A stretch of DNA of 64,000 bases from Alphaproteobacteria bacterium (lineage in GTDB: Bacteria > Pseudomonadota > Alphaproteobacteria > SMXQ01): contig JBKBHI010000001.1 of the NCBI GenBank assembly GCA_046297835.1, positions 391,354 through 455,353 on the forward strand, written 5' to 3'. Positions within the stretch are counted from its first letter, which is position 1. Every line of letters starts with the position of its first letter. Positions 1 to 64,000 of this stretch are shown in pieces. The notes beneath the pieces were generated by a model that worked only from the letters and a program-made list of their open reading frames with translations, did not search any database and was not told the DNA's origin. A program made the translations under genes and the position numbers.

Positions 1-24
1 CAGACCTGAGGGAGAGACCACGCC

Positions 25-489
25 ATGACGCAATCGCCGGAAGAACTGATGCAGTTGCATCTCGCGGCCGAAGAGCCCGATCACGCCTTCAGCTACGCCA
101 AGCCGGACAGCAACGGCGGCAAGGCGATGGTCCGCCTCGCGCGCAGCGAAGTCATCAAGAGCTGGGTCCAGGTCGTCAAAAAGAACGGCGGCGAGAACAA
201 CCTGCACTACCACCGCAATACCGATACGTTCTGGATGGTGCTGAAGGGGCGGGTGCGCTTTTACGGGCCGGACGACGTCGTGATCGGCGAATTCGGCCCC
301 TATGAAGGCACCATCACGCCGCAATACAGCCGCTACTGGTTCGAGAACGTCGGCGAGGACGATCTGGAATTGCTCCAGGTTGCGGCCTATCGCGACGGCA
401 CCCAAGGCGCTCGCATCGACGTCAGTGCCCAAAAACTCGATATTTCGAGCGTGCAGCGGTTCGACGCGGGCCGCGCCGCTCGTTCATAG
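25..489 (+). CDS. cupin-domain protein
   Basis: 154-aa ORF with a cupin-like beta-barrel signature (NLHYHRNTDTFWMVLKGRVRF). Product is not further assignable. Confidence 0.5.
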   Translation: MTQSPEELMQLHLAAEEPDHAFSYAKPDSNGGKAMVRLARSEVIKSWVQVVKKNGGENNLHYHRNTDTFWMVLKGRVRFYGPDDVVIGEFGPYEGTITPQYSRYWFENVGEDDLELLQVAAYRDGTQGARIDVSAQKLDISSVQRFDAGRAARS

Positions 490-1227
490 CCGCTCGATCA
501 GGGCGCGCGCCGCGGCCGGCGCGCGCTCCTTGGCGCCGGCGATGAAATAGACGAAAACGTCGCCGCGCTTGGCCCAGCCTTTGGCCTGTTTCGCCCAACC
601 ATCGAGCGCCGCCGGCTTATAGCCGGTCTTCGCCTTCGCTTCGCAGCGCATCAGGCGCGCATAGGCGAAATCGGCGGTCGGCTCGTCGATGGCCGGAAAC
701 GTCTCGTGATTGGCGAAAACGACGGCGGCCTTGTGTCGGCGCGCCAGATCGTAGAACGCCTCGCATTTGAATGAGGGATGCCGCACCTCTAGGGCGTGGC
801 GCAGCGGGCGTTTCTTGATCTCCCGCGGCAACAGCTTCAGGAAGCCGGCTAGGTCCTCGAGGTCGAACGCCTTGGTCGCCATGAATTGCCAGTTGATCGG
901 CCCGAGCTTGTCGCCTAGCTCGTGCAGCCCTTGCCCCACGAATCGCTCGATGGACTCGCCGGCCTCCGCCAGCTTGCGCCGGTTGGTGCAGAAGCGCGAC
1001 GCTTTGACGGAGAAGACGAAATCGTCCGGCGTCTCGTCGCTCCATTTGGCCCAGCTCGCCGGCTTGAACGTCGAATAATAGGTGCCGTTGATCTCGATGG
1101 AGGTGACGGCGCGGCTGGCATATTCCAACTCGCGCTTCTGCGATAACCCTTCGGGATAAAAGACGCCGCCGCGCCAAGGCGCGTAAGTCCAGCCCCCGAT
1201 GCCGACGCGGATTGGCGCTGTTGTCAT
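484..1227 (-). CDS. DUF72 (YecE-like) family protein
   Basis: Translation MTTAPIRVGIGGWTYAPWRGGVFYPEGL... matches the conserved DUF72 N-terminus (IGxSGW). ATG on the minus strand at 1227. Confidence 0.7.
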   Translation of the reverse strand: MTTAPIRVGIGGWTYAPWRGGVFYPEGLSQKRELEYASRAVTSIEINGTYYSTFKPASWAKWSDETPDDFVFSVKASRFCTNRRKLAEAGESIERFVGQGLHELGDKLGPINWQFMATKAFDLEDLAGFLKLLPREIKKRPLRHALEVRHPSFKCEAFYDLARRHKAAVVFANHETFPAIDEPTADFAYARLMRCEAKAKTGYKPAALDGWAKQAKGWAKRGDVFVYFIAGAKERAPAAARALIERL

Positions 1228-1262
1228 AGCTTCGGTTCCTTGTCTCACTGGTTGGCGGCACG

Positions 1263-3080
<1,818 letters not shown>

Positions 3081-3087
3081 CGTCAGC

Positions 3088-3597
3088 TTATGCGCCGCAG
3101 CACTTTTTGTATTTCCTGCCCGAGCCGCACAGGCACGGATCGTTGCGGCCGACTTTCGTCACCTGGACCGGCTTGCCCTTGGGGTTCATCACGCCGTCGA
3201 CATAGAGCCATTTGCCGCCTTCTTTGCGGAAGATGCCGCGTTCATGGTGCAGGCCGGCCTGGCCATCCTTCTGCTTGAAGCGGGCGGTGAATTCGACCGT
3301 CCCTTCGCTGTCGTCCGGGCCGCCCTTTTCCGTCTGGCGGATATCGAGGCCGAGCCAGTCCATGCCGGCGGCGGTCTCCTCAAGGTCCTTGCGGCTGAAG
3401 TCGGTCAAGGCTTCGGCGGCCAGCGTGCGCTCGACATGGTCGTACGCGCCGACGACGAAGGCGCTGTAGCGCGAGCGCATCAGCGCTTCGGCGGTGGGGG
3501 CCGGCGCGCCGGACAAGAAAGGTCGGCAGCAGGCGGCGAAAGCCTGGGCCGAGCCGCAGGGGCACGGCTGATCGGCGGCGACGGTCTGGATGGCCAT
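3088..3597 (-). CDS. YchJ-family SEC-C motif protein (UPF0225)
   Basis: SEC-C Cys motifs at both ends (CPCGS... / [14 protein letters not shown]), typical of YchJ. Confidence 0.7.
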
Positions 3598-3726
3598 GAG
3601 GACTCCGGTGGGGCGGCGCTGCGCGGGGCGCGCGGTGAGGATGGCTATAGGTGCCGCGACCGGCGCGAAAAGTCCAAGCCAAAATCGCGTTTTTTAGCCG
3701 CGCGATTCTGGCGGTTTCGCCGCAGA

Positions 3727-4068
3727 TCAGCAGGGCGAAAGAACGAGCGCGGGCGCGAGGGTGACGGCGGCGGCGGCGAAGGCCGCCACGTCGCCCCATA
3801 AGGCGAGCCAGCCGAGAAAGCGGATACTCGTTCCGCGCGGGCGCGCTGTGGCGGCGCGCTTCGAAACCAGGATCAATCCGCCGATCAGGACGAGCGCGGC
3901 GGCATAGATTGCCGCGAGGACGAGCCGATGCGCGGACAGCCCCCATGCCGCCGCTTCGCCCCAGCCGAAACGGCAGCCGAGATTTTGCGCGGCATAGATC
4001 GCGAGAAACGCGCCGGCCCAAACGATGAAGCCGATAAAGGGGATGAGGGCGCGAGGCTGGCGGCGCAT
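3727..4068 (-). CDS. hypothetical membrane protein downstream of the oxidase genes
   Basis: 113 aa with 3 hydrophobic segments. Same strand as, and directly 3' of, coxI/III. Confidence 0.4.
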   Translation of the reverse strand: MRRQPRALIPFIGFIVWAGAFLAIYAAQNLGCRFGWGEAAAWGLSAHRLVLAAIYAAALVLIGGLILVSKRAATARPRGTSIRFLGWLALWGDVAAFAAAAVTLAPALVLSPC

Positions 4069-4080
4069 GGTTCGCGCTCC

Positions 4081-6597
4081 CTATAGAAGCCGGGGAAACG
4101 CGGCCAATGCCGCGAGAATCGCGAGCCCCGAAAACGCCGCGTAATCGCTCCAGGCGCGCGCTTGGCGCAGATCGAGCGACCGGACGGCGGAAACGTATCC
4201 GGCGCGTTCGCGGCCGAGGGCGAATAGCGCGAGCATGGCCGCCGCGACGGCATGAAACGCCAGATAGATTAGCAGCGCGTAGGCGGTCGCCGCTTGCGCG
4301 TGCGCCGTCGGATCGGGAAAAGCGCTCGAAGAGGCTTGAAAGAGGGCCAGGACCGCCGCCGCGCCATATCCTGCCGCACCGGGGGCGAGCCATGGCAGGC
4401 CGCGCTCCGCCGACAGGCAGCGGCGCACCGCGAGCCGGCAGCAGACGGCCGAGGCGATCAGCATCGCGGCCGTCGCCCAGGCCGATAGCGGATCGAGCGT
4501 CGCGATTCGCGGCGGCGGCCATCCCGACGCGGCGACATGGAGGAACAGCGCGCCGAAGACGAGCGATGCGAGCAGCACGCCGTCGGCGGCCAGAACGAAG
4601 CGCATCGCCCAGCGTGACGGCGGATCTTCGGTCTCGATGTGGGGTGGCGCGTGTTCGCCGCGCCCGATCGGCAGCGCTCCGACCTCGCGGGTCTCGCCGC
4701 TGCGCCACGCCCAGAGCAGGAACAGCCCGAGATTCGCCGCCGCGATCGGCGCCAGCAGCCAATATTGCCGGAACAGCAGCGCGAGCACGAACAAACCAGT
4801 CGTCGCCGCGGCCCACAAGGGCAGATAGGTCGGGCCGGGCAGAAAGATGAGCTGTTCGGCGCGGCCGTTGACGATGCCGACGCCGAGCGTTTCAAGGCGG
4901 CGTTCGCGCGCGAAGCCGAGGTAGCCCTCGCCAGCGGCCAGGCGCGGAGCGAGGCGTTCGGCGCGAATGCGGTCGGCGCGCGCGTTCACGGCCGGGATCG
5001 AGGCGAAATTGTAGGGCGGCACCGGCGTCGCCATCGCCCAATCGAGCGTCCGCGCGCGCCAGAGATTGCGCGGCACGCGCCGTCCGTAACGCAGATGCAG
5101 CAGCATGTCGGCGAGAAACAGCGCGAAGCCGATGGCCATGGCGAACGAGCCGACGGAGGACAGCAGGTTCAGCCAATCCCAACCGATGTCCGCCGGATAG
5201 GTCGAAACGCGGCGCGGCATGCCGCGCAGGCCCGTCAAATGCATAAGGAAGAATGTCGCGTTGAAGCCGATGAAGATCAGCCAGAACGCCGGAACGGACA
5301 GCGCATGCAGGGCCTCGCGCCCGGTGAAATGCGGCAGCCAGAAATAGGCGGCCGCCAGCATCGGGAAGACGAAGCCGCCGATCAGCACGTAATGCAGGTG
5401 GGCGACGACGAAATGCGTATCGTGGGCCTGCAGGTCGAAAGGCACCATCGCCAGCATCACCCCGGTCAGCCCGCCGGCGACGAAGATGAAGAAAAACCCC
5501 ATCAGATAAAGCATGGGGATGTCGAAGCGCAGGCGTCCGCGCGCGAGCGTGGCGATCCAGGCGAAAATCTGCACGCCTGTCGGGATGGCCACGAGGGCGC
5601 TCGCGGCGGAGAAGAAGGCGAGCGCGAGATGCGGAATGCCCACGGTGAACATGTGGTGCACCCACAGGCCGAAGGAGAGGAACGCCAGCGCGACGATGGC
5701 GAGGATCACCGCGCGGTAGCCGACCAGCGGCCGCCCGGCGAAGACCGGCAGGATGGTCGCGATCGCGCCGGCGGCCGGCAGGAAGATGATGTAGACCTCG
5801 GGGTGGCCGAACAGCCAGAACAGATGCTGCCATAGCAGGGGATCGCCGCCGCGCTGCGGATCGAAGAACGGCAGGTCGAAGGCGCGCTCGAGCTCCAGCA
5901 GGATCGAACCTAGGATCAGCGGCGGGAAGCCGAACAGCATCATGAAGGCCGTCACCAGCATGTACCAGGCGAAGATCGGCATGCGGTCGAGCGACATGCC
6001 CGGCGCGCGCATCTTGAGCACGGTGACGATGATCTCGACCGCGACGGCGATGGCGGATATCTCGACGAACGTGACGCCGAGCAGCCAGACGTCCGGATTG
6101 ATGCCCGGCGTATAGGCTTTGGACGACAGGGGCGTGTACATGAACCAGCCGCCGTCGGGCGCCGCGCCGGCGATCATGGCGAGAATCAGGATCGAGCCGC
6201 CGAACAGATAGCACCAATAGCCGTAAGCCCCCATGCGCGGGAATGCCATGTCGCGCGCGCCCAGCATCTTCGGCAGCAGATAGATGGCCAGCCCCTCGAT
6301 CAGCGGAATGGCGAAAAGGAACATCATCACCGTGCCGTGCATGGTGAAGACCTGGTTATAGAGTTCCGGCGGCATGAACGCGGCCTGCGGGCTGGCTAGT
6401 TGCGCGCGCAACAGCATGGCGAGCAGCCCGCCGATGCAGAAAAACGCCAAAGCGGTGACGATGAAGCGTTTGCCGATGACGTTGTGGTTGACGGCGGCGA
6501 GCCGTTGCAGCCCGGGGCCGGTGACCCAGATGGCCGATAGCTGCTTGTGCAGGCGCACCGGCGAGCTTGGCGGCGGGACGTCGCGCGGCCTGGTCAT
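4081..6597 (-). CDS. cytochrome c oxidase subunit I fused to a subunit III-like domain
   Basis: Translation contains canonical CoxI segments (FTMHGTVMMFLFAIPL, GHPEVYIIFLP, HHMFTVG, HLHYVLIGG). About 290 further residues of polytopic membrane sequence follow with no intervening stop. ATG (MTRPRDV) at 6597 overlaps the coxII stop (ATGA). Confidence 0.85.
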   Translation of the reverse strand: MTRPRDVPPPSSPVRLHKQLSAIWVTGPGLQRLAAVNHNVIGKRFIVTALAFFCIGGLLAMLLRAQLASPQAAFMPPELYNQVFTMHGTVMMFLFAIPLIEGLAIYLLPKMLGARDMAFPRMGAYGYWCYLFGGSILILAMIAGAAPDGGWFMYTPLSSKAYTPGINPDVWLLGVTFVEISAIAVAVEIIVTVLKMRAPGMSLDRMPIFAWYMLVTAFMMLFGFPPLILGSILLELERAFDLPFFDPQRGGDPLLWQHLFWLFGHPEVYIIFLPAAGAIATILPVFAGRPLVGYRAVILAIVALAFLSFGLWVHHMFTVGIPHLALAFFSAASALVAIPTGVQIFAWIATLARGRLRFDIPMLYLMGFFFIFVAGGLTGVMLAMVPFDLQAHDTHFVVAHLHYVLIGGFVFPMLAAAYFWLPHFTGREALHALSVPAFWLIFIGFNATFFLMHLTGLRGMPRRVSTYPADIGWDWLNLLSSVGSFAMAIGFALFLADMLLHLRYGRRVPRNLWRARTLDWAMATPVPPYNFASIPAVNARADRIRAERLAPRLAAGEGYLGFARERRLETLGVGIVNGRAEQLIFLPGPTYLPLWAAATTGLFVLALLFRQYWLLAPIAAANLGLFLLWAWRSGETREVGALPIGRGEHAPPHIETEDPPSRWAMRFVLAADGVLLASLVFGALFLHVAASGWPPPRIATLDPLSAWATAAMLIASAVCCRLAVRRCLSAERGLPWLAPGAAGYGAAAVLALFQASSSAFPDPTAHAQAATAYALLIYLAFHAVAAAMLALFALGRERAGYVSAVRSLDLRQARAWSDYAAFSGLAILAALAAFPRLL

Positions 6598-7233
6598 CGC
6601 GCGTCTCCCGTCGCCGTGTCGCGGGCTTCGACGGCAAACAGCATGCGCGTGTGTCCCGCGCCGCAAAATTCCGCGCAGATGCCGTGATATGTGCCGGGAT
6701 GGTCCGCTTGGAGGCGAATGATGTTCGTATGCCCGGGGATGGCGTCGATTTTGCCGCCCAATCGCGGAATCCAGAAGGAGTGGATGACATCGGCGCTGGT
6801 GACGACGAGATCGACGGGACGCCCGGCCGGCATATGCAGCACGTCGATGGTGGGCGCTTTGCCTGGGCTGTCGGGATAGCTGAATTCCCAGGACCACATG
6901 CGGGCCTGCACATGGATGCGAGACGCCGCGGCGTCGGCGCGATGTAACAGCGCCTCGCCCTTCGCCAGCGCGACGATCAGCAATAGGCTGAGAAAAATTC
7001 CGGGAATGACGACGCCGCCATAGAGCATCCACGCGCGCGCCGGGACGCGTTTGATCGCGCGCGCGCGCGTGGCCGCGAGCGTCAGGCAGGCGGTCAGCGC
7101 GCAGAAGATCGCGATCGCGCCCCACAGCATGACCGTCCAGAGCGACGCGATGGAAGCGGCGGCCGGTCCTGCCGGATCGAGGGCAGAATAGGGCCCGGAG
7201 CAGGCGGCGAGAGTTCCCGCCGTTAACGCCATG
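6594..7233 (-). CDS. cytochrome c oxidase subunit II (CuA)
   Basis: CuA motif HSFWIP...GICAEFCGAGHTRM. Two N-terminal transmembrane segments. Start MALTAGTL at 7233. Confidence 0.8.
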
Positions 7234-7292
7234 AGCAGGGGCCGCTGGACGGCCTGGAGCCCATGCGCCACTATTGGCGGCGCAGGAAGGCA

Positions 7293-7823
7293 ATGTTCGC
7301 GGCGGCCGAGGAGACCAGCGCCATGAGCGAAATTCGCGATCACGACAATCCGATCATCGCCGAAGTGGCGCGCAAGGACACGGAGTCCGCGGTCGCCGTC
7401 GCCGGCCATCCGATTCACGCCATGAGCGTGCATTTCCCCATCGCGCTGGTCGCCGGAGCCTTGGGGTGCGATCTGCTTTATTGGTGGACGGCCGACCCGT
7501 TCTGGCTGCGCGCCGGATTGTGGGCGGCGGGAGTGGCGTTCTTCACCGGCATCGCGGCGAGCCTCGTCGGCACCGCGGAGCTGCTGCTGGTTCCCGGTAT
7601 CCGCGTGCGCGTCGCGAGCTGGACGCACGCGATCGCCGCCATGACCCTGCTGTCCGTCGTCGGCATGAACTGGGGATTGCGCCTGCACGATTCCGCAGCC
7701 GTCTTGCCTTACGGTCTGGCGCTGTCCGCGCTGGCGGTGCTGTTCGCCGGCCTGGCCGGATGGCACGGCGGCAAGCTGGTCTTCGATCATGGCGTCGGCC
7801 TCATGGTCGAATCCAAGCGATGA
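7293..7823 (+). CDS. DUF2231-like membrane protein
   Basis: Polytopic membrane ORF divergent from coxII. The start could be 7263, 7293 or 7323. Confidence 0.45.
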   Translation: MFAAAEETSAMSEIRDHDNPIIAEVARKDTESAVAVAGHPIHAMSVHFPIALVAGALGCDLLYWWTADPFWLRAGLWAAGVAFFTGIAASLVGTAELLLVPGIRVRVASWTHAIAAMTLLSVVGMNWGLRLHDSAAVLPYGLALSALAVLFAGLAGWHGGKLVFDHGVGLMVESKR

Positions 7824-8309
7824 AGGTTTCGGCGATGCGGCGGAGCCCGCCGGGTTCGGCCATCACCGCGGGAAAAATCTCCTCGCCGATGTGAGGTTTG
7901 AGCAGGACGACGCCGAGGATCGCGCCGACCAGGGGCAGCGTGAGCCCGGTCATGCCGAGGAAGCGCCAAACCGGATAGACCTGATCGTCGTCGAACAGGC
8001 GGATCACCACGAGCCCGAGCAGGATGTGGACGATCACCAGGCCGCCGACGAGGAACAGCTTGGCCGCGAACCAGGACGTGAAGACGCCGGCCGCGAAGAT
8101 CAGGCCGATCCCGCTGGCGATGGCGACAAACGCGGCGGGAGAGATCAGCGACACGTAAAAGAAGCGCACGAGCTGCTGTAGTCGATATAGCGCGTCGCGA
8201 TCGGACACATGCGTGCGTTGCAGATAGAGGACGGGCAATCCGATCAATCCGGCGCACCAGAGCGAAATCGCCCCGACATGCAGGATTTTAAGCCAGAGGA
8301 CGAGGCTCA
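7801..8309 (-). CDS. HemJ/UPF0093-family membrane protein
   Basis: The N-terminus MSLVLWLKILHVGAISLWCAGLIGLPVLY resembles the conserved HemJ/UPF0093 start (WLKxxHIxAxxxWxAGLxYLP). Its start overlaps the upstream stop (ATGA). Confidence 0.5.
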
Positions 8310-9095
8310 TGCCTTGCCGTCCATGACGCGCCCGCTCGGCCCAAGCAAGCGATGAAGCCGATGAAGCGCGACGCCGAGATAAGGCAAGTTCGCGGGAACC
8401 CACATGATCAAGCCGGCCAATTGTTGATCTTCGAGGGGCGTCAGGCCGAAGGGCAAGGTCGTCAGCGCGTGCGGCGCTTGTAAAGGCGTCGCGGCGAAAA
8501 CGAACAGCGCGCCGAGCATGCCCATCTGCAGGATGCTGCCGAAGCCGCCGGCCAGCGCCGAAGCCGGCGGCGTGTCCGGATCGAGCGCGGCCGTCCAGAA
8601 GGCGGCTGCGGACAGGAACAGCGTGACCTGCATGAGCCAATAGACGCCGTCGCTGGCGAGGGCGAGGGCGTAAGGCGCCGGCGCATGCCAGATCCAGAAC
8701 AGGGCGGCGTGAACGATAAAGGCCGCCGACAAAGGCACGCGGGGCCAGGCGCGGAGAGCCGGCTGCGCCCCATAGACCAGCAGCGGCGCGACGACCGCGA
8801 CGAGCATGGCGTGGTGGGCGACCCGCGCGGAGAACAAGGCGACGCTGAGCGCGCAGAGCGGCGAAACGAAAAGCGCCACGAGCAGGGCCATCGCGGTCCA
8901 GAAGGCGGCGTCGCGGCTCGGCGCGAACCCGGCAGGCCTGGCGCGCAGATAGACGGCGGCGAGCGCGATCAGGCCGGCGATCAGCCAGGGATCGAGATTC
9001 CAGGCGGCCGCTAGGATTTCGGGCGTTGGCGGCGGTCCGCAGTAAGCGAGGCTAGCCCCCGCCAACTCATCTCCGGACGTGAAGAGAAAATCCAC
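8307..9095 (-). CDS. caa3-type cytochrome oxidase assembly factor CtaG-like membrane protein
   Basis: 262-aa polytopic membrane protein with conserved His residues (ARVAHHAM, WIWHAP). Sits in an operon with the HemJ-like gene, upstream of the cox genes. Confidence 0.5.
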   Translation of the reverse strand: MDFLFTSGDELAGASLAYCGPPPTPEILAAAWNLDPWLIAGLIALAAVYLRARPAGFAPSRDAAFWTAMALLVALFVSPLCALSVALFSARVAHHAMLVAVVAPLLVYGAQPALRAWPRVPLSAAFIVHAALFWIWHAPAPYALALASDGVYWLMQVTLFLSAAAFWTAALDPDTPPASALAGGFGSILQMGMLGALFVFAATPLQAPHALTTLPFGLTPLEDQQLAGLIMWVPANLPYLGVALHRLHRLLGPSGRVMDGKA

Positions 9096-9175
9096 GAATC
9101 CTCGTCCCCTTGCGATTGATGCGGGAACCCCATCTTTCCTACCGCGTTTCTACCCTGCATAGAGAGGGAGCCCGA

Positions 9176-9910
9176 ATGAACGAAACGCGCTACTCCAGGC
9201 GGAAGTTCCTTAGAGCTTCGCTGCTCGCCGGGAGCATGTTGGCGGCGCCTCGCGCCTTCGCGGCAACGCAGCCGAAAGGCATACCTTGGCATCCGGGATA
9301 CGCCGATCTTCCCCCGACAGTCGGCGACGCGCGCTTCTTCACGCCAGAGGAGGCGGCGGCCGTCGATGCCATGACGGCGCGGCTGATACCGGCCGACGCT
9401 CTCGGCCCCGGCGCGCGCGAGGCCGGCGTCACCGGCTTCATCGACCGGCAACTGGCCGGATTTTATGGCCGTGGCCAGCGCTGGTACATGCGTGGGCCGT
9501 TTCGCGACGGCACCGCCGAACAGGGCTATCAGTCCTCCTTGCCGCCGGCCCAGCTCTATCGCCGCGCGCTCGCCGCGCTCGATCGCCATTGCCGCGAGCG
9601 CCATGGCGGAGAGCCTTTCGCCAATCTCGCGGAAAGCGTGCAGGACGAGCTTCTCAAAGCGCTGGAAGACGGCGAGCTCGATCTCGGCCAAGTGTCGGGA
9701 AAAACCTTTTTCACGCTGCTGCTGGATAACGCCATCGAAGGATTCTTCGGCGATCCCATCTACGGCGGCAACCGCGACATGGTCGGCTGGCGTCTCGTCG
9801 GATTTCCCGGCGCGCGCTACGACTACCGGCCCTTCATCCATCACGACGGCGCCCGCATTTCCCTCGAGCCCGTGAGCTTGCAGGGACGGCCGGGTTGGAA
9901 TTCCAGGTAA
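9176..9910 (+). CDS. gluconate 2-dehydrogenase subunit 3 family protein (Tat-secreted small subunit)
   Basis: Twin-arginine signal SRRKFLRASLLAGSMLAAPRAFA. Family-typical body. ATG at 9176 is preceded by AGGGAG. Confidence 0.7.
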   Translation: MNETRYSRRKFLRASLLAGSMLAAPRAFAATQPKGIPWHPGYADLPPTVGDARFFTPEEAAAVDAMTARLIPADALGPGAREAGVTGFIDRQLAGFYGRGQRWYMRGPFRDGTAEQGYQSSLPPAQLYRRALAALDRHCRERHGGEPFANLAESVQDELLKALEDGELDLGQVSGKTFFTLLLDNAIEGFFGDPIYGGNRDMVGWRLVGFPGARYDYRPFIHHDGARISLEPVSLQGRPGWNSR

Positions 9911-9933
9911 CGCCGCTCCAATCATAGCGAGGT

Positions 9934-11700
9934 ATGCGCATGGCGACGAAATTGCCGCCGGTCGATGTGGTCTTGGTCGGGTTCGGCTGGACCGGAGCGA
10001 TCCTCGGCCAGGAACTGACGGAAGCCGGCTTGAACGTGCTCGCGCTCGAGCGCGGCGGCTGGCGCGACACTCCAAGCCATTTCCCGACGACTCTGGCGCA
10101 GGACGAGGTGCGCTTCTATTGGCGTCACGAGATGTTTCAGGAAACGGCGCGCAACACGCTCACCTTCCGCAACAACGCGGGCCAGACGGCGCTGCCGATG
10201 CGGCGCTGGGGTTCGTTCTTGCCGGGCACCGGCGTCGGCGGCGGCGGCGTGCATTGGAACGGCCAGACCTTCCGTTTCCTGCCCAGCGATTTCGTCGCGG
10301 CGAGCCATAATCGCGAGCGCTACGGCGCGTTCGCGGAAGGCATGACGATCCAGGATTACGGCGTCACCTACGACGAGCTTGAAATCTATTTCGACCGGTT
10401 CGAGAAGCTTTGCGGCATCAGCGGCAAGGCGGGGAACATCAAGGGCGAGATTCAGGCGGGTGGCAACCCTTTCGAAGGCTGGCGTAGCGACGAATACCCC
10501 AATCCGCCGATGGAGATGACCTTCGCGCAGAAGCGGTTCGCCGCCGCCGCCCGCGAGCGCGGCCTCAATCCGTTTCCGGCGCCCTCGGCCAATTTGAGCC
10601 GGGCCTACACCAATCCGCTTGGCGCGCAGCTCGCGCCCTGCACCTATTGCGGATTCTGCGAGAAATACGGTTGCGGCAATTATTCCAAAGCCAGCCCGCA
10701 GACGACGATTCTGCCGATCCTAATGCAGAAGCCCAATTTCACGCTCAAGACGCACAATGAAGTGCTGCAAGTCGTCCGCGACAGGTCGGGACGGCGCGCC
10801 ACGGGCGTCGTCCACGTCGATAGCCGCGGCGAGGTGTTCGAGCAGCCGGCGGAGATCGTCATCCTCTGCGCCTATCCGCTGGAGAACGCGCGCCTGATGA
10901 TGCTGTCCGGCATCGGCGAGACCTACAATCCGGCGACGGGCGAAGGCCTGCTGGGCAAGAACTACTGCTATCAGGTCGTCTCGTCTGTCGATGTGTTCTA
11001 CGACGACAAATACACCAACCAGTTCGCAGGCGCGGGCGCGCTCGGCATGGTGGTGGACGAATACAACGGCGACAATTTCGATCACGGCGGGCTCGGTTTC
11101 ATCGGCGGCGGATACATGGCTTGCTGGACGACCAACGCCCGTCCGGTCGAAACGCGCCGCACGCCGCAAGGCACCCCGCAATGGGGCTCGGAATGGAAAA
11201 AGGCGGTGGCGGACAATTTCCTCAAGTCCACGTCGATTTCGACGCACGGCGCTTCGATGGCGCATGCCGCCAACCATCTCGACCTCGATCCGACTTACAA
11301 GGACGCCTATGGCCGTCCGCTGCTGCGGATGACGTTCGACTTTACGCCGAACGACCGCGCGATGACCGCCTATCTCACCGAGCGCGCGACGGAGATCGCC
11401 AAAGGCATGGGCGGGCGCGAGATCAAGGTGAACGCGCGAGAAGGGGCCTACCGATCGATGCCCTATCAGACGACGCACAACACCGGCGGCACCATCATGG
11501 GCAGCGATCCGAGCAATAGCGTGGTGAACCGCTATCTGCAGAGCTGGGACCTGCCGAACTTGTTCATCATGGGCGCTGGCGTCTTCCCGCAGAACGCGGG
11601 ATATAACCCGACGGACACGGTCGCGGCCCTGACCTATTGGGCCGCCGAGGCCATCACCACGCGCTATCTTGCCGATCCTGGCCCGTTGGTGCGGACATGA
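9934..11700 (+). CDS. GMC-family FAD oxidoreductase (dehydrogenase flavoprotein subunit)
   Basis: N-terminal FAD-binding fold VDVVLVGFGWTGAILGQEL...LERGG. Its stop overlaps the start of the next gene (ATGA). Confidence 0.85.
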   Translation: MRMATKLPPVDVVLVGFGWTGAILGQELTEAGLNVLALERGGWRDTPSHFPTTLAQDEVRFYWRHEMFQETARNTLTFRNNAGQTALPMRRWGSFLPGTGVGGGGVHWNGQTFRFLPSDFVAASHNRERYGAFAEGMTIQDYGVTYDELEIYFDRFEKLCGISGKAGNIKGEIQAGGNPFEGWRSDEYPNPPMEMTFAQKRFAAAARERGLNPFPAPSANLSRAYTNPLGAQLAPCTYCGFCEKYGCGNYSKASPQTTILPILMQKPNFTLKTHNEVLQVVRDRSGRRATGVVHVDSRGEVFEQPAEIVILCAYPLENARLMMLSGIGETYNPATGEGLLGKNYCYQVVSSVDVFYDDKYTNQFAGAGALGMVVDEYNGDNFDHGGLGFIGGGYMACWTTNARPVETRRTPQGTPQWGSEWKKAVADNFLKSTSISTHGASMAHAANHLDLDPTYKDAYGRPLLRMTFDFTPNDRAMTAYLTERATEIAKGMGGREIKVNAREGAYRSMPYQTTHNTGGTIMGSDPSNSVVNRYLQSWDLPNLFIMGAGVFPQNAGYNPTDTVAALTYWAAEAITTRYLADPGPLVRT

Positions 11701-12914
11701 GCGCTATCCGCGCGATCTTCGCCGCGCTCTGCTTTCTGGGCGCGACGACCCTGCCGGCGGCCGCGCAGAACAATTCCTACAGCCAGGTCGAGCGGGGGCG
11801 CTATCTCGTCGCGCTCGGCAGCTGCCAGGGGTGTCATACCAAGCCTGGCGAGGAGCCGTTCGCGGGCGGGCGCGGGCTGGAGACGCCGTTCGGAATCATC
11901 TACACGCCCAACATCACCTTCGAGAACGAGACCGGCCTGGGCCTCTGGTCGAAGGACGATTTTTGGCGCGCCATGCACGACGGGCGTCGCCGCGACGGCG
12001 CGCGCCTTTATCCGGCCTTCCCTTATCCGCACTTCACCAAGATGCCGCGCGAAGAGGTCGACGCTGTTTACGACTATCTCTCGACGCTCGATCCCGTGAA
12101 GAAACAAGCTCCGGCGACCAGCTTGCCGTTCCCCTTCAATCAGCGCTTTCTCCTGGCTGGCTGGAACATGCTGTTTTTCGAGAAAGGGGCGTTCCGCGCC
12201 GATCCGGAAAAGTCGGCGGAATGGAATCGCGGCGCCTATATCGTCGAAGGGCCAGGCCATTGCGCTGGCTGCCATACGCCGAAAAACCTTTTCGGTGGCG
12301 ACAAGAAAAGCCGCAACTTGACGGGCGGAAATTTGGAAGACTGGTTCGCGCCCGACATTCGTGGCGGCCGCAACGGCGGCCTCGAATCCTGGAGCGTGGA
12401 CGACATCGCCGAATTTCTCGGCGAAGGGCGCAACGCGCACACGGCGGCTTTCTCGACCATGGCCGAAGTCATCGCCTTATCGACCCAGCATTTGAACGAA
12501 GCGGATCGTCGCGCCATCGCGATCTATCTCAAGGATATGGACGGCGAGGAGCGTCCGACGCCGCGCGCGGCGTCGGAGGCGACGATGGCGGCTGGCCGCG
12601 AAATCTATTTCGACAATTGCAGCGCCTGCCATGTGTCGGACGGCAGCGGCATTCCGCGCTTCTTCGCGCCGTTGGCGGGATCGGGCAAGGTCAATGCCGA
12701 GGATCCCACCACCGTCATCCGCGTCATTCTCGAGGGCGCGCGCGCGGTGCCGACGAAGGCCCGGCCCACGCCGCTGACCATGCCGCCCTTCCATTGGAAG
12801 CTCACCGACGCGCAGATCGCCGACGTGGCGAACTACGTGCGCCAGAGCTGGGGCAATCGCGGCGCGCCGGTCTCTGCCAGCGCGGTGCGGGAGCTTCGCG
12901 AAGCGTTGCGGTAG
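11697..12914 (+). CDS. tri-haem cytochrome c subunit of the dehydrogenase
   Basis: Signal peptide plus three CxxCH motifs (CQGCH, CAGCH, CSACH). Confidence 0.8.
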   Translation: MSAIRAIFAALCFLGATTLPAAAQNNSYSQVERGRYLVALGSCQGCHTKPGEEPFAGGRGLETPFGIIYTPNITFENETGLGLWSKDDFWRAMHDGRRRDGARLYPAFPYPHFTKMPREEVDAVYDYLSTLDPVKKQAPATSLPFPFNQRFLLAGWNMLFFEKGAFRADPEKSAEWNRGAYIVEGPGHCAGCHTPKNLFGGDKKSRNLTGGNLEDWFAPDIRGGRNGGLESWSVDDIAEFLGEGRNAHTAAFSTMAEVIALSTQHLNEADRRAIAIYLKDMDGEERPTPRAASEATMAAGREIYFDNCSACHVSDGSGIPRFFAPLAGSGKVNAEDPTTVIRVILEGARAVPTKARPTPLTMPPFHWKLTDAQIADVANYVRQSWGNRGAPVSASAVRELREALR

Positions 12915-12966
12915 AATGCCTGACGTCGCAAAATCCGCCATATTGCCTTGATCACGTAAGGAGTTC

Positions 12967-13500
12967 TTGATGAGCACGCCGCGCAGCACAGCCCGCAAGC
13001 TTGCCACCGATGCCGAATATCGCCTGGTCGAAGAGAGCTTCGCGCCCTCGGTGGCCGATCTCGATGCGAAAGCGCTGAGAAACCGCATCGAGCGCGCCCG
13101 GCGTTTGCGGGACAAGTATCGCAAACAAGCCCAAGGCCGTTCGCGTGAAATTCGCGGAAAGGCCGATCAAAGGCGTAAGGCTCCGGCGCGCTCGAACGTG
13201 CTCTCCGTCGCGAAACACAAGCTGTTCGAGGAGACCTTGGGGCGTTTCGAAAAAAGTTTGGCGCAGCGGGAGAAGGCGCGCTCCAAGCCTAAGCAGAGCG
13301 CTCTCGCGAAAAAGGCGCTCGCATTGAAGCGCAAGGCGAAACCTGCGGGCGGGAAGCCGGCGTCGCGCACCGTAAGCGGCGGCATGAAGTCCAGCCCGAC
13401 GTCGCGGCGGAAAGCCGCATTCCCCGCGCCAGGCGCGAGAAAGGGCGAGCAATCCGCAGCTGTGAAACGGGCGCAAGCGCGAAAAGATAGCCGCGCTTGA
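12967..13500 (+). CDS. hypothetical Lys/Arg-rich basic protein
   Basis: 177-aa low-complexity basic ORF (KAKPAGGKPASR...). No recognisable domain. Confidence 0.35.
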   Translation: MMSTPRSTARKLATDAEYRLVEESFAPSVADLDAKALRNRIERARRLRDKYRKQAQGRSREIRGKADQRRKAPARSNVLSVAKHKLFEETLGRFEKSLAQREKARSKPKQSALAKKALALKRKAKPAGGKPASRTVSGGMKSSPTSRRKAAFPAPGARKGEQSAAVKRAQARKDSRA

Positions 13501-13653
13501 ATGCCCGTTGGGGCGGATGATCCGCATCCCTCTCACATGGATTGCATGGCGACGCACCCCAAGCGAGAGCTATCAGCGAAAATATGAAACGCGCCCCGCA
13601 CCGGTGGCGGCGTTCGATGATCGCTCATCTCGTTGATCGCTCATTGGGCAATT

Positions 13654-13685
13654 GATCGCGCCGTCGCTGCGGCGACGGCGCGATC
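13654..13685. repeat. perfect 14-bp inverted repeat GATCGCGCCGTCGC...GCGACGGCGCGATC (hairpin)
   Basis: Read directly in the spacer between the basic-protein gene and the Bug-family gene. Confidence 0.7.
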
Positions 13686-13915
13686 AGGGCGCGATATGTC
13701 GTTGTTCGAAACGCGATCAGACGAACGCGCCTGCGGCATTGACGCATCATCGGTTGAAAACAAAGACTATCTAGCGAACCGCGCGCGGTTTCGCGTCTTG
13801 AAAACGCGCGGGCGGCAGACACGGCATAAGACTTGAAGGAGAGCGTCATCGGCGTTCCAATGCGGGCTCAGCAAGCGTGCGTCCGCGAGTTCGGCTCTAT
13901 CCAGGGGAGAACCAG

Positions 13916-14965
13916 ATGACCATCCGCTTTCTAAAGCTTTCCGCGTCCTTCGCAGCGTCTCTCGGCGTCATGCTCTTCGGGTCGCTGTCGCCGTCTTCTG
14001 CGCAAGCGCAGGCCGATTTCTTCAGCGGTAAGACCATGAACGTCATCGTCGGCTACACGCCCGGCGGCGGCTACGATTCCGGCGCGCGCGCTCTGGCGCG
14101 CCCTATGGGGAAGCATATTTCCGGCAAACCCAACTTCGTGGTGCAGAACATGCCGGGCGCGGGCAGCATCAAGGCCGCCATGTTCATCTATTCGGCCGCG
14201 CCGACCGACGGAACGACATTCGGCACGTTCGGCCGCGGCGTCGCGGTGGAGCCGCTATTCAACAGCGAGGTCGCCAAATTCGACGGCACGAAATTCACTT
14301 GGATCGGCAGCACCAGCGCGGAAAGCAGCATCTGCGGCGTTTGGCACACGTCCAAGATCAAGAGTTGGGACGACATGCTGAAGCACGAGTTCACCGGCGC
14401 GGGCGAAGGCGCGGGATCGGACCCGGATAATTCTTCGGCGGTGCTGAAGAACCTGTTCGGCGTCAAGATCAGGCTTGTGACCGGCTATCACGGCGGGTCA
14501 GAGATGAATTTGGCCATCGAGCGCGGCGAGGTCGATTCGCGCTGCGGTTGGAGCTGGAGCAGCCTCAAGGGCACCAATCCTGACTGGGTGCCGCAAAAGA
14601 AGCTGATCCCCATCGTCATCTTCGCCTTGAACAAGAATCCCGAATTGCCCGGCGTGCCGGTGATCACCGATTTCGTCAAGACGGCGGAGCAGGCGCAAAT
14701 CGTCAATCTGTTCATGAGCCGGCAGGAGATGGCCTGGCCCTTCGCGGCGCCGCCGAATCTCGCGCCGGAGCGCGCGCGGACCCTGCGCGCCGCTTTCGAC
14801 GCGACGATGAAGGATCCGGCCTTCGTCGCGGAAATGGCGAAGATCAAGCGCGGCGTCGAGCCGATGACGGGGCTGGCGGTCGAGAAGATGCTGAGGGACA
14901 TCTACGCGACGCCGCCGGAGGTGGTGGCCAAGGCGCGCCAGATCATCGCCGACGGCGCGCGGTGA
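13916..14965 (+). CDS. Bug/TctC-family periplasmic substrate-binding protein
   Basis: Signal peptide, then the PGGGYD...NMPGAGS...DGTT pattern typical of tripartite tricarboxylate (Bug) receptors. ATG at 13916 after GGGGAGA. Confidence 0.6.
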   Translation: MTIRFLKLSASFAASLGVMLFGSLSPSSAQAQADFFSGKTMNVIVGYTPGGGYDSGARALARPMGKHISGKPNFVVQNMPGAGSIKAAMFIYSAAPTDGTTFGTFGRGVAVEPLFNSEVAKFDGTKFTWIGSTSAESSICGVWHTSKIKSWDDMLKHEFTGAGEGAGSDPDNSSAVLKNLFGVKIRLVTGYHGGSEMNLAIERGEVDSRCGWSWSSLKGTNPDWVPQKKLIPIVIFALNKNPELPGVPVITDFVKTAEQAQIVNLFMSRQEMAWPFAAPPNLAPERARTLRAAFDATMKDPAFVAEMAKIKRGVEPMTGLAVEKMLRDIYATPPEVVAKARQIIADGAR

Positions 14966-14987
14966 GGCGGGCGTGGGGATCGGCGGC

Positions 14988-15842
14988 ATGAAAGAAGCGT
15001 CCCTAGTGGGGCTTGGCGTCGATGCGCACGATTTGACGCCCTATGTCGGCGCGCGCATCGACGGCGTCGATCTGTCGCGGCCGATCTCCGACGCGGTCTT
15101 TCGCGCCATCGAAGACGTCTGGCTGCGCAAGCAGGTCTTGCTGTTCCGCAGCCAGACGTTGAGCGAGGACGATCAAGTGCGCTTCGCCGAGATGTTCGGG
15201 CCGCTGAACCGCAGCCATACGATCAAGCCGCACCATAGCAAGACGAACAACGCGGTCATGTTCGTCTCCAACATCATGGAGAACGGCCAACTGATCGGCG
15301 CGCATCCGGATGGCGAGATGCATTTCCATACCGATCAGTGCCATCAGCCGAAACCGTGCTCCGGCACCATGCTCTATGCCATGGAAATTCCGAGCAAGGG
15401 CGGCAACACGCTGTTCGTCAGCGGCTATCACGCCTACGAGACGCTGCCGGAAGGCCTGCGGCGGCGCATCGACGGCTTAAAGGCCGTGAACGCCTACGAC
15501 TACGACCATGGCGAGACGCGCAGCAGCTTCGTGAAGGAAGGCATCCCGCGCGCCGCGCATCCCGTCGTCCGCACCCATCCGCGAACCGGCCGCAAGGCGC
15601 TCTACGTCAATCGCCTGATGACCGCTTATATCGAGGGCATGGACCGCGCGGAAAGCGAAGAGCTGCTGATGGCCTTGTTCGCCCACCAGGAGCGGCTCGA
15701 ATACGCTTACGAGCATGTCTGGCGGCCCGGCGATCTGGTGCTGTGGGACAACCGCTGCACACTGCACGCGCGCACCGATTTCGACGCCTCAGAGCGGCGG
15801 CTGCTAAGGCGGGTGACGATGATCGGCGAAGCGCCGGTGTAG
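14988..15842 (+). CDS. TauD/TfdA-family Fe(II)/2-oxoglutarate dioxygenase
   Basis: HxD...H facial-triad context (HTDQCHQPKP, TLHART) and TauD-like length. A GTG start at 14973 is also possible. Confidence 0.8.
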   Translation: MKEASLVGLGVDAHDLTPYVGARIDGVDLSRPISDAVFRAIEDVWLRKQVLLFRSQTLSEDDQVRFAEMFGPLNRSHTIKPHHSKTNNAVMFVSNIMENGQLIGAHPDGEMHFHTDQCHQPKPCSGTMLYAMEIPSKGGNTLFVSGYHAYETLPEGLRRRIDGLKAVNAYDYDHGETRSSFVKEGIPRAAHPVVRTHPRTGRKALYVNRLMTAYIEGMDRAESEELLMALFAHQERLEYAYEHVWRPGDLVLWDNRCTLHARTDFDASERRLLRRVTMIGEAPV

Positions 15843-15901
15843 GGGCTTGAGACGGGGAGATTGGCTGTGCTCGCAGTCTTCAGCGAACTCGTCTCCGCGC
15901 T

Positions 15902-15937
15902 AAATTCCCTGTTAATAGGGAATTTACAGGGAATTTT
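15902..15937. repeat. perfect palindrome AAATTCCCT-GTTAAT-AGGGAATTT plus a third AGGGAATTT half-site at the left edge of the accessory region
   Basis: Read directly at 15902-15925, with the third half-site at 15929-15937. Lies in a gene-free AT-rich spacer where base composition changes. Confidence 0.6.
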
Positions 15938-16089
15938 GCCAATTCTAGGGGTGGATTTCGCAGCACGCTAGCGCACAAGGTATTGGTTTATATATAATTT
16001 CTTAGATTTATCGCCTCGTTGAAACAGGGAAAAATATCGAATTAACAGCGAAGCATATCGACGAAGCAGGGTTTATTTGAAGAAGATGG

Positions 16090-16647
16090 TCAGCGGACAT
16101 ACCCGCGTAGCCTCGAATACCCCGCCCTCTGATCGGGTGACAGGATCTCCATCATCGTCAGGTGATAACGCAGATGGGCGGTGCGAAGTTGACCCTGGGC
16201 GGCGGCAATCCGAGCGACCAATGCCTCCATGGATTCTCGCGTAACGATTCGGTCAGCGAACACGCGGTCGAGTTCGGTTTCGCCGGCGATGACCTCTCCG
16301 CCGATAAACGCCGTCTCACTTTTCATCGCCGCGAGGAGCCCGGCCGCCCGCTCTTTTTGGTCCGCAGAGAGTTGCAGAGCATCCGCTAGTTCAAGCACAT
16401 GCGACGGGCCCGGATACCCATTCAGTTCGGCGGCCAGCGCAAGTGTCATGCCGCGCCCCGCCCTGAGGTCGGCGACCTGCTGATCTGACAGCGCTTTCAC
16501 GGTGCGGCTCTCCAAATCCGCGTAGGGCGACGCCCCGGTCACTGCCGGATTGGCTTCGTGGCCGACGCGGGGATGATGGTTCTGCGCGGATGCTTGGGCG
16601 ACGAATGTGACGGCAAGCAACGACAAAGCAAAGTACATGCGCAGCAT
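16090..16647 (-). CDS. CpxP/Spy-family (LTXXQ) periplasmic protein
   Basis: Signal peptide MLRMYFALSLLAVTFVAQASA. Repeated LxxxQ motifs (LSDQQ, LSADQ, LSPDQ). Confidence 0.6.
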   Translation of the reverse strand: MLRMYFALSLLAVTFVAQASAQNHHPRVGHEANPAVTGASPYADLESRTVKALSDQQVADLRAGRGMTLALAAELNGYPGPSHVLELADALQLSADQKERAAGLLAAMKSETAFIGGEVIAGETELDRVFADRIVTRESMEALVARIAAAQGQLRTAHLRYHLTMMEILSPDQRAGYSRLRGYVR

Positions 16648-16700
16648 GGTGAACTCCTGTTTTACGCATTTCATCTTGCCATGGTCCGTCTGCCCCGAGC

Positions 16701-17243
16701 ATGATCCGGATCATGTCTGAAATGATCGAATCGTTCTCGAAACTGGCCGAACGCGAGCAGGCGCTAGCTTCAGGAGACAACTTGTTCCGGCAAGGTGATT
16801 CCGTTCTGTCACTGTTCGTCGTAGCAAGCGGAGAGCTGCGGCTGGTCCGGCCGCTGCCACACGGGCCGCATCTTGTATTGCAGCGTGCCAGAGCTGGGAT
16901 CCTCCTGGCGGAAGCGTCTCTATTCGCCGAGCGGTATCATTGCGACGCGCTGGCAATCGAAGCCGCCCGTATCTTGGTCATACCCCGAAAGCGAGTTAAC
17001 GATGCTCTTGCCGCCGACCCCGCTCTAGCCCGTGCATGGGCCAAGCATCTGGCACACGAGCTCCAGCGCACGCGGGCGCAAGCCGAAATTCTCTCACTGA
17101 GAACATTGATACAAAGACTCGAGGCCTGGCTGGGTCTCAACGACAACGCCTTGCCTCCGAAAGGTCAATGGCGGCAAATCGCATCCGAAATCGGCGTGTC
17201 ACCGGAAGCGCTATACCGCGAGTTGGCTCGGCGCCGAGGGTAA
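16701..17243 (+). CDS. Crp/Fnr-family transcriptional regulator
   Basis: A cNMP-binding-like beta-roll (SGELRLVRPLPHG) followed by a C-terminal HTH (WRQIASEIGVSPEALYRELA). Confidence 0.7.
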   Translation: MIRIMSEMIESFSKLAEREQALASGDNLFRQGDSVLSLFVVASGELRLVRPLPHGPHLVLQRARAGILLAEASLFAERYHCDALAIEAARILVIPRKRVNDALAADPALARAWAKHLAHELQRTRAQAEILSLRTLIQRLEAWLGLNDNALPPKGQWRQIASEIGVSPEALYRELARRRG

Positions 17244-17385
17244 TCACAACGCCAAGCATTTCCTCGCGGTGATCTCTTCAACTTTGCAGACAGATTCGTC
17301 ATCGCCCAAATCGCGTCCCGAACCTGCATTTCCGCCTGTTATCAAAAATGTGATGACGTCCGTCGAAATTCCGCAATAGTCTCTC

Positions 17386-17793
17386 ATGATGCGGAAAACC
17401 CTCGCATATCTGCTGATCGTGGCCGTAGCCCTGATTTCCTATGGTCCAGCCAGCACTCCCATGTCCGCTGCGGCCGCCTCGCCCGCAAACGCGGATATGG
17501 CACCCATGCCGACACACGCTGATATGGCGTCCATGCCTGCTCACGCGGACATGGCCTCCTTGCCCTGCGCCGATCAACCCATGGGCACCGACCAACAGGG
17601 CACGAGGCCACCCTGCACCGCCGACTTCGGCAACTGCATGGCTCGGTGCGCGATATTGATCCAGCCGGCCGCGATGGCATATCAGTCCAACCAATATCCG
17701 AAACCTGTCGTCACCGCCTTCAATTGGGCGGTGCCGCCTACGGTCGCGGCTGCTCTCCCCTTCCGACCGCCCCGTTCCTCGATCCTCAAATAA
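17386..17793 (+). CDS. secreted Met/His-repeat protein, putative metal-binding (CopL/DUF2946-like?)
   Basis: Signal peptide. Three tandem 9-aa repeats (ADMAPMPTH / ADMASMPAH / ADMASLPC). Cys-rich tail (PPCTADFGNCMARC). Lies upstream of cusB. Confidence 0.5.
   Translation: MMRKTLAYLLIVAVALISYGPASTPMSAAAASPANADMAPMPTHADMASMPAHADMASLPCADQPMGTDQQGTRPPCTADFGNCMARCAILIQPAAMAYQSNQYPKPVVTAFNWAVPPTVAAALPFRPPRSSILK
17491..17571 (+). repeat. 3 x 27-bp imperfect tandem repeat inside the Met/His-repeat gene
   Basis: Repeats gcggatatggcacccatgccgacacac, gctgatatggcgtccatgcctgctcac and gcggacatggcctccttgccctgcgcc. Confidence 0.7.
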
Positions 17794-17896
17794 ATCTCGC
17801 GGCGCCGCCTGACGACTAGGCGGCTATCAGCACACGCATGCGGATCGCCTGATCGGCATGCCGCCACGCATGTGCGAACGCTATCGAGGATCGACT

Positions 17897-19429
17897 ATGA
17901 ACAAGATTTCAACCCTGATTGCCGGGGGCTTCACCGCTGTGCTCGCCCTGGGCATGATTCTTCTAAACGCCCCCGTTAACGCCGAAAGCCCGACATGGCA
18001 GGCGGTGAAGTCTGAGGTCGCCGTCGGGACATCCGTCCGACTGGAGGTGACGCTCAACGGGGCCACAGGCCCCATTACCGTGACGTCGGCTCGTCTCGAC
18101 ATGGGGCCTGATGGCATGGCGACGATGACCACGCGTATTAGTCCAATCGCGTCAACGACGCCTGGCGTGTTTGCGTTCGAAGCCGACCTTGTCATGGCCG
18201 GCCGCTGGGCACTGACCCTCTCGGCGAAGGTTGAGGGTCAGTCTCAGCCTGTGACGGGGATCGTCGTTTTCACGGCTGTCGAGAAGAAGGCGGGTGCAGA
18301 ATCAGTACCCACGCCAACTGGGGATCGGAAGCTCCTGTACTACCGCAACCCAATGGGCCTGCCGGACGTCTCGTCAATGCCAAAGAAAGATTCGATGGGG
18401 ATGGACTACATCCCCGTCTATTCCGACGAGGTCACTGGAATTGGGGGCGCCATTCGGATTGCCCCGGAACGAGTCCAGCGGGCCGGAGTGCGCACGGAGC
18501 TGGTGGCACCCCACGACCTAACTAGGACAATAAAGGCAGTTGCCACGATCACGCCCGACGAAAGCCGTCTCGGCATAGTAACAGCCAAGTTCGATGGCTT
18601 CGTTGAGCAACTGCTGGTCCCGCTGACTGGTAGCGAAGTTCGCGCTGGCCAGCCCCTCGTGAGGGTCTGGATTGAGAGTAAAGATATCCTGCAAAAGCAG
18701 GCTGATTTTCTTATTGCCCTTAAGCGTCCAGGCGAGGCCGAACAGGCGGAGAGAAACCTGCGCCTTTTCGGGATTTCCGATCAAGAGATTGCACAGCTAC
18801 GCAAGACGGGACAAGCCGTCCGGTCGGTGGTGCTCACTGCTCCCTCGAGCGGTACCGTGTTGGCAAAGCCTTCCGTCGTGGGCATGCGCTTTTCAGCGGG
18901 CGACACGCTGTTCCGAACAGCTGATTTGTCGACCGTCTGGGCGATGGCTCAGGTTTCCGAACGGGACCTGGGCCTCGTGCGCATCGCCCAGACTGCGCGA
19001 ATCACATTGAAGGCCTATCCGAACGCTCCCATCGAAGGTCGGGTTGCATTTATCTATCCGGAAATCGATATGCAGACCCGCACGGCAAGCGTGCGTATCG
19101 AGCTTCCAAACCGCGAGGGAATCCTGCGGAGCGGCCTGTATGCCGACGTCGCCATCGAAGCTCGGCCCGACAGCGGACCAACGCTCGCCGTGCCGGAATC
19201 CGCCATTATCGATAATGGCACGAAGCGCGTCGTCTTTGTCGACAAGGGCAACGGCATCTACGAGCCGCGCAAGCTGACGCTCGGTCAACGCGGGGGCGGA
19301 TATGTCCAAGTGCGCGACGGTCTGGCCGAAGGCGAACGGATCGTCGTCACGGGCAACTTCCTGATCGACGCCGAGAGCAACTTGCGCGCCGCCCTGACCG
19401 CCTTCACGGCCCCGGAGCAGTCGCAGTGA
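17897..19429 (+). CDS. cusB: RND efflux periplasmic adaptor, CusB-like, with an N-terminal extension
   Basis: Signal peptide. Conserved membrane-fusion-protein segments. Stop overlaps the cusA start. Confidence 0.8.
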   Translation: MNKISTLIAGGFTAVLALGMILLNAPVNAESPTWQAVKSEVAVGTSVRLEVTLNGATGPITVTSARLDMGPDGMATMTTRISPIASTTPGVFAFEADLVMAGRWALTLSAKVEGQSQPVTGIVVFTAVEKKAGAESVPTPTGDRKLLYYRNPMGLPDVSSMPKKDSMGMDYIPVYSDEVTGIGGAIRIAPERVQRAGVRTELVAPHDLTRTIKAVATITPDESRLGIVTAKFDGFVEQLLVPLTGSEVRAGQPLVRVWIESKDILQKQADFLIALKRPGEAEQAERNLRLFGISDQEIAQLRKTGQAVRSVVLTAPSSGTVLAKPSVVGMRFSAGDTLFRTADLSTVWAMAQVSERDLGLVRIAQTARITLKAYPNAPIEGRVAFIYPEIDMQTRTASVRIELPNREGILRSGLYADVAIEARPDSGPTLAVPESAIIDNGTKRVVFVDKGNGIYEPRKLTLGQRGGGYVQVRDGLAEGERIVVTGNFLIDAESNLRAALTAFTAPEQSQ

Positions 19430-22400
19430 TCGCTCGCCTCATTAGATGGTCGGCGTCCAACATCGTCCTGGTGCTGATAGGCAGCGTGTTCCTGACGCTT
19501 GCCGGCATTTACGGCCTGACCCGGCTTCCGCTCGACGCGCTTCCCGATCTCTCGGATACGCAGGTCATCGTCTACACGGAGTATCCCGGTCAGACGCCTC
19601 AGGTCATCGAAGACCAGGTCACATACCCTCTCACTACAGCAATGCTGAGCGTGCCGCGCTCGCGCGTCGTGCGCGGCTTCTCGTTCTTCGGCGTTTCCTT
19701 CGTTTACGTCATCTTCGAGGATGGCACCGACATCTATTGGGCGCGGAGCCGAGTCCTTGAATACCTCAACGTCGCGGCGAAGCGATTGCCGGCAGGCGTA
19801 ACGCCGAATCTGGGACCGGATGCCACGGGCGTCGGCTGGATTTACCAGTATGTCGTGAACGGCAAGGACTACGATCTTGCCGAACTTCGCTCCATACAAG
19901 ATTGGCAATTACGCTTCGGCCTTGCGAAAGCCGATGGCGTTGCCGAAGTGGCGAGCGTCGGCGGCTTTGTGAAGCAATACTCTATTGTCGTCGATCCCCA
20001 GCGGATGAGGGCGCTCGGCTTGACGCTAGAAGGCATTCGCGATGCGGTCCGAGCCAGCAATATGGACGTCGGCGGGCGGACGATCGAGCTCTCCGAGACC
20101 GAGTTTATGATCCGCGGCCGCGGCTATATCCAAAGTCTTCAGGACATCGAGCAGATCGTCTTGAAGGCCACCAACGGCGTGCCCGTAACCGTGCATGACG
20201 TAGCAAGGGTCGAACTCGTCCCGGACGAGAGGCGTGGCATTGCTGAATTAAATGGCGAAGGCGAAGTCGCCAGCGGCATTACGATCCAGCGCTATGGCGC
20301 CAATGCACTCGACGTCATCAAAAGCGTTAAGAACCGATTGGCTGATATCGCCTCGAGCCTTCCCGAAGGTGTGAACATCCTTCCAATCTATGATCGCTCG
20401 GTACTCATCGAGCGAGCCATCGAAACGCTCAGGTCCACGTTGATCGAAGAGAGCATCGTGGTGGCGCTGATCTGCTTCATCTTCCTTCTTCACGCGCGGA
20501 GTGCGCTGGTGGCGATCGTCACGATCCCGATCGGCATCCTCGCCGCGCTGGCCATCATGAACGTCCTGGGGATCGGCTCGAACATCATGAGCTTGGGCGG
20601 CATCGCGATCGCCATTGGCGCCATGGTCGATGCGGCGATCGTCATGATCGAGAACGCCCATAAAAGATTGGAACACGCCCCACCTGACATGCCGCGGACT
20701 GAGGTGCTGATCCGCGCGGCACAGGAGGTCGGCCCGGCGCTGTTCTTTAGCCTGCTGATCATCACCGTCTCGTTCTTGCCGATTTTCGCGCTGGAAGCCC
20801 AGGAAGGCCGGCTTTTCAAACCGCTCGCCTACACGAAGAGCTTCTCCATGGGCGCGGCCGCCTTGCTTTCAGTGACGCTAGTGCCAGCTCTGATGGTTCT
20901 ATTCATCCGTGGCAGAATCATTCCAGAAGCCCGCAATCCCCTCAACCGTCTATTGATCTGGCTCTACCGCCCGATCATTCGCCTAGTGCTGCAAGCGAAG
21001 TTCCTCACCATCGTTATCGCTGTGGCGATCCTCGCCGTATCGATCATTCCCGCGAAGCGGCTCGGCACGGAGTTCATGCCAAATCTCAACGAGGGCACAC
21101 TCATGTATATGCCCACGACCTTGCCCGGTATTTCGGTGACCAAGGCGGCGGAGTTGTTGCAAACCCAGAACAAGATCATCAAGACCTTCCCCGAGGTGAG
21201 CTCGGTCTTCGGCAAGGCAGGCCGCGCGCAGACGGCGACCGATCCGGCGCCGATGGAAATGTTCGAGACGATCATCAACTTGAAGCCCGAGACCGAATGG
21301 TCCGCCGGCATGACGGTGGACAAGCTGATCGCCCAGATGGATGCCGCCTTGCAGTTTGCTGGCGTCAGCAACGCCTGGACGATGCCTATCAAGGCGCGCA
21401 TCGATATGCTCTCGACTGGAATCCGCACCCCCGTGGGCGTCAAGATATTCGGAAAGGACCTCAAGGAGCTGGAGCGCCTTGCCCGCGAGGTAGAGACCAC
21501 GCTTCGCAAGGTCGCCGGCACTTCCAGCGCCTATGCCGAGCGGGTCAATAGCGGGTATTTCCTGGAGATCGTACCGGACCGAACGCAGATCGCCCGCTAT
21601 GGGCTGACGGTTCAGGACGTGCAGAACACGATCTCCATGGCTCTCGGCGCTGAAATTGTGACCACGACGGTAGAGGGCCGCGAACGATATGGGGTCGTGC
21701 TTCGCTATCCCCGCGACGTGCGAAGCGATACGGACGCCATCGCGTCCGAGGTTCTCGTCTCACTGCCGAATGGCTCGGCCATACCACTTGGCGAAGTCGC
21801 CACAATCCAGCGCACGCAGGGGCCGACATCCATCCGCACCGAGGATGGGCAACTCGTCGTCTATGTCTACGTCGACATCCGCGACCGCGACTTGGGTGGC
21901 TATGTCCGCGACGCTCAGAAACAGGTAGCCGAACAGGTTGCCTTCCCCGCCGGCTACTTCGCCACTTGGAGTGGCCAGTTCGAGTATCTGGAACGTGCCG
22001 AGGCCCGTTTGCAGATCGTGATCCCAGCCACTCTGCTGGTGATCTTCCTGTTGCTCTACCTGAACTTCCGCCGGATGTCGGATACGCTGATCGTCATGCT
22101 GTCGTTGCCATTTTCCTTGGTCGGCGGCGTTTGGTTCATGTACTGGGAGGGCTTCAACATGAGTGTGGCGGCCGCGGTCGGCTTCATCGCCCTCGCCGGC
22201 GTCGCTGCCGAAACGGGGGTGATCATGCTGGTCTATTTGCATCATGCCTTGGAGGAAGTGCGCGAGCATGCCCGATCGGAGGGCCGCATATTCACCAATG
22301 CAGATCTTCATCAGGCGATCATGACGGGAGCCGTCGAGCGCGTGCGGCCGAAGATGATGACTGTATGCGCCATCATGGCGGGTTTACTTCCCATTTTGTG

Positions 22401-22542
22401 GAGCACGGGCGTCGGCTCCGAGGTCATGCAGCGCATTGCCGTGCCAATGATCGGCGGAATGGTGTCGTCGACGATACTCACGCTTATCGTCATCCCAGCT
22501 CTCTTCGCGTTGATTCACCGACGCGACTTAGGAACTATTTGA
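19426..22542 (+). CDS. cusA: heavy-metal efflux RND pump, CusA/CzcA family
   Basis: 1038 aa. HME-RND hallmarks (conserved N-terminus MIxxxIxxSxxNxxxVL, 12-TM architecture, GAIAIAIGAMVDAAIVMIEN). Confidence 0.9.
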   Translation: MIARLIRWSASNIVLVLIGSVFLTLAGIYGLTRLPLDALPDLSDTQVIVYTEYPGQTPQVIEDQVTYPLTTAMLSVPRSRVVRGFSFFGVSFVYVIFEDGTDIYWARSRVLEYLNVAAKRLPAGVTPNLGPDATGVGWIYQYVVNGKDYDLAELRSIQDWQLRFGLAKADGVAEVASVGGFVKQYSIVVDPQRMRALGLTLEGIRDAVRASNMDVGGRTIELSETEFMIRGRGYIQSLQDIEQIVLKATNGVPVTVHDVARVELVPDERRGIAELNGEGEVASGITIQRYGANALDVIKSVKNRLADIASSLPEGVNILPIYDRSVLIERAIETLRSTLIEESIVVALICFIFLLHARSALVAIVTIPIGILAALAIMNVLGIGSNIMSLGGIAIAIGAMVDAAIVMIENAHKRLEHAPPDMPRTEVLIRAAQEVGPALFFSLLIITVSFLPIFALEAQEGRLFKPLAYTKSFSMGAAALLSVTLVPALMVLFIRGRIIPEARNPLNRLLIWLYRPIIRLVLQAKFLTIVIAVAILAVSIIPAKRLGTEFMPNLNEGTLMYMPTTLPGISVTKAAELLQTQNKIIKTFPEVSSVFGKAGRAQTATDPAPMEMFETIINLKPETEWSAGMTVDKLIAQMDAALQFAGVSNAWTMPIKARIDMLSTGIRTPVGVKIFGKDLKELERLAREVETTLRKVAGTSSAYAERVNSGYFLEIVPDRTQIARYGLTVQDVQNTISMALGAEIVTTTVEGRERYGVVLRYPRDVRSDTDAIASEVLVSLPNGSAIPLGEVATIQRTQGPTSIRTEDGQLVVYVYVDIRDRDLGGYVRDAQKQVAEQVAFPAGYFATWSGQFEYLERAEARLQIVIPATLLVIFLLLYLNFRRMSDTLIVMLSLPFSLVGGVWFMYWEGFNMSVAAAVGFIALAGVAAETGVIMLVYLHHALEEVREHARSEGRIFTNADLHQAIMTGAVERVRPKMMTVCAIMAGLLPILWSTGVGSEVMQRIAVPMIGGMVSSTILTLIVIPALFALIHRRDLGTI

Positions 22543-22552
22543 GGAAACGATC

Positions 22553-23059
22553 ATGCTCTCGCCGTCGCCTGCGAATGTCGCCGCTCGAAAACGCCGTACG
22601 ACGATCTACATCGCCGTTTCCGCGTCTATCGCTCTCGTCATCGCTGTCTTTATGTTTTGGCTATACCCGTCCCTAAGCAGAATTTCTACGGGCCAGCAAA
22701 GCAAGATCGATCCTAGCGACCGAAAACAGGTGGCTTTGGGCAAAACGGTCTATGTAGAGCGTTGCGCCGTCTGCCACGGTCGCAATTTGGAAGGCCAACC
22801 TAACTGGAGGGAACGCAAATTAGACGGAAAGCTTCCGGCGCCGCCGCACGATGCGTCTGGGCATACTTGGCACCACGCAGACGAGCAGCTTTTCCTGATC
22901 ACGAAGGAAGGCTTGGCGGCGATTGTGCCTGGCTACGAGAGCGACATGCCGGCCTATAAAGGGATTCTCAGCGATCAGGAGATCGCGGCGGCGCTCGCCT
23001 ACATTAAGAGCACATGGTCCGCCGACATCCGTGCACGTCAGCCTCAGGCCCTAAAATAG
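22553..23059 (+). CDS. membrane-anchored mono-haem cytochrome c
   Basis: N-terminal transmembrane segment and a single CAVCH haem-binding motif. Lies 11 bp after cusA. Confidence 0.65.
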   Translation: MLSPSPANVAARKRRTTIYIAVSASIALVIAVFMFWLYPSLSRISTGQQSKIDPSDRKQVALGKTVYVERCAVCHGRNLEGQPNWRERKLDGKLPAPPHDASGHTWHHADEQLFLITKEGLAAIVPGYESDMPAYKGILSDQEIAAALAYIKSTWSADIRARQPQALK

Positions 23060-23150
23060 AGCGGACTAAAAATGCTCGCTTCGCGGTTTGGGCGCCCTCA
23101 CATCAAAAGCATTAGCGTTTGGGCGGCGCCGAAGCGCCGCCCAACATCGT

Positions 23151-23342
23151 TTATGAAGGTGTGTAGCCCGCTTCGGCGATAGCTTTTTTAGCCTCGGCCT
23201 CGCTAATTTCGCCTTCGACGGAGACGGTACGCGACGGCAAGTCGATCCGCACTTTGGCTGCAGGAGCCACACTCTGGATCGCCCTAGTAATGACGGACAC
23301 GCAATGTCCGCAAGTCATGTCCTGAACGTTAATCTCTGCCAC
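23151..23342 (-). CDS. copZ: CopZ-like heavy-metal-associated copper chaperone
   Basis: 63 aa with an MTCGHC motif in an HMA fold. Confidence 0.8.
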   Translation of the reverse strand: MAEINVQDMTCGHCVSVITRAIQSVAPAAKVRIDLPSRTVSVEGEISEAEAKKAIAEAGYTPS

Positions 23343-23374
23343 TTTGGCCTCCTATGGTGAGGGTGGGGCACAAC

Positions 23375-23405
23375 GGATGAGGCTTCCCACCCTGGGAAGG
23401 TCAAT
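23375..23405 (-). promoter_or_regulatory. CueR/MerR-type promoter (TTGACC, 19-bp spacer with dyad CTTCCCA-N3-TGGGAAG) reading towards copZ
   Basis: Dyad read at 23384-23400. TTGACC on the minus strand at 23400-23405. 19-bp spacer. Confidence 0.5.
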
Positions 23406-23428
23406 TGCTTCCGTGTGATTTTTTCCGT

Positions 23429-23459
23429 TTGACCTTCCTATCGTTGGAAGGTTCATACC
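23429..23459 (+). promoter_or_regulatory. CueR/MerR-type promoter (TTGACC, 19-bp spacer with dyad ACCTTCC-N7-GGAAGGT, then CATACC) for copA
   Basis: Strongly resembles the E. coli PcopA architecture (TTGACCTTCC...GGAAGGTT). Lies about 80 bp upstream of copA. Confidence 0.6.
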
Positions 23460-23537
23460 TCATGGCACTCGGCCTTATAACGGAGAGAAATCATACAATC
23501 GCCACAGAGCATTTCCCTAGATATCCCAATAAATGGA

Positions 23538-26054
23538 ATGACTTGCGCGAGTTGCGTCGCCCGAGTCGAAAAGGCCATCCAGGCTGTTTCGGGCGTTACG
23601 GCTGTAGCGATAAATTTGGCCGCCGAGCGCGCGCACGTCTCCACCGAAACGGCGGACAATCTGAGTGAGATCGCCAATGCGATTCGGTCGGCGGGATACG
23701 AGCCGGAAGAACGCGCCATCGAGTTGGCGATCAGCGGCATGACCTGTGCGAGATGTGTCGTTCGTGTCGAGAGAGCGCTCTTTGCGGTGCCCGGTGTCGT
23801 CTCTGCGTCCGTCAATCTCGCGACAGAGCGTGCGACCGTGCATGTCATCGACAGTGCGCTGAAGACAGCTGCTCTCATCGGATCAATCAAGCAAGCCGGC
23901 TACAGCGCTGAAGCGATTATCGGCGGACAGCCCGATCTCGCAGAGCACGAAGCGGCTAAGCGCGCTCATGAGCTTCAGTTTCTAAAGCGCTCCACAATTG
24001 TGGCAGCTGCGGCGACCGCCCCACTATTTATTGTCGAAATGGCTCTTCATACAATTCCGGCGGCGCATCACTGGCTCGCCGGCACCTTAGGCGAAACGAA
24101 CTGGCACATAATCAGTTTCGTCCTAGCCACCATTGCGCTGTTCGGACCTGGACTAACGTTCTATCGCAAAGGCGTGCCGAACCTACTGCGACTGACCCCC
24201 GACATGAATTCCCTCGTGGCACTCGGCGCCACGGCGGCATGGGCCTTCTCGGTCATTGCGACGTTCTTGCCAGATGCACTTCCAGCTGGAACAGCAAACG
24301 TCTACTACGAAGCGGCGGCTGTCATCGTGACGCTGATCCTGCTCGGCCGCTGGCTTGAAGCGCGCGCCAAGGGGCGGACAAGCCAAGCAATTAGGCGCCT
24401 GATGACCTTGCAGGCCAAGACGGCTCGCGTCGTCCGCGGTGGTGCGGTTGTGGATGTCGCGATCGACGAGGTCCTATCCGGCGACATTATCGATGTGCGG
24501 CCCGGCGAGCGGATCGCGGTGGATGGCCACGTGACCGAAGGATCCTCGTACATCGACGAGTCGATGATCACCGGCGAGCCGATCCCGGTTCATAAGAGTC
24601 AGGGAGCGAGCGTCGTCGGCGGGACGGTCAATCGCACGGGCGCATTCCGCTTCCAGGCCGACAAAGTCGGGGAGCAGACCATGCTGGCTCAAATCGTTCG
24701 TATGGTTGAGGCGGCGCAGGGCGCCAAGCTCCCCATTCAGGCTTTGGTCGACAAGGTCACGGCTTGGTTCGTCCCCGCCGTCATCGCCGCCGCCGTCGCG
24801 ACCTTTATCGTCTGGCTTGCCTTCGGCCCGTCGCCGACGCTCAGCTACGCCCTGGTGAATGCAGTTGCCGTTCTCATTATCGCCTGCCCCTGCGCCATGG
24901 GGTTGGCGACACCGACCTCGATCATGGTTGGGACCGGCCGCGCGGCCGAGCTCGGCATTCTGTTCCGCAAGGGTGAGGCGCTTCAGTCCTTGCGCGACGT
25001 GACCATCGTGGCGCTCGACAAGACCGGGACTCTTACGCAGGGCCGCCCGCAGTTGACGCATATCGAAACGACCGAGTCCTTCGAGAAGGACGATGTGCTG
25101 GCATTGGTTGCAGGCATCGAGAGCCGCTCCGAGCATCCGATTGGCGAAGCCCTCGTTGAAGCGGCGAAGGACCGTGGCCTAGACGTGGTTGCCCCCACAA
25201 CGTTCGACTCCGTGCCTGGATACGGTGTGGATGGCGAAGTGGACGGACGCCGGATTCAAGTCGGCGCCGATCGCTACATGGCGAAGCTTGGCCTCGACAC
25301 AGCGATCTTCGCCAACGCGGCCCGGCAGCTAGGCGACCGCGGCGAAAGTCCGCTGTTCGCCGCAATCGACGGCAAGCTAGCCGCGATCCTCGCGGTCGCC
25401 GACCCGATCAAAGAAACCACGCCAGACGCCATCAAGGCACTGCATCGCCTGGGCCTGAAGGTCGCCATGATCACCGGAGACAACCACCGTACGGCAGAGG
25501 CCGTTGCTGCCAGACTTGGAATCGATGAGGTCGTGGCAGAGGTACTGCCTGCGGGCAAGGTCGAGGCTGTAAAATCCCTGCAAAGTGCTGACCGACGCGT
25601 CGCCTTCATCGGCGACGGCGTGAACGACGCGCCAGCACTCGCACAGGCCGACGTTGGCATTGCCGTCGGAACTGGGACGGATATCGCCATCGAAAGTGCC
25701 GACGTGGTGCTGCTGGGCGGCGACCTGCGTGGCGTAGTGAATGCGATCGAGCTAAGCCGTGCAACGATGCGCAATATCCAGCAGAACCTGGTCTGGGCGT
25801 TCGGCTACAACACGCTGTTGATCCCTGTGGCCGCCGGAGCTCTCTATCCCATTTTCGGCTTGCTCTTGTCGCCGATGCTCGCGGCTGGTGCCATGGCGCT
25901 ATCAAGTGTCAGCGTCCTGTCCAATGCCCTCCGCCTTAAGAAGGTGACGCCGGCAATACATATCCATAAGACCGCTGCCGGGCCGCATGCTCGCAGAACT
26001 AATGGACGCTGTGGCAGCCTAGTCAACATGCCTCCGCATTATAGCCGGCGGTGA
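23538..26054 (+). CDS. copA: copper-translocating P1B-1-type ATPase with two N-terminal HMA domains
   Basis: MTCASC and MTCARC metal-binding sites. CPC transmembrane motif ([13 protein letters not shown]). DKTGTLT and GDGVNDAP. The first HMA beta-strand (ISLDIPING) is encoded in-frame upstream of the only ATG, with no canonical start. Confidence 0.9.
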
Positions 26055-26089
26055 TGTCTAGAGAGGTCAACAGGGCGGCTTGGTCCATT

Positions 26090-26105
26090 TGTAACAAACT
26101 GTAAC
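26090..26105 (+). promoter_or_regulatory. direct repeat TGTAACA-N3-TGTAAC, putative CopR (OmpR-family) box upstream of copRS
   Basis: ttTGTAACAaacTGTAACg lies about 115 bp upstream of the copR ATG. An identical repeat occurs upstream of the cupredoxin/pcoAB operon. Confidence 0.5.
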
Positions 26106-26221
26106 GCTTGCAGCCGAGGCATATGCGGCTCGGTGCGACAATGCTAAATTCTCTTATGGGCATGGCTCAATCTAACTCGCGACGCGAAAACGCTTCAGGA
26201 TTCGGCGAGAAGCCGAGTGTG

Positions 26222-26923
26222 ATGACGCATGTCCTCATCGTCGATGATGATGGCGAAATCCGCGATCTACTTGGCCGCTTCCTGCAAAAGCATGGCTACA
26301 AAACTAGCGGCGTTCACAATGGCCGTGAGATGCGCAAGAAATTAGAGTCGGAGCAGATCGGCCTCGTGATTCTGGATGTAATGCTTCCGGGTGAAGACGG
26401 CATGACCTTGTGCCGAGAACTCAGATCAAAATCATCCATGCCCATTATTATGCTGACAGCGATGGGAGATGAAACGGATCGCATTATCGGACTTGAATTA
26501 GGCGCGGACGACTATCTGGCCAAGCCCTTCAACCCCAGAGAGTTGCTGGCCCGCATTAAAGCCGTCTTGCGACGGACTGCTATTCAGGCTTCCCCTAATA
26601 AACAGGGAAGAATTGCTTCATTTGCAGGATGGAAAGTAGATCAGGTTCGTCGCGAGCTGACCTCACCAGCCGGCATTTCAAAGGAGCTTACTGCGGGCGA
26701 ATACGACCTATTGATAGCCTTCGTCGAGCATCCGCAACGCGTGCTGACGCGCGATCAATTGCTCGACCTAACGAGGGGGCGTGACGCTGGACCTTTTGAC
26801 CGCAGCATCGATATCCAAGTCAGCCGCCTAAGACGAAAATTGGATGAACATGGACAACCAGGCCTAATCAAAACGGTTCGCGGTACAGGCTATACCTTGG
26901 CTGCAAAAGTTGAATGGACGTGA
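26222..26923 (+). CDS. copR: OmpR-family response regulator (CopR/CusR-like)
   Basis: Receiver domain (LIVDDDGEIRDLL, phospho-acceptor Asp in VILDVMLPG) plus a winged-helix output domain. Confidence 0.8.
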   Translation: MTHVLIVDDDGEIRDLLGRFLQKHGYKTSGVHNGREMRKKLESEQIGLVILDVMLPGEDGMTLCRELRSKSSMPIIMLTAMGDETDRIIGLELGADDYLAKPFNPRELLARIKAVLRRTAIQASPNKQGRIASFAGWKVDQVRRELTSPAGISKELTAGEYDLLIAFVEHPQRVLTRDQLLDLTRGRDAGPFDRSIDIQVSRLRRKLDEHGQPGLIKTVRGTGYTLAAKVEWT

Positions 26924-28251
26924 TGCGCCTTTTTCCAGATAGCATCGCAGGCCGGACGATACTTGTTCTGCTTGTGGGATTAACCCTGTCTCACCTCGTC
27001 AGTATTGGGACCTATCAGAACGATCTTTGGGCCGAGCTTGGGCTCAGCAGTAATCACCATTTAGCTGATCGCATCGCTTCGATTTCTCATGCTGTATCCG
27101 AGCAACCTATAACAAATCGCGAAAGCACGGCGCACAGCCTATCAAGCCGCACGCTCGAGGCGCATTGGCATGACAGCGGTCCAATAGATTTCGGCCATGG
27201 AGAAAAATTAGCCGAGCTTGAGCAACGAATCAGGCAAACTCTGCCTGAAGATCTGGCGAGTGCCGGCTATTTGGTGAATGCCTCTGCTGCATCCACAGGA
27301 CACGGAGACGGGGCAATACGCATTGTTGTTCAATTGTCTGAAAACAGTTGGTTAAGTTTTACCGCAGAGACACCAGACCGGCACCCCGCGAATTCGCATC
27401 ATTTGCTCACGTCGACAACATTGATGGCGCTTGCCGTCATTCTGTTTTCTATAATTTCCGTACGCATTCTGACGGCGCCTTTGCGAAAACTGTCTCAAGC
27501 TGCGGAGCGGCTGGGAACGGATATGTCAGCGCCACCGCTTGCTGAGGCGGGGCCTCGGGAAGTGCGCCAAGCGGCCCGTGCCTTTAATGGGATGCAAGGT
27601 CGTATTAAACGCCTGATTTCAGATCGCATGCAAATGTTGGCGGCGATCTCGCATGACCTTCGGACACCCATCACGCGCTTGCGACTTCGCGCCGAATTCG
27701 TCGAAGATGAAGCTCAACGCCGCAAAATGCTTGAAGACTTGAGCGAAATGGAAGCGATGATAGCCTCCGTCTTGGCGTTCATTCGCGACGATGCTGCCAA
27801 AGAAGATACGAAATCGGTCGACGTCTCGTCAGTGCTCGAAACGATTTGCTCCGATATGACGGATGCCGGCCATAAAGTTCAGTTTGAGCGCGACGAACAG
27901 GTAGTCCTACGATGCCGGCCGTTAGCTCTGAAACGCGCTCTGATTAATCTGATCGACAATGCAATAAAATATGGCCATTCGGCAACCGTCGCATTGACGT
28001 CCGAACCAATAGGAATCCGCATCGATATTGACGATGAGGGCCCCGGGATTCCGCAGGCGCTACGCGAAAAAGCGTTTTCTCCTTTTTATCGGATAGAAAC
28101 GTCACGCAACCGCATGACTGGAGGTACTGGTCTTGGCCTAACGGTCGCCCGCTCCATAATCCGTGCTCATGGCGGCGAAATAGAACTATCCGATAATCCC
28201 GGCGGCGGCCTGCGTGCGACGATTCGGCTTCCCCAAATTATCCCATCCTAG
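26914..28251 (+). CDS. copS: sensor histidine kinase (CopS/CusS-like)
   Basis: Two transmembrane segments. HisKA H-box (ISHDLRTPITRL). HATPase G-boxes (GGTGLGLTVA). Confidence 0.8.
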   Translation: MDVMRLFPDSIAGRTILVLLVGLTLSHLVSIGTYQNDLWAELGLSSNHHLADRIASISHAVSEQPITNRESTAHSLSSRTLEAHWHDSGPIDFGHGEKLAELEQRIRQTLPEDLASAGYLVNASAASTGHGDGAIRIVVQLSENSWLSFTAETPDRHPANSHHLLTSTTLMALAVILFSIISVRILTAPLRKLSQAAERLGTDMSAPPLAEAGPREVRQAARAFNGMQGRIKRLISDRMQMLAAISHDLRTPITRLRLRAEFVEDEAQRRKMLEDLSEMEAMIASVLAFIRDDAAKEDTKSVDVSSVLETICSDMTDAGHKVQFERDEQVVLRCRPLALKRALINLIDNAIKYGHSATVALTSEPIGIRIDIDDEGPGIPQALREKAFSPFYRIETSRNRMTGGTGLGLTVARSIIRAHGGEIELSDNPGGGLRATIRLPQIIPS

Positions 28252-28390
28252 GGCAAGTTAGCCGCTATCCTCGATCGGCCAGCATAGGGTGCTCAGGACT
28301 ATGGGGTGTTAGATAGTCTTGAGCGTCTACACTGGCCGAGCAGCTACTGAGCGCTACAAAAAGTGCAGCACCAAATGATGCTCAATTGGT

Positions 28391-28645
28391 TTATTGGCAG
28401 TTCGTGCGTTGACCGCCAATGCAAGCTGGAACAGCTCTGCTCCTGCTCGGAAGCAGAAAGCCATTAGCTGGTTTGTGTTCCCTCTTATCTCGGTCAATAA
28501 AAGGGGTGGCGGGAGGGCTGTTATCCGTGAGGACCAAGCTCATCCGCGGAGGATCGCCATCCTCATGACGCGCGATGGCAGGCGCGCTGAAAGTTGCCGA
28601 AGCAAAAGCTACGGCGACCACTGCAATTCTCAATGTAACGTACAT
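28391..28645 (-). CDS. hypothetical small secreted protein
   Basis: 84 aa with a clear signal peptide (MYVTLRIAVVAVAFASATFSAPAIA). No homology recognised. Weak call. Confidence 0.25.
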   Translation of the reverse strand: MYVTLRIAVVAVAFASATFSAPAIARHEDGDPPRMSLVLTDNSPPATPFIDRDKREHKPANGFLLPSRSRAVPACIGGQRTNCQ

Positions 28646-28918
28646 AAATTGACTCCCTGATTGATTGCATACCTTCAGGAGTCTATTTGCGCGCTGTAAC
28701 TACGGTATTTCCGGCTTGTTTCTCTTTGCAGCGAATTGTTTCCGGAAGATATCTATCTAGTTCGCAGTCGCGGCGTGTGGGACTGGATCGACTTGGTCAG
28801 AAGTTGGCAGCGGCCAATAACCTAGCGGAACTTATCGATTACCCAGGTCTTCGGTATGAGCCGTTTTTCAAGAGTGGCCTCTACGTATTGGTATGAGGCG
28901 CTTTACGCTTGGAGCGCA

Positions 28919-29502
28919 TCACTCTCGTGCCGCAAACCAAGCCAGGGGCAACGCTATCTCAGCAGACTCGATCAACTGCCGTAAACAGGTCTTGGGAGAC
29001 CAAATTTGCAAGAGTGTGAGCAACGGCAACGTGATGATCCGCGGTACGCGGCGAAACAGCCGCGCAACCAAAAAATACATCGGCAGCATCGAGATGAATA
29101 ACAGCATGTGAAGGGGCTCAATGTACCACCATAGGTACTCCGTCCACAGCACCTGGCCGCCGTTGAACTCCCCAGCGACCAGTGTTGCGGCGAAATATAG
29201 CGTCGTCAATAGCGCAAAGAAGCAGGTAAAATGGACAATTTTGCGATCTAAATAAGTGCGCCAGGGATGATCGTTGGTGCGGCTGAAAAAATAACCCCGC
29301 AATCAAAAAGAAAGCCGGCATTCGGAATGGCTTGGCGAAATCCCCCCAAGTATTGAACCCAGCCCCCAAATTGGGCCAGGCTTTGGACATAGATTGTCGC
29401 ATACAAGCCGACGACGGCGACGGGACAGATCCACTTGGCATAGCCGATCCAAGGAACGCGGGGGTTGCTTTCCTCTAAAGCCATACTGTCTTCCCATGAC
29501 AT
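28919..29502 (-). pseudogene. disrupted membrane protein gene (acyltransferase-3/DUF1624-like?) split over three frames
   Basis: Three consecutive overlapping minus-strand ORFs (29502-29248, 29441-29118, 29302-28919) all encode hydrophobic segments (for example FRMPAFFLIAGLFF). This is consistent with two frameshifts. The region is AT-richer than its flanks. Confidence 0.3.
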
Positions 29503-29639
29503 TCCGTCGATAACGGACTCGGCGCCTCGACGGAATGACTCAACAGGTCTGATCTATGTAAGCAGAAAGAATGCGATTAATGGTTCGGAACCCGCAGCCA
29601 CTTACCAAGTAATTGGCATTTGCATTCTTAAAGGATTGC

Positions 29640-30380
29640 TCAGAACCAGAAGCGAACGCCGGCGACTAGAGACAAGCTATCGACATCCTCCCCTTCAGAT
29701 CGGGCAAGGATCGCCGTCTCTCCCAACTTTCGCTCCCACGCGACACCAACATATGGCGCAAATTTTCTGCTGAACTCGTAGCGCAAGCGCAAGCCCAACT
29801 CGACATCGTTGATGCCGCCTCCCAGCCCAAGTTCGGGCACGTCCTGCGCTGCGAGGGTGATCTCAGCATTGGGCTGCAGAATTAGCCGCTGAGTGATCAG
29901 AAGGTCGTACTCAGCTTCAAATCGCGCTGTGAAATCGCCCTGTTCACTGACGAAGCCTTGGAGGTCGAGTTCGAAATACCCCGGAGCAAGGCCTTGCAGA
30001 CCGATCACGCCATAGGAGCGAGAGGGATCCGGCTCGAAGTCGTGGCGAACACCGACCTGTAAATCCCAATAGTAATCTATGAGGCGGGAATACAGGAGCT
30101 GAACCTCCGCGCTTTCGATGGCGTCGGATAAGCTGTACTCCCCCTTCGTCTTAAGCCAGACCTTGTGATAGTCGCCGCCGTACCAAGCATCGGCTTCCCA
30201 CGCGATGACGTCCTGCCCGTCTTGGGCACGGTACTCGAACTTATCGACGAGTACCGCCCCGACGAGCGGCTCGTGCATTTGAGACATGTTCGACATTGGC
30301 TGCGCATGGACTGCCGTCACCATAATGATCGACGCCAAGGTTGCAGCCGGAGCGACAAGCCAATTCTTCTTCCATTGCAT
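29640..30380 (-). CDS. copB: copper resistance outer-membrane protein CopB/PcoB
   Basis: Signal peptide. Beta-barrel family signature. Terminal aromatic motif (...GVRFWF). Confidence 0.8.
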   Translation of the reverse strand: MQWKKNWLVAPAATLASIIMVTAVHAQPMSNMSQMHEPLVGAVLVDKFEYRAQDGQDVIAWEADAWYGGDYHKVWLKTKGEYSLSDAIESAEVQLLYSRLIDYYWDLQVGVRHDFEPDPSRSYGVIGLQGLAPGYFELDLQGFVSEQGDFTARFEAEYDLLITQRLILQPNAEITLAAQDVPELGLGGGINDVELGLRLRYEFSRKFAPYVGVAWERKLGETAILARSEGEDVDSLSLVAGVRFWF

Positions 30381-30398
30381 GATTCTATCTCGACTTTC

Positions 30399-32264
30399 TT
30401 AGTGCGCTGCCGACGCGGCATCCCGTTGCACGATGACCTTGCGCATCATGCCCGTCTCCATGTGGTACAGAAGATGGCAATGAAACGCCCAACTACCCTC
30501 GGCATCGACCGGAATATCGACGTCCAACGAGGTACCCGGCTTAATGTTCACTACGTGCTTTAACGGGTCGCGCACACCATTACCGACCCGCGGCAACATC
30601 CACATGCCGTGAAGATGCATCGGATGGTTCATCATCGTTTCATTGATGAATTTGAACCGCGCACGCTCGCCGTACTTCAAGACAATGGGTTCTGCTTCGC
30701 TGAACTTCCGGCCGTTGATAGACCAGAAGAAGCGTTCCATGTTGCCCGTCAGGCGAATTTCAATCACGCGGTCCGGCTCTCGGGCGTCGAAAGGCGACGC
30801 AAACGCCTTAAGGTCCTTGTACGACAGCACCTTCGCGCCAGCCGGAGCCCCGGTGTCGTTGGCGAGGGGATCAGCCATCGCCATCGCCCCATGCCCCATC
30901 GCGGCATGATCCATGCCGGGCATAGCTCCTGTGCTAGGTGCCGGGGCGCTATTGGGCGGGCTTTGGCTCATCTTGGAATGGTCCATGCCAGACATTGCTC
31001 CCGCGCCGGATGACGGGGCGGTGGGCATTGCCATCTTAGAATGATCCATGCCGGCCATGCTTCCCTGCGGGGCCGCGGCGCTTGAACCTTCGCTCATCCC
31101 CGACATCGCGCCATGATCCATTTCCATGGGCGCCACGTGCCCCGGACGATCGGTTTCAGGATGAATCGTCCCGCGATCGAGGCCCGTCGGCCCAAAGCTC
31201 ATGCCCATGTCCGCCATCGTCAGCACGGGACGCGGGCGATGCTCCGGTATTTCGCCAACCATGCCCTCGCGCGGCGCCAGAGTTGCCCGAGCGAAGCCGG
31301 CACGATCGATCGATTCAGCGAGGATTGAGTAAGCCTGATCTTCCCGCGGCTGAACGATGACATCGTAGGTTTCAGCAACGGAAATGCGGAATTCATCGAC
31401 GGGGACGGGTTGGACGTTATTGCCGTCCGCCTGCACGACCGTCATCTTGAGGCCCGGAATCCGGACGTCGTAATAGGTCATGGCCGCGCCATTTATGAAG
31501 CGCAAACGCACCCGCTCACCTGGCTTGAAAAGCGCTGTAAAGTTCTTTTCAGGCGATTTGCCGTTGACCAAGAAGGTATATCCCGCGACGTCGGCGATAT
31601 CGGTCGGGTCCATGCGCATCTGGCCCCACATGAAGCGGTCGCTGAGCGCAGCTCCGAGACCGACTTCCTTAGCGTCGCGGAAGAGATCGACAAGGGTACG
31701 ACGGTTGTTGTTGTAGTAGCCAGGCGAGACCTTGAGATTGCGAATGACCGAGTCCGGATTTTCGTCTGTCCAATCCGACAGCATGATGATGTGTTCCCGA
31801 TCGTAACGGAACGGTTCACGCTGAGCCGGTTCTATAACGATCGGCGCATATAGGCCGAGTTGCTCCTGGTTCGCCGAATGGCTGTGATACCAGTAGGTGC
31901 CAGCCTGAATGATTGGGAATTTGTAGATGAATGTTTCCCCAGGCTGGATGCCGTTGAAGCCCTCGCTGATACCTGGAACTCCGTCTTGGGAAGATGGTAA
32001 AAGCAGTCCGTGCCAATGGATCGAGGCGACTTCATTGAGCTTGTTGGTCACTCGAATGGTGACCTCCTCGCCCTCCTTGAATCGAAGAACGGGGCCTGGC
32101 AATTGACCGTTGATCAGCATTCCCGGGCGCTCTTTCCCAGTTATGTTGACCATCTGATTTTCAAGCACCAGATCATAGGTGCCCGCGTTGGCTGCATGGG
32201 CGAACGCCAGCAGGATACCTGAAGCGGCTAATCCAATGCCGCTTTTCAAAAGCCAGGCTTTCAT
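30399..32264 (-). CDS. copA: multicopper oxidase CopA/PcoA
   Basis: Copper-ligand motifs HWHG, HSH, HPMHLHG and HCHLLYH. Central Met/His-rich insert (MDHSKM, MPGMDHAAMGHG). Confidence 0.9.
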   Translation of the reverse strand: MKAWLLKSGIGLAASGILLAFAHAANAGTYDLVLENQMVNITGKERPGMLINGQLPGPVLRFKEGEEVTIRVTNKLNEVASIHWHGLLLPSSQDGVPGISEGFNGIQPGETFIYKFPIIQAGTYWYHSHSANQEQLGLYAPIVIEPAQREPFRYDREHIIMLSDWTDENPDSVIRNLKVSPGYYNNNRRTLVDLFRDAKEVGLGAALSDRFMWGQMRMDPTDIADVAGYTFLVNGKSPEKNFTALFKPGERVRLRFINGAAMTYYDVRIPGLKMTVVQADGNNVQPVPVDEFRISVAETYDVIVQPREDQAYSILAESIDRAGFARATLAPREGMVGEIPEHRPRPVLTMADMGMSFGPTGLDRGTIHPETDRPGHVAPMEMDHGAMSGMSEGSSAAAPQGSMAGMDHSKMAMPTAPSSGAGAMSGMDHSKMSQSPPNSAPAPSTGAMPGMDHAAMGHGAMAMADPLANDTGAPAGAKVLSYKDLKAFASPFDAREPDRVIEIRLTGNMERFFWSINGRKFSEAEPIVLKYGERARFKFINETMMNHPMHLHGMWMLPRVGNGVRDPLKHVVNIKPGTSLDVDIPVDAEGSWAFHCHLLYHMETGMMRKVIVQRDAASAAH

Positions 32265-32285
32265 TGTTATCTCCTCAACATGATC

Positions 32286-32853
32286 TCAGCGACTGAAATT
32301 AACCTTGCCGACCATGCCCGCTTCATAATGTCCGGGAATATTGCAAGCGAACTCGAGCTCGACAGACTTACTGAACTTCCAAACGAGTTCTGCCGTTTTT
32401 CCAGGTTCGACGAGAACGCTGTTGGGGTCGTCGTGCTTCATCGACATTCCGCCCATCTGGGAATGATCCATATTCTTCATGTCGTGATTCATGCCCGTTG
32501 CGGTCATCATGCCGTGCTCAACCATCATGGCCATCTCCTTTTGATGTTCCATGTGCATCGCGACAGTACCGATGTTGAACTCATGAAGGAGCTGGCCGGC
32601 ATTGGTCAGCACGAAGCGAACCGTCTCTCCAGCCCGGACCTGCACACTTTCCGGCTCATAGGCGTTGTCGATCATTTTGATCCTGACAACGCGTGTCGTA
32701 CCGGTTGCCTTGCCTGCTTCGCCGATGGAATCGGCCGCATGGCTGTGGTCGTTAGCTCCAGCGGCGATAGCAAATGACGGCGGCAGAACCGTGGAAAGGC
32801 CAACCAGCGCGATCTGGAGGCCGCGAAGCGTCTTTGAAACCGATTTTGTCATT
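32286..32853 (-). CDS. cupredoxin-fold (blue-copper) periplasmic protein with a Met/His-rich loop (CopI-like)
   Basis: Type-1 copper ligand pattern (...HEF...C...H...M: FACNIPGHYEAGM). Met/His-rich stretch. First gene of the cupredoxin-pcoA-pcoB operon. Confidence 0.65.
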
Positions 32854-33049
32854 TCACAGTCCTTGGAATGGTGAGGAGTTTTTGGAATAGTGAGAGTTAT
32901 GGTGGCCAGACTCATGAGGGCTCGGCCAACGCAGGAGCGACCCATAACGCGGGGGGCGTCGGGGGCAAAGCAGACGTCTGCGCTGGCCGATGCAGTAAAT
33001 ATTCACTACCTGAGATTACGTGCGGTCTGTATCTCGGCAATCTCTATTG

Positions 33050-33066
33050 TGTAACAAAGTGTAACA
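33050..33066 (-). promoter_or_regulatory. direct repeat TGTAACA-N3-TGTAACA, putative CopR box upstream of the cupredoxin/pcoAB operon
   Basis: gTGTAACAaagTGTAACAgc has the same half-sites and spacing as the box at 26090. Confidence 0.5.
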
Positions 33067-33157
33067 GCGACGATGGATAAATCGCCCAAGGTCGCTGCGG
33101 TAGATATTGCATCAAGACCCTACGGAAATCCGTAGGCGCCAAGCCACGCAAATAACC

Positions 33158-33601
33158 CTACGAATGCGCTCCGCGGCATTTCCCATGATCGCCAAGCGTC
33201 TCAATGACGCGGCACTCGGCGATCGTGCCTTGATGGCAATCTGAGGTCATCCGCACCAACTCACGCTCCATGCCCTTCAGCAGAGCGATCTTCCTTCGCA
33301 CTTCGACCAAATGTCGGCGGGCAATGGCATCGGCTTCTGTACAGGGCGCATCATGACGACCGCTCATCGCCAGGAACTGCCGCACATCATCCTGCGAAAA
33401 GCCGAGATCGCGGGCGTGCCTTATAAAGCGCAGCGTCGTAGCGGCCGCTTCTGAATATCGACGCTGGTTACCGGCAGTCCGGGGGGCTTGGGGCAGCATC
33501 CCCATCTGCTCGAAGTAGCGGATTGTTTGGACCTTGCACCCTGTCTGCTGAGCCAACTCACCTATCGTTAAGTATTTGATATCACTTATATCAGTGGCCA
33601 T
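33158..33601 (-). CDS. MerR-family heavy-metal-responsive regulator (ZntR/CadR/PbrR-like)
   Basis: N-terminal MerR HTH (LTIGELAQQTGCKVQTIRYFEQMGML). Dimerisation helix. C-terminal Cys cluster (PCTE...SDCH...AECRVIETLGDHGKC). Confidence 0.8.
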   Translation of the reverse strand: MATDISDIKYLTIGELAQQTGCKVQTIRYFEQMGMLPQAPRTAGNQRRYSEAAATTLRFIRHARDLGFSQDDVRQFLAMSGRHDAPCTEADAIARRHLVEVRRKIALLKGMERELVRMTSDCHQGTIAECRVIETLGDHGKCRGAHS

Positions 33602-33611
33602 AAGATTCTCC

Positions 33612-33642
33612 TTGAAGCTCTAGTAACTGTAGCTCTTATGTT
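33612..33642 (+). promoter_or_regulatory. MerR-type promoter (TTGAAG, 19-bp spacer, TATGTT) between the divergent merR-like and ATPase genes
   Basis: The 19-bp spacer is read directly. It contains a direct AGCTCT...AGCTCT repeat rather than a perfect dyad. Confidence 0.45.
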
Positions 33643-33677
33643 GAGCTTTGCAATATTGGACTTTGGGAGAGCTCATC

Positions 33678-36125
33678 ATGTCGGTCGCCACCTTGGGTCA
33701 GCCGTTGCGGTTCAAAGTCGAGGGCATGGATTGCCCAAGCTGCGCGATCAAGATTGAGAACGCGCTGAAATGGCTTCCGGGAGCCGGACAGATAGCCGTC
33801 GATGTCGGCGCCGGCACTGTCGCCGTCACACCGGCCAGCGGAGATTTCGTCCCCGAGGACGCCGCCGAGACGATCCGCAAGCTTGGATACAAAGTCCTCG
33901 CAACCCCAGCGGCGCCGGAATCTCGCCAACCGGTTCGCTTCAGCGTCGAGGGCATGGATTGCCCAAGCTGTGCGATCAAAATCGAGAACGCCCTGAAAAG
34001 AAACCCCGGAGTCGGCTCGATAGCGGTCAATGTCGGCGCCGGCACCGTCGCGGTGACGCCGATCAGCGATGCGTTCGTGGCGGAAGACGCGGCGGAAACG
34101 ATTCGACGCCTCGGATTTAAAGCGCAAGCGAATGCGCATCATGCCAAGGCCTCGCAACACAGTCCCGATAAACACGACCACGCCGGCCATGGCCGTGCGG
34201 GCCATGACCACGCGGGCCACGACGATGGCAGCCCTGCCACCGCAATATCCAGCAGCTCATGGTGGCAAACCTCTAAAGGCCGGTTGGTTCTCGTCGCCGG
34301 CGCGCTGCTGGCTATCGCTTTCATCGCAGACCAGATAGCCCCGGCATTGGGGCCCTGGCCGTTCGTTGCCGCAACGTTGGTCTCGCTGGTGCCCGTGGCG
34401 CGCAGGGCTTTTTCGGCGGCGCGCTATGGCTCGGTCTTCACCATCGAGATGCTGATGACTATCGCCGCTATTGGGGCTCTCGCCATCAACGCGGCGGAGG
34501 AAGCCGCAGTCGTCGTGTTTCTATTCTGCGTCGGCGAGCTGCTCGAAGGCGTCGCCGCGATGCGCGCCCGCAAGAGCATCGCCGCTCTCGGCGATCTGAC
34601 GCCCAAGACGGCCATGATCGTCGACGGAACGACCCTCCGCGAAGTTCAAGCGGATACGCTGCAACCGGGACATGTCGTCATGGTGCGCCCCGGCGACCGC
34701 GTTCCGTCTGACGGCGAGATTCTGGAAGGCAGCTCCGACATCAACGAAGCGCCGATCACAGGCGAGTCGGTGCCTAAAGCCAAGGCGCCCGGAGACACGG
34801 TCTTCGCCGGTACGATCAATCAGACCGTCGCCATCAAGGTTAAAGTGACCAAAGCCGCCAATGACAACACCATTGCGAGGATTCTCCGCTTGGTGGAGGA
34901 GGCTCAAGAGTCGAAGGCCCCCGTCGAGCGGTTCATCGACCGTTTTGCGCGGTTGTACATGCCCTTCGTGGTCGGCATCGCCATTTTAGTCGCGATCGTG
35001 CCGCCGCTCGCTTTCGGACAGCCTTGGGGCGAATGGGTCTATCGCGCTCTCGCTCTGCTGCTGATCGCCTGTCCTTGCGCGCTTGTGATCTCGACGCCTG
35101 CCGCCATCGCTGCGGGCCTGGCAGTCGGGGCGCGGCGCGGCTTGCTGATCAAAGGCGGCGCCGTGTTGGAAGGGGTTGGCCGGCTGCGCACCATCGCGTT
35201 CGACAAGACAGGCACGCTGACCGAGGGAAAGCCGAAGGTCACGGATATCGTGAATATCAACGCCTCGCCCGAGGACGCGCTCCGTCTAGCCGCCGCGCTG
35301 GAGAAAGGTTCAAATCATCCCATCGCCAAGGCGATCCTCGCCCGCGCGGATCGCGACGGACAAAGCCACACGACGGCGCAGGACGTCGCATCTCTCGGCG
35401 GTCATGGCCTGACGGGCGTCGTGGAGGGCCGCGCGCTGTTCCTCGGCAATCCGCGCAGCGCGGCGCAGCGGTCCGGCTTCGACGATCACGTGGCCGCCGA
35501 GACCTCCCGCTTGGAAAGCGAAGGGAAGACGGTCGCGGTTTTGATCGAGGGCAACTCCACTCTTGCCCTCATCGCGCTGCGCGACGAACCTCGTAAAGAC
35601 GCCAAACGCGGCTTGGCTGCTCTATCCGCGCTCGGCGTTAAAGGCGTGATGCTGACGGGCGACAACGCGCGCGCGGCGGCGGCCATCGCCCGCGATCTTG
35701 GCGTGGAACCACGGGCCGAACTGCTGCCTGAGGACAAGGCCCGCATCGTCAATGAACTGAAAGCTGCGGGCTATGGTCCGGTCGGCAAAGTCGGCGACGG
35801 CATCAACGATGCGCCCGCGCTGGCGGCGGCCGACGTCGGCATCGCGATGGGCGGCGGAACCGATGTCGCCCTGGAAACGGCGGACGCCGCGCTGTTGAAC
35901 AATCGCGTCATGGGCGTCGCCGAGTTGGTGAAGCTATCGCGGGCGACTCTGTCCAATGTTCACGTCAACGTGGCTTTGGCTATTGGCTCGAAAGCGATAT
36001 TTCTCGTGACGACCGTTCTAGGCTTGACGGGCATGTGGGTCGCCATCATGGCCGATACCGGCGCGACAGTGCTCGTCACCCTCAATGCGCTGCGCTTGCT
36101 CGCCTTCCGATTCGACAAAACCTGA
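33678..36125 (+). CDS. P1B-2-type (Zn/Cd/Pb) heavy-metal ATPase with two tandem HMA domains and a His-rich linker
   Basis: GMDCPSCAIKIENALK occurs twice (ZntA-like metal site). His-rich HDHAGHGRAGHDHAGHDD. CPC motif (IACPCALVISTP). DKTGTLT, GDGINDAP. A TTG at 33648 is an alternative start. Confidence 0.85.
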   Translation: MSVATLGQPLRFKVEGMDCPSCAIKIENALKWLPGAGQIAVDVGAGTVAVTPASGDFVPEDAAETIRKLGYKVLATPAAPESRQPVRFSVEGMDCPSCAIKIENALKRNPGVGSIAVNVGAGTVAVTPISDAFVAEDAAETIRRLGFKAQANAHHAKASQHSPDKHDHAGHGRAGHDHAGHDDGSPATAISSSSWWQTSKGRLVLVAGALLAIAFIADQIAPALGPWPFVAATLVSLVPVARRAFSAARYGSVFTIEMLMTIAAIGALAINAAEEAAVVVFLFCVGELLEGVAAMRARKSIAALGDLTPKTAMIVDGTTLREVQADTLQPGHVVMVRPGDRVPSDGEILEGSSDINEAPITGESVPKAKAPGDTVFAGTINQTVAIKVKVTKAANDNTIARILRLVEEAQESKAPVERFIDRFARLYMPFVVGIAILVAIVPPLAFGQPWGEWVYRALALLLIACPCALVISTPAAIAAGLAVGARRGLLIKGGAVLEGVGRLRTIAFDKTGTLTEGKPKVTDIVNINASPEDALRLAAALEKGSNHPIAKAILARADRDGQSHTTAQDVASLGGHGLTGVVEGRALFLGNPRSAAQRSGFDDHVAAETSRLESEGKTVAVLIEGNSTLALIALRDEPRKDAKRGLAALSALGVKGVMLTGDNARAAAAIARDLGVEPRAELLPEDKARIVNELKAAGYGPVGKVGDGINDAPALAAADVGIAMGGGTDVALETADAALLNNRVMGVAELVKLSRATLSNVHVNVALAIGSKAIFLVTTVLGLTGMWVAIMADTGATVLVTLNALRLLAFRFDKT
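33699..34120 (+). repeat. intragenic tandem duplication (about 219-bp period) encoding the two HMA domains
   Basis: The two copies are highly similar at the nucleotide level across about 200 bp (ggcatggattgcccaagctg[c/t]gcgatcaa[g/a]at[t/c]gagaacgc...). Confidence 0.7.
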
Positions 36126-36146
36126 TGAACATCTGATTTCGACAAT

Positions 36147-36638
36147 ATGCCCCGCTCCTTGCACCTTGGATTATTTTCGGCGTTCTTCGTTGCCGCGTTT
36201 TCAGCCGATCAGGCTTCTAAGAAAATCGCTTTAGACGCGCTTGCAAATCCGCCTCGGATCGTTGAAGTCCTTTCTTTTTTCAACCTGAGGCTCGGATTCA
36301 ACAGCGGAGTGAGCTTCGGATTGTTCGCGACCGATTCGCCGTACATCCTGATCTCTCTGACGGGGGCCGTGATCGCGATTCTCGCCTGGTGGGCTTATCG
36401 CGCTCAATCCGCTATTGAGACGGTTGCATTGGGGCTCATTGTCGGCGGCGCGCTGGGCAACCTCGTCGATCGCATTCGACATGGCGCAGTTGTCGATTTT
36501 CTCGACCTGTTCTACCAGGAATGGCATTGGCCGACCTTCAATGTCGCCGACATTACGATTGTTTCCGGGACGTTGCTTTTAGTTCTGACGTCCTTGCGCC
36601 AAGGCAAAACGCCGACAAAACCCGCCTCAAAAAGCTGA
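36147..36638 (+). CDS. lspA: lipoprotein signal peptidase II
   Basis: Conserved LspA blocks (FNxGxSFG, NLVDRIRHGAVVDF, FNVADI). Confidence 0.8.
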   Translation: MPRSLHLGLFSAFFVAAFSADQASKKIALDALANPPRIVEVLSFFNLRLGFNSGVSFGLFATDSPYILISLTGAVIAILAWWAYRAQSAIETVALGLIVGGALGNLVDRIRHGAVVDFLDLFYQEWHWPTFNVADITIVSGTLLLVLTSLRQGKTPTKPASKS

Positions 36639-36657
36639 ATTTCCCCTGCGTGAACAG

Positions 36658-37170
36658 ATGACCGGAATGACTGGACGAGCGGCCCTCCTGGTCGTGTTTG
36701 CTGTTTTTACAATGCAGGCGGGCGCGCTCTCGCGCGCGGTCGCGCATGAGTTCAAAGCGGGCGAGATAACTGTCCAACACCCCTTTAGCCGCGTGACGCC
36801 GAAGGGCGTTAAAACTGGAGCGGCCTACATGACGATCGTGAACGGCGGAACATCGCCTGACCGCCTCATCGGCGCGACGACGGAGATTGCAGAACGCGCC
36901 GAAATTCATCGCACAACCACGACTGACAACGGCGTCATGAGAATGCGCCTCCAGCCCGACGGAATCGCCATACCCGCTGCCGGCGAGATCAAGCTCCAGC
37001 CCACGAGCGAGTATCATATCATGCTGGTCGGCCTCAGCGAGCCGCTGCAAGAAGGAATGAAAATTCCTCTCGTCGTGAAGTTCGAGAAAGCGGGATCCGT
37101 TGCGGTCGAACTGGCTGTCGAGGCTCTGCGAAAACGTCCCGATGCGCCGCCGAGTCACGGCGATCATTGA
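36658..37170 (+). CDS. periplasmic copper chaperone PCu(A)C (DUF461)
   Basis: Signal peptide and the H(M)x10Mx21HxM-type copper motif (HIMLVGLSEPLQEGMKIPLVVKFE). Confidence 0.75.
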   Translation: MTGMTGRAALLVVFAVFTMQAGALSRAVAHEFKAGEITVQHPFSRVTPKGVKTGAAYMTIVNGGTSPDRLIGATTEIAERAEIHRTTTTDNGVMRMRLQPDGIAIPAAGEIKLQPTSEYHIMLVGLSEPLQEGMKIPLVVKFEKAGSVAVELAVEALRKRPDAPPSHGDH

Positions 37171-37778
37171 CGATGAAAACCCTACGGCTTGTTCGTATCG
37201 TCGCGTGGATCGCTGTCGCATTGGCGCTCACGCTGCTTTTTGGCTATTGGAAATCCCTGCCGTCCAAAAAATCTGAGGATGCGGCTATCACGTCGCCGAT
37301 GCGGCTTGGAGGGTCTTTTTCGCTCGTTGACCACACCGGAGAGGCTGTCACAGATAAAGATTATCGCGGCAAGCCGCATTTGCGGTTTTTCGGTTTCACG
37401 CATTGCCCGGACGTCTGCCCTACGACATTGTCGTGGCTCGCCGACCTCGTGGAGCAGTCGGGCGGAGATGTCCCTATTCTGCTCGTCAGCGTCGATCCCG
37501 AGAGAGATACCCCAGAGGTGCTCGCGGATTACGTCTCCAGTTTTGGCCCGAACATCGTTGGACTGACGGGGACGGTCGATCAGATCGACGCTGTCGTCAA
37601 AAGTTGGGGAGCCTATTCCAAACGGGTGCCGCAAGAGGGCGGAGGATATACGATGGACCACACCGCTAGCGTCTACTTGGTCGATGGCGACGGCGCTTTC
37701 CGCGGCACTCTCGACATTCATGATGCGTCTCCGACGGCAAATCTCGCCAAACTTAAACGTCTCCTCGAATCGAATTGA
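37167..37778 (+). CDS. SCO1/SenC copper chaperone / thiol-disulfide oxidoreductase
   Basis: N-terminal membrane anchor. CxxxC motif (FTHCPDVCP) plus the conserved distal His in a thioredoxin fold. Confidence 0.8.
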   Translation: MTMKTLRLVRIVAWIAVALALTLLFGYWKSLPSKKSEDAAITSPMRLGGSFSLVDHTGEAVTDKDYRGKPHLRFFGFTHCPDVCPTTLSWLADLVEQSGGDVPILLVSVDPERDTPEVLADYVSSFGPNIVGLTGTVDQIDAVVKSWGAYSKRVPQEGGGYTMDHTASVYLVDGDGAFRGTLDIHDASPTANLAKLKRLLESN

Positions 37779-37790
37779 AGCCGGAGCATT

Positions 37791-37973
37791 ATGAGCGACA
37801 GCCAGAACGAGCGAAAATCGAGACAGAAGCTCCAGCAGCGCCTGAAGTCTCGCAACCTCGCTCTGGCCGCCGTTCTGGCTGGGTTGGTCATCTTGTTTTT
37901 CGCTGTCACTATCGTTCGCGTTCAACAAGGAAGCGAACAACGGGGCAATGCCCCTCTCATTATAAATCGTTGA
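37791..37973 (+). CDS. hypothetical small single-TM protein
   Basis: 60 aa: a basic N-terminus, then one hydrophobic helix. No homology recognised. Confidence 0.25.
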   Translation: MSDSQNERKSRQKLQQRLKSRNLALAAVLAGLVILFFAVTIVRVQQGSEQRGNAPLIINR

Positions 37974-37986
37974 GGGACTGACGGAG

Positions 37987-38418
37987 ATGGCCGAAAATAG
38001 GAATGGCGCAGTCTGGAATTTGATCTTTGCCGCTTGGCTCGTCGCCTTGGCATCCACTCTCGGCGCCCTGTTTATCGGCGAAGTCATGGGGCAAACGCCG
38101 TGCAACCTCTGTTGGTTTCAGCGCGCGTTCATGTTTCCTCTGGTCGTGATCCTCGGCATTGCCTGCTACCGGTCCGATGCCGCCGCTTGGATATACGGAC
38201 TGCCGGTCGCAGTCGCCGGCGGCTTGATCGCGGCGTTTCATAGTTTGCTATACTTCGGCGTCATCCCTAAGGAGATCGAACCCTGCGGAGCCGGCCCGTC
38301 CTGTTCGAGTCCGGATATGCTCATGCTCGGCCAGCTTCCGATCCCGGTTCTTTCGCTCATAGGTTTCATGGCCATTATCGGCCTTTTGCTGGTCGTCCGT
38401 CGGAGGCTCGAATCGTGA
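37987..38418 (+). CDS. disulfide bond formation protein B (BdbC-type DsbB)
   Basis: Four-TM protein with PCNLCWFQR in the first periplasmic loop and a second Cys pair (CGAGPSC). Confidence 0.7.
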   Translation: MAENRNGAVWNLIFAAWLVALASTLGALFIGEVMGQTPCNLCWFQRAFMFPLVVILGIACYRSDAAAWIYGLPVAVAGGLIAAFHSLLYFGVIPKEIEPCGAGPSCSSPDMLMLGQLPIPVLSLIGFMAIIGLLLVVRRRLES

Positions 38419-39077
38419 TGTCGAAGCGCGTTATCGTTCTGCTGACGGCGCTCGTCGCCGTGGGAATCTTTTTCGGCGCGGGCGTCGCCTACGACCGCCA
38501 GATGGCCAAGCTGAAAGAAGAAGCCGCCACCGCTTCCGCCAACGCGCTTATCCGCGACCATTCGCCTGTCATCGGAATCCCCGACGCGCCCGTCACGATC
38601 GTCGAGTTTTTCGACCCTGCCTGCGAATCCTGCAGAGCCTTCTATCCGATCGTGAAGCAAATTCTCGCGCGCCATCCGGATGATGTCCGCCTCGTCTTAC
38701 GTTACGCCCCGCTTCACGAGGGGTCAGACCAGGTCGTGCGGCTGCTCGAAACCGCGCGTATTCAGGGCATCTTCGAGCCTGTCCTCGAATCCGTGCTGCA
38801 AGCCCAGCCGCGTTGGGCGGCGCATGGCAATCCAGATATCGATATTGCCTGGCAGGCAGCTCGGATCGCGGGTCTCGATATAGAGCGCGCCAAACAGGAT
38901 CTAAATCTCCCGGCGATTGAAGCCGTCCTGAAACAGGATGTCGCGGACTTAACGACCCTTAAGATCAGGGGAACGCCGACGTTCTTCGTTAACGGCCAGC
39001 CCTTGCAATCCTTCGGACCGCGCCAGCTCTATGAAGCTGTCCTCAATGCGTTGCAGAATATTCGAGCTGCCGAGTAG
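38415..39077 (+). CDS. DsbA-family thiol:disulfide oxidoreductase (BdbD-like)
   Basis: Membrane anchor or signal peptide. Thioredoxin fold with a CESC active site and a cis-Pro region (GTPTFFVNG). Confidence 0.75.
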   Translation: MMSKRVIVLLTALVAVGIFFGAGVAYDRQMAKLKEEAATASANALIRDHSPVIGIPDAPVTIVEFFDPACESCRAFYPIVKQILARHPDDVRLVLRYAPLHEGSDQVVRLLETARIQGIFEPVLESVLQAQPRWAAHGNPDIDIAWQAARIAGLDIERAKQDLNLPAIEAVLKQDVADLTTLKIRGTPTFFVNGQPLQSFGPRQLYEAVLNALQNIRAAE

Positions 39078-39101
39078 CAGCCGTTATTACTGAGGTCCGA
39101 C

Positions 39102-39914
39102 GTGATTGATCTGCACTCTGCGCTGCTCGCTGGTCTGCTCGGAGCTGTCGAAGGGCTTACCGAATTTATTCCGGTCTCATCCACCGGACATCTGATTCTC
39201 TTGGTCGATTTACTTGGATTTCAGGGGCCTCCCGGCAAGGTCTTTGAAGTTGCCATCCAGCTTGGCGCAATCTTCGCCATTTGCTGGGTCTATCGCCGAA
39301 AGCTTTGGACTGTTGCAGTCAACTTCCCCAATGACAGAAATGCGCGCCGCTTCATATTTTCTATTTTAACTGGCTTTTTGCCGGCGGCATTGATCGGGGC
39401 GCTCTTGCACGATTTCATAAAGAGCGTTCTCTTTTCGCCCTATGTCGTGTCTGTCAGCCTCGTTTTGGGCGGGTTTGCCATGCTGGCGATTGAGCGATGG
39501 GCGCCGTCCCCGCGCATATCAGGAGTTGACCATGTGGACCTTAACACCGCTCTCAAGATTGGCTTCTGTCAGGCATTAGCCATGATCCCGGGAGTGTCCC
39601 GCTCCGGCGCGACAATCATGGGAGCGATTATGCTCCGAGTAGACCGCCAGACCGCGACGGAGTTCTCGTTTTTTCTCGCGATACCGACAATGGTCGGAGC
39701 CACGACTCTAGATCTCTATAAAAACTGGGAATCCATCGATCCTGCCGGGGGACTGATGATCGCGATCGGTTTTAGTGCGGCTTTCGGTGCCGGCCTTCTT
39801 GTCGTCAGGCGTTTAATCGCCTTTGTCGGAAAACACGGGTTCGCTCCGTTCGCCTGGTACCGTATCGCCTTAGGATTGGGGATAATCTTTATATATATGC
39901 CGGCCTCCGTATGA
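39102..39914 (+). CDS. uppP: undecaprenyl-diphosphatase (BacA/UppP)
   Basis: Conserved BacA blocks (EFIPVSSTGHL, PGVSRSGATI, AIPTM). Confidence 0.85.
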   Translation: MIDLHSALLAGLLGAVEGLTEFIPVSSTGHLILLVDLLGFQGPPGKVFEVAIQLGAIFAICWVYRRKLWTVAVNFPNDRNARRFIFSILTGFLPAALIGALLHDFIKSVLFSPYVVSVSLVLGGFAMLAIERWAPSPRISGVDHVDLNTALKIGFCQALAMIPGVSRSGATIMGAIMLRVDRQTATEFSFFLAIPTMVGATTLDLYKNWESIDPAGGLMIAIGFSAAFGAGLLVVRRLIAFVGKHGFAPFAWYRIALGLGIIFIYMPASV

Positions 39915-40265
39915 GGCTTGTGGTCGATCACCCTTCGTCACCGCCGCACTCAAATCTAATCAGGCCTGTTCTTTCTCCAGCTTACTCAACAAGCGGCGTA
40001 TAAGCGCGATATGGCCATCTCCCGCTCTTCGGCTTTTCGCTTGCCTATCCCGGCCAGCAATTCCTCCTGCTGCTCCAGAGATAACGCACCATAGCTGTTC
40101 AAAGCGCAGCCACATTTTCATGGCCCATGTTTTGACACCACGCCTTTAAGGCTTCTTGCGCGGACCTATTGAGCGAGCAGTCAAGGCATAATCTGCATTT
40201 GGTGGTGGAGAGTTCTCTCGACTGCACGCCTTTTTGGAGCGTGCATGGGGCCTTAAGGAGGCTTC

Positions 40266-40751
40266 ATGCAACGCGATATTTCAAAAATAGCCTTAGATAT
40301 TGGCTCTCTGAACGGCTGCTCCCTTGCCCAATTACAGGCGCAATGGACGACCCTTGCGAGTAAGCCCTTAAAGGGGGCTCGGCGTGACTTATTGCAGCGC
40401 GCCATTGCTTACCTTTTGCAAGACCAGGAAGGCGGCGGCCTCTCAGCAAAAACGCGCCAGCGCTTAGGTCAGTTGGCTAAAACTTATGCCAAGGATCGTA
40501 GCGCCCAGGCCCAGATGGCGCCCGATCTCAAACCGGGCTGCCGGCTCCTCCGCGAATGGCAAGGCGTCATGCACGAGGTCGTCGTGCTGGAACAGGGCTT
40601 TCAGCACGATGACCGCACCTACCGCAGCCTCTCGGAAATCGCGCGCACGATCACCGGCACGCGCTGGTCGGGCCCACTGTTCTTTGGTTTGAAGAAGCCT
40701 GCTGGCACGGCGCAGCCATCGCACGCCGGTAAGATCAAGGCAGAGCGATGA
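40266..40751 (+). CDS. DUF2924-family protein (recombinase-associated)
   Basis: 161 aa directly upstream of a large serine recombinase, overlapping it by 4 bp. This pairing is typical. AAGGAGG ribosome-binding site. Confidence 0.55.
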   Translation: MQRDISKIALDIGSLNGCSLAQLQAQWTTLASKPLKGARRDLLQRAIAYLLQDQEGGGLSAKTRQRLGQLAKTYAKDRSAQAQMAPDLKPGCRLLREWQGVMHEVVVLEQGFQHDDRTYRSLSEIARTITGTRWSGPLFFGLKKPAGTAQPSHAGKIKAER

Positions 40752-42451
40752 GCGCGCCTAAAGTTCTGCGCTGCGCCATCTACACGCGCAAATCGTCGGA
40801 GGAGGGGCTTGAGCAAGAATTCAACTCTCTCGACGCCCAGCGCGAGGCCTGTGAGGCTTATGTCCTGAGCCAGCGTCATGAAGGCTGGCAGGCGCTCGAG
40901 ACGTTGTACGATGACGGCGGCTATTCCGGCGGCAATATGGAGCGTCCCGGGCTGGTGCAACTGCTTGCCGATGTCCGGGCGCGCAAAGTCGATGTCATCG
41001 TTGTCTATAAGGTCGACCGGCTCACGCGCGCCTTGTCGGACTTCGCCAAGATCGTCGAGACGCTGGACGGGCATGGCGTTTCCTTCGTCTCGGTGACGCA
41101 ACAATTCAACACCACCAGCTCGATGGGGCGGTTGACGCTCAACGTGCTGCTGTCCTTTGCCCAATTCGAGCGCGAGGTCACAGGCGAGCGCATTCGCGAT
41201 AAAATTGCCGCTTCGCGCAAGAAAGGCATGTGGATGGGTGGTCCGGTGCCGCTCGGCTACGACCTGGTCGATCATAAGCTGGTGATCAACGAGCCCGAGG
41301 CGACGACGGTGCGGCAGATCTTCGAACGCTACGCTGAACTGGGCTGTGTCCGCAAACTCAAGGCCGCACTCGACGAGGCCCAGATCGTGAGCAAGCGACG
41401 CGTAACCGCGGGCGGCCGGGCGTCGGGTGGCCAAGCCTTCGGTCGCGGCCAGCTCTATCATCTGCTGCGCAACCGGCTCTATCTCGGCGAGGCGGTGCAT
41501 AAGGGAACATCCTACCCAGGGCAGCATGACGCGATCATCGCGCCACGGCTATTCGAGGAAGTGCAGGCGACGCTGGCCGCCAATCGCGTCGCGCGTCGTG
41601 ATCGCCAGGGTGCCGCGTCGCCGAGCCTGCTCGCTGGCTTGCTCTTCGACACGGACGGCCAGCGCTTCACGCCGAGCCACACCCAGCGCCATGGCCGGCG
41701 CTATCGTTACTATGCCGCAGCTCAGCCGGCGGACGAGGGCGCCTCACAGGCCGGCCGGCTGCAGCGGTTGCCGGCGGCGCAGATCGAGGCCATCGTCGAG
41801 GGCGAGCTGAGCCGCTTGCTGGCGACGCCGTCCGAGCTTCTGAGTTATCTGCCCGGCGCGCCCGCGGTCCTGACCCACGCGGTTCTCAGCGGTGGGGCCG
41901 CTGCGGCGATACGCTGGTCGGCGGCCGCGGCACCCGCGCGGGGGACACTGCTGCGCGCTGTGCTACGCCGGGTGACGGTAAGCGCCACGCAGCTGCGCCT
42001 GACCGTCGACTTGCCGGCGCTGTGGCGGATACTGCTGCCTCTAGAGCAAGCCGAGGCCGCCAGCGCCTTGGCGCCGGCGACGCTCGAGATCGAACGGCCG
42101 GTGACTCTCAAGCGCAGCGGTCGTGAGACCCGGCTCTGGGTCCCTGGCGCCAACGCGCCACGGCAAGTGGCCAAGCCCAATCCGGCGTTGATCAAGCTGG
42201 TGGTCCGCGCTCATGACTGGTGGGGGCAGTTTCGGGCGGGGCGCTCGACGCAGGCGATTGCCAACGCGCTCGGCCTCAACCGCAGCTATATCGCGGCAGT
42301 GATGCCGCTCGCCTTCTTGGCGCCAGATCTGGTTGAGGACATCCTGGCCGGCTGTCAACCGCCGGGCTTACAGACCAAAGACCTGATGGACCTGCCATTA
42401 GAATGGGCGGCGCAGCGCGCGCTCCTCGCGGCGCGCGCTGAAGGTATCTGA
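40748..42451 (+). CDS. large serine recombinase
   Basis: Resolvase catalytic domain (AIYTRKSSEEG...DAQRE...VIVVYKVDRLTR). Recombinase domain. Long C-terminal coiled-coil/Zn region. 567 aa. Confidence 0.85.
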   Translation: MSAPKVLRCAIYTRKSSEEGLEQEFNSLDAQREACEAYVLSQRHEGWQALETLYDDGGYSGGNMERPGLVQLLADVRARKVDVIVVYKVDRLTRALSDFAKIVETLDGHGVSFVSVTQQFNTTSSMGRLTLNVLLSFAQFEREVTGERIRDKIAASRKKGMWMGGPVPLGYDLVDHKLVINEPEATTVRQIFERYAELGCVRKLKAALDEAQIVSKRRVTAGGRASGGQAFGRGQLYHLLRNRLYLGEAVHKGTSYPGQHDAIIAPRLFEEVQATLAANRVARRDRQGAASPSLLAGLLFDTDGQRFTPSHTQRHGRRYRYYAAAQPADEGASQAGRLQRLPAAQIEAIVEGELSRLLATPSELLSYLPGAPAVLTHAVLSGGAAAAIRWSAAAAPARGTLLRAVLRRVTVSATQLRLTVDLPALWRILLPLEQAEAASALAPATLEIERPVTLKRSGRETRLWVPGANAPRQVAKPNPALIKLVVRAHDWWGQFRAGRSTQAIANALGLNRSYIAAVMPLAFLAPDLVEDILAGCQPPGLQTKDLMDLPLEWAAQRALLAARAEGI

Positions 42452-42472
42452 GCGTGATGCGACTGCTTGGGG

Positions 42473-43096
42473 CTATTTCTTATCGGCCGGCTTATCAAGG
42501 CTCCAGGTTAGGGTGCCGCGCACGATGGCCGCATATTTTTCCGGACTGAGCGGCAACTCACCACTGTAAAGATAGCCCTCGGTCTCCTTGCCCGTACCAT
42601 CGACAAGACGTGTGGCCGGAGTCTTATAATTTCCGGCCAGAGTAAAGCGTCTATTTTCGACACTGAACCCGTCGTTATCTTCAAATTGCAGTTGGAGGAA
42701 ATTGCCGTCCTTCTCCCAATATTTTTTCCAGTCGGGATCGATCAGATCCGCTTGGCTGATGGTCTTGACCTGACCCTCGATTTGAAATTCGAACAGCAAC
42801 GCATTCTCGCGGTATTTCACTGTGAGGGTAGGTTCTAAGCCGCGGATCGGCCGGACAGTAAGCACCTTGGCGCGCGATAGTTTGGCCAGTTCGCTTTCAT
42901 CGTAGCGTTTGAGCTCGAGCAGGCGGCCGCCTTCACGCACCAGGGTTTGGCCAGTTGCCTTGTTGAGCAGATAGACATCGCCTTTGACGTCTTTGATCTC
43001 ATATCGATCGCCACGGCCGGTGAGATCTTCGAGGCAGCCGGTCAGCAGTGCGGCGCAGGCGGCGAATGCCGCGAGTTTCCAATAGAGCATAGTCAT
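42473..43096 (-). CDS. hypothetical lipoprotein
   Basis: Lipobox LLTGC after the signal peptide MTMLYWKLAAFAACAA. The alternative ATG at 43090 has better ribosome-binding-site spacing. Confidence 0.45.
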   Translation of the reverse strand: MTMLYWKLAAFAACAALLTGCLEDLTGRGDRYEIKDVKGDVYLLNKATGQTLVREGGRLLELKRYDESELAKLSRAKVLTVRPIRGLEPTLTVKYRENALLFEFQIEGQVKTISQADLIDPDWKKYWEKDGNFLQLQFEDNDGFSVENRRFTLAGNYKTPATRLVDGTGKETEGYLYSGELPLSPEKYAAIVRGTLTWSLDKPADKK

Positions 43097-43439
43097 CTCC
43101 CCGGTTGACTGGGGCAGCGGCCCCATGGTCCTAGTATCGCGAGGGGAGGCGAGGCAGTCGAGCGCAAGGGGAGTGGGGAGCGATGCCAGATTGGCTTTCC
43201 GTAACGTCCGTTCTGCGGTCGTCGGTGCGCGCGGCGCCGGTGCTTCGCAAATCCAAAGAGTTAGATGTCGGAAGGGGTTAGCTGGTAGGCATGGCGACTG
43301 ACATGTCTCGGCATCCTTGCGCGTGGCCCTTCCAAACCCTCTGCCATTGCAGATGACAGAGCGCAGCGTTATGCGCGATTTGCGCATCAATTGCCCCGTG
43401 CAGCCCGTATCCGCTTGGTTAAGATGGGAGGGACCATTC

Positions 43440-43455
43440 GGGGGGGGGGGGGGGG
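43440..43455. repeat. 16-nt homopolymeric G tract (poly-C on the minus strand)
   Basis: Read directly at the junction between the metal module and the AT-rich module, about 100 bp 3' of the HTH-ImmA gene stop. Confidence 0.9.
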
Positions 43456-43558
43456 ATGGCACATGTGGCGGCACACAAAAAACCAACCACTCAACACCCC
43501 TTGCGCTGTGTGCAAACAGGCTTGCGTTTGGGTTATTATGCTCGCTTATGTCTGAGAG

Positions 43559-44734
43559 TTAGTTTTGCTGCATCTCAAATAAGGTACGCAAAGTACCGCG
43601 CTCAATTAGGCGTGAGAATTTTTTGTAATTTTGATGATCTCGTTGCCAGCGGCCTGCGACTATCGCGATGTTTACTCGGGCCTGAATCGATAATGAAGTT
43701 ACGTCGTCCTGACTCATGTCGTGAGCCCAATGAAATTGAGAAAGGATGTCGCTCGGAATAAGCGACTCTTGTGCCAAGAGATCGGCTTCACGCTCATAGG
43801 CATCATCACTATTGATTTCAATATCATCAATAAATGCTGAGCCAGACTCTCTCAGATAATCGTAATGCAGCGAGATGTGCGCCAGCTCGTGCAGAAGTGT
43901 AAACCAGAAGTTATCGAGGCGATCGTGTCGCAATGTGAGTCCTACGACCGGCCGACTTGCCGCGTCGACCATTGCAGCGCCATCGAGAAATGTTCCGGGA
44001 AGTGGCGGCAGTATCACGACACAAATCCCAAGTTTAGCTAGATGAGTAATCACGCGAGTAGGCCCATCAGTTCTGGCGCTAATCCTTGCTACAGACCGTA
44101 ATTCGGATGATCCGAATTTAGACTGTTCAAAAGTATTCTTAAGGCGCTGGTTCTCGCTTTTTCTGACTACTGCAGCTTGCCAAAGCAAAAGAGCATGCTG
44201 GTCTGTTTTTGACGCAGCACGTTGCGTTCTGGTTTTGCGAAGTAACGCGGGAGAAAGGTTTGTTTGAGCAACCGGGCTTAAAAAAGCATCTAGCTCTTTA
44301 GGCCCAACTTTAAAGCCCATAGAACTTAAGCGATTAAGTGCGGGAGTAGACTCGCTTTCAAAACTCTTATCAGCTCTGCTCGAGATAAGAGATTCGTAAG
44401 GTATGCCGAGGCCCTGATGTAGTGAGCGGATCATATCAATTGATAGTTGTCGCTTACCTGAAAGCACCTCGGACACGCGTGCGCGTGAACCTATAAACGG
44501 CTCTAACTGCTTCGGTGAAAGGCCGAGAGCATCCATGCGAAATTTTATCGCTGCGATAGGGGATGGGGATTCAATGTGAAAATATTTTTTTTCATATTGC
44601 TCGATGAGAGTCGCAAGGACCTCGATCTCATCATCGTAATTAAGATTGTTGCTGGCTTGCAGCAGATCCTTGATGCGACTCTTCGCGTCTTTCAGATCAA
44701 TTTCGGTGCGAATGGGTTTGATCATCGGATTCAT
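43559..44734 (-). CDS. HigA-like HTH antitoxin fused to an ImmA/IrrE-family metallopeptidase domain
   Basis: XRE HTH (LGLSPKQLEPFIGSRARVSEVLSGKRQLSIDMIRSL). HEXXH motif (LLHELAHISLH). Start overlaps the higB stop (ATGA). Confidence 0.75.
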   Translation of the reverse strand: MNPMIKPIRTEIDLKDAKSRIKDLLQASNNLNYDDEIEVLATLIEQYEKKYFHIESPSPIAAIKFRMDALGLSPKQLEPFIGSRARVSEVLSGKRQLSIDMIRSLHQGLGIPYESLISSRADKSFESESTPALNRLSSMGFKVGPKELDAFLSPVAQTNLSPALLRKTRTQRAASKTDQHALLLWQAAVVRKSENQRLKNTFEQSKFGSSELRSVARISARTDGPTRVITHLAKLGICVVILPPLPGTFLDGAAMVDAASRPVVGLTLRHDRLDNFWFTLLHELAHISLHYDYLRESGSAFIDDIEINSDDAYEREADLLAQESLIPSDILSQFHWAHDMSQDDVTSLSIQARVNIAIVAGRWQRDHQNYKKFSRLIERGTLRTLFEMQQN

Positions 44735-45021
44735 TCCTCAGCAACTAATGAGACCGTGAGGTCTGCTACTCGAATTTCGGTCAACAGCACTATCCCTCGG
44801 CGGAAATCCATGAGGGTTTCGACGTCGATGGCCGGGTTTGGAAACGAGAACACCACGATCGGTGGGGAGCGTACGTCGGCGTATTTGAAGTCCCTAAGAA
44901 GGGCATGCGTTGATTCCCAGGTGCGGCAACGCATCTCTGCCGCCCACGCCCGCAGCATTTCTCCAGTCCTTGGGTGACTTCGAATGAAGCCATGTAGCTC
45001 CATTTCACCTAAGAAATTCAT
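44731..45021 (-). CDS. higB: HigB-family (RelE-fold) toxin
   Basis: 96 aa located upstream of the HTH antitoxin (toxin-first order). The pattern ...HPRTGEMLRAW...FKYADV... resembles the HigB toxin family. Confidence 0.6.
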   Translation of the reverse strand: MNFLGEMELHGFIRSHPRTGEMLRAWAAEMRCRTWESTHALLRDFKYADVRSPPIVVFSFPNPAIDVETLMDFRRGIVLLTEIRVADLTVSLVAEE

Positions 45022-45035
45022 CCGCTTATCCTAAT

Positions 45036-45052
45036 GCTCCCATGTCGGGAGC
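45036..45052. promoter_or_regulatory. operator-like perfect palindrome GCTCCC-ATGTC-GGGAGC (copy 1)
   Basis: Read directly. Lies 14 nt upstream of the higB start codon, just before its AGGA ribosome-binding site. Confidence 0.6.
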
Positions 45053-45085
45053 TATTTTATAGACGAGTGATCCACGCTTGTATAT

Positions 45086-45102
45086 GCTCCCAATACGGGA
45101 GC
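45086..45102. promoter_or_regulatory. operator-like perfect palindrome GCTCCC-AATAC-GGGAGC (copy 2)
   Basis: Read directly. Lies inside the spacer of a putative plus-strand promoter (TTGTAT...TTTAAT) that would read into the downstream 3-gene operon. Confidence 0.6.
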
Positions 45103-45125
45103 ACTTTAATCCAGTGAGGTGGTTC

Positions 45126-45590
45126 GTGACGCGTTTCACCGTTTTTGGAAAGAGCCTGGATGCAAACGAGCAGCAGGCTTTAAGGAAATTCGCCGAGCAA
45201 GCAGCGGGCAAAGGGGATGAGGTTAGTTTTGCCGCGTCCATTGGCGAGCCCGATCCCTCTGTCGATAGCGAAGTCGTTCTGGTTTTGGGAACGGCAAGTA
45301 CGTGTGCTAGCGCCGATCTCGCCAATGATTTGCAGCTGGCTGCAAATGGTGCCCGGCGCATCATCTGGGTTTGGCCGGAGGGCGTAGGCGAATGCGAGCT
45401 GCCTTCAGTCGTCAGGACTTACGCCTATTCGATCATCGTTTGGAATGTGGGGAAGTTAAAGTCGGTCGCAGCCGACGATGATGCGAGGTGCTTTGAAGCA
45501 TCGACGGGGGAGGCCCTGCCTAAAGTCGAAACTGAACGAAATCTCTGTGCCGATGTTGAGGCCGAAAACCCCAAGGCTAAAACAAAGTGA
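45126..45590 (+). CDS. hypothetical protein, possible Rossmann-like (SLOG/TIR-like?) nucleotide-binding fold
   Basis: GTG start with a GAGGTGG ribosome-binding site; the annotated TTG at 45078 or ATG at 45084 would lie inside the operator. VVLVLGTAS...ADLANDLQLAANGARRIIWVWPEG is reminiscent of SLOG/LOG-type folds. Low certainty. Confidence 0.4.
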   Translation: MTRFTVFGKSLDANEQQALRKFAEQAAGKGDEVSFAASIGEPDPSVDSEVVLVLGTASTCASADLANDLQLAANGARRIIWVWPEGVGECELPSVVRTYAYSIIVWNVGKLKSVAADDDARCFEASTGEALPKVETERNLCADVEAENPKAKTK

Positions 45591-46219
45591 ATTTATTCTC
45601 TTACGTCGTAGAGCACGATCTTGGGTTCGCTCCGAATCCATTTCACGGATTTTGCACGCTTGCTTGTTGCAAGCCGGAGATCCGTAAAAAAGCGAAAGAG
45701 GGTGACTACATAATTGGCACCGGTGCAACAAGGCCGGGGCTTCTCGGGCACATCACCTATTGGATGCGTGTGGATGAGATTCTGACCTTCGATGAATATT
45801 GGAGTGACCGCCGCTTCCGTTACAAGAAGCCCTACATGGAAGGCACTACCATGTTGCGCTACGGCGACAACATTTATCACCGAAGCGGCGGTAAAGATTT
45901 TCAGCAAGAGGATTCATTCCACAGCCATGAGGATGGCAGCCTTTCTCGTGGTGATTTAAAGCGAGATACCCAAAAGACGGAGAGGGTTCTTATAGGGCGT
46001 GACTTTTCGTATTGGGGGCGTAACGGAATACTGTTGCCGGAACACCTGCAGTGCCTTGTGAAAAAAGGACCTGGGCATAAGTGTCGATTCACTGAAGAGC
46101 AGATAGCTATGTTTCATGCTTGGTTGAGCAATCAGCGTGAACGTGGCTTTAAGGGGGAGCCGGCTCATTGGCAATTTATTGGACAGCTCAAGCGCCGGCC
46201 TTCCCGGGCTCGGAGGTGA
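45587..46219 (+). CDS. Nmad2-like (nucleotide-modification-associated domain 2) protein
   Basis: The N-terminus MNLFSYVVEHDLGFAPNPFHGFCTLACCKPEIRK matches, from memory, the conserved start of the Nmad2 family. The start overlaps the upstream stop (ATGA). Confidence 0.5.
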   Translation: MNLFSYVVEHDLGFAPNPFHGFCTLACCKPEIRKKAKEGDYIIGTGATRPGLLGHITYWMRVDEILTFDEYWSDRRFRYKKPYMEGTTMLRYGDNIYHRSGGKDFQQEDSFHSHEDGSLSRGDLKRDTQKTERVLIGRDFSYWGRNGILLPEHLQCLVKKGPGHKCRFTEEQIAMFHAWLSNQRERGFKGEPAHWQFIGQLKRRPSRARR

Positions 46220-46222
46220 TAG

Positions 46223-47881
46223 ATGAGGCCTATCGACTACGACCAATTCGTTCGCAAAACCGATCAATATTCTTTGAAGGCCCCCAAGGAGCGTCATGCA
46301 ATTGCTTTGTATGGGCTTGTGGGCGAGATCGGCTCTTTAATCTCGGCCATAAAAAAGAAAATATTGGCCGAGGGTGGTGAGGCTGATTGGGATCAACCAA
46401 ATAAAGAGATCAAAGAAGAGATAGGGGATGTGCTTTGGTACTGCTACTCGCTTTCTCAAATCGTCAATGCGACATATTTTGATATTCTAACGAACGATAT
46501 TTCAGTCCTAAGACGCGAGATCGAGGGAGGCAACGAACGGGCTGAGAAAATTAGTGCGGCGCTCGCGGCGCTTGATCCAAAAAGTAAGAACGAATTTCTT
46601 TCAGCCGCGGCGCTCTTTCCTATTTCAAATGACTTTTCATTTGATGCTTACCAAGCGCTTGCATTCAAAACTGCAAGAACGGACGGAATAATCCTTCTCG
46701 AGGTTTGCTTGGCTGTCTTGCCGCAATTAGGTGCGGAGCTTTTGCGCTCGACACTTCCCGAAGTGGAGTTGACCCTTAATAAAAATATTGCCGACCGTGC
46801 GCCCAACGTTGTTTTGGGTGAGGTGGCTTGGCATCTATCTGCAATCTCAAGCCTCTATAATTTATCGCTAAATGACGTTGTCGATTTTAATTGTCAGAAA
46901 GTAAGTTTCAGATCGGAGAGGGGGAATCCTGCCTCTCTTCATGATGAGGGACGAAAGGAGCAAGAGCAGTTTCCTCGAAAATTTAGCATCACGTTTGTCG
47001 GTATTGAGAAGGGCCTATCAAGGATGTACTTCGAAGGCCATCGACTGGGAAATGACCTAACAGATAATGCGAAAGAGGATGATGGTTATCGTTTTCATGA
47101 CGTGCTTCACCTGTCGCTCATTGGGCATCTAGGCTGGTCGCCAGTTTTTAGAGGTTTTATGAAGAAGAGGCGTCCCGACGTTGATGAGGTCGAGGATGGT
47201 GGCCGGGCTAAAGTGGTTGAGGAATTGGTTATCAAGGCCATTCACTCTGAAGGAGTGAGTCAGGCGAGGGAATCAGGCAGATGCTCTGTTGGCACTCCGA
47301 TGCGTTTGTTTCCTGAGAAAAGCACCATTCCCTTCAGGCTTTTGAAAACCATAGATTTATGGGTTGAAGATCTCGAGGTCCGCCAGAACAGATTCTGGGA
47401 ATGGGAGGATGCAATTCATGAAGGTTGCGAGATTTTCTTTAAGCTGTGTGAGCATGGCCAAGGCACTGTGCACGTAGATTTAAAAAATCGCAGTCTGACT
47501 TTTGAGTCTTTGGTAACGCCTGGCGTTCAGGGGTTAACTGTTGGGCTTGGCATGGGAGTAGGTGATGCCAGCGCAGGAGGCATACTTACTGAGGTGGATA
47601 AGACTTTCGCAGAAGGGCTGTCTGGTCTCGCTCAGGTGGTAGCAGCAAAGCGAGCGCTATTCGAAGCACTGGGATTGTCGAACCCGCCGGTCTCAATGTG
47701 GTTGCAGGTTGATATTCGCGTGGTCGACGGAAATAAAATATCTGTGAGTGCCAGGGGCGACGTGCAGGAGCGCATATGGAGCATGCAAGTCGTCGACTAC
47801 AAAGCTGCTTTCGTCAATATGACTGATAACGTGTTGTGCACTATCGCTGCGATTGCAGATGTTGAAGATCTAAGAAAATGA
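46223..47881 (+). CDS. fusion protein: N-terminal MazG-like all-alpha NTP pyrophosphohydrolase domain plus about 440-aa uncharacterised region
   Basis: HAIALYGLVGEIGSL...EIKEEIGDVLWYCYSL fits the MazG/HisE EExxE/D signature. The remainder has no recognisable motif. Begins 3 bp after the previous stop. Confidence 0.55.
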   Translation: MRPIDYDQFVRKTDQYSLKAPKERHAIALYGLVGEIGSLISAIKKKILAEGGEADWDQPNKEIKEEIGDVLWYCYSLSQIVNATYFDILTNDISVLRREIEGGNERAEKISAALAALDPKSKNEFLSAAALFPISNDFSFDAYQALAFKTARTDGIILLEVCLAVLPQLGAELLRSTLPEVELTLNKNIADRAPNVVLGEVAWHLSAISSLYNLSLNDVVDFNCQKVSFRSERGNPASLHDEGRKEQEQFPRKFSITFVGIEKGLSRMYFEGHRLGNDLTDNAKEDDGYRFHDVLHLSLIGHLGWSPVFRGFMKKRRPDVDEVEDGGRAKVVEELVIKAIHSEGVSQARESGRCSVGTPMRLFPEKSTIPFRLLKTIDLWVEDLEVRQNRFWEWEDAIHEGCEIFFKLCEHGQGTVHVDLKNRSLTFESLVTPGVQGLTVGLGMGVGDASAGGILTEVDKTFAEGLSGLAQVVAAKRALFEALGLSNPPVSMWLQVDIRVVDGNKISVSARGDVQERIWSMQVVDYKAAFVNMTDNVLCTIAAIADVEDLRK

Positions 47882-48964
47882 ATCGGCAATCCGTCGATTG
47901 ATTTTCCATTTCGGTGGATACCATGGAGCAAGCAAAGAGCCAGCACTCGTATATTTCTGTTTAATTCGAGTGCGGCCGGCTATCCCTCCATATTCTGGAA
48001 AAGCGACGCGTGCATACTTAGAGATTTCGCAAAAAATATTCTGGCAGTCGATCAGCTTGAGGGCGCGTCCCCATAGCGATTTGAAATTAATTTCTAGATT
48101 AGAAAAATGATACTCTTGATTGTCCCGCATGTAGCGAATTACGTCGGCGGGATCGAGCTTTGCGTCGCTTTGAAAGCATTTTGAGATGCCGTCAAGAGCT
48201 CCGGGGCCGGCCATTACAAAGTCATCCTCGCTGAAATTTGTGAGGGTGCTGTAATTTAAATCAGTCGCGAATTGGTAAGCTAAAAATGGCCCAATCGAAG
48301 GTGCCGATAGGAGCAGTTTAAAAGCATCTGACATGCTTCGGCACTCGGACAGGCGAATTGAGAAACCATCTTTGATTAGCTGCTCAAGCATGCGCAGGTG
48401 GTTTTGATGCTTTAGCGGGTGGCCAAAAACATTCCCTGCGGATGGCATGATGTAAGCGGCGGAATATATCCGTTCACCCTTGGCCATATGCCGCGACAAA
48501 ACTTTATCGAAAAGATCGTAGTTAAAAGTTTCCCAAGTGAGCTTTCCGAATTCCGCTTCTAGAAGCTTCCAAGTTTCGATTTTGTTAAACAACTTGAAGA
48601 GGAGAATTCGAAAAAATAGATCGTTTCTCGAGTCCGGTAAATCGTCTCTGTAAATGACATCTCGAATAAGAAACTGGCTTACGCGATCGGATGCCCGATA
48701 CGTATTCGTAAACTTAAAGCTTTTTAGAATGGGGTCGTTGGTTAGTGCGGTGTTTGTCCGGTCTAAGCGACGGAAGAAAATATTCTGACGTTCTGCAGCA
48801 AACCGCCAATACGCATAAAACACGGGAGTAGTAAGAACTTTTTGTCCCGCAATCGTTATGGCTTCAGATGCGGGGCTGCTCACCTTGTTGCTGAAATCGA
48901 CATCGAGCTGAAGTGAATCAGCACTCGTTGATTTTTGCGAGGCATTGGTAGATTTGTATTTCAT
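47870..48964 (-). CDS. hypothetical 364-aa protein (candidate DNA-base-modification enzyme?)
   Basis: Convergent with the MazG-fusion gene and overlapping it by 12 bp. No confident family assignment. The idea of an aGPT-pyrophosphorylase / hypermodification-type protein is suggested only by neighbourhood. Confidence 0.45.
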   Translation of the reverse strand: MKYKSTNASQKSTSADSLQLDVDFSNKVSSPASEAITIAGQKVLTTPVFYAYWRFAAERQNIFFRRLDRTNTALTNDPILKSFKFTNTYRASDRVSQFLIRDVIYRDDLPDSRNDLFFRILLFKLFNKIETWKLLEAEFGKLTWETFNYDLFDKVLSRHMAKGERIYSAAYIMPSAGNVFGHPLKHQNHLRMLEQLIKDGFSIRLSECRSMSDAFKLLLSAPSIGPFLAYQFATDLNYSTLTNFSEDDFVMAGPGALDGISKCFQSDAKLDPADVIRYMRDNQEYHFSNLEINFKSLWGRALKLIDCQNIFCEISKYARVAFPEYGGIAGRTRIKQKYTSAGSLLAPWYPPKWKINRRIADSFS

Positions 48965-48981
48965 ATTTGCAGTGCAAAACG

Positions 48982-48995
48982 TTTTTTTGGGGGGG
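48982..48995. repeat. T7G7 homopolymer pair next to a near-palindrome TTTGCAGTGCAAA
   Basis: Read directly in the upstream region of the 364-aa gene, at the boundary with the umuC remnant. Confidence 0.8.
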
Positions 48996-49075
48996 TGAGG
49001 ATTTATAGCATTTTGTCCCGTTGGAGCGATTAATAAGTCGGGAGATATGCGTTTGAACAGGTAACTATTAGGGCC

Positions 49076-49590
49076 GTGACGCGCTCGTTCGGTCGGGCTG
49101 TGACTATGCTCGACGAAATGCGGGAGGCCGTTAGCTTCTATGCGACGCGCGCAGGGGAGAAGCTACGTCGCGCAAATCAGGCGGCCGGCTATCTCAGCAT
49201 GTTCATGCACACGAATCGGTTCAACGGCGATCCTAGCCGCAGCGCTTCGGCCGTCGTTCGCTTCCCTGAGCCGACCAACGACACCGGCGAGCTAGTGGCG
49301 GGCGCCCTACGCGTTGTTGAGTCGATTTGGCGCGACGGCTTCCGATCTCAAAAGCGGGCGTGATTACCACGGACCTTGTGCCGGCCGGCGAAGGGCAAGC
49401 TTCGCTGTTCATGGAGAAGCGCCGCGATCTGCGACTCATGATCGCTATAGATAAGCTCATTGCCAAGATGGGGCGAGGGACAGTCATTACCGCCGTAACC
49501 GGCATTCGGCGCGGGTGGTTCTTAAAGGCCGCGCATCATTCGCCCCCGTTCATACGGGCGGGCGCTCGTCGCGTCGAGACGAAAAGCGCG
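49076..49590 (+). pseudogene. umuC: 5'-truncated, frameshifted remnant of Y-family polymerase gene umuC
   Basis: Two frames carry the UmuC C-terminal ('little finger') region: ...MLDEMREAVSFYATRAGEKLR...PTNDTGELV... and ...AGVITTDLVPAGEGQASLFMEKRRDLRLMIAIDKLIAKMGRGTV... The catalytic N-terminal roughly two-thirds is absent. Frames switch near 49340. Confidence 0.6.
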
Positions 49591-49593
49591 GGA

Positions 49594-50901
49594 CTAAGCG
49601 AGCAGAGCTTCCTCGTCGCGCATATCGGTGAACTTACGGCCGGTCTCAGCGTGTACGGCATCCAGGCCCATCGCAATCAGCCTTTCGATGATGACGTCGC
49701 AATAGGCAGGGTCGAGCTCAATGCCGTAGCCGGCACGTCCGGTCTTTTCCGCGGCGACCAACGTCGTTCCGCTGCCGCAGAAAGGGTCGAGCACGATGCC
49801 GCCGCGGTTCGAGCAATCCAAGATAGCGTCAGCGACCAGAGAGACCGGCTTCACAGTCGGGTGCGAAGCGAGGTCCTTCATCCTGTCCTTGCCGAAGCTG
49901 TTGGCGCCCGCATAGGTCCAGACATTCGTCCGGTTGCGCCCGTGCTTGCCGAGCTCTACGTTATTGATGTGGGCGGCCGTGCCGTTCTTGAAGACGAACA
50001 CGCATTCGTGCTGCGAACGGTAGAGGGATCCCATCCCGCCGTTCGTCTTCACCCAGACGCACATGTTCTTCACTTCGCTATAAGCGCTTCCGGCGATCAC
50101 CATCTCGCCAAGGTGCCGCCAGTCGATGCAAATGTAGTGGATCGAACCATCCGTGCTGTGCTCAACCAGCAAGTTAAAGACGGTAGACAAGAAGCTCGTG
50201 AACTCAGGCGATGTCATTTCCCCGGACGCCATCGCAAACTCTCGGTGCTGAGTTTGGCCCAAGCCGGAAACGTGCCCCTGGATCGGGACGTTGTAAGGAG
50301 GGTCAGTGAAGACCAGGTCCGCCTTCGCGCCGGCCAGAAGCCGCTCGTAGCTTTCCGGCTTGGTGGCATCGCCGCAAAACAGCTTGTGCGGGCCGATGAG
50401 CCAAAGGTCACCCGGATTCGTGATCGCCGAGCTATCGAGCTTAACCGCGGGAATCTGCTCTCCGAGATTGTTCGAGGCATTCTGCTCGTTGATCAGAACA
50501 TCAATGTCGGCAGCATCGAAGCCCGTGACGGTCAAGTCGAGATCGGGGGCGATCTCTTCGAGTTCGATGAACTCCAAGGCCAACAGCTCACGGTCCCAAC
50601 CCGCTTGCTCAGCAAGGCGGTTATCCGCGATGACGTAAGCCCGGATTTCGGCCTCCGAGAGATCTTCGCGTCTGAGGATGGGGATCAGCGGCATGTTCAA
50701 GAGCTTGGCTGCTTCGACACGGCCGTGGCCGGCTATGATGACGTTCGTGCCGTCGACTAGGACGGGCACAGTGAAGCCGAAGCGCTTGATGCTATCGGCA
50801 ATCTGCTGAATCTGCTTCTTCGAGTGTGTTCGCGGGTTGCGCTTGCGGGGATGCAGATCTCCCGGGGAGCAATAGGAAATGCTCAGCAGCGACATTGTCA
50901 C
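49594..50901 (-). CDS. ParB-like nuclease domain fused to an N6/N4 DNA methyltransferase
   Basis: N-terminal ParB/Srx-like domain (RKRNPRTHS...IIAGHGRVEAA). Methyltransferase domain with DPPY (FTDPPYN) and SAM-binding FCGSGTT. Confidence 0.8.
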   Translation of the reverse strand: MTMSLLSISYCSPGDLHPRKRNPRTHSKKQIQQIADSIKRFGFTVPVLVDGTNVIIAGHGRVEAAKLLNMPLIPILRREDLSEAEIRAYVIADNRLAEQAGWDRELLALEFIELEEIAPDLDLTVTGFDAADIDVLINEQNASNNLGEQIPAVKLDSSAITNPGDLWLIGPHKLFCGDATKPESYERLLAGAKADLVFTDPPYNVPIQGHVSGLGQTQHREFAMASGEMTSPEFTSFLSTVFNLLVEHSTDGSIHYICIDWRHLGEMVIAGSAYSEVKNMCVWVKTNGGMGSLYRSQHECVFVFKNGTAAHINNVELGKHGRNRTNVWTYAGANSFGKDRMKDLASHPTVKPVSLVADAILDCSNRGGIVLDPFCGSGTTLVAAEKTGRAGYGIELDPAYCDVIIERLIAMGLDAVHAETGRKFTDMRDEEALLA

Positions 50902-51003
50902 CTCCAGTCTGAGTGAAACTCAGCGGAGGGTAGTGGGGTGCCTACCTATGATCTTTCCGAACAAACACGCGATTTAAAATGAAGGGTGAAAAGTCGGTGT
51001 TTC

Positions 51004-51477
51004 CTATGTTTGACGAGCTCGGGACACAAGGTTGAGCACATGCCTGACATCGCATTGCGGGAAGACTTTCATTCGCCTTACTAATTCAACGACCATAAAG
51101 GCTGCCTGCTCGTGAAACGCCCGATCACGGGCATCTCCTATTAGTAGGAAATCCCAACCGTCCAGGGTCGGATCTTCATTTTGTTTTTTTAGTAGATCGG
51201 AGAACGTAGCGTAAAACGCGTAGATGAAGCTGTTGCGTGTGGCTGCTTGGCTGTCCTTAGGCCTACCGCGGGGACGCTTAATCTTGCCAAGAGCAAGCTC
51301 CGATAAATAGGACATCAGGCCAGTAGGTAATGGCTCGCCTGCGTAAGCGTTAATAAGCTTGGCCAATTCCTCAGGCTCTATATATCGCTCACGAGGATTA
51401 CTGGAATTAAACCGTTGCTCAATCATCTGCCATTCGACGTCTCGGTAGACGTTTTTGGGCTTTTTCTCGTCGCTCAT
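51004..51477 (-). CDS. hypothetical protein co-transcribed with an XRE regulator
   Basis: 157 aa. Start overlaps the XRE gene stop by 4 bp. Confidence 0.4.
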   Translation of the reverse strand: MSDEKKPKNVYRDVEWQMIEQRFNSSNPRERYIEPEELAKLINAYAGEPLPTGLMSYLSELALGKIKRPRGRPKDSQAATRNSFIYAFYATFSDLLKKQNEDPTLDGWDFLLIGDARDRAFHEQAAFMVVELVRRMKVFPQCDVRHVLNLVSRARQT

Positions 51478-51710
51478 GATTTTGAGGGTTGGCGCTTTCG
51501 CACCGGCCGTACGAGATCCAGATAATTAACGCCTAAGGCCTGGGCAATCTCGTAAATGCTCACGATGGTCGGATTGGTCTTTCCGACCTCGATATTGCTT
51601 AAATACTGCTGGGTGAAACCGGACAATTCCGAGAGGCGTTCTTGGGTCATGCCCTTTTGGTGCCGTATCCGCGCCAAATTCAGGCCGACCAATTTGCGCA
51701 TGTCCGTCAT
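51474..51710 (-). CDS. XRE-family HTH transcriptional regulator
   Basis: HTH QERLSELSGFTQQYLSNIEVGKTNPTIVSIYEIAQAL. Confidence 0.7.
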   Translation of the reverse strand: MTDMRKLVGLNLARIRHQKGMTQERLSELSGFTQQYLSNIEVGKTNPTIVSIYEIAQALGVNYLDLVRPVRKRQPSKS

Positions 51711-51845
51711 GCGCGTAGATCAGCCCAATACACACTATAAGTTTATCAACTATAATATGTAAACAGACATATGTCTGATTCCTGACTGGCTTTCTAGGCC
51801 GGACCACGCGACTTGTGGCTCGTGAACCACAGGGGAATTACCTAA

Positions 51846-52373
51846 ATGTCTACCGCGATGACCGCTTCGCCGTCGGCCCATTCCAGCATGCTTGAAAAGG
51901 TCTTGGAGCATCTTCTGGTGGGTGAAATCCTCCGCTATCTCTGGCTGCGGGGGCATCGCGATATCGAGGTTCTACGAGGTGAGGTGGACAATGCGGGGTA
52001 CGACATCGCACTGGAGGTTGGTGGCATCCTTCGTCATGTGCAGCTCAAGGCTTGCTTTCGCGGTGCCACGACCAATGAGGTCGGAATCAATATCGCTCTA
52101 GCTCGTAAACCGTCGGGCTGCGTGATCTGGCTGCACTATGATCCGCAGTCTTTGGCTCTGACCCCATACCTCTGGTTCGGCGGTGCTCCAGGTGAGCCTC
52201 TGCCGAGCCTGGGAGAGCGGGTCGGTAGGCATTCGAAAGCCAACAGCGAAGGGGTGAAGGCGCCGCGTGCCAACGTGCGGCTCTTGAGCCGCAAGCGGTT
52301 CGAAAGCCTAGCCACCATCGATGAGTTGGTGGCTAGGCTGTTCGGCGCGATCAATCTTCCTTCTTTGCCTTAG
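51846..52373 (+). CDS. hypothetical protein, possible PD-(D/E)xK nuclease-like core
   Basis: GYDIALEVGGILRHVQLK resembles a D...E.K motif. Weak. Confidence 0.35.
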   Translation: MSTAMTASPSAHSSMLEKVLEHLLVGEILRYLWLRGHRDIEVLRGEVDNAGYDIALEVGGILRHVQLKACFRGATTNEVGINIALARKPSGCVIWLHYDPQSLALTPYLWFGGAPGEPLPSLGERVGRHSKANSEGVKAPRANVRLLSRKRFESLATIDELVARLFGAINLPSLP

Positions 52374-52908
52374 TCATCTGATGCCTCTTGAGGAAAGCGC
52401 GACCAAGTCGCTTTTCCTTCGCCCTTCTCTTGCGGATATAGGTCGCATTCTTCACGGCAATCTGCTGCGCAGCAGATTCTAGCGCCTTGATCGCAAACTG
52501 GATGCGGTCATTGATATCTTCTCGTTCGTCGTTCGACTTGGCCTGCTGCATGTCAGGGATCAAATTGAGCGAATTGGCGATCAGCGAAGAGATTACGGCG
52601 TGCTCCTTTTCGATCTCCTTTTTCAGGGCGAGCAACGCGCGCGTGTCGTTGCCGTTCATAGCCTGCTGATACAGCTTGTGATTGAGTGCCTCACCGCGAG
52701 TCATGAGCACGGTCTTGCCGGCGATCTTGATCTCGACAATGCCCTTACCGAAGACATGCGCATTTTCGTCATAGCCCACAGTGTCGTGCTGGCGCGGCCG
52801 ACCATCCTCGTTACCGCTGCTGCCCTTCAACCAGCGTCCGCGCTCATCGCGTTTTGGCTTTTTTCGAACGGGGGGAGGCGGCGGCTTGGGCATCATGTCT
52901 TCGAACAT
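52351..52908 (-). CDS. DUF5681-like phage-associated protein
   Basis: N-terminal RGRWLKGSSGNEDGRP resembles the G-SGNP-GRPKG motif of DUF5681 proteins found in prophages. Confidence 0.4.
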   Translation of the reverse strand: MFEDMMPKPPPPPVRKKPKRDERGRWLKGSSGNEDGRPRQHDTVGYDENAHVFGKGIVEIKIAGKTVLMTRGEALNHKLYQQAMNGNDTRALLALKKEIEKEHAVISSLIANSLNLIPDMQQAKSNDEREDINDRIQFAIKALESAAQQIAVKNATYIRKRRAKEKRLGRAFLKRHQMTKAKKED

Positions 52909-53393
52909 CTTCTTCCTCGTCTATGGTTGAGTTGAAGAAGACGTTTTGCTTGTTTATGGAGGGCGAAGCCTTCCGAACAAACTATCGATTTAAAATGAGG
53001 ACTAGGCTGGAAGAGGAAGGCTTGGTTTTCCGCGCGACGACCATTTCAGCGCGAGGATTGCTCTTGATCCGCGCCTGATATGCACGTGATACTCACGTGT
53101 TATGGTTTTGCATCAAACCCTATATAACCTATTGAAATGGCGACAATATCGGCGCTGTAAGATGAAGTGATCGCCCTAAAATGCTTCGCACCAGGAAATG
53201 GCGGTTCAATCTCGAATTTAAAGATGTCGAGTGCGGGAATGCTCAGCAGAGAATCCAACCCCGCAAGGCGCTAAATATGCCTCTGAACCTCTGGGATTAA
53301 ACCTCCGGAGAAGGTCGATACCCCGCTAAGCGTCGGAATTGTCGGCTCGTTTCGCGAGCCATCCGGAGAGATAAGTTTTTGAAAGAAGAGATT

Positions 53394-53467
53394 GGCTGGG
53401 GGACTAGGATTCGAACCTAGACTAGCGGAGTCAGAGTCCGCGGTCCTACCGTTAGACGATCCCCCAG
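53394..53467 (-). tRNA. tRNA-Gln (anticodon CUG)
   Basis: Manual fold of the reverse complement gives acceptor TGGGGGA/TCCCCCA, a D-arm, an anticodon stem GCGGA/TCCGC with loop CTCTGAC (anticodon CTG), a T-arm CTAGG-TTCGAAT-CCTAG, discriminator G and an encoded CCA. Length 74 nt. Confidence 0.85.
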
Positions 53468-53660
53468 CAGGGGCGGGGCCGAAGGCTCCCGACGGAAGGC
53501 CGGCGTTCTAGCACAGTTGTTCGGGCTTGGGTAGCCCGGAACGCGCCCCGTTCCGATGCCGTGAAACGCCGGAAAAGCCAGTCCGTTCCGCCACATAGCG
53601 GCGGCGGTTTCGCTTCCGTGCCCCCTTCGCGCCGGATCGGCCATGGGGTAGCATGGGGCC

Positions 53661-54794
53661 ATGTCGAAACGGCGGTCTCCCTCGCTCTCCCGTTCGGCCT
53701 TCGCAGGCGCTTCGGCGCGGGGCGCGGCGCCGGGGCGGGCATTGGACCGCGCTTCCGCCGCGCCGCTCTATGCCGCGCTCGATCTCGGCACCAACAATTG
53801 CCGCCTGCTCATCGCCCGCCCGGCCGCCGCCAAGGCCGCCGTGCCCGGCGCGCCGCCGTTCGTCGTGGTCGACGCCTTCTCGCGCATCGTGCGGCTCGGC
53901 GAAGGGGTGAGCCAGACCGGCCGCCTCTCCGACGCGGCGATGGACCGCGCCATTGAGGCGCTGAAAGTCTGCGCCGCCAAGCTGCGCCGCCGCCCGGTCG
54001 CCGCCGCGCGCATGGTCGCCACCGAAGCCTGCCGCCGCGCCGCCAATTGCGCCGAGTTCCTCGCCCGGGTGAAGGCCGAGACCGGCCTCGCCGTCGAAAC
54101 CATCACCACCGCCGAGGAGGCCGCCCTGGCGCTCGCCGGCTGCGCCCCCCTGCTCGACGGCGCGACGCCGGAGGCGCTGGTGTTCGACATCGGCGGCGGC
54201 AGCACCGAATTGATGTGGGCCAAGCTGGGCGCGCCGGGATCGGATCGGGAGCGCGGCGAGCCGCAGCTGCTCGATTTCCTCTCCTTGCCTTACGGCGTCA
54301 TGAACCTCGCCGAGCGCGAAGATTGCGACTGCCTCTCGCGCGAGCAGTTCGAGGGGCTGATCGCTCAGGTGCAGGAGAAGGCCGAAGCCTTCGAGGCGCG
54401 CCACGCCATCCGCGCCCGCATCGAAAGCGGCCACCTCCAGATGCTCGGCACCTCGGGCACCGTCACCACGCTCGCCGGCATCCGCATGGGCCTCGCCTGC
54501 TACGACCGCTCGCGGGTCGACGGCTGCCATCTCGATTTCGCCGAATTGCGCGCCGTCACCGACCGGCTGCTGGCGCTCGATTGCAAGGCCCGCGCGCAGG
54601 AGCCGTGCATCGGCCCGGCGCGCGCCGATCTGGTGCTGGCCGGCTGCGCCATTCTGGAGGCGATCTGCCGCACCTGGCCGGTGGGGCGCTTGCGCGTCGC
54701 CGACCGTGGCGTGCGCGAGGGGATTCTGCTAACCCTCATGCGCGCGGCGGTCCCGCGCGCGCCAGAGATTCCCGCGGCCATTCCAGCAGAATAG
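53661..54794 (+). CDS. Ppx/GppA-family exopolyphosphatase / pppGpp phosphohydrolase
   Basis: ASKHA-fold motifs ([35 protein letters not shown]). Confidence 0.85.
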
Positions 54795-54796
54795 CG

Positions 54797-55489
54797 ATGA
54801 CCACCAACAGTTCCGGCTCGAAACGCGGCGCGGCCAAGGCCGGCGGCCTCAAGGTGCGCGTACGCACCGCCAAGGGCCGCAAGCTCTCGTCCAAGCTGTG
54901 GCTCGAACGCCAGCTTAACGATCCTTACGTGCAGGCGGCCAAGCGCGAGGGCTATCGCTCGCGGGCCGCCTACAAGCTCGCCGAGCTCGACGAGAAATAC
55001 AAATTGCTCAAGCCGGGCATGACGGTCGTCGATCTCGGCGCGGCGCCCGGCGGCTGGACCCAGGTGGCGGTGGCGAAGGTCGGGCCGAAGGGCAAGGTGA
55101 TCGGCATCGACCTGACGCCGGTCGAGCCGATCCCGGGCGCGACGCTGATCACGCAGGATTTTCTCGCCGACGAAGCGCCGGACCAGTTGAAAGAATTGCT
55201 CGGCGGTCCCGCAGATGTGGTGATGAGCGACATGGCCGCGCCGGCCACCGGCCATCCGCAAACCGACCATCTGCGCATCATCGGCCTGTGCGAAGCGGCG
55301 GCCGAGTTCGCCCGCGAGGTGCTGGCCCCCGGCGGCACTTTCCTCGCCAAAGTGCTGCGCGGCGGCACCGAAGGCACGCTGCTGACGCGGCTCAAGCGCG
55401 ACTTCACCGTGGTGAAGCACGCCAAGCCGCCGGCCAGCCGCGCCGATTCGGCGGAGATCTATGTGATCGCCACAGGCTTTCGCGGATAA
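54797..55489 (+). CDS. rlmE: 23S rRNA (uridine-2'-O)-methyltransferase RlmE (FtsJ)
   Basis: [35 protein letters not shown] and the K-D-K-E catalytic context. Confidence 0.9.
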
Positions 55490-55512
55490 GTATTCAGGGG
55501 CGAGCGCGAGGC

Positions 55513-55968
55513 TTAAAGCCTCACCACATCTTCCAGATGCCCCGGCAGATCGGCGAGCTGATGGCGCGTCAGATCTTTCGCCAGTTCGCCAGTCACTTTC
55601 GCGCGCGTCTGCGGATCGAGGCTGGCGCGCAGTTCGCCGAGCGTCTTGGGCGGCGCGACCAGCACCAGCGCGTCGAAATCGCCCTCGCGCGCCGCGACGT
55701 CGAGCAGGCCGGCCATGTCGCGGGCGAATTTCTGCTCTTCGAACTGATGCCAGTCGGTCGTCTCCACGGCGGAGCGGCCGCCGTCGCCGATGGAATTGTG
55801 GCTGCGGCCCGGCTTGTCGCTGCCGAGCTCGGCGGTTTTCGGCGTCGGCCGCGCGTGCGCTGTGCCGGGCACGGGGACGAGGCCGGTCTTGGGCCCGGCG
55901 TTGGCGAGGATGCGCGCCCGCGCTCCGTCGGCGACGAGCACCCAGGTGGTCTTTTTCGGCGTGAGCAT
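55513..55968 (-). CDS. host-attachment-protein (Hap) family protein
   Basis: WVLVADGARARIL start and overall length are typical of the Hap/DUF family. Confidence 0.55.
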   Translation of the reverse strand: MLTPKKTTWVLVADGARARILANAGPKTGLVPVPGTAHARPTPKTAELGSDKPGRSHNSIGDGGRSAVETTDWHQFEEQKFARDMAGLLDVAAREGDFDALVLVAPPKTLGELRASLDPQTRAKVTGELAKDLTRHQLADLPGHLEDVVRL

Positions 55969-56116
55969 GGCGGCATCCTCCTGCTGTCGATCAGTTGAGC
56001 TTAGCCGCGTCGCGGGCTGCGGCATTGACGTGGATCAGGGACGTGGATCAGGGCGTCTTTTGCAGGTAGGGGCGGGACGGCGGAACCGGAAGACGTTTTT
56101 TCCGGTTCCGCGCGCA

Positions 56117-57364
56117 TCACGCCGGGCGCGAATGGCGCGCCGAGATCAGCACCACGATCATGCACAGGATGGTGAAGAAGGCCGAGCCGTAGAAGATCCA
56201 GGCCGGCGCGCCGACGTCGATCATGAAGCCGAACAGCAGCGGCGCGAGCGCGCCGCCGATGGCCTGGCCGGAGAAGACGAAGCCGAACACCTTGCCCATG
56301 GAGCCCTTGGGGCTGGCGCGGCGCACCAGCAGGTCGCGCGCCGGGCCGATGATGCCGTTGGTCAGGCCGGCGAAGGCGAAGATCGCGATCAGCAGGAAGC
56401 CGGGCAGGCTCCACAGGCCGATGAAGGTCATCACCACGGCGGACAGGCCGAGGCCGATGGCGGCCATCAGCTCGGCGCGCTTGGTCACGTCGGCGAGCCA
56501 GCCGCCAAACAGCACGCCGGCCGCGTTGGTGGCGAGGAAGGTGGTGAAGGCGGCGTTGGCCAGCGTCGCCGCCGTGTCGTGCGTCTCGACCAGGCCGGCG
56601 ACGGCGAAGGTCTTGAGGCCGCCGCCGGCGAGCTGGTTCATCGCGTAATAGAGGAACAGGAACAGGATCGCCGGCGAGGTGGCGATGTAGCGCAGCAACT
56701 GCCCGGTGGTCTGCGGCGCATTCGGATCCTCGGCTTCCGCCTCGACCTTCTTCTTTTTCTTCGGCCCGGCCGCCGCCGCGGCGTCCTCGCCGATATAGCG
56801 CCATTGCGAGATCAGGCCGACGAGAATGACGAGGCCGACGATGCCGGCGACGAGCAGCGCCGTGCGCCAGCTCGACAGCGCGGTGATGGCGATCAGCACG
56901 ATCGGCGCGATGGCGCTGCCGACATGGCCGAAGAAGGCGTGCAGGCTGAAGGCGCGGCCCATGTAGCGCTCGTCCATGGTGCCGCCGAGGATCGTGTAGT
57001 CGGCCGGGTGGAACACCGAATTGCCGACGCCGAGCACGATGCCGGCGAACAGCAGCATCCAGATGCCGCCGGCGCCCGCCGTCATGATGGTGCCGATGGC
57101 GCACATGGCGAGGCCGACGATGAGCAGCGTCTTGGCGCCGAAGCGGTCGACCAGCGCGCCGGCCGGCACCTGCAGCCCGGCCGTCAGCATCCCGCGCAGG
57201 CTGAGCATCGCGCCCAGCATGGTGTAGCCGATGCCGAGGTCCGAATTGAGGAAGGGCAGCAGCGGCGGCAGGGTGTTGGAATAGAAATGGCTCATCATGT
57301 GGCCGGCCCCGACCAGGCCCATGATGCGGACCTGCGGCTGGATCGACAGGCTGACGCTCGACAC
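56117..57364 (-). CDS. MFS transporter
   Basis: 12 predicted transmembrane segments. Central Lys-rich loop. MFS-like GxxxDRxGxK region (LVDRFGAK). Confidence 0.8.
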   Translation of the reverse strand: MSSVSLSIQPQVRIMGLVGAGHMMSHFYSNTLPPLLPFLNSDLGIGYTMLGAMLSLRGMLTAGLQVPAGALVDRFGAKTLLIVGLAMCAIGTIMTAGAGGIWMLLFAGIVLGVGNSVFHPADYTILGGTMDERYMGRAFSLHAFFGHVGSAIAPIVLIAITALSSWRTALLVAGIVGLVILVGLISQWRYIGEDAAAAAGPKKKKKVEAEAEDPNAPQTTGQLLRYIATSPAILFLFLYYAMNQLAGGGLKTFAVAGLVETHDTAATLANAAFTTFLATNAAGVLFGGWLADVTKRAELMAAIGLGLSAVVMTFIGLWSLPGFLLIAIFAFAGLTNGIIGPARDLLVRRASPKGSMGKVFGFVFSGQAIGGALAPLLFGFMIDVGAPAWIFYGSAFFTILCMIVVLISARHSRPA

Positions 57365-57397
57365 GGCGCGACGCTCCCCGAAACCGCTGTTTTATGA

Positions 57398-59053
<1,656 letters not shown>

Positions 59054-59102
59054 TCCGCTTTCCCTCGCGCGGTCGGGCCCAGTTGAAAGAGACCCGCCGC
59101 TT

Positions 59103-60662
59103 ATGTCCGCCGCCTCCAGCGAAGCTCTCCTCATCCTCGATTTCGGGTCGCAAGTGACCCAGCTCATCGCGCGCCGCGTGCGCGAATCGGGCGTCTATTG
59201 CGAGGTCGCGCCCTTCAACAAGGGCGAGGAGGCCGTCAACAAGCTCAAGCCCAAGGCGATCATCCTGTCGGGCGGCCCGGCCTCCGTCACCAAGATAGGC
59301 ACGCCGCGCGCGCCCGACAGCGTGTTCGCGCTCGGCGTGCCGGTGCTCGGCATCTGCTACGGCGAGCAGACCATGGTGGCGCAGCTCGGCGGCAAGGTCG
59401 AAAGCGGCCACCACCGCGAGTTCGGCCGCGCCCATATCGACGTCAAGACCGACTCGCCGCTGTTCGCCGGCCTGGCCAAGGCGGGCGCGCGCGAGGAAGT
59501 CTGGATGAGCCACGGCGACCGCGTCGTGTCGCTGCCCGCCGGCTTCGAGGTCGTCGCCACCAGCGAGGGCGCGCCCTTCGCCGCCATCGCCGACGAGGCG
59601 CGCAAGTTCTACGGCGTGCAGTTCCACCCCGAGGTGGTGCACACGCCGCGCGGCGCGCAGCTGCTGCGGAATTTCACCCACGGCATCGCCGGCCTGTCGG
59701 GCCAGTGGACCATGGCGGCCTTCCGCGCCCAGGCGGTCGAGCGCATCCGCAAGCAGGTTGGTAAGGGCAAGGTGATCTGCGGCCTGTCCGGCGGCGTCGA
59801 TAGCTCCGTCGCGGCCGTGCTGATCCACGAGGCCATCGGCGACCAGCTCACCTGCGTCTTCGTCGACACCGGCCTGATGCGCGCCGGCGAGGGCGAGGAG
59901 GTCGTGAAGATGTTCCGCGACCATTACAACATGCCGCTGATCCACAACGACGCGAGCGATCTGTTCCTCGGCAAGCTCGCCGGCGTGGCCGACCCCGAGC
60001 ATAAGCGCAAGATCATCGGCGCGACCTTCATCGACGTGTTCGAGGCCGAGGCCAAGAAGGTCGGCGGCGCGGAATTCCTGGCGCAGGGCACGCTCTACCC
60101 GGACGTGATCGAGTCCGTCTCCTTCGCCGGCGGCACGAACGTCACCATCAAGTCGCACCACAATGTCGGCGGCCTGCCGGCGCGCATGAACATGAAGCTG
60201 GTCGAGCCGTTGCGCGACCTGTTCAAGGACGAGGTGCGCGCATTGGGTCGCGAGATGGGCATGCCCGAAACGCTGGTCGGCCGCCACCCGTTCCCGGGCC
60301 CGGGCCTCGCCATCCGCGTGCCGGGCGACATCACCCGCGAGAAGCTCGACCTGCTCCGCAAGGCCGACACGATCTATCTCGACGAGATCCGCAAGGCCGG
60401 CCTCTACGACACGATCTGGCAAGCTTTCGCCGTGCTGCTGCCGGTCCGCACCGTCGGCGTCATGGGTGACGAGCGCAGCTACGACTACGCCCTGGCCCTG
60501 CGCGCCGTGACCTCGACCGACGGCATGACGGCGGACTACTACCCGTTCGAGCACAGCTTCCTCGGCCGCGTCGCCAACCGCATCATCAACGAAGTGCGCG
60601 GCATCAACCGCGTCACCTACGACATCACCAGCAAGCCGCCGGGCACGATCGAGTGGGAGTGA
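59103..60662 (+). CDS. guaA: GMP synthase (glutamine-hydrolysing)
   Basis: GATase domain (GICYGEQ, H...E). ATP-PPase SGGVDSSV. C-terminal dimerisation domain ending ...PPGTIEWE. Confidence 0.9.
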
Positions 60663-60767
60663 GCGACCTTTCGGCATTTAAATAAGTGCTGAAGACATTC
60701 TAAAATCGCCAGTATTATTACAAATACGTCTCCAGCTTCATCGACAACTCGATTGATCTGATAGCCG

Positions 60768-61907
60768 ATGGCCGAGCAAATTCCCATAACTCCAGCGCTT
60801 CTCACTTGGGCGCGTGAGCGTGCCGGCTTGAGCCCAGATGAAGCCGCACAAAAGTTTAAGCGCTTTGCCGACTGGGAGGCTGGGATATCATTTCCAACAT
60901 ATTCCCAGCTTGAGCAAATCTCTGACACGCTGAAGGTACCAATTGCGGTTTTTTTCTTTCCAGAACCGCCTCAAGTACCGCCTATCGCTGAAACATTCCG
61001 TACTTTGCCCGATGCCGAATTGGCTTTGTTGCCAAGTCGGCTTCGTATGCTGCTTCGCAAGGCGAAGGCTATGCAACTTAATCTGTGGGAATTAACACAA
61101 GGTCGCAATCCGGCAGAAAAACTTATTACTCGTGATTTGGCTTTCCCGGCTGAAGTTGACATCGCGACTATGGCCTCTGCCGTACGCGACTATATCGGTG
61201 TGTCAGTTGCTGATCAGAGGCGCTGGGGAGATGACGAAACTGCGCTTAAGCAGTGGCGGGCGGCTTTGTCGAAAGTCGGAGTTTTTGTATTTAAAGACGC
61301 ATTTAGAGTTGATGATTTTTCGGGTTTTTGCCTCTATGACGAAGTCTTTCCTATAATTTATGTAAATAATAGCTGCGCTAAAACACGCCAGATATTTACT
61401 TACTTTCACGAACTCGCTCATTTGATTTTTCATACGAGCGGTATCGATACGATTCACGATTCCTACATCCCGCGCCTTGAGCAAGGCGCTCGGCGAATAG
61501 AGGTTTTATGTAATAGTTTTGCTGCTCACTTTTTGCTTCCGGAGCAAGAATTTGCGGCTGCGGTTGTTGGACTCGAAGCTTCAGAAGCTACGGCAGAGCG
61601 CCTCGCGGCACAGTTTCATGTTAGCCGTGAAGTGATATTCCGCCGTTTCTTGGATCAGGGCCGAATACAGCAACAGCAATATGCGGCTGCGGTAGCTAGG
61701 TGGAATGAGCAGCGCAAAGGCGGTGGTGGGCCAGGTGGGGACCATTATTGGACCCAGTTAACTTATCTTGGGCGCGACTATGTATCGCTTGCTTTGCGGC
61801 AGTTTCATCAAAATCGAATCGATGAAAATCAGCTTGCAGATTACCTTAATGAAAAGCCGAAAAACGTCGGCGTGCTTGAAGAATACTTCGAGCGAGGTAA
61901 CGCATAA
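60768..61907 (+). CDS. HTH (XRE) plus ImmA/IrrE-family metallopeptidase regulator
   Basis: N-terminal HTH-like region, HEXXH (YFHELAHLIFH) and a conserved downstream Glu. Stop overlaps the next gene's start. Confidence 0.75.
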   Translation: MAEQIPITPALLTWARERAGLSPDEAAQKFKRFADWEAGISFPTYSQLEQISDTLKVPIAVFFFPEPPQVPPIAETFRTLPDAELALLPSRLRMLLRKAKAMQLNLWELTQGRNPAEKLITRDLAFPAEVDIATMASAVRDYIGVSVADQRRWGDDETALKQWRAALSKVGVFVFKDAFRVDDFSGFCLYDEVFPIIYVNNSCAKTRQIFTYFHELAHLIFHTSGIDTIHDSYIPRLEQGARRIEVLCNSFAAHFLLPEQEFAAAVVGLEASEATAERLAAQFHVSREVIFRRFLDQGRIQQQQYAAAVARWNEQRKGGGGPGGDHYWTQLTYLGRDYVSLALRQFHQNRIDENQLADYLNEKPKNVGVLEEYFERGNA

Positions 61908-62374
61908 TGTACGTTTTCGACACTGCGCCTCTCTCCACGCTATTTAAAAACTATTACCGCAATCGCTTCCCCACTTTGTGGGAGCGCTTTGACGCATTGA
62001 TTGATGAAGGGCACATTGTCTCTACGCGAGAAGTTTTGCGCGAGGTGAGAGACGGTGCTGTGGAAAGTTTGCGTCTGTGGGCCGTGGATAAGCAGGAGTT
62101 ATTTTTTACTCCGACGGCAGCAGAGGCTGCCTTTATCGCGGGTATTTATGGCGTCGCGCATTTTCAACAAAACATCGAACAGAAAAAATTGCTTAAAGGC
62201 GGCCGCAACGCAGATCCTTTTGTAATAGCTAAAGCGGCAACAGAAGGGCGTGCTGTGGTTACAATGGAATTGTTTAAACAGAACGGCGTAAAAATCCCTA
62301 ATATCTGTGGGCACTTCGGAGTTCCCTGCTTAACCTTGGAAGCATTCATGGAGCAGGAAGGTTGGGCCTTTTAG
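61907..62374 (+). CDS. DUF4411-family (PIN-like) protein
   Basis: The start MYVFDTAPLSTLFKNYY and the size fit DUF4411. It is the usual partner of ImmA/IrrE-HTH proteins. Confidence 0.65.
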   Translation: MYVFDTAPLSTLFKNYYRNRFPTLWERFDALIDEGHIVSTREVLREVRDGAVESLRLWAVDKQELFFTPTAAEAAFIAGIYGVAHFQQNIEQKKLLKGGRNADPFVIAKAATEGRAVVTMELFKQNGVKIPNICGHFGVPCLTLEAFMEQEGWAF

Positions 62375-62576
62375 GCTAATACTTCATCCTAGCGCCTTCT
62401 CGTTGTTCCCCTGCCGTAGCAGGAGCGATCTTTACAGTTGGCCTTCCAAGCCAGCACGTTCGCACCCTCTGGCATTTCCAGGCTCCCAAGTGCATTGCTG
62501 TTGCCGCATCGATATGGCGCGGCGCGCACAATCTGACTATAAGCACGTCGCATATTTCATTCGCGCCCGGACCTCA

Positions 62577-64000
62577 TGATTCGCCTCGATAACATCAGTA
62601 AGCAGAACGGCCATCAGATCCTGTTCATCGAAGCGTCGATGGGGCTGCAGCGGGGCGAGAAGGTGGGGCTGGTCGGGCCCAATGGCGCGGGCAAGACGAC
62701 GCTGTTCCGCATGATCAACGGCGAGGAGCCGCCCGACGACGGCCAGGTGTCGATCGATCCCGGCATCACCATCGGCTATTTCAGCCAGTACGTCGGCGAG
62801 ATGTCGGGCCAGAGCGCCGTCATGGCGGTGATGGACGGCGTCGGGCCGGTGAGCGCGCTCGCCGCCGAGATGGCCCAGCTCGAAGCCGCGATGGTCGATC
62901 CCGATCAGGCGGGCGAGATGGATGCCATCGTCGAGCGCTATGGCGAGGTGCAGGGCCGCTTCGAGGAATTGGACGGCTACGCGCTGGACGCGCGCGCCCG
63001 CGAGGTTTTGGCGGGCCTCAGCTTCAGCCAGGAGCGCATGGACGGCGACGTCGGCCTGCTCTCGGGCGGCTGGAAGATGCGCGTGGCGCTCGCCCGCATC
63101 CTCTTGATGCGCCCCGACGCCATGCTGCTCGACGAACCGAGCAACCATTTGGACCTCGAAAGCCTGATTTGGCTCGAAGCCTTCCTCAAGAACTATGAGG
63201 GCGCGCTGCTGATGACCTCGCATGACCGCGAGTTCATGAACCGCATCGTCGGCAAGGTCGTCGAGATCGACGGCGGCTCGCTCACGACCTATTCGGGAAA
63301 TTACGATTTCTACATGCAGCAGCGCGCGCTCGCCGAGAAGCAGCAGCAGGCGCAGTTCGAGCGCCAGCAGGCGATGCTCGCCAAGGAGATCAAGTTCATC
63401 GAGCGCTTCAAGGCGCGCGCCTCCCACGCCGCCCAGGTGCAGAGCCGCGTCAAGAAGCTCGACAAGATCGAGCGCGTCGAGCCGCCGCGCCGCCGCCAGT
63501 CGGTGCAGTTCGAGTTTCGCTCGCCGCCGCGCTCGGGCGACGACGTCGCGCACTTCAAGAACATCCATAAGTCCTACGGCAGCCAGCCGATCTATGCCGG
63601 GCTCGACTTCATGGTGCGCCGCAAGGAGCGCTGGTGCGTGCTCGGCGTCAACGGCGCGGGCAAATCGACGCTCCTGAAACTGGCGGCCGGCGCGATCGAG
63701 CCGGACGAAGGCAATGTCGCCGTCGGCGCCAACGTCCGCATGGGCTATTTCGCCCAGCATTCGATGGACCTGCTGGACGGCGACGACACCGTGTTCGAGA
63801 CGCTCGACAAGTCGTTCCCGCAGGCCGGGCAGGGCGCGCTGCGCTCGCTCGCCGGCTGCTTCGGTTTCTCCGGCGACGATGTCGAGAAGCCCTGCCGGGT
63901 TTTGTCCGGCGGCGAGAAGGCGCGTCTCGTCATGGCCAAGATGCTGTTCGATCCGCCCAACTTCCTGGTGCTCGACGAGCCGACCAACCACTTGGACATG
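62577..64000 (+). CDS. ABC-F family ATPase (partial, runs off the window)
   Basis: Manual translation from ATG 62577: MIRLDNISKQ...GPNGAGKTTLFRM...LSGGWKMRVALARIL...LLDEPSNHLD, followed by a second Walker A (GVNGAGKSTLLKL). No stop before the window end. Not in the ORF track because it is open-ended. Confidence 0.8.

Follow-up and report, generated by a model that had tools for sequence, protein, structure and literature searches.

Why would a pair of disulfide-forming proteins be encoded next to copper chaperones, and to which metal does such a set respond? In the stretch of alphaproteobacterial DNA analyzed here (the window, 64,000 nucleotides), genes for PCu(A)C, Sco, a DsbB-like, and a DsbA-like protein follow one another on the plus strand. 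The initial annotation described them as four consecutive genes of a metal island that recall the Scs systems, and suggested that the island protects periplasmic thiols under copper stress. All four genes are real, with the boundaries first drawn and strong family matches, but a fifth gene among them, yco2 (37791..37973), had been missed. The four belong to a string of eight genes and lie at its center, with a P-type ATPase gene and lspA coming first and uppP last; a literature search for this gene combination found no published description of the cassette. We hold with moderate confidence that they are the central part of a soft-metal-inducible efflux operon with an envelope-care module that serves disulfides, oxidase copper, lipoprotein processing, and C55-PP recycling. 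Because of their middle position in an operon with a Cd/Zn/Pb pump, the genes most likely guard the envelope from exported soft metals generally, not from copper alone.

Sensor, pump, and operon layout

The locus is a single tightly packed string, in which a divergent merR is followed by genes for a P1B-2 (Zn/Cd/Pb) ATPase, lspA, pcuAC, sco, yco2, dsbB, dsbA, and uppP. The close spacing and overlaps reported initially are borne out: from the ATPase gene to uppP the intergenic gaps measure 12–24 nt, dsbB and dsbA share 4 nt, and the choice of sco start (ATG 37173 or TTG 37167) decides whether pcuAC and sco abut or overlap. Terminator-like sites are not above chance (8 found versus 8.0 expected). 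For these reasons, the genes from the ATPase to uppP likely form one transcription unit.

The merR-family gene (33158..33601, minus strand; Pfam MerR families) encodes a metal sensor that resembles PbrR and CadR. Its matches to solved relatives are PbrR 5gpe (4.8e-23), CadR (2e-21), MerR (1.6e-20), and CueR (1e-10), and C87, C122, and C131 align with the metal-binding cysteines of PbrR (the Cys79/Cys114/Cys123-equivalent triad). A MerR-type promoter, read from the sequence, lies at 33612..33642 on the plus strand, with a -35 element TTGAAG, a 19-bp spacer holding the imperfect dyad AGCTCTAGTAACTGTAGCT, and a -10 element TATGTT. A spacer of 19 bp is a hallmark of MerR-activated promoters (PMC3431237); a consensus promoter scan missed the site because it permits spacers of only 16–18 bp. 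The same arrangement is kept in four orthologous cassettes at ~70–75% nucleotide identity, including those of loci L084, L085, and L087. The sensor and its promoter fit a divalent-metal sensor, not a CueR-like one, although the inducing metal is deduced from sequence.

The first gene of the operon (33678..36125, plus strand) encodes the P1B-2 ATPase, with NCBIfam matches to PRK11033 (809 bits) and TIGR01512 (522 bits, cut-off 313.5). The subtype is evident from its motifs: two GMDCPSC HMA domains, CPCALVISTP, Nx7K, and DxG. The mechanical reading frame opens at TTG 33648, and ATG 33678 is preceded by a GGGAGAG ribosome site. In the mechanism that we favor, the sensor would bind Cd(II), Pb(II), or Zn(II), possibly also Hg(II), through its three cysteines; once loaded, it would activate the promoter, and the pump would move the metal from the cytoplasm to the periplasm. 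The remaining genes would then reinforce processes of the envelope that are vulnerable to thiophilic metals in the periplasm.

The closest parallel for the ends of the operon is the pbr system of Cupriavidus metallidurans pMOL30, together with related merR-cadA-lspA modules. Pbr likewise has a divergent three-cysteine MerR-family regulator, a promoter with a 19-bp spacer, a P1B-2 ATPase as the first operon gene, and encoded signal peptidase II and C55-PP phosphatase activities; its pump, PbrA, is coupled with a C55-PP phosphatase/signal peptidase fusion (PMC3431237). In the cassette, lspA (36147..36638, plus strand; PF01252 6.1e-35; TIGR00077 111.5 bits, cut-off 73.95), the counterpart of PbrC, encodes a lipoprotein signal peptidase II whose translation displays the catalytic aspartate motifs VDFLD and FNVAD. 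The terminal gene, uppP/bacA (39102..39914, plus strand; PF02673 9.3e-80; NF001389 355 bits, cut-off 262), encodes an undecaprenyl-diphosphate phosphatase. The two systems also differ. PbrB is a PAP2-type phosphatase, whereas the cassette enzyme belongs to the BacA/UppP family and is not fused to LspA. Five extra genes (pcuAC, sco, yco2, dsbB, and dsbA) lie between lspA and uppP. Pfam and NCBIfam scans assigned no cassette gene to the PbrB (PAP2), PbrT, or PbrD families. Since UppP is not homologous to PbrB, the parallel between LspA/UppP and PbrC/PbrB is one of presumed function: BacA/UppP may supply the chemistry of PbrB as a non-homologous counterpart, so that the two cassette enzymes would provide lipoprotein processing and C55-PP dephosphorylation, the latter releasing periplasmic phosphate and sustaining wall synthesis. 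UppP also lies 3' of dsbA in L083, L087/L088, and the JGI contig of P0004 but is missing in L084, in L085/86, and in 80 loci of more distant relatives, and is therefore an optional add-on. The mmf genes of Tn6048, considered as possible DsbA/DsbD-like genes, were rejected as a comparison, since the paper on them gives mmfB as a C55-PP phosphatase and mmfC as DUF347. One parallel is left by mmfB, that of a phosphatase within a metal-responsive cassette.

The copper setting described initially holds for the wider window but not for the immediate unit, with its Zn/Cd/Pb pump and PbrR/CadR-like regulator. The window is a copper-rich metal island that encodes CusBA, a Cu(I) P1B-1 ATPase (a separate pump, at 23538-26054), CopRS, CopB, the CopA multicopper oxidase, and a cupredoxin. 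The cusB-cusA-cytochrome c block (17858..23059, plus strand; assigned by Pfam) is a syntenic neighbor that directly abuts merR in related contigs. CusA contains the TM4 motif AIGAMVDAAIVMIEN, which we take to be of the CusA type.

The DsbB/DsbA-like pair

The dsbB-like gene (37987..38418, plus strand; PF02600 2e-11) encodes a predicted BdbC-type membrane thiol oxidase. In line with the BdbC type named initially, its best NCBIfam match is the Bacillus BdbC-type model PRK03113 (1.2e-28), against 7e-3 for E. coli DsbB. Two cysteine pairs, C39-N-L-C42 and C100-x5-C106, are both kept in 74 homologues; a sequence search found no solved relative. The dsbA-like gene (38415..39077, plus strand) encodes a membrane-anchored thioredoxin-fold protein of the DsbA/BdbD/ScsC kind (Thioredoxin_4 PF13462 6e-20; DSBA 1.9e-12). 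Its active site is C70-E-S-C73, so that the CNLC and CESC motifs named initially are both present, and its cis-proline loop reads GTPTF, with TPT invariant. The motif of the clade, CE[T/A/S]C, is unusual. The AF2 model (pLDDT 91) has a thioredoxin fold with an inserted helical domain, and its top structural matches are DsbA, BdbD, and ScsC; Foldseek matched it to 3gyk (1.3e-10), Caulobacter ScsC (5.7e-9, 27% identity), and BdbD (1e-8). Caulobacter ScsC 7rgv, also matched by phmmer (6.9e-10), is the second-best solved relative, and the ScsC proteins of Proteus and Salmonella likewise match. A review of Pseudomonas aeruginosa clone C mentions an island DsbA, without a metal context.

The pair is organized like BdbC-BdbD of Bacillus subtilis, where a short BdbC-type DsbB adjoins a membrane-associated Thioredoxin_4 protein; BdbD superposes on the DsbA-like protein with a TM of 0.67-0.78 at 24% identity. 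The active site of BdbD is CPSC, unlike the CESC of the cassette protein. The two systems also differ in setting: BdbC-BdbD are found in competence or bacteriocin contexts, whereas the cassette pair is proteobacterial, plasmid- or island-borne, and located within metal operons. From the adjacency of the two genes (73 of 80 loci of more distant DsbA homologues) and their 4-nt overlap, we infer that electrons would flow from DsbA to DsbB to quinone. The quinone-linked oxidase would re-oxidize the DsbA-like protein, which in turn would rapidly introduce disulfides into exported proteins wherever these have free cysteine pairs; once closed, such pairs would be out of reach of Cd, Zn, Pb, and Cu(I). 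This role is suggested by family membership, by translational coupling, and by the Cd/Zn hypersensitivity of dsbA mutants, which has been described for E. coli, B. cepacia, and P. putida (PMC12041740, which cites Rensing 1997 and Hayashi 2000). Within the cassette, the one candidate periplasmic cysteine pair for the Dsb proteins is that of Sco, leaving aside the two cysteines of UppP.

The proposed likeness to Scs stood in part. ScsABCD systems (Salmonella, Proteus, Caulobacter) share with the cassette an accessory, metal-linked protein of the periplasm that has a thioredoxin fold and belongs to the PF13462 group, and the two are alike in theme, the protection of envelope thiols under metal stress. 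The chemistry is different. Scs acts reductively via ScsB, an electron importer of the DsbD class (PMC3322552, PMC10907172), and ScsC must be reduced to sequester copper (PMC11634996); the ScsB-powered reduction (PMC3322552, PMC11634996) contrasts with the DsbB-family oxidase partner encoded here. ScsA, ScsB, and ScsD were not found in the cassette, a Pfam scan of its genes gave zero matches to DsbD_TM, and a tblastn search of the whole window at 1e-3 detected neither DsbD_TM/CcdA nor TlpA homologues. Lacking an ScsB/DsbD-type reductase, the cassette is not an Scs system.

A copper-stress, Scs-like function, in which the Dsb pair and the chaperones would protect periplasmic thiols and buffer Cu(I) specifically under copper excess, is unlikely, despite several features that speak for it. 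Copper determinants dominate the window, and the cassette directly adjoins cusBA in L084 and L087, where the cusB-cusA-cytochrome c block is joined straight to merR. The copper sites of Sco and PCu(A)C are intact, the DsbA-like fold is near that of three ScsC proteins, and the copper type accounts for 8 of the 34 ATPases neighboring the relatives. Apart from the missing reductase and the oxidizing partner, this reading is opposed by the P1B-2 pump, by a regulator that is PbrR/CadR-like rather than CueR-like, and by the cop genes (23083-33157), a 10-kb insertion missing from related contigs. The idea of periplasmic thiol protection is reasonable in itself. Judging by the regulator and pump, the more likely stressor is Cd, Zn, or Pb (plus Cu), and the chemistry appears oxidative. 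Copper may still be as relevant to the cassette as Cd, Zn, or Pb, because the canonical copper ligands are retained in Sco and PCu(A)C, and CusBA accompanies the cassette. The favored soft-metal reading has its own difficulties: the unusual CE[T/A/S]C motif would speak against it, as would the finding that the nearest characterized structural relatives of the modeled protein include reductive or isomerizing ScsC.

Copper chaperones and a 60-residue membrane protein

The identification of PCu(A)C and Sco as copper chaperones is sound. The pcuAC gene (36658..37170, plus strand; PF04314 1.6e-34) encodes a periplasmic Cu(I) chaperone with a signal peptide, a His-rich C-terminal tail, and zero cysteines. 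It matches the solved PCu(A)C 9yah (3.6e-23), and its His/Met ligand residues align with those of 9yah and 2k6w. The sco gene (37173..37778, plus strand; SCO1-SenC PF02630 1.1e-47) encodes a membrane-anchored Sco/SenC protein; the open reading frame extends from TTG 37167, and gene callers take ATG 37173, giving a 201-aa protein. It contains the CxxxC motif, C80PDVC84, and a distal histidine in DHT, and its nearest solved protein is Bradyrhizobium ScoI (Blr1131, 8.2e-45). The same ligands, CxxxC plus His in Sco and His/Met in PCu(A)C, are found in the ScoI/PcuC chaperones for CuA assembly of Bradyrhizobium diazoefficiens and Thermus. Unlike those, the cassette genes follow a Zn/Cd/Pb pump gene on a mobile metal island and are not accompanied by oxidase genes or TlpA. 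In many relatives, too, Sco lies beside CDF exporters without PCu(A)C (22 of the 35 Sco-containing loci).

The gene located between sco and dsbB, yco2 (37791..37973, plus strand), encodes a 60-aa protein with a single transmembrane segment. Independent gene callers call it elsewhere, it is kept in L083-L088, and homologues on independent contigs have a precomputed Pfam tag, PF27516 ('YCO2'). Its match to Coa3_cc (E 0.0044, 17 bits) falls below the cut-off of 27, and sub-threshold matches to Coa3_cc recur in 10 of 15 family members (best 0.0018), so that it is at most weakly Coa3-like; no cox genes lie near the cassette. A word-indexed search recovered 3 homologous proteins and an exhaustive HMMER search 14 representatives; tblastn against plasmids gave zero matches. 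In S. meliloti, an sORF lies between ctaB and ctaG, with at most a putative relation to the yco2 family. Under the soft-metal reading, PCu(A)C, Sco, and the small Coa3-like protein would sustain copper insertion into cytochrome oxidase despite competing metals; alternatively, Sco could act as a thiol-disulfide oxidoreductase.

The same genes could instead be a dedicated maturation set, in which PCu(A)C, Sco, YCO2, and the Dsb pair assemble one cuproenzyme or cargo and the linkage to the pump is hitch-hiking. Candidates would include an aa3-type oxidase and three products of the island, namely its multicopper oxidase, its cupredoxin, and its cytochrome c. Such an arrangement would be comparable to DsbL/DsbI, which serve AssT, or to the plasmid-borne SrgA, which serves Pef fimbriae; Dsb pairs that were gained horizontally and have substrates of their own have been described (PMC10907172). 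The kinship of Sco with a CuA assembly factor, the weak Coa3-like signal of YCO2, and the syntenic cytochrome c gene agree with such a role, as do Bosea-type loci, which look like a maturation set and group the Dsb pair with PCuAC, Sco, TlpA, and CcdA. We nonetheless consider it quite unlikely. Neither an oxidase nor any other obvious substrate gene is conserved beside the cassette. In beta- and gammaproteobacteria, the Dsb pair occurs with CDF, P1B-2, LspA, and DUF3703 genes and without cuproenzymes. Finally, in L010, L081, and Pseudomonas silesiensis pPL2, predicted MerR-type promoters with 19-bp spacers lie immediately 5' of dsbB-dsbA and would drive the pair directly.

Conservation and mobility of the cassette

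The eight-gene operon is conserved and mobile and is built around a cadmium/zinc/lead export pump. The whole cassette occurs again in a further five contexts, where its proteins are 54-100% identical and UppP is variable. Gene order is kept in L083 (95-100% amino-acid identity), L084 (66-84%), L085/86 (56-78%), L087/88 (54-80%), and the contig of P0004. The 80 more distant loci contain a metal exporter in 53, Sco in 35, MerR in 33, LspA in 30, and PCuAC in 17; all five are lacking in only 11. Metal genes accompany the homologues in the remaining 69, which span three proteobacterial classes. ATPases near the DsbA relatives are of the P1B-2 (24), copper-type P1B-1 (8), and P1B-4 (2) subtypes, and cation-diffusion facilitators are present in 32 loci. 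Homologues number roughly 5,300 in all. They reside on 240 plasmids, 126 of which are conjugative, and cultivable carriers include Hydrogenophaga sp. BPS33 and Jiella pelagia. Hydrogenophaga pBPS33-1, for example, has the annotated order P-type ATPase, DUF3703, lspA, DsbB, Trx, SCO, and YnfA. A megablast of the 6.9-kb region against plasmids returned short ATPase fragments only, with no close relative. The claim of a private, metal-linked accessory Dsb pair is thus well supported by comparative genomics.

These data also bear on loose accretion, whereby accessory genes would have piled up accidentally in a recombination-prone island and the Dsb pair would be a general backup for housekeeping disulfides. 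The island is indeed mosaic: besides the cop insertion it has recombinases on its flanks, and a breakpoint lies 30 nt ahead of the uppP stop. The presence of UppP and PCuAC also varies among relatives. Retention of gene order in five other contexts despite protein divergence to 54-80% identity, the translational coupling, and the breadth of metal-gene co-occurrence make an accidental assembly very unlikely.

The soft-metal reading can be extended to a more tentative proposal, possible but doubtful at present. The CE[T/A/S]C DsbA-like protein and the BdbC-type DsbB, usually with Sco and LspA, might by themselves be a resistance determinant that spreads horizontally under MerR control: a 'thiol-closing' defense of the envelope that would act alongside efflux against Cd, Zn, and Pb. 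The acidic motif and invariant His/Asp/Glu might make the oxidase resistant or responsive to soft metals, and the PCuAC-Sco-Coa3-like trio might be a stress-specific backup for copper insertion into the oxidase.

Explanations of metal resistance usually invoke efflux, sequestration, and redox detoxification. The cassette and its plasmid-borne relatives, on 240 plasmids and in three proteobacterial classes, suggest that mobile Cd/Zn/Pb determinants routinely carry their own Dsb pair, Sco, and lipoprotein peptidase, possibly under direct MerR control. The module is compact and readily testable. If the suggestion is true, the Cd/Zn hypersensitivity of dsbA mutants would gain a dedicated, transferable counterpart, and Sco proteins would acquire a role beyond oxidase assembly.

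Operon-like layout, pump and regulator

Five genes (pcuAC-sco-yco2-dsbB-dsbA) are arranged on a single strand downstream of a P-type ATPase gene (33678–36125, plus strand) and are flanked by lspA (36147–36638, plus strand) and uppP/bacA (39102–39914, plus strand). Neighbouring genes are separated by 12–24 nt, except that dsbB runs 4 nt into dsbA and that pcuAC and sco either touch or overlap, according to which sco start is taken; terminator-like sites showed no excess over chance. The ATPase belongs to the P1B-2 (Zn/Cd/Pb) subtype, with two GMDCPSC metal-binding domains, the motifs CPCALVISTP, Nx7K and DxG, and NCBIfam scores of 522 bits for TIGR01512 (cut-off 313.5) and 809 bits for PRK11033. 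A separate Cu(I) pump (23538–26054) carries GMTCxxC, YNx4P and MxxSS.

The divergent MerR-family regulator (33158–33601) is closest among solved proteins to PbrR (4.8e-23), followed by CadR and MerR, whereas CueR reaches merely 1e-10, and its C87, C122 and C131 align with the metal-binding cysteines of PbrR. The 76-bp region between merR and the ATPase gene contains TTGAAG, a 19-bp spacer with the dyad AGCTCTAGTAACTGTAGCT, and TATGTT, the classical layout of MerR-activated promoters (PMC3431237). This promoter is also retained in L084, L085 and L087, whose cassettes are orthologous.

Copper chaperones and the probable oxidative pair

The plus-strand PCu(A)C, Sco, DsbB and DsbA-like genes named by the initial annotation were all recovered in the ORF listing and family scans. 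PCu(A)C (36658–37170; PF04314, 1.6e-34) has a cleavable signal peptide, as read from the translation, and its His/Met ligands match those of solved chaperones in the alignment. Sco/SenC (37167 or 37173, two possible starts, to 37778; PF02630, 1.1e-47) retains CPDVC and DHT, and its nearest solved relative is Bradyrhizobium ScoI (8e-45); by translation, both Sco and the DsbA-like protein bear N-terminal membrane anchors. The fifth gene of the set, overlooked earlier, encodes YCO2 (37791–37973, plus strand), a 60-residue single-pass membrane protein tagged PF27516 by independent gene callers, which displays a weak, sub-threshold but family-wide likeness to Coa3 (hits in 10 of 15 relatives, the strongest at E 0.0018).

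For the short DsbB (37987–38418; PF02600, 2e-11) the top NCBIfam model is the one for the Bacillus BdbC type (1.2e-28), and its partner is a DsbA-like Thioredoxin_4 protein (38415–39077; 6e-20); the two carry the CxxC motifs annotated earlier, CNLC and CESC respectively. The active site across the DsbA-like clade is CETC (n = 51), CEAC (n = 31) or CESC (n = 5). Besides the two cysteines, E71 (within CxxC), R74, H101, E112, W134, H137, D175 and D178 are invariant in the clade alignment. It is unusual for the dipeptide of a CxxC motif to include an acidic residue, and these invariant residues may form a metal or Ca2+ site like the one in BdbD. The confident AF2 model (pLDDT 91) is matched most closely by a Silicibacter oxidoreductase, by Caulobacter ScsC at 27% identity and by BdbD.

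The initial annotation had likened this set to the Scs copper-stress systems, a reading that is borne out only in part; the association has a real evolutionary basis because ScsC is among the best structural matches of the DsbA-like protein. However, Scs is defined by the reductase ScsB, and copper sequestration requires reduced ScsC (PMC3322552, PMC10907172, PMC11634996), whereas the partner here is a DsbB-type oxidase and the whole window contains no DsbD-class gene. The locus is therefore not a member of Scs and fits a BdbC/BdbD-type oxidative pair placed within a pbr/cad-type operon, in which the Pfam and NCBIfam scans assigned no gene to PbrB, PbrT or PbrD. All component families are already known and the genomes carry routine annotation; in open-access text we found no paper on the cassette operon or on a metal-linked CE[T/A/S]C Dsb clade.

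Related cassettes and island structure

Five further contexts preserve the order merR, ATPase-lspA-pcuAC-sco-yco2-dsbB-dsbA: L083 (95–100% protein identity to the window, uppP present), L084 (66–84%, uppP absent), the chromosomal L085/L086 between comEC and phoD/lexA (56–78%, uppP absent), L087/L088 (54–80%, uppP present), and a JGI contig (DsbA-like identity 78%) with uppP and, after it, a DedA/VTT gene. Because cusBA-cytochrome c directly adjoins merR in L084 and L087, the copper block at 23083–33157 (P1B-1 Cu ATPase, copRS, copB, copA multicopper oxidase and cupredoxin), missing from both, is an insertion of ~10 kb that interrupts an older cusBA-cytc-merR-ATPase module; the block has a lower G+C content (52–58%) than its flanks. 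Upstream of cusBA, in the interval 16090–17243, a minus-strand gene adjoining a cNMP-binding regulator matches the heavy-metal-resistance family Metal_resist (PF13801) below threshold (28.0 bits, cut-off 29.2) and may contribute another envelope-stress component to the island.

The near-identity to L083 (98.4%) stops 30 nt upstream of the uppP stop codon (39884–42451 region). A DedA/VTT-family gene follows bacA in L083 and another relative, perhaps as its partner in C55-P recycling; in the window, DUF2924 and a large serine recombinase (40266–42451) take this place, probably marking the island edge. Just past the recombinase and an HTH/IrrE-like gene (43559–44734), a cluster at 45587–48964 encodes Nmad2 (1.8e-66), MazG with MazG_C (2.4e-53) and, on the minus strand, a 5-hmdU DNA kinase helical-domain protein (5e-105), and resembles the thymidine-hypermodification gene sets that are typical of phages.

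Homologues of the DsbA-like protein at 50–60% identity were sampled at 80 alpha-, beta- and gammaproteobacterial loci. DsbB is a neighbour at 73 and a metal exporter (P1B ATPase, CDF or RND) at 53, followed by Sco (35), MerR (33), LspA (30), PCuAC (17) and CcdA/TlpA (12); 11 loci lack exporter, MerR, LspA, Sco and PCuAC alike. The 34 nearby ATPases comprise 24 P1B-2, eight P1B-1 and two P1B-4 enzymes. At loci L010 and L081 and on Pseudomonas silesiensis pPL2, dsbB-dsbA lies immediately downstream of MerR-type promoters with 19-bp spacers. Homologues are also carried by 240 plasmids, of which 126 are conjugative, and annotated arrangements include P-type ATPase, DUF3703, lspA, DsbB, Trx, SCO and YnfA, as well as PCuAC, CDF, then DsbB and Trx. 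Recurrent companions of the pair on Hydrogenophaga pBPS33-1 and at ~20–30 betaproteobacterial loci are DUF3703, YnfA/UPF0060 and a secreted, Cys/His-rich protein of ~130 residues with no Pfam match, sometimes joined by an L,D-transpeptidase. This companion set is uncharacterised, and DUF3703 is not mentioned in the open-access literature searched.

Proposed function

On balance we lean towards a metal-induced transcript that couples efflux into the periplasm to envelope protection, its separate roles being less certain. Cd/Pb/Zn-bound MerR would switch on the transcript and the P1B-2 pump would export the metal to the periplasm. LspA and UppP would be the counterparts of PbrC and PbrB in the lead operon (PMC3431237), with UppP replacing the non-homologous PbrB. 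PCu(A)C, Sco and YCO2 may keep the oxidase supplied with copper, or Sco may act as an oxidoreductase, while the DsbB/DsbA-like proteins would convert free cysteine pairs to disulfides; E. coli, B. cepacia and P. putida all become hypersensitive to Cd/Zn when dsbA is lost (PMC12041740). The genes downstream of the pump would thus shield the envelope from the exported metal.

Follow-up and report, generated by a model that had tools for sequence, protein, structure and literature searches.

PD-lambda-2 of Escherichia coli ECOR42 is an abortive-infection system that defends against lambda-vir (Vassallo et al. 2022; PMC9519451). Its Xre-peptidase protein B is toxic, its HigB-like protein A rescues from this toxicity and its gene C is required for defence; it is the only tested member of the family (PMC9519451). 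The system is validated and at the same time mechanistically puzzling, the “antitoxin-like” protein being the toxic one. In characterised HigB toxins, the catalytic residues comprise His and Arg positions and the C-terminal Asp-Tyr-His positions (PMC5027501). Peptidases of the M78 type are employed in several regulatory pairs: CapH and CapP repress and induce CBASS, with CapP cutting CapH (Lau et al. 2022), and IrrE cuts DdrO, the activation of CapP and IrrE proceeding via a GAF domain, an ssDNA groove and a cysteine switch. Fused CapH-CapP proteins are on record, and one DISARM operon is preceded by such a fusion together with a vapC-like gene. DS-4 (“NTTI”; DefensePredictor, Science 2026) defends E. 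coli with no A-B pair involved; DS-4/Nmad2/MazG_C systems are poorly understood.

Here we describe a gene pair, A and B, from the window, i.e. the whole 64-kb stretch of DNA that was analysed. As in PD-lambda-2, a HigB-like first gene is followed, in identical order, by a gene encoding an Xre helix-turn-helix (HTH) and an M78 peptidase. The balance of evidence tips towards A-B being a PD-lambda-2-family module that derives from a HigB/HigA (YgjN/YgjM-type) pair and switches a divergent DS-4-like defence operon. The family assignment is made because PADLOC calls PD-Lambda-2_A and PD-Lambda-2_B, because profiles and folds match E. coli HigB/HigA, and because the peptidase is CapP/PprI/IrrE-like. 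The pair is best read as a repressor module of the CapH/CapP kind that is gated by its peptidase and has a HigB partner devoid of catalysis. A literature search on BilD/CapP/HigB returned no paper linking the A-B module to Bil or DS-4, and one on “Nmad2” returned nothing relevant.

Identification of the gene pair

The two genes and the conserved elements of B are located as follows:

44731..45021, minus strand: gene A, 96-aa HigB-fold ORF with degenerate active-site positions and a PADLOC PD-Lambda-2_A match
43559..44725, minus strand: gene B, 388 aa; HigA-like N-terminal region/Xre HTH, conserved linker and M78 (ImmA/IrrE/CapP-type) metallopeptidase
44393..44545, minus strand: Xre-type HTH of B, aa 64-114, Pfam HTH_3, with the invariant segment GSRARVSEVLSGKRQLS
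44204..44260, minus strand: basic linker of B, conserved but modelled with low confidence, aa 159-177, SPALL-RKTRTQRAASKTDQ; hypothetical site of self-cleavage or pseudo-substrate
43877..43891, minus strand: HExxH zinc-binding/catalytic motif of B, HELAH, aa 282-286 (H282-E283-L-A-H286), read from the sequence

The sequence-only reading had placed two ORFs of 96 and 391 aa here on the minus strand, and both are confirmed. It had them overlapping by 4 bp, and an ATGA overlap with A indeed results from an alternative upstream ATG of B at 44734, which gives 391 aa. A 388-aa B behind a 5-nt gap is more likely than this overlap, because Met4 (“M(T)IKPIRT”) is the start of the identical database protein, as annotated by NCBI in a MAG, and of almost every homologue, and because a GAGGA Shine-Dalgarno sequence lies 9 nt ahead of the Met4 ATG and 0 nt ahead of the first ATG.

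HMM assignment bears out both calls. Four PADLOC PD-Lambda-2_A models match A (best E=1.3e-10) and PD-Lambda-2_B matches B over its full length (E=9.9e-115, residues 4-389 of 391); in Pfam, B matches Peptidase_M78 (E=3.8e-9) and HTH_3 (E=1.6e-4), and HigB_toxin stays sub-threshold against A alone (E=0.043). Both features of PD-lambda-2, a small HigB-like A as the first gene and a B with an Xre HTH and a C-terminal M78 domain, are found here. Unlike PD-lambda-2, the locus has no gene C (PF14350, P4 Beta_protein-like), for which PADLOC and Pfam gave no match in the seven neighbouring ORFs; the gene directly 3' of B is a lipoprotein-like ORF behind a 461-bp spacer, with no PF14350, and no conserved gene was found downstream of B in 82 related loci. 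Instead, the pair stands head-to-head with a four-gene DS-4-like cargo. The window's A is also far more degenerate than PD-lambda-2A, which is a 99.8% match to PF09907.

Gene A has the fold of HigB without its active-site residues

When A was the sole query, a word-indexed search for homologues returned no match besides A itself; its relatives were recovered by a profile search and an exhaustive HMMER search. HHalign aligns the profile of the A clade with canonical HigB at a probability of 97.6% (E=4e-12). The product was modelled by AlphaFold (AF2) at pLDDT 88.5; superposition of the model and 5IFG_A, the HigB of E. coli, gives a TM of 0.80 and an rmsd of 1.8 Å, and the Foldseek matches comprise 5IFG_A, 6KML and 5YCL at TM 0.73-0.80, followed by RelE. 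The 96-aa ORF thus has the RelE/HigB fold that had been proposed for it and that marks the first partner in canonical HigBA.

The GNxYR strand and the C-terminal THxEYD motif of canonical HigB are absent from A, which reads FSFPNPAID and VADLTVSLV at these positions. Canonical HigB has 64 positions with a conservation of 85% or more. A differs at 48 of them and retains none of the basic, His or Tyr residues that are candidates for catalysis; R55, N59, K61, N63, Y65, R66, R76, H89, Y92 and D93 are missing, and the C-terminus is unconserved. Both motifs occur in 112 of 120 canonical HigBs and, in register, in none of the 56 database relatives of A, one chance match lying in an N-terminal extension. 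The loss is clade-wide, and the clade retains a conserved core of its own, IETLIDFRxGxVLLT. Because the motifs are lost both in A and across its whole clade, A is most likely a non-catalytic HigB-fold protein from which the RNase residues have gone.

These observations bear on the classic type II HigBA interpretation, in which A would be a ribosome-dependent mRNA interferase and B a labile HTH antitoxin with an extra peptidase. Gene order, toxin first, and the folds of both partners are those of E. coli K-12 HigBA (YgjN/YgjM; 5IFG, 6KML), and in distant A-B loci, from Chloroflexota among others, the HigB motifs are still fully canonical, so that these loci may work as classic type II HigBA. 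For the window, however, this interpretation is very improbable: the residues lost between R55 and D93 include positions of just the kind that is catalytic in characterised HigB (PMC5027501), the C-terminus carries no conservation, and the roles are reversed in PD-lambda-2. E. coli HigBA also has no counterpart of the linker and peptidase that follow the antitoxin part here. The toxin-plus-antitoxin roles that the sequence-only reading gave to A and B are probably reversed or obsolete; by analogy with PD-lambda-2, A is probably the neutralising partner rather than the toxin.

Gene B fuses a HigA-like HTH region to a CapP-like peptidase

Residues 51-109 of B match E. coli HigA in a PDB profile search (E=5e-6), and R84, A85, R86, E89, G93 and R95 of the HTH are invariant in the homologue alignment. 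Foldseek aligns B with CapP (7T5T, E=2.7e-4), HigA (6KMQ_B), PprI (8SLN) and IrrE (3DTI); the closest structural match of the peptidase half is CapP, together with PprI/IrrE. HELAH is invariant across 27-42 homologues (alignments A1 and A5), as are H282, E283, H286 and E314 in both alignments. E314 is likely the third zinc ligand, its spacing from HExxH being similar to that of IrrE residues 82/83/86/113. The intact HExxH and downstream Glu ligand of the CapH/CapP type are found in B, and the earlier proposal of an Xre HTH fused to an ImmA/IrrE-type peptidase stands on the two Pfam domains and the invariant motif.

Between the two domains, T168, T170, R172, S175 and D178 are invariant in or near the linker, which resembles the cleavage sites of DdrO (IEL/RGKRPRD) and CapH (F82/R83). 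By this likeness to DdrO L106/R107 and CapH F82/R83, we hypothesise that the region around L165/R166 is a candidate cleavage site. Natural A-B fusion proteins occur among the relatives. In a model of such a fusion (alignment A5), the linker region has a pLDDT below 50 (fusion residues 258-276), and the A part, at pLDDT 30-55, offers no readable A:B interface; block alignment A4 was left out, MAFFT having aligned the short HigBs with B instead of A.

Like CapH/CapP, ImmR/ImmA and DdrO/IrrE, the locus combines an M78 HExxH peptidase and an Xre HTH, encoded ahead of an operon for immunity or for a mobile element, and, like the recorded CapH-CapP fusion ahead of DISARM, it sets a toxin-like gene and a fusion upstream of a defence operon. 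Unlike in CapH/CapP, HTH and peptidase are fused in B, the half with the HTH resembles HigA and has a putative HigB-binding N-terminal region, and a non-catalytic HigB-fold protein, A, is the obligatory third player. The C-terminal GAF domain, ssDNA groove and cysteine switch of CapP/IrrE were not found in B: the protein ends about 105 residues past HExxH, the alignment with CapP spans about 180 of the 278 CapP residues, and the sole Cys of B is not conserved among homologues.

The cargo operon and its island

The candidate effector operon that had been noticed next to the pair is real and, together with a convergent gene, comprises:

45126..45590, plus strand: cargo gene 1, TIR-like, 154 aa, GTG start with a GAGG Shine-Dalgarno sequence; PADLOC ThsB E=3e-10
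45587..46219, plus strand: cargo gene 2, Nmad2; Pfam PF18753 E=1.8e-66
46223..47881, plus strand: cargo gene 3, fusion of a MazG pyrophosphohydrolase and MazG_C; Pfam PF18722 E=2.4e-53, PF03819 E=6e-8
47870..48964, minus strand: 5-hmdU-kinase-like (HMUDK) gene, convergent, conserved in the block; Pfam PF18723 E=5e-105

To judge by its sequences, the cargo is a variant of DS-4, the validated E. coli system. In BLASTP, the TIR-like protein, also a called gene at locus L001, shares 26% identity with the DS-4 TIR (E=1.6e-4), Nmad2 shares 48% with its DS-4 counterpart (E=2e-46), and the HMUDK-like protein shares 26% over 333 aa with the DS-4 HMUDK (E=3e-26). Like DS-4, the locus encodes homologues of HMUDK_hel, the small TIR and Nmad2, with TIR and Nmad2 adjacent and in the same order. 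It differs from DS-4 in that MazG-MazG_C takes the place of the thymidylate-synthase-like and dNMP/adenylate-kinase genes, for which tblastn found no match anywhere in the window, in that HMUDK is convergent, and in that the A-B module is present.

The block lies within a serine-recombinase island of about 13 kb with provisional borders (40.3-53.4 kb of the window) that contains DUF2924 and the serine recombinase, a ParB-methylase and DUF5681 and adjoins tRNA-Gln, the only Rfam match; no att-type direct repeat of this tRNA was found. Toxin-antitoxin modules commonly stabilise islands, and A-B could be an addiction or stabilisation module of this mobile element rather than a defence regulator, the more so as similar recombinases flank the block in Afipia loci. 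We regard this as improbable: A-B follows the cargo operon and not the recombinase, a tyrosine integrase occurs at one locus (L004), many Bradyrhizobium loci have no serine recombinase within 10 kb, and both the second operator and the Bil-linked clade described below would be left unexplained.

Conserved linkage and phased operator-like palindromes

The six-gene block, in which A-B stands head-to-head with TIR-like/Nmad2/MazG-MazG_C and the convergent HMUDK-like gene, is intact in 12/12 genomic loci from about 11 species with differing flanks (all B homologues of at least 57% identity), and A-B is present at all 15 metagenomic Nmad2 loci with at least 61% identity and upstream sequence. The head-to-head linkage holds in all 27, although their proteins diverge by 35-45% and their flanks change; at more distant TIR-Nmad2 cassettes, A-B was found in 0/57. 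In sister clades with a degenerate A, the pair is head-to-head with Bil ubiquitin-like operons (Multi_ubiq/JAB-E1/BilD) in at least 15 of 22 loci (13 counted by tblastn, L020 and L021 by PADLOC BilD), the Pfam and PADLOC survey of neighbours covering 95 upstream ORFs. A-B loci with a canonical HigB have neither DS-4-like nor Bil cargo.

The 104-bp region between A and cargo gene 1 (45022-45125) contains two TCCC-N5-GGGA palindromes, 50 bp apart, which are the only exact matches in the 64-kb window:

45036..45052, no strand: operator-like palindrome on the side of A (proximal), GCTCCCatgtcGGGAGC, 15 nt before the ATG of A, kept in 12/12 cassette loci
45086..45102, no strand: operator-like palindrome on the cargo side (distal), GCTCCCaatacGGGAGC, 24 nt before the GTG at which the cargo operon begins

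All 12 loci of the DS-4 type have two sites, at a distance of 49-53 bp; of 22 other cargo-type loci, 19 have two, and 18 of these 19 pairs are spaced by 59-61 bp. No more than one site occurs in stand-alone loci (one site in 13/26 and 16/18), so a second site at fixed spacing is confined to cargo-linked modules. The proximal-type site is conserved family-wide and, as in canonical HigBA, accompanies a HigA-type HTH partner; its operator role is predicted. A palindromic operator of this type just upstream is shared with E. coli HigBA, from which the locus differs by the second operator-like site and the divergent cargo operon. A single proximal operator is ancestral and belongs to HigA autoregulation, and palindromes alone establish autoregulation only. 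A scan for sigma-70 consensus sequences found no promoter in 43300-45300. The “terminator-like” label that a scan gave to the proximal palindrome was rejected, the flanking genes diverging from the site and the phased pair being conserved across loci.

The strongest competitor of a regulatory role, possible but distinctly less probable, is an autonomous two-gene toxin-antitoxin or abortive-infection system, i.e. a variant of PD-lambda-2 without C in which B is the toxin and A the antitoxin, the palindromes serve A-B autoregulation only and the DS-4-like adjacency reflects co-travel in a defence islet. It agrees with the toxicity of B and rescue by A in PD-lambda-2, with the autoregulation of HigA-type modules via promoter palindromes and the ancestral single site, with the clustering of defence genes (a Gabija-like pair lies beyond B in the Afipia loci) and with the function of DS-4 in E. 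coli without A-B. However, C is needed in PD-lambda-2 yet absent here and in all 82 loci, the strict linkage persists through divergence and changing flanks, the second phase-spaced operator appears at the cargo start only where cargo is present, and the module is docked to an unrelated Bil operon in identical geometry. As in CapH/CapP, the pair lies upstream at a defence operon with sites in the shared promoter. The comparative evidence favours the earlier proposal that the fusion is a peptidase-gated sensor of the neighbouring operon, the regulation itself being inferred. As few as two or three events in the evolution of a single class, Alphaproteobacteria, may account for the associations with cargo, and because the events may be so few, the correlation of degenerate A, two operators and cargo is phylogenetically non-independent.

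Proposed mechanism

In the preferred, CapH/CapP-like reading, dimers of B would bind the two observed TCCC-N5-GGGA sites through the HigA-like Xre HTH and repress both promoters. A would dock on the HigA-like N-terminal region of B, as HigB does on HigA, and keep B non-toxic and repressing; this role is proposed because of the homology, the natural A-B fusions and the rescue by A of B toxicity in PD-lambda-2. B's HExxH peptidase, which is intact, would become active when infection or damage is signalled and would cut a repressor linker, perhaps B's own basic linker around L165/R166, as CapP acts on CapH and IrrE on DdrO. Cleavage would free the operators and induce the cargo operon, the effector being the cargo and not A.

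A more speculative extension, to which we give little probability, is that the catalytically dead A senses phage-induced changes in translation by RelE-like docking at the ribosomal A site or on mRNA, its departure from B triggering self-cleavage by the peptidase and turning on the plugged-in defence operon. The “rescue” of B by A in PD-lambda-2 would then be explained as well. The operons so switched may be DS-4-like, Bil or PD-lambda-2 gene C, and a translation-sensing A-B would, if true, be a portable transcriptional switch for immune operons.

Implications

[quoted passage not shown] If true, cultured carriers, namely Afipia massiliensis DSM 17498 (NZ_JACHIJ010000005.1, 184966-206117) and a number of Bradyrhizobium strains such as Bradyrhizobium sp. 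LMG 9283, would be available to test the regulation of DS-4/Nmad2/MazG_C systems. The module would add a third architecture to the regulators of immune operons (CapW/BrxR, CapK/CapS, CapH/CapP), and it would illustrate clearly how a toxin-antitoxin pair can be exapted as a regulator through the loss of toxin catalysis and the gain of a second operator.

Gene content of the locus

Two minus-strand ORFs, A (HigB-fold) and B (an Xre-HTH fused to an M78 peptidase), were recovered where the sequence-only reading had placed them, beside an operon that it had called a candidate effector and that proved to be a four-gene DS-4-like cargo (three genes divergent from A, one convergent).

Features of the A-B locus and its surroundings
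40266-42451: DUF2924 and serine recombinase
42480-43097, minus strand: lipoprotein-like ORF, 205 aa, signal …LLTGC, downstream of B
43559-44734, minus strand: B from its first ATG, 391-aa ORF
43559-44725, minus strand: B from Met4, 388 aa, start according to homologues and Shine-Dalgarno
44731-45021, minus strand: A, 96-aa ORF
45036-45052: proximal palindrome GCTCCCatgtcGGGAGC, between A and cargo
45086-45102: distal palindrome GCTCCCaatacGGGAGC, between A and cargo
45126 (GTG start), divergent from A: TIR-like protein, 154 aa (PADLOC ThsB, E=3e-10)
Inside the cassette 45126-48964, divergent from A: Nmad2 (E=1.8e-66)
Same cassette, divergent from A: MazG + MazG_C (E=2.4e-53)
Same cassette, convergent to the other cargo genes: HMUDK_hel (E=5e-105)
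49594-50901: ParB_N fused to an N6/N4 DNA methyltransferase
53393-53466: tRNA-Gln, adjoining the element

Read from its first ATG, B has the sequence ATGA in common with A, as the proposed 4-bp overlap required. However, the database protein identical to B (P0001, from an alphaproteobacterial freshwater MAG) begins at Met4 with 'M(T)IKPIRT', as do nearly all B homologues, and a GAGGA Shine-Dalgarno sequence lies 9 nt from the Met4 ATG and directly abuts the first one. These observations argue that B is probably 388 aa long (43559..44725) and separated from A by 5 nt.

A is a degenerate HigB homologue

A alone matches the Pfam HigB_toxin model below threshold (E=0.043), and four PADLOC PD-Lambda-2_A models match it (best E=1.3e-10). 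The proposed RelE/HigB fold is confirmed by an HHalign comparison of the A clade with canonical HigB (97.6% probability, E=4e-12, columns 1-84), by the match of the A family profile to E. coli HigB (5IFG, 5YCL, 6KML; E=2e-10) and by an AlphaFold model (pLDDT 88.5) that superposes on 5IFG_A (TM 0.80, rmsd 1.8 Å), with RelE next.

The toxin role is not supported. Among the 64 positions conserved in at least 85% of canonical PF09907 HigBs, 48 are changed in A; the changes R55I, N59S, K61P, G62N, N63P, Y65I, R66D, R76G, H89T, Y92L and D93V fall in the GNxYR strand and in THxEYD at the C-terminus. Biochemical dissection of P. vulgaris HigB has identified as critical one His, one Arg and the Asp-Tyr-His at its C-terminus (PMC5027501). 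When 1.84 billion representatives were searched exhaustively with HMMER, A proved to have no more than 56 relatives, with identities of up to 48%; none carries GNxYR/THxEYD in register, compared with both motifs in 112 of 120 canonical HigBs, and the relatives have their own conserved core, AW..E..HR.W...IETLIDFRxGxVLLT. A is almost certainly a conserved, non-catalytic HigB derivative. The classic model, with A as a HigB toxin, has the fold on its side and is contradicted by this loss of motifs, which makes it highly improbable.

B combines a HigA-like region with an intact peptidase

The expected XRE HTH and HEXXH ImmA/IrrE peptidase are both present in B: Pfam detects HTH_3 (aa 64-114, E=1.6e-4) and Peptidase_M78 (aa 262-339, E=3.8e-9), and PADLOC's PD-Lambda-2_B matches over the full length (E=9.9e-115). 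The HTH region of a 27-homologue B profile matches E. coli HigA (5IFG_B, E=5e-6), and structural matches to a model of a natural B homologue are led by CapP (Thauera, 7T5T, E=2.7e-4), followed by E. coli HigA (6KMQ_B, 6JQ4) and PprI/IrrE (8SLN, 3DTI). Together with the invariance of H282, E283, H286 and E314 across B homologue alignments, these matches point to a protein in three parts: at the N-terminus a HigA-like region bearing the Xre HTH, then a conserved linker and finally an intact M78 peptidase. CapP and IrrE are activated via a GAF domain, an ssDNA groove and a cysteine switch, whereas B, with only ~105 residues after its HExxH, lacks all three.

The cargo resembles DS-4

DS-4 ('NTTI') is a five-gene E. 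coli system of validated anti-phage activity, comprising a thymidylate-synthase-like protein, a dNMP kinase, HMUDK_hel, TIR and Nmad2; MazG, MazG-C and NMAD systems have been predicted without validation (DefensePredictor, Science 2026). Judged by homology, the cassette in the window is a DS-4 variant: Nmad2 (48% identity, E=2e-46), HMUDK (26%, E=3e-26) and TIR (26%, E=1.6e-4) have DS-4 counterparts, whereas MazG-MazG_C replaces the synthase and kinase, no homologues of which were found in the window. Distant TIR-Nmad2 pairs, with HMUDK and MazG_C-like or TS-like partners, are common in metagenomes (loci L109-L169).

A-B is an accessory module of defence operons

B homologues of 58-66% identity lie in the same six-gene block (A, B and the cassette) with varying flanks, such as a tyrosine integrase and FHA/redoxin genes (locus L004) or, in Afipia/Bradyrhizobium, a Gabija-like OLD-TOPRIM and UvrD pair and a serine recombinase. 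With one genome per species, all six genes were found in 12/12 loci with B at ≥57% identity and in none with B at ≤51%. Conversely, in a sample of 80 metagenomic Nmad2 loci, A-B accompanied each of the 15 that had an Nmad2 of ≥61% identity and upstream sequence available, and 0/57 more distant TIR-Nmad2(-HMUDK, with or without MazG_C or TS) cassettes. A-B is thus an accessory module acquired by one cassette lineage and strictly kept. That it serves instead as an addiction module for the surrounding island is improbable, since it follows the cargo and not the recombinase.

In Afipia massiliensis DSM 17498 and relatives (L005-L009, L015), the Gabija-like pair (OLD-family TOPRIM ATPase and UvrD helicase, locus coordinates ~9632-13329) lies directly downstream of B, with a trypsin-like protease gene beyond, and the six-gene block is therefore part of a small defence island there.

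Other alphaproteobacterial A-B clades (B 41-51% identical, A as degenerate) stand head-to-head with a different cargo: Multi_ubiq (E=1.6e-33), Prok-JAB/ThiF E1 (12 of the upstream ORFs have ThiF) and, by PADLOC, BilD (E as low as 6.6e-168) and E1-E2. By these assignments it is Bil, a validated ubiquitin-like defence system, present at at least 15 of 22 sister loci (13 by tblastn, plus L020 and L021 by BilD).

Cargo of the sister loci
L020, L021, L023-L028, L032, L036-L042, L045: Bil (BilD, Multi_ubiq, JAB-E1) preceded by the module, head-to-head, with a pair of palindromes spaced 59-61 bp
L022, L026, L030, L034, L039, L043, L044: seven other degenerate-A loci without assigned neighbour identity (L026 and L039 fall within the ranges of the line before)

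Loci whose A has canonical HigB motifs (Chloroflexota, Thermodesulfobacteriota, Acidobacteria with a short HigA only, and four alphaproteobacteria) have neither DS-4-like nor Bil cargo, and their neighbours are housekeeping-like.

Operator sites

The ATG of A (45021) and the GTG of the cargo (45126) have 104 bp between them, and the two palindromes located there are the sole matches to their pattern in 64 kb. Sites (TCCC-N5-GGGA, one mismatch allowed) were counted in the 310 bp that precede A, where ~0.1 are expected from background. Two occur in 12/12 DS-4-type loci (spacing 49-53 bp) and in 19/22 other degenerate-A alphaproteobacterial loci (59-61 bp apart in 18 of them and 72 bp apart in the remaining one). 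Where full-length B accompanies a canonical A (n=26), 12 loci have none, 13 have one and a single locus has two, 26 bp apart; acidobacterial HigBA has one in 16/18. By these counts a single proximal site is ancestral and reflects HigA-type autoregulation; only modules linked to cargo characteristically have the second, which is in helical phase and adjoins the start of the cargo. An important caveat to the switch model proposed below is that the correlation of degenerate A, operators and cargo may go back to no more than two or three evolutionary events within Alphaproteobacteria. With an intergenic region of only 104 bp, geometry implies that occupancy of both candidate sites must overlap both promoters.

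The surrounding element

The block (GC 0.45-0.55 vs 0.60-0.70 in the host) lies inside a ~13-kb element that also contains DUF5681, and for which no att repeat was found. A short IMS_C fragment (Y-family polymerase C-terminal, 49106-49363) adjoins the ParB_N-methyltransferase fusion within this serine-recombinase element, a pairing typical of mobile-element orphan methylases. The element is adjoined by a copper/metal-resistance cluster (26108-39914: sensor histidine kinase, CopB, CopA, P-type ATPase, SCO1/SenC, DsbA-like, then BacA), in which the CopA multicopper oxidase has Met/His-rich repeats (30896-31058) and the ATPase has duplicated HMA domains (196-nt repeat, 33699-34122).

Kinship with PD-lambda-2 and a proposed switch

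RelE paired with COG2856-Xre fusions was predicted to form three-component or regulatory systems (Makarova et al. 2009, PMC2701414). In PD-lambda-2, a three-gene system validated in E. coli ECOR42, B alone is toxic, A rescues, and defence needs C (PF14350, P4 Beta_protein) (Vassallo et al. 2022, PMC9519451). No PADLOC or Pfam match to C was found among the seven ORFs neighbouring A-B, and neighbour clustering in 82 related loci revealed no conserved gene downstream of B. The stop of B is followed by a 461-bp spacer (43098-43558) without an RNA family match and then by the lipoprotein-like ORF, which has no Pfam or PADLOC family and is not conserved beside B at other loci. The gene-free spacer contains a 15-G run (43433-43447; C15 on the neighbours' coding strand), which may be a tract for slipped-strand phase variation or may have arisen as an artefact of the assembly. 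The type PD-lambda-2 and DS-4 loci both come from ECOR42 (assembly QOYB), on separate contigs (QOYB01000002 and QOYB01000018), probably by coincidence.

An autonomous, C-less toxin-antitoxin or abortive-infection module that merely travels with the cargo would agree with the PD-lambda-2 toxicity data, but the second operator, the 27/27 linkage and the Bil-docked sister clade do not fit it, and we regard it as rather unlikely. In the regulatory switch that we favour, B would bind both operators and repress both operons, and A would hold the HigA-like region of B, keeping it repressing and non-toxic. Such contact is suggested by HigB:HigA homology, by the rescue of B in PD-lambda-2 and by natural fusions of A-like and B-like parts in single metagenomic polypeptides, which argue for a physical complex (P0028 and P0029, 489 aa, 83% mutual identity, on several contigs, six for P0028). 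A signal would then activate the peptidase and a repressor linker would be cut, a candidate site being the invariant basic segment of B, SPALL/RKTRTQRAASKTDQ (low model confidence), which resembles the cleavage sites of DdrO (IEL/RGKRPRD) and CapH (F82/R83); the DS-4-like operon would thereby be derepressed. The same scheme acts on CBASS in CapH/CapP (Lau et al. 2022), and fused CapH-CapP proteins, as well as a vapC-like gene with such a fusion upstream of DISARM, are on record. The comparisons establish the homologies, the missing catalytic residues of A, the linkage, the exchangeable cargo, and how many operators there are and how far apart; DNA binding, contact between A and B, cleavage and the signal are the inferred steps. 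As a whole, this B-repressed, A-stabilised, peptidase-gated control seems to us somewhat more probable than not.

Of the original interpretation, the homologies stand, the idea of a gated switch is supported by the comparative evidence, and the toxin and antitoxin roles are not supported. A-B is best described as a module of the PD-lambda-2 family that resembles CapH/CapP, includes a dead HigB as partner and is docked to a DS-4-like defence operon. It is not categorically new; it offers a concrete, testable account of the odd genetics of PD-lambda-2 and an example of a toxin-antitoxin pair turning into the switch of an immune operon.

Follow-up and report, generated by a model that had tools for sequence, protein, structure and literature searches.

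The 64,000-nucleotide stretch of DNA analysed here (the window) carries a six-gene block in which a four-gene cassette faces a divergently transcribed pair, and on balance we favour reading this locus as a horizontally mobile candidate anti-phage system of the DS-4 kind, built from the enzyme families of pyrimidine (thymidine) hypermodification. Its class, an inducible defence directed at pyrimidine nucleotides or DNA bases, is well supported; the working mechanism of the block is one that we infer. The four-gene cassette is real, it is conserved across many bacterial phyla and every part of it comes from a described family. An earlier sequence-only reading, which had proposed an operon acting on nucleotides or DNA bases, is borne out: the genes form a co-inherited, operon-like cassette of such proteins, probably involved in defence or conflict. 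That reading had also called the cassette undescribed, which it is not: its sibling DS-4, comprising thymidylate synthase, dNMP kinase, HMUDK_hel, TIR and Nmad2, is a validated E. coli defence system found with DefensePredictor (DeWeirdt, Mahoney and Laub, Science 2026; PMC13092281), and the same work shows predicted, unvalidated systems with MazG, MazG-C, NMAD and aGPT-Pplase domains.

Layout and conservation of the cassette

ORF1 (plus strand) spans 45078-45590 at most; its likeliest start is the GTG at 45126, which follows a GAGG at 45116-45119 and is also the start in the public gene calls of identical contigs (L001, L002), giving a protein of 154 aa (45126..45590). ORF2 (45587-46219, plus strand, 210 aa) also has a GTG start, its protein beginning MNLFSYVV, and overlaps ORF1 as had been proposed, although the shared letters are GTGA (45587-45590) and not ATGA. 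The 3-bp gap ahead of ORF3 (46223-47881, plus strand, 552 aa) was correctly seen, with TGA at 46217-46219, tag, ATG at 46223 and GGAGG upstream, as was the convergence on the operon of ORF4 (47870-48964, minus strand, 364 aa), which overlaps ORF3 by 12 bp. No gene starts at position 45022, which lies one base beyond the neighbouring minus-strand gene (44731-45021). The block is comparatively low in GC (45-52% at 44-49 kb vs about 57-71% in most other DNA of the window), and a GC scan located other lower-GC stretches elsewhere in the window. Of the homopolymer tracts thought to flank the block, the right one exists, a T7G7 tract at 48982-48995 in the upstream region of ORF4 and the sole obvious tract; the left flank has no obvious tract and carries two palindromes instead.

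Relatives of MazG_C, a domain of ORF3, are present in 266 species, and 80 loci were examined. HMUDK_hel (the family of ORF4) occurs in 72 of them and TIR-Nmad2 in 52, with the gene order shuffled between phyla. Where TIR-Nmad2 is missing, a thymidylate-synthase-like gene replaces it in 23 of 28 loci and often has a start/stop overlap with the MazG gene. Natural gene fusions connect all four parts of the cassette: HMUDK_hel-MazG-MazG_C (L048), Nmad2-MazG-MazG_C (P0364) and TIR-Nmad2 (P0398 and P0495). Dozens of genomes spread over different phyla share the gene set, which exceeds chance and is the opposite of a neighbourhood confined to one genome. The locus lies between a serine recombinase and tRNA-Gln, and among 2.9 million viral contigs just 3 carry MazG_C, which speaks for a six-gene unit that is horizontally mobile, sporadic and cellular. 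An orphan ParB-DNA methyltransferase adjoins the locus.

Families and predicted activities of the cassette proteins

Profile searches did not place all four proteins in ordinary housekeeping families. The match of ORF2 (45587..46219) to the Pfam Nmad2 model (1.8e-66, 224 bits against a cut-off of 26.1) upholds the call made from its first residues; Cys23/27/28, a His and an Asp are invariant, and the protein is 48% identical to the Nmad2 of DS-4. It is predicted to have a PUA-like (ASCH/EVE/YTH) fold, the model resembling modified-base readers, among them 5mC/5hmC-dependent restriction modules.

ORF4 (47870..48964, minus strand), held to be of unknown family, belongs to Pfam HMUDK_hel (PF18723; 5e-105). 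It is a putative enzyme with a DNA-glycosylase fold of the helix-hairpin-helix type, nearest to QNG1 and the phage transferase PUGT, and a paralogue of phage aGPT-Pplase; it contains no P-loop kinase domain, its Cys312-Glu313 pair is invariant, and it matches the HMUDK_hel of DS-4 with an E of 5e-27. Across 453 phage records, homologues lie in clusters for thymidine hypermodification; examples are PaMx11 gp50 and LuckyBarnes gp38, the latter adjoining thymidylate synthase and two glycosyltransferases. The paralogue of the PaMx11 gp50/M6 gp55 type is not needed for the in vitro hypermodification reaction.

ORF1 (45126..45590) had been described as a small Rossmann/SLOG-like protein, a guess whose Rossmann-like part was close; the domain is TIR-like, of a diverged ThsB/MTH538 type. 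It matches the PADLOC ThsB model (3e-10), its clade profile aligns with a canonical ThsB_TIR homologue (hhalign 98.1%, E 1.2e-13), its top PDB match in a profile search is MTH538 (E 0.004) and it is 26% identical to the DS-4D TIR (BLASTP, E 1e-05). In the alignments an Asp occupies the catalytic Glu position, a column that varies (D, E, S, A or I) in the proteobacterial clade of its relatives, the N-terminal motif is degenerate and an R-x-x-C motif is conserved near the C-terminus. Because the catalytic Glu is lost, ORF1 probably acts as a scaffold and not as an NADase.

ORF3 does have the MazG-type head proposed for it: an intact N-terminal module (46223..46507, aa 1-95) is matched by Pfam MazG (6e-08, 33.3 bits, cut-off 22), keeps its acidic residues (E35, E62, E66 and D69 invariant, E65 almost invariant), finds MazG-like 2q73 and DCTPP1 in the PDB and is a probable active NTP pyrophosphohydrolase. 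The supposedly unknown body resolves into a second MazG repeat, MazG_C and a weakly ACPS-like tail. The repeat (46628..46927, aa about 136-235) shares homology with the lone MazG domain found in short proteins but is degenerate, its acidic residues being lost (GE to PQ, EELGD to VVLGE). MazG_C (PF18722; 46934..47509, aa 238-429; Pfam 2.4e-53) has the invariant motifs DDGYRFHDxxH, GWSPV and EDGxRA and is labelled a predicted nucleotide kinase in the literature (PMC13092281). The C-terminal tail (47606..47866, aa about 462-548) gave no match in a Pfam search and weakly resembles half a holo-ACP synthase domain, both against PDB AcpS (E about 0.01) and against the neighbouring ACPS gene of a related locus, L015 (hhalign probability 50%, E 1.7e-04). 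Holo-ACP synthases are 4'-phosphopantetheinyl transferases.

The divergent gene pair and its palindromes

To the left of the cassette lie two minus-strand genes that overlap by 4 bp. The first (43559..44734) encodes an Xre-HTH and M78 (ImmA/IrrE) peptidase fusion, matched over its full length by PADLOC PD-Lambda-2_B (9.9e-115) and also by capP (3.4e-08), Pfam Peptidase_M78 (3.8e-09) and HTH_3 (1.6e-04); the second (44731..45021) encodes a small HigB-like protein, matched by PD-Lambda-2_A (1.3e-10) and weakly by Pfam HigB_toxin (0.043). The divergent intergenic region holds two operator-like palindromes, GCTCCCatgtcGGGAGC (45036..45052) and tGCTCCCaatacGGGAGCa (45085..45103), the latter directly upstream of the ORF1 ribosome-binding site. 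Their motif occurs twice in the window against 0.35 expected, and their position and sequence are kept in 10 of 11 related loci (L003-L016, with L011 left out). In 12 loci, whose flanks are mostly unrelated, the pair retains its divergent layout beside the cassette, and HTH and/or M78 genes adjoin the system in 37 of the 80 loci. In this clade the PD-lambda-2 A/B-like pair and the two palindromes travel with the cassette as a six-gene block, a tie that the sequence-only reading missed. The Xre-M78 protein probably represses or switches the block, its link to the operators being suggested by position and conservation.

Proposed mechanism and alternative explanations

The window cassette is a relative of DS-4 and a candidate defence system, drawn from the enzyme families of phage thymine hypermodification. 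The two share three homologous proteins (HMUDK_hel, ThsB-like TIR and Nmad2), the TIR and Nmad2 genes overlap in both, and the DS-4 order HMUDK_hel-TIR-Nmad2 recurs in Bacteroidota relatives of the window cassette. Two DS-4 enzymes, one like thymidylate synthase and the other a dNMP kinase, are replaced in the window by a tandem-MazG/MazG_C protein, the window TIR is without the catalytic Glu and the window block adds the PD-lambda-2 A/B-like pair; the window cassette includes no thymidylate synthase, no dNMP kinase and no obvious killing effector. Against lambda, the sole DS-4 row in part 1 of 9 of Table S7, DS-4 gave about 0.9 log lower plating efficiency and small plaques (PMC13092281), which says little about mechanism. 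In PADLOC 2023, three of the four cassette proteins have no model.

It is suggested that in the uninfected cell the Xre-HTH/M78 protein would bind the two GCTCCCA-N(3-5)-GGGAGC palindromes and hold both divergent operons low, tempered by its HigB-like partner by analogy with A on B in PD-lambda-2, and that infection or DNA damage would lift repression as in CapH/CapP- or ImmR/ImmA-type switches. The intact MazG module would then hydrolytically cleave a (deoxy)nucleoside triphosphate, yielding the monophosphate, and MazG_C may act on the nucleotide next, perhaps by phosphotransfer. Nmad2, paired with the Glu-less TIR-like protein, would use its ASCH/EVE/YTH-like pocket to bind a base that is modified or flipped, and HMUDK_hel may flip a pyrimidine out of DNA, or bind a nucleotide like QNG1, before attacking the base via Cys312/Glu313, as PUGT does with Cys247. 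The net outcome would be that pyrimidine nucleotide supply is diverted or poisoned, or that replicating phage DNA is chemically marked or damaged. The T4-type route consists of a dNTPase, then a hydroxymethylase, then a kinase, and the gene set in related loci appears to resemble it. Action on the nucleotide pool is plausibly a logic shared with dNTP-depletion defences, although ORF3 is not homologous to their enzymes (dCTP deaminase, dGTPase). With house-cleaning MazG enzymes ORF3 has in common the NTP-pyrophosphohydrolase module and its acidic metal-binding residues, but here the module is one section of a four-part protein, always with MazG_C and usually with HMUDK_hel.

Given the phage clusters in which HMUDK_hel homologues sit, the lack of a nuclease or other effector and the adjoining methyltransferase, the island could instead hypermodify its own DNA, placing a modified pyrimidine in host or island DNA, for instance to evade restriction after transfer, with no anti-phage action. 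The 2013 Iyer/Aravind analysis reportedly defined these families and framed them as DNA-modification systems. This explanation is nevertheless unlikely: compared with phage thymidine hypermodification by 5-HMUDK and aGPT-Pplase/amino-acid:DNA transferase (Lee et al. 2018 and 2022; PaMx11 gp46/PUGT structure 8z2m), the window cassette sits in a bacterial island and lacks the P-loop 5-hmdU DNA kinase, the clade-2 transferase, any base-hydroxymethylating enzyme, dUMP hydroxymethylase included, and the PLP and radical-SAM partners. Furthermore, MazG_C is nearly missing from viral contigs, the frequent Xre/M78 and TIR/SLOG partners typify inducible immunity and not constitutive modification, and DS-4 lowered phage plating in the part of Table S7 cited above. 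Rather less probable is a defence that destroys the non-canonical nucleotides of modified-DNA phages, in which 5-hydroxymethyl-dUTP/-dCTP would be cleared by MazG, the modified base would be recognised by Nmad2, and HMUDK_hel would act on hmU/hmC in phage DNA by excision or trapping. Consistent with it are the reader-like fold of Nmad2, the glycosylase fold of HMUDK_hel and its relation to enzymes acting on 5-substituted uracil, and the reported clearing of non-canonical dNTPs by MazG-family enzymes (Mtb MazG and DCTPP1, the latter a PDB match here). However, a thymidylate-synthase-like enzyme is present in type B relatives and in DS-4, and it would make C5-modified nucleotides, not remove them, and the DS-4 entry in that part of Table S7 is against lambda, whose DNA is canonical.

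The placement of ORF1 in the ThsB/MTH538 TIR-like family raises the idea of Thoeris-like signalling, in which infection would lead the TIR to produce a signal derived from NAD, with the remaining proteins acting as effectors or processing that signal, and in Bacteroidota relatives the operon also encodes further TIR proteins as well as a SLOG cluster-2/STALD protein. This is very improbable: the catalytic Glu is replaced in ORF1, the partner is always Nmad2, no ThsA, SLOG or SIR2 gene was found among the window ORFs scanned and about a quarter of the related systems are without any TIR. As to the regulatory part of the favoured DS-4-like reading, it is doubtful that the HigB-like/Xre-M78 pair is an independent toxin-antitoxin module (an incomplete PD-lambda-2) which stands beside the cassette and does not regulate it. 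Defence genes commonly cluster, and in E. coli PD-lambda-2 A/B is self-contained as a toxic/neutralising pair (Vassallo et al. 2022; PMC9519451). Against this, the third PD-lambda-2 gene (P4-antitoxin-like), required for defence, is missing, the pair stands divergent to the nucleotide cassette with conserved palindromes bracketing the promoter region that the two share, an arrangement kept among mostly unrelated flanks, and split Xre plus M78 genes also accompany distant type B systems.

Genes and protein families of the cassette

The cassette comprises three co-directional genes and a convergent fourth, an arrangement that the sequence-only reading of 45022-48964 had proposed and that both the ORF list and the sequence bear out. 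ORF1, encoding a TIR-like protein, ends at 45590 (+) and reads longest from TTG 45078; a start at GTG 45126, giving 154 aa, is favoured by homologue alignments, by the GAGG at 45116-45119 and by the public gene calls on the identical contigs L001 and L002. It overlaps ORF2 (Nmad2; 45587-46219, +), as had been claimed, and given that ORF2 has a GTG start codon, the overlap is GTGA and not ATGA. ORF3 (MazG/MazG_C; 46223-47881, +) follows after the 3-bp gap described earlier, confirmed in the sequence, and its end overlaps by 12 bp with ORF4 (HMUDK_hel; 47870-48964, -). The block is indeed AT-rich: its GC content is 45-52% over 44-49 kb, while most other parts of the window lie at about 57-71%. 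The homopolymer flanks ascribed to it were found on one side only: a single T7G7 tract (48982-48995) lies upstream of ORF4, and the left flank holds two palindromes and no such tract. This T7G7 run separates ORF4 from its presumed promoter and could give rise to slipped-strand variation of ORF4 expression. A promoter and terminator scan over 44.9-49.2 kb returned sites at a count not above that for shuffled sequence.

The earlier recognition of ORF2 as Nmad2 was upheld by a full-length match to PF18753 (1.8e-66; 224 bits where the gathering score is 26.1, spanning positions 3-197 of the 200 in the profile). A PDB sequence search with ORF2 gave no match; judged by its model, Nmad2 may be a PUA-like (ASCH/EVE/YTH) pocket domain such as occurs in readers of modified bases. 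Three Nmad2 relatives (P0468, P0416 and P0448) display fusions to Nmad3, to NOV_C (NO VEIN C-terminal) and possibly to a Macro domain, which shows further contexts for the family.

The MazG head proposed for ORF3 was found (Pfam MazG, PF03819: 6e-08, 33.3 bits, cut-off 22), and the body that had been called unknown resolved into a second MazG module, MazG_C and a tail (alignment A6). Short relatives of ~295 aa consist of a single MazG domain and MazG_C. In ORF3 the acidic residues are gone from the ancestral MazG module (aa ~136-235). The extra N-terminal module keeps them: across 36 homologues E35, E62, E66 and D69 never vary and E65 hardly does. This intact module is a predicted dNTP pyrophosphohydrolase. 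MazG_C (PF18722: 2.4e-53, 181 bits, cut-off 29.7) occupies aa 238-429 with invariant DDGYRFHDxxH, GWSPV and EDGxRA motifs; its profile found no relative in the PDB, and kinase function is a family label assigned by prediction. The tail (aa ~462-548), for which a Pfam scan gave no match, bears a weak likeness to half of a holo-ACP synthase (PDB AcpS, E ~0.01, hhalign probability 50%), and the catalytic Glu of the ACPS AAKEA motif is Arg there, leaving marginal evidence for a real phosphopantetheinyl transferase.

ORF4 matches Pfam HMUDK_hel at 5e-105 and adopts a DNA-glycosylase-like helical fold in its AlphaFold model (pLDDT 86.8). The family is named after phage SP10 gp186, in which the helical domain is fused to a P-loop 5-hmdU DNA kinase; neither a kinase domain nor a Walker A motif was found in ORF4. 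By sequence ORF4 aligns with PaMx11 gp50 (98.2%, E 4e-14), a second aGPT-Pplase-type paralogue encoded beside the PaMx11 kinase and hydroxymethylase, and shares with it the invariant pair Cys312-Glu313; comparison with the PaMx11 transferase PUGT (gp46) gave no significant sequence match, and a PDB sequence search returned only noise. Homologues occur in 453 phage records (tblastn), mainly of ViI-like, M6/PaMx-like, Vibrio and Microbacterium phages, and the best of them adjoins a thymidylate synthase and two glycosyltransferases. HMUDK_hel is akin to enzymes acting on 5-substituted uracil in DNA and would itself be base-flipping and Cys-dependent.

A Pfam scan gave no match for ORF1, and its identity comes from the PADLOC ThsB TIR model (3e-10), from TIR-like MTH538 as best solved structure, and from a profile of its proteobacterial relatives, which aligns over the whole domain (hhalign 98.1%, E 1.2e-13) with a canonical ThsB_TIR homologue that itself matches Pfam ThsB_TIR at 9.5e-24. 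An alignment of 55 TIR proteins encoded directly upstream of Nmad2 separates two clades that have a C-terminal R-x-x-C motif in common. Bacteroidota, Dehalococcoidia, Planctomycetota and the E. coli defence system DS-4 have retained both FISH... and WVNWEIE, and with them the catalytic Glu. In the proteobacterial clade, the window included, the N-terminus is degenerate, ~18 internal residues are deleted and any of D, E, S, A or I stands in the catalytic Glu column; ORF1 reads LANDLQLA against the canonical WVNWEIE, with Asp in place of the W-x-x-E glutamate. That the TIR partner does without its catalytic residue argues that NADase activity is dispensable in the window clade, where the TIR would be a partner of Nmad2 and no more.

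Across all four proteins, NCBIfam gave no match and PHROGs returned only a generic MazG family and, for ORF4, an unnamed family.

Related loci, system types and natural fusions

The window belongs to an alphaproteobacterial MAG. A genome-contig search with ORF3 as a single sequence found nothing; an alignment-based scan in which each species was represented by one genome identified MazG_C relatives in 266 species, and 80 of these loci were analysed by iterated HMM searches over all ORFs. They span Alpha-, Beta- and Gammaproteobacteria, Nitrospira, Bacteroidota, Planctomycetota, Chloroflexi and Actinobacteria, and cassette gene order differs between phyla. HMUDK_hel is present in 72 of the 80 and Nmad2 in 52, every time with a TIR gene in the locus, usually directly upstream. 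Natural fusions tie all four parts of the cassette to one another: HMUDK_hel-MazG-MazG_C in a Polyangium MAG and, elsewhere, Nmad2-MazG-MazG_C, TIR-Nmad2 and HMUDK_hel-TIR-Nmad2. On the grounds of conservation and fusions we reject the reading of the four genes as chance neighbours or housekeeping genes.

Unbiased clustering identified a second type of locus. In 23 of the 28 loci lacking Nmad2, a ~270-aa distant relative of thymidylate synthase takes the place of TIR-Nmad2, usually accompanied by separate Xre and M78 genes. Loci of this type (L015, L019, L020, L030, L042, L066, L073 and others, and viral L086-L088) encode a 107-aa protein, an Xre HTH protein, an M78 peptidase, the thymidylate-synthase-like protein, HMUDK_hel and MazG-MazG_C, and seven second-type loci also carry a standalone ACPS-family gene (PF01648, 2.6e-17). 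MazG_C was found in 3 of 2.9 million viral contigs, all three of the second type. The thymidylate-synthase-like protein has no Pfam match; its profile reaches PDB thymidylate synthase and CMP hydroxymethylase at E ~0.01 and the DS-4 protein DS-4A with an hhalign probability of 81% (E 1.2e-05), and keeps the GFPCL and YRS motifs. No thymidylate-synthase-like ORF was found at the window locus, and the exchange of one module for the other hints at the step served by these modules.

Two further arrangements were seen. A seven-gene operon of Bacteroidota (Crocinitomix catalasitica, L047 7995-13735, and 15 similar loci) encodes MazG-MazG_C, a TIR protein, a 400-aa protein with a C-terminal TIR, a SLOG cluster-2/STALD protein, HMUDK_hel, a ThsB-TIR and Nmad2, which suggests that these operons carry a TIR-SLOG signalling layer that is absent from the window clade. 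In L051/L053 (8781-9764, -) and eight other loci, mostly of Dehalococcoidia, a conserved ~310-aa protein is encoded between MazG-MazG_C and HMUDK_hel; with only a sub-threshold dCTP-deaminase/dUTPase-like match (0.0039), it may be the 'dUTPase' of the systems predicted in PMC13092281.

Neighbouring genes, known systems and the reading of the block

To the left of the cassette, a HigB-like gene (44731-45021, -) and an Xre-HTH + M78 peptidase gene (43559-44734, -) match PADLOC PD-Lambda-2_A (1.3e-10) and PD-Lambda-2_B (9.9e-115) respectively. The PD-lambda-2 system of E. coli combines a toxic B with an A that neutralises it, and defence requires a third gene, C. PD-Lambda-2_C had no match among the island ORFs scanned, and no conserved third gene was found after B in the related loci; on this showing the block is not a complete PD-lambda-2. 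That the pair is an independent toxin-antitoxin neighbour is a less likely rival, against which stands its divergent position next to the cassette in 12 loci, the window locus included, with MazG identities of 51-61% and mostly unrelated flanks. We read the pair as part of the cassette unit, a block of six genes in all. The divergent intergenic region of ~100 bp contains two palindromes, GCTCCCA-N(3-5)-GGGAGC, on either side of a promoter-like stretch; their position and sequence are kept in 10 of 11 related loci (L011 left out), and the window holds no further copy of the motif. From these sequences we infer that the Xre-M78 protein may control both operons through the palindromes.

The closest characterised system is DS-4, in which a thymidylate synthase and a dNMP kinase accompany HMUDK_hel, TIR and Nmad2. 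ORF4 shares its Pfam family with DS-4 HMUDK_hel (WP_087900470.1; BLASTP 26% identity over 333 aa, E 5e-27), ORF2 is 48% identical to DS-4 Nmad2 (E 2e-47) and ORF1 26% identical to the DS-4 TIR (E 1e-05), and in both systems Nmad2 directly follows a small TIR with the genes overlapping. The thymidylate-synthase-like enzyme and the dNMP (adenylate-type) kinase of DS-4 are missing from the window cassette: phmmer searches with DS-4A and DS-4B came back empty both for L001/L002, which are identical copies of the window locus, and for all 80 related loci. This makes the cassette a sibling of DS-4 and not a member. DS-4 is listed as validated and replicated (PMC13092281); a DS-4 row of Table S7 in that study gives, for lambda, a plating efficiency about 0.9 log lower and small plaques. 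The same paper lists unvalidated predicted systems with MazG, MazG-C, NMAD, dUTPase and aGPT-Pplase domains and cites Burroughs et al. 2015 for earlier predictions. Given DS-4 and these predictions, the cassette varies a kind of system that is known from computation and has hardly been put to the test. The sequence-only reading is partly supported: it judged the kind of system correctly and was wrong to call it undescribed.

The assignment of the cassette to inducible defence acting on nucleotides or bases is well supported, and its parts point to pyrimidine nucleotides and bases as targets, with MazG_C as a putative second nucleotide enzyme beside MazG. Relatives add a C5-modifying thymidylate-synthase homologue or a dNMP kinase, a gene set that resembles the T4-type route from dNTPase through hydroxymethylase to kinase. 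In the best reading, every mechanistic step of which we infer, the defence would divert or poison the pyrimidine supply, or mark or damage replicating phage DNA. Less likely rivals are modification of the cell's own DNA and house-cleaning as a counter to modification. The P-loop 5-hmdU DNA kinase of the phage 5-hmdU hypermodification pathway was not found among the window ORFs scanned, ORF4 gave no significant match to the clade-2 aGPT-Pplase (amino-acid:DNA transferase) PaMx11 gp46, and the window locus showed no thymidylate-synthase-like ORF that could stand for a dUMP hydroxymethylase; on this showing the cassette is not that pathway. TIR signalling is a further and very unlikely rival. SLOG cluster-2 proteins are confined to Bacteroidota-type relatives. 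Scanning of window ORFs for a ThsA-type effector (SIR2 or TM domain together with SLOG) gave neither a SLOG nor a SIR2 match, and since the catalytic Glu is missing as well, we reject a Thoeris reading of the window locus.

Beyond defence on pyrimidines in general, a bolder proposal, which we consider rather unlikely, is that the block represents a new type of inducible immunity in which phage-style pyrimidine hypermodification chemistry is turned on the phage. A PD-lambda-2-like protease/antitoxin switch would free three activities together, namely a tandem-MazG/MazG_C nucleotide processor, Nmad2 as PUA-like base reader and HMUDK_hel as Cys-dependent base-flipping enzyme. Their product would be a toxic nucleotide, or else phage DNA that is covalently marked or trapped as it replicates. 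If true, this would give a first function to the HMUDK_hel, Nmad2 and MazG_C families. No measured activity was found in the literature for any of the three (HMUDK_hel as the aGPT-Pplase paralogue), which were reportedly defined by sequence analysis in 2013, yet they recur together in hundreds of bacterial species and the relative DS-4 lowers phage plating, which is why the locus matters. Were the mechanism nucleotide poisoning or DNA marking, the principle of defence would be new and the system could supply new DNA-base-modifying enzymes; self-modification would constitute a new bacterial DNA modification. The locus is a compact natural six-gene unit with a likely regulator and operators, and it offers MazG E62/E66/D69, HMUDK_hel C312/E313 and Nmad2 C23/C27/C28 as targets for mutagenesis.

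Surroundings of the six-gene block

The block lies within an island of ~13 kb, with DUF2924 and a large serine recombinase (40266-42451) at the left end and tRNA-Gln(CTG) (53393-53466) at the right; a search for att-like direct repeats around the island at 40-53.4 kb gave nothing convincing. To the right of ORF4, 49594-50901 (-) encodes a ParB-N domain fused to an N6/N4 DNA methyltransferase, for which no restriction partner was found among the nearby ORFs scanned. A 477-aa ORF antisense to it (49327-50760, +) is most likely a shadow ORF of GC-rich DNA, and an adjoining short ORF (49076-49363, +), annotated IMS_C on an identical contig, is probably what is left of a Y-family polymerase gene. 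A 28-nt direct repeat (TTCCGAACAAAC..CGATTTAAAATGA, 89% identity between copies) lies upstream of the methyltransferase gene in one copy and of a DUF5681 gene in the other (50955-50982 and 52971-52998), and may be a shared regulatory site. Separate from this island, a copper/heavy-metal resistance island of lower GC occupies 17858-36125 and encodes CusB/HlyD-type and AcrB/CusA-type efflux proteins, two heavy-metal P-type ATPases, a response regulator and histidine kinase, CopB and a multicopper oxidase.

Follow-up and report, generated by a model that had tools for sequence, protein, structure and literature searches.

The 64-kb window analysed here, a stretch of 64,000 nucleotides of alphaproteobacterial DNA, contains a pair of minus-strand genes (A and B) that face away from a nucleotide-centred four-gene cassette, with two palindromes of identical arms in the intergenic region between them. 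This arrangement raises the question of whether the palindromes are genuine regulatory sites, which protein would read them, and whether they govern the A-B pair alone or the neighbouring cassette as well.

Two palindromes in a divergent intergenic region

The region separating gene A from the first gene of the divergent operon is 104 nt long and holds two conserved sites (Table 1). Both palindromes reported in the initial annotation are exact, and no further match to GCTCCC-N5-GGGAGC occurs in the 64-kb window even when one mismatch is allowed. The further particulars given for them are borne out: an ATG precedes each palindrome on the plus strand, creating the shared aTGCTCCC flank, the distance put at about 50 bp is exactly 50 bp between palindrome centres, and the palindrome placed just upstream of the gene A ribosome-binding site (RBS) ends 3 nt before the AGGA of that site (45029-45032), with the gene starting at 45021. 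At the other end, the second palindrome stops 23 nt short of a GTG codon at 45126.

Single palindromes of the 6-N5-6 type are unremarkable in the window (40 observed, ~25 expected under a first-order Markov model), and a pair with identical arms within 100 bp was found in none of 200 Markov-simulated windows, in line with an analytic expectation of ~1e-4. A chance origin of the pair is ruled out by these simulations, by the uniqueness of the motif in the window and by its conservation across loci. Because they are conserved across species, the palindromes are regarded as real sites, and from the sequence comparisons described below they are very probably operators of the A-B module; they are termed operators 1 and 2 in what follows.

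Table 1. Coordinates of the genes and putative operators of the divergent locus within the window.
Feature	Coordinates	Strand	Description	Support or remarks
Gene B	43559..44734	-	391 aa, Xre-type HTH (~60-115) and ImmA/IrrE M78 peptidase	PADLOC PD-Lambda-2_B
Gene A	44731..45021	-	96 aa, HigB-like, PD-lambda-2_A family	PADLOC PD-Lambda-2_A, E 1.3e-10, residues 1-84
Operator 1 (putative)	45036..45052		Palindrome GCTCCC-ATGTC-GGGAGC = GCTCCCATGTCGGGAGC	Core TCCC-N5-GGGA 45038-45050; adjoins HigB-like gene A
Spacer between operators	45053..45085		33 bp	
Operator 2 (putative)	45086..45102		Palindrome GCTCCC-AATAC-GGGAGC = GCTCCCAATACGGGAGC	Core 45088-45100; adjoins divergent operon
First divergent-operon gene	45126..45590	+	154 aa, flavodoxin-like fold, TIR-like / nucleoside 2-deoxyribosyltransferase-like	GTG start, GAGGTGG 45116-45122
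Nmad2 (nucleotide modification associated domain 2)	45587..46219	+	210 aa	Pfam PF18753, E 1.8e-66; start overlaps preceding gene's stop
MazG + MazG_C protein	46223..47881	+	552 aa	Pfam PF03819 and PF18722, E 2.4e-53; syntenic
HMUDK_hel protein (5-hmdU DNA kinase helical domain / aGPT-Pplase-like)	47870..48964	- (convergent)	364 aa	Pfam PF18723, E 5e-105

Genes A and B resemble components of PD-lambda-2

Genes A and B had been described as a HigB/HigA-ImmA toxin-antitoxin pair, and part of this description is retained. The pair is a bicistron with the toxin-type gene first, where the stop codon of A overlaps the start codon of B (ATGA); the nearest relative of the B helix-turn-helix (HTH) is E. 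coli HigA (5ifg_B, E 1.6e-4), and the profile of the A family matches the E. coli HigB structures 5ycl_B/5ifg_A (E 5e-5). What does not hold is the equation with a plain HigBA system, as the match is instead to PD-lambda-2 A/B, with B aligning to the PADLOC PD-Lambda-2_B profile at E 9.9e-115 over residues 4-389 of its 391, and as A lacks a C-terminal THxEYD motif. Canonical PD-lambda-2 A proteins and E. coli HigB share this motif, whereas the A protein of the window has EIRVADL at that position and the A proteins of all alphaproteobacterial relatives are likewise without it. The HigB-like "toxin" of the window appears degenerate, and a search of Pfam and NCBIfam with gene A returned zero matches.

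The B protein carries the Pfam domains HTH_3 and Peptidase_M78 (3.8e-9), and its HELAH motif (residues 282-286) is intact, with H282, E283 and H286 invariant in comparisons with 22 and 15 homologues. In the public record, B starts 3 codons later and is 388 aa long. For E. coli PD-lambda-2, all of A, B and C are needed for defence, and it is overexpressed B that is toxic and A that rescues, opposite to what the names HigB and HigA imply (Vassallo et al. 2022, PMC9519451). By analogy, the toxin and antitoxin labels are doubtful for A and B of the window, because the published PD-lambda-2 work has B as the toxic partner.

No PD-lambda-2 component C was found among the neighbouring genes with PADLOC, and tblastn searches of the whole window with two C proteins gave nothing below E 0.3. 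An ORF downstream of B (42473-43486) was considered as a further member of the system and set aside, as it is conserved in no homologous locus. In a metagenome-assembled genome (MAG) of Afipia (locus L004, 5713-5990), the A gene is frameshifted, with B and both operators intact. A scan of viral contigs for relatives of B gave none that was confirmed.

The divergent cassette and its surroundings

The 154-aa product of the first divergent gene matched nothing when Pfam and NCBIfam were searched. A Thoeris partner, ThsA, was not found beside this gene, whose neighbours are by Pfam the Nmad2, MazG-MazG_C and HMUDK_hel genes. The order of the cassette is shared with 14 other loci, L001-L010 from Bradyrhizobium, Afipia and other alphaproteobacterial genomes together with L027-L030, and it is the same wherever the contig reaches; the cassette is complete in L001-L010, and a contig end interrupts the short L028-L030. 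The carriers include the cultured strains Bradyrhizobium betae Opo-243 (L001), Bradyrhizobium sp. LMG 9283 (L002) and Afipia massiliensis DSM 17498 (L006). Protein identities are 38-71%.

The HMUDK_hel gene is transcribed separately, and the interval upstream of it (48965-49075) contains no TCCC-N5-GGGA site. It is linked to the cassette in every locus with enough sequence, and in two loci it is found on the other side of A-B, still linked (L008, 7259-8188; L028, 3325-4269). This relocation with retention of linkage suggests that the HMUDK_hel protein is functionally part of the cassette, even though its gene has its own transcript and no operator.

The block as a whole has a GC content of 48-50%, as opposed to 60-68%, and so constitutes a low-GC island. 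On one flank (40266-42451) lie a large serine recombinase and a small ORF upstream of it, and on the other (49076-50901) a ParB_N-N6/N4 DNA methyltransferase and, judged by eye, a C-terminal umuC fragment (49076-49363). The flanking recombinase and the methyltransferase/umuC fragment suggest that the block is an integrated mobile island.

Conservation of the sites across loci

Relatives of the locus were collected by a scan of a genome collection with an alignment of B homologues, which yielded 21 full-length loci, and by a metagenome scan that contributed a further 80 loci among the matches listed. Of the 600 metagenomic stretches listed as matching the pattern, at least 558 were confirmed, and the B family itself is large, with >5,700 relatives at E <= 1e-10 among 8,000 candidates scored.

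In an alignment of the intergenic regions of 11 loci, whose proteins are only 35-70% identical, the invariant blocks are mainly the TCCC and TGGGA of both sites, with only scattered single columns conserved elsewhere. Operator 1 ends 13-15 nt from the A start codon in 11/11 aligned loci. The centres of the two operators are 49-53 bp apart, and exactly 50 bp apart in 8 of the 11, and in the homologues 24-54 nt separate operator 2 from the divergent start codon.

Sites were then counted in 89 loci by searching the 135 nt upstream of A for TCCC-N5-GGGA, with no more than one mismatch allowed. By this rule, a site is present upstream of A in 75/89 loci, compared to 5.6% of control windows taken from the same loci, and the sites are found from Alphaproteobacteria to Ignavibacteriales, Patescibacteria, Syntrophaceae, Schekmanbacteria and Bacteroidetes. 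All 15 loci of the TIR-like/Nmad2/MazG class have two sites, at a spacing of 49-53 bp (exactly 50 bp in 11). For the class where A-B is divergent from operons encoding ubiquitin-like or Multi_ubiq, E2, JAB and ThiF/E1 proteins, two sites are found in 10 of 16 loci (L012, L014-L016, L045, L047, L049, L054-L056), at 59-63 bp. The two main divergent-cargo classes therefore differ in spacing by approximately one helical turn. Operons of the ABC type mostly have one site (17/26), with two or more in 5/26 and pairs spaced by 20-31 bp or 51-53 bp, and the 30 unclassified loci have one site in 16 cases and two in 7, mostly 25-27 bp apart. Spacings thus fall into the discrete classes 25-27, 49-53 and 59-63 bp.

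Site number therefore tracks gene architecture strongly, not absolutely, with counts that are confounded by phylogeny. A strict rule, by which two sites would occur if and only if there is a divergent operon, is broken by exceptions among the metagenome loci. In the ABC (5/26) and unclassified (7/30) loci with two or more sites, which have spacings including 25-27, 51-53 or 61 bp, no regulated divergent operon was identified. Since two sites are also found in relatives with no recognisable divergent operon, a second site on its own is no proof that a neighbour is controlled.

The canonical PD-lambda-2 operons are informative as to where such sites lie relative to promoters. Each of the A-B-C operons in L017-L021, the loci from the five non-alphaproteobacterial lineages named above, has a single TTCCC-N5-GGGAA site, to which operator 1 of the window corresponds. 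Good sigma-70-like promoters can be identified in L017 (TTGACA-17-TATTAT), L019 (TTGACT-17-TAGTAT) and L020 (TTGACA-17-TATTGT), and in these three loci the core of the site starts 0-2 nt after the -10 hexamer, which is a classic repressor position. A further arrangement is seen in L011, where the genes divergent from A-B encode HNH, a membrane protein, ThsB_TIR and TIR, with sites that are degenerate, TTCCAT(A/T)ATGGA.

The protein most likely to read the sites

The sole DNA-binding domain detected by Pfam in the conserved module is the HTH of B, which accompanies the site whatever the cargo, and this HTH is most likely the reader of the palindromes. From phylum to phylum, the recognition helix of this domain (in the window, SRARVSEVLSGKR) is almost unchanged, matching the invariance of TCCC/GGGA. 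Moreover, B and the sites covary: when residue 85 of B is alanine, the base 5' of TCCC is other than T in 84 of 88 half-sites, and when it is serine, the base is T in 53 of 66 half-sites. Such covariation is suggestive of direct readout of the flanking base, with the reservation that it is confounded by phylogeny.

A parallel is provided by E. coli K-12, where GTTGCCAATCTGGCAAC and ATTGCCAATTTGTCAAC flank the -10 region of the higB promoter as two TTGCCA-N3-TGGCAA palindromes, which we read from the sequence as putative HigA operators. The K-12 sites have the same 6-N3-6 geometry as the sites of the module and differ from them by one base per half-site.

Start codon and candidate promoters of the divergent operon

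The initial annotation proposed the GTG at 45126 as the start of the first operon gene, and comparison with homologues supports this choice. The aligned position is an ATG in nine of ten homologues and a GTG in the other, the N-termini that follow are homologous (M-R/T/A-R/K-hydrophobic-x-I/V...), and the public record holds the 154-aa protein. Upstream of the GTG, the in-frame stretch is unconserved and in three loci is interrupted by stop codons. The competing TTG/ATG start said to be annotated inside the operator is no annotation at all; it is merely the mechanical longest ORF.

The promoter that had been proposed for the plus strand fared less well. The hexamers TTGTAT (45078-45083) and TTTAAT (45105-45110) exist, with a spacer of 21 nt rather than the 16-19 nt of sigma-70 promoters, and the combination was picked up by neither promoter scan and is unconserved in the alignment. 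The best match of the consensus scan on the plus strand is TAGACG (45060-65)-17-TATGCT (45083-88), and on the minus strand it points to TATACA (45084-79) with TATAAA/TAAAAT (~45061-45054), beside operator 1. These spacer candidates match the consensus weakly (8-9 of 12), differ between lineages and are unconserved in the Bradyrhizobium loci, and a stricter promoter scan of the region called no promoter. If the candidates are taken at face value, we infer that both promoters would sit in the 33-bp spacer and point outward, each reading through the operator on its side, as in the canonical operons with one site. The placement of the promoters in the spacer is nonetheless a guess, because the hexamers are weak and unconserved among alphaproteobacterial loci.

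The position of operator 2 relative to transcription does not depend on any of these promoter calls. With 23 nt between the end of operator 2 and the GTG, part of them taken up by the GAGGTGG of the RBS, the plus-strand transcript must have its start either within operator 2 or further upstream, placing operator 2 in the path of plus-strand transcription.

A model of dual control and its alternatives

A model that starts from the existence, conservation, position, spacing and number of the sites, and from their co-occurrence and covariation with B, would treat the palindromes as paired B operators that silence both A-B and the divergent operon. One B dimer would bind each TCCC(A/G)-N3-TGGGA site, possibly together with A, and the 33-bp spacer bracketed by the sites would hold the core promoters of the two transcription units, both firing outward. 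Operator 1 would lie over the start of the A-B transcript, leading to autorepression, and operator 2 over the start of the TIR-like/Nmad2/MazG transcript, leading to its repression, such that occupation of the pair would silence A-B, the genes of the regulator, along with the candidate defence operon. An infection or DNA-damage signal would then activate the peptidase domain and inactivate the HTH, releasing both promoters. Binding by B and repression of both promoters are suggested by sequence comparison, and proteolytic release would follow by analogy to ImmR/ImmA and CapH/CapP. We regard this model as probable. Among the points that count against it, a spacing of 50 bp corresponds to ~4.8 helical turns, which does not put the two dimers on the same face of the DNA. 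In addition, B may be more than a repressor, because in E. coli PD-lambda-2 it is toxic when expressed alone and is rescued by A (PMC9519451).

The model extends control to the neighbouring operon, and it is possible to account for two sites without this extension if both palindromes serve cooperative autorepression of A-B only and the TIR-like/Nmad2/MazG operon is expressed independently. Precedents exist, as two sites occur in loci where no divergent cargo was found (at 51-54 bp in L067, L085, L087 and L096, and at 25-27 bp in L064, L065, L071, L084, L091 and L102), two palindromes are likewise seen in the higBA promoter of E. coli K-12, and the binding of P. aeruginosa HigA requires both of its palindromes (PMC6987408). 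However, plus-strand transcription starts in operator 2 or crosses it, given how close the site is to the divergent start codon; two sites at a fixed spacing are present in every locus of the cargo class as opposed to the single site of most ABC operons; and the spacing is specific to the class (50 as opposed to 59-60 bp), which suggests a fit to the divergent unit. Control of A-B only is the main alternative, albeit an unlikely one. Somewhat less likely again is the suggestion that B is not the sole reader of the operators, which would be recognised by a host factor or by an A-B complex that is obligatory and whose cooperativity depends on the ratio of its partners (conditional cooperativity). 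Co-repression by the partner protein is seen in many type II toxin-antitoxin systems. The overlap of the A and B reading frames at ATGA provides for translational coupling of the two proteins, and A neutralises B in E. coli (PMC9519451), both of which would fit a complex. The Afipia MAG with the frameshifted A gene nevertheless retains both sites, a host factor is difficult to reconcile with sites that travel with A-B across six or more phyla, and a recognition-helix residue of B covaries with the operator flank.

It is very improbable that the palindromes act at the level of RNA, whether as a terminator-like element or as hairpins in the 5'-UTRs. Hairpins of 6-7 bp (-12 to -14 kcal/mol) can be folded from either palindrome, operator 1 is directly 5' of an RBS, and a terminator scan gave a terminator-like match on the plus strand, consisting of 45036-45052 followed by TATTTTAT. 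The fold energies are however unremarkable when set against shuffled controls (z ~ -1.5), and the second palindrome has no T-run. The TCCC/GGGA bases are invariant across phyla and show no covariation, and the outer stem positions vary on one arm only (GGTCCC...GGGATC, GATCCC...GGGAGC), which would create mismatches in a stem. Outer changes confined to one arm around inner bases that do not change are the pattern expected of recognition of DNA by a protein, not of an RNA stem. An intrinsic terminator at 45036-45052 was rejected for the further reason that there is no plus-strand gene for it to terminate, none ending ahead of it, and the feature that is conserved is the sequence rather than the pairing.

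Relationship to known regulatory and defence systems

The proposed paired control of regulator and neighbour by B has counterparts in several described systems, each of which differs from the window in some respects. The closest is PD-lambda-2, with which it shares a HigB-like A and a B composed of an Xre-type HTH and an M78 peptidase, the overlapping order of A then B, and the TCCC-N5-GGGA motif that is present in the canonical relatives. The window differs in being without component C, a P4 beta-like protein, in having a divergent nucleotide-centred four-gene cassette and a second operator, and in the absence of THxEYD from A. Classical HigBA systems have in common with the window a toxin-type gene in first position, a HigA-type HTH and palindromic sites, putative operators, in the promoter of the pair itself, and in P. 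aeruginosa HigA also controls a second promoter via the same palindrome (PMC6987408). Unlike the classical systems, the "antitoxin" B has a peptidase domain and is in PD-lambda-2 the toxic partner, and the second operator of the window faces another operon.

CapH/CapP modules regulate CBASS, DISARM and other defence operons, and they also exist as fusions that follow a toxin-like (vapC-like) gene. Without exception they lie divergent from the operon under their repression, which is relieved by DNA damage through proteolysis (Lau et al. 2022, bioRxiv 10.1101/2022.04.27.489752). The arrangement in the window is similar, in that an HTH and an ImmA-like zinc peptidase are encoded upstream of, and divergent from, a neighbouring operon. 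The PADLOC match to capP in the window is weak (3.4e-8), and B belongs to a different and much larger family, distinguished from CapH/CapP by a HigA-type HTH, a conserved linker of 110 residues and a HigB-like partner.

In ICEBs1 and phage-like elements, the Xre repressor ImmR controls a divergent promoter and is inactivated by its cognate M78 peptidase, ImmA. The module in the window likewise combines an Xre-type HTH with an M78 peptidase whose HExxH motif is intact, it has putative operators in a shared divergent intergenic region, and the same logic is proposed for it. In contrast to ImmR and ImmA, which are two separate proteins, the domains are fused in B, and the cargo of the window is no excision or conjugation operon.

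With regard to the cassette, the published text on DefensePredictor lists a predicted, unvalidated system with aGPT-Pplase, MazG, MazG-C, NMAD and HTH domains (PMC13092281), a domain set that is the same as that of the cassette in the window. The two are probably the same system, judging by the domain list, and that text is silent on operators and regulation. A search of the literature for a published operator or regulatory mechanism of PD-lambda-2, or for an operator of pairs of HigB-like and Xre-peptidase proteins, found none in the papers covered.

Implications for the A-B family

A broader and more tentative reading is that PD-lambda-2 A/B could be a portable infection-sensing switch rather than a toxin-antitoxin pair, with one near-universal operator (TCCC-N5-GGGA) placed before at least four unrelated effector cassettes and a second operator when the cargo is divergent. 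The four cassettes would be C (P4 beta-like); the ubiquitin-like/E2/JAB/E1 genes; HNH with TIR; and the TIR/deoxyribosyltransferase-like, Nmad2, MazG-MazG_C and aGPT-Pplase-like genes of the window. The second operator would be positioned at a phase-preserving distance of 50 or ~60 bp. If this is the case, C would be one of several interchangeable effectors, and the cassette in the window would represent a regulated nucleotide- or DNA-modifying defence system of an experimentally unvalidated kind. Cassette swapping behind one regulator-operator pair would also allow new defence effectors to be found through guilt by association.

The regulatory logic is already known from HigA, ImmR/ImmA and CapH/CapP, and since the principle is well known, the finding is useful rather than surprising. 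New in detail are the motif of the operator and the fact that it is conserved across phyla, the fixed and class-specific spacing of the sites, and the occurrence of other effector cassettes in place of PD-lambda-2 C. If B binds the sites, they would provide an operator motif for a large family that includes the experimentally validated PD-lambda-2, as well as a simple handle, through loss of B or a change in TCCC, for switching on the unvalidated TIR-like/Nmad2/MazG-MazG_C/HMUDK_hel cassette in a tractable host.

Other elements in the window

A third match to TCCC-N5-GGGA in the window, at 23385, was considered and dismissed as unrelated, as it lies in the promoter region of a copper-ATPase / MerR-type locus. 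Here, CTTCCCACCCTGGGAAG and a TTGACCTTCC...GGAAGGT element are found at 23383-23460, with a small metal-binding-like ORF on one side and a gene for a P-type ATPase (23538-26054) on the other. The region looks like a MerR/CueR-type promoter and is separate from the paired palindromes.

At 60768-62374, the window also encodes a second Xre-HTH/ImmA-like protein with an overlapping 155-aa ORF following. The protein is 379 aa long, contains HELAH, shows weak similarity to B, and is encoded directly after guaA. The 379-aa protein and the 155-aa ORF resemble the known pairing of an ImmA-like gene with a DUF4411 gene.
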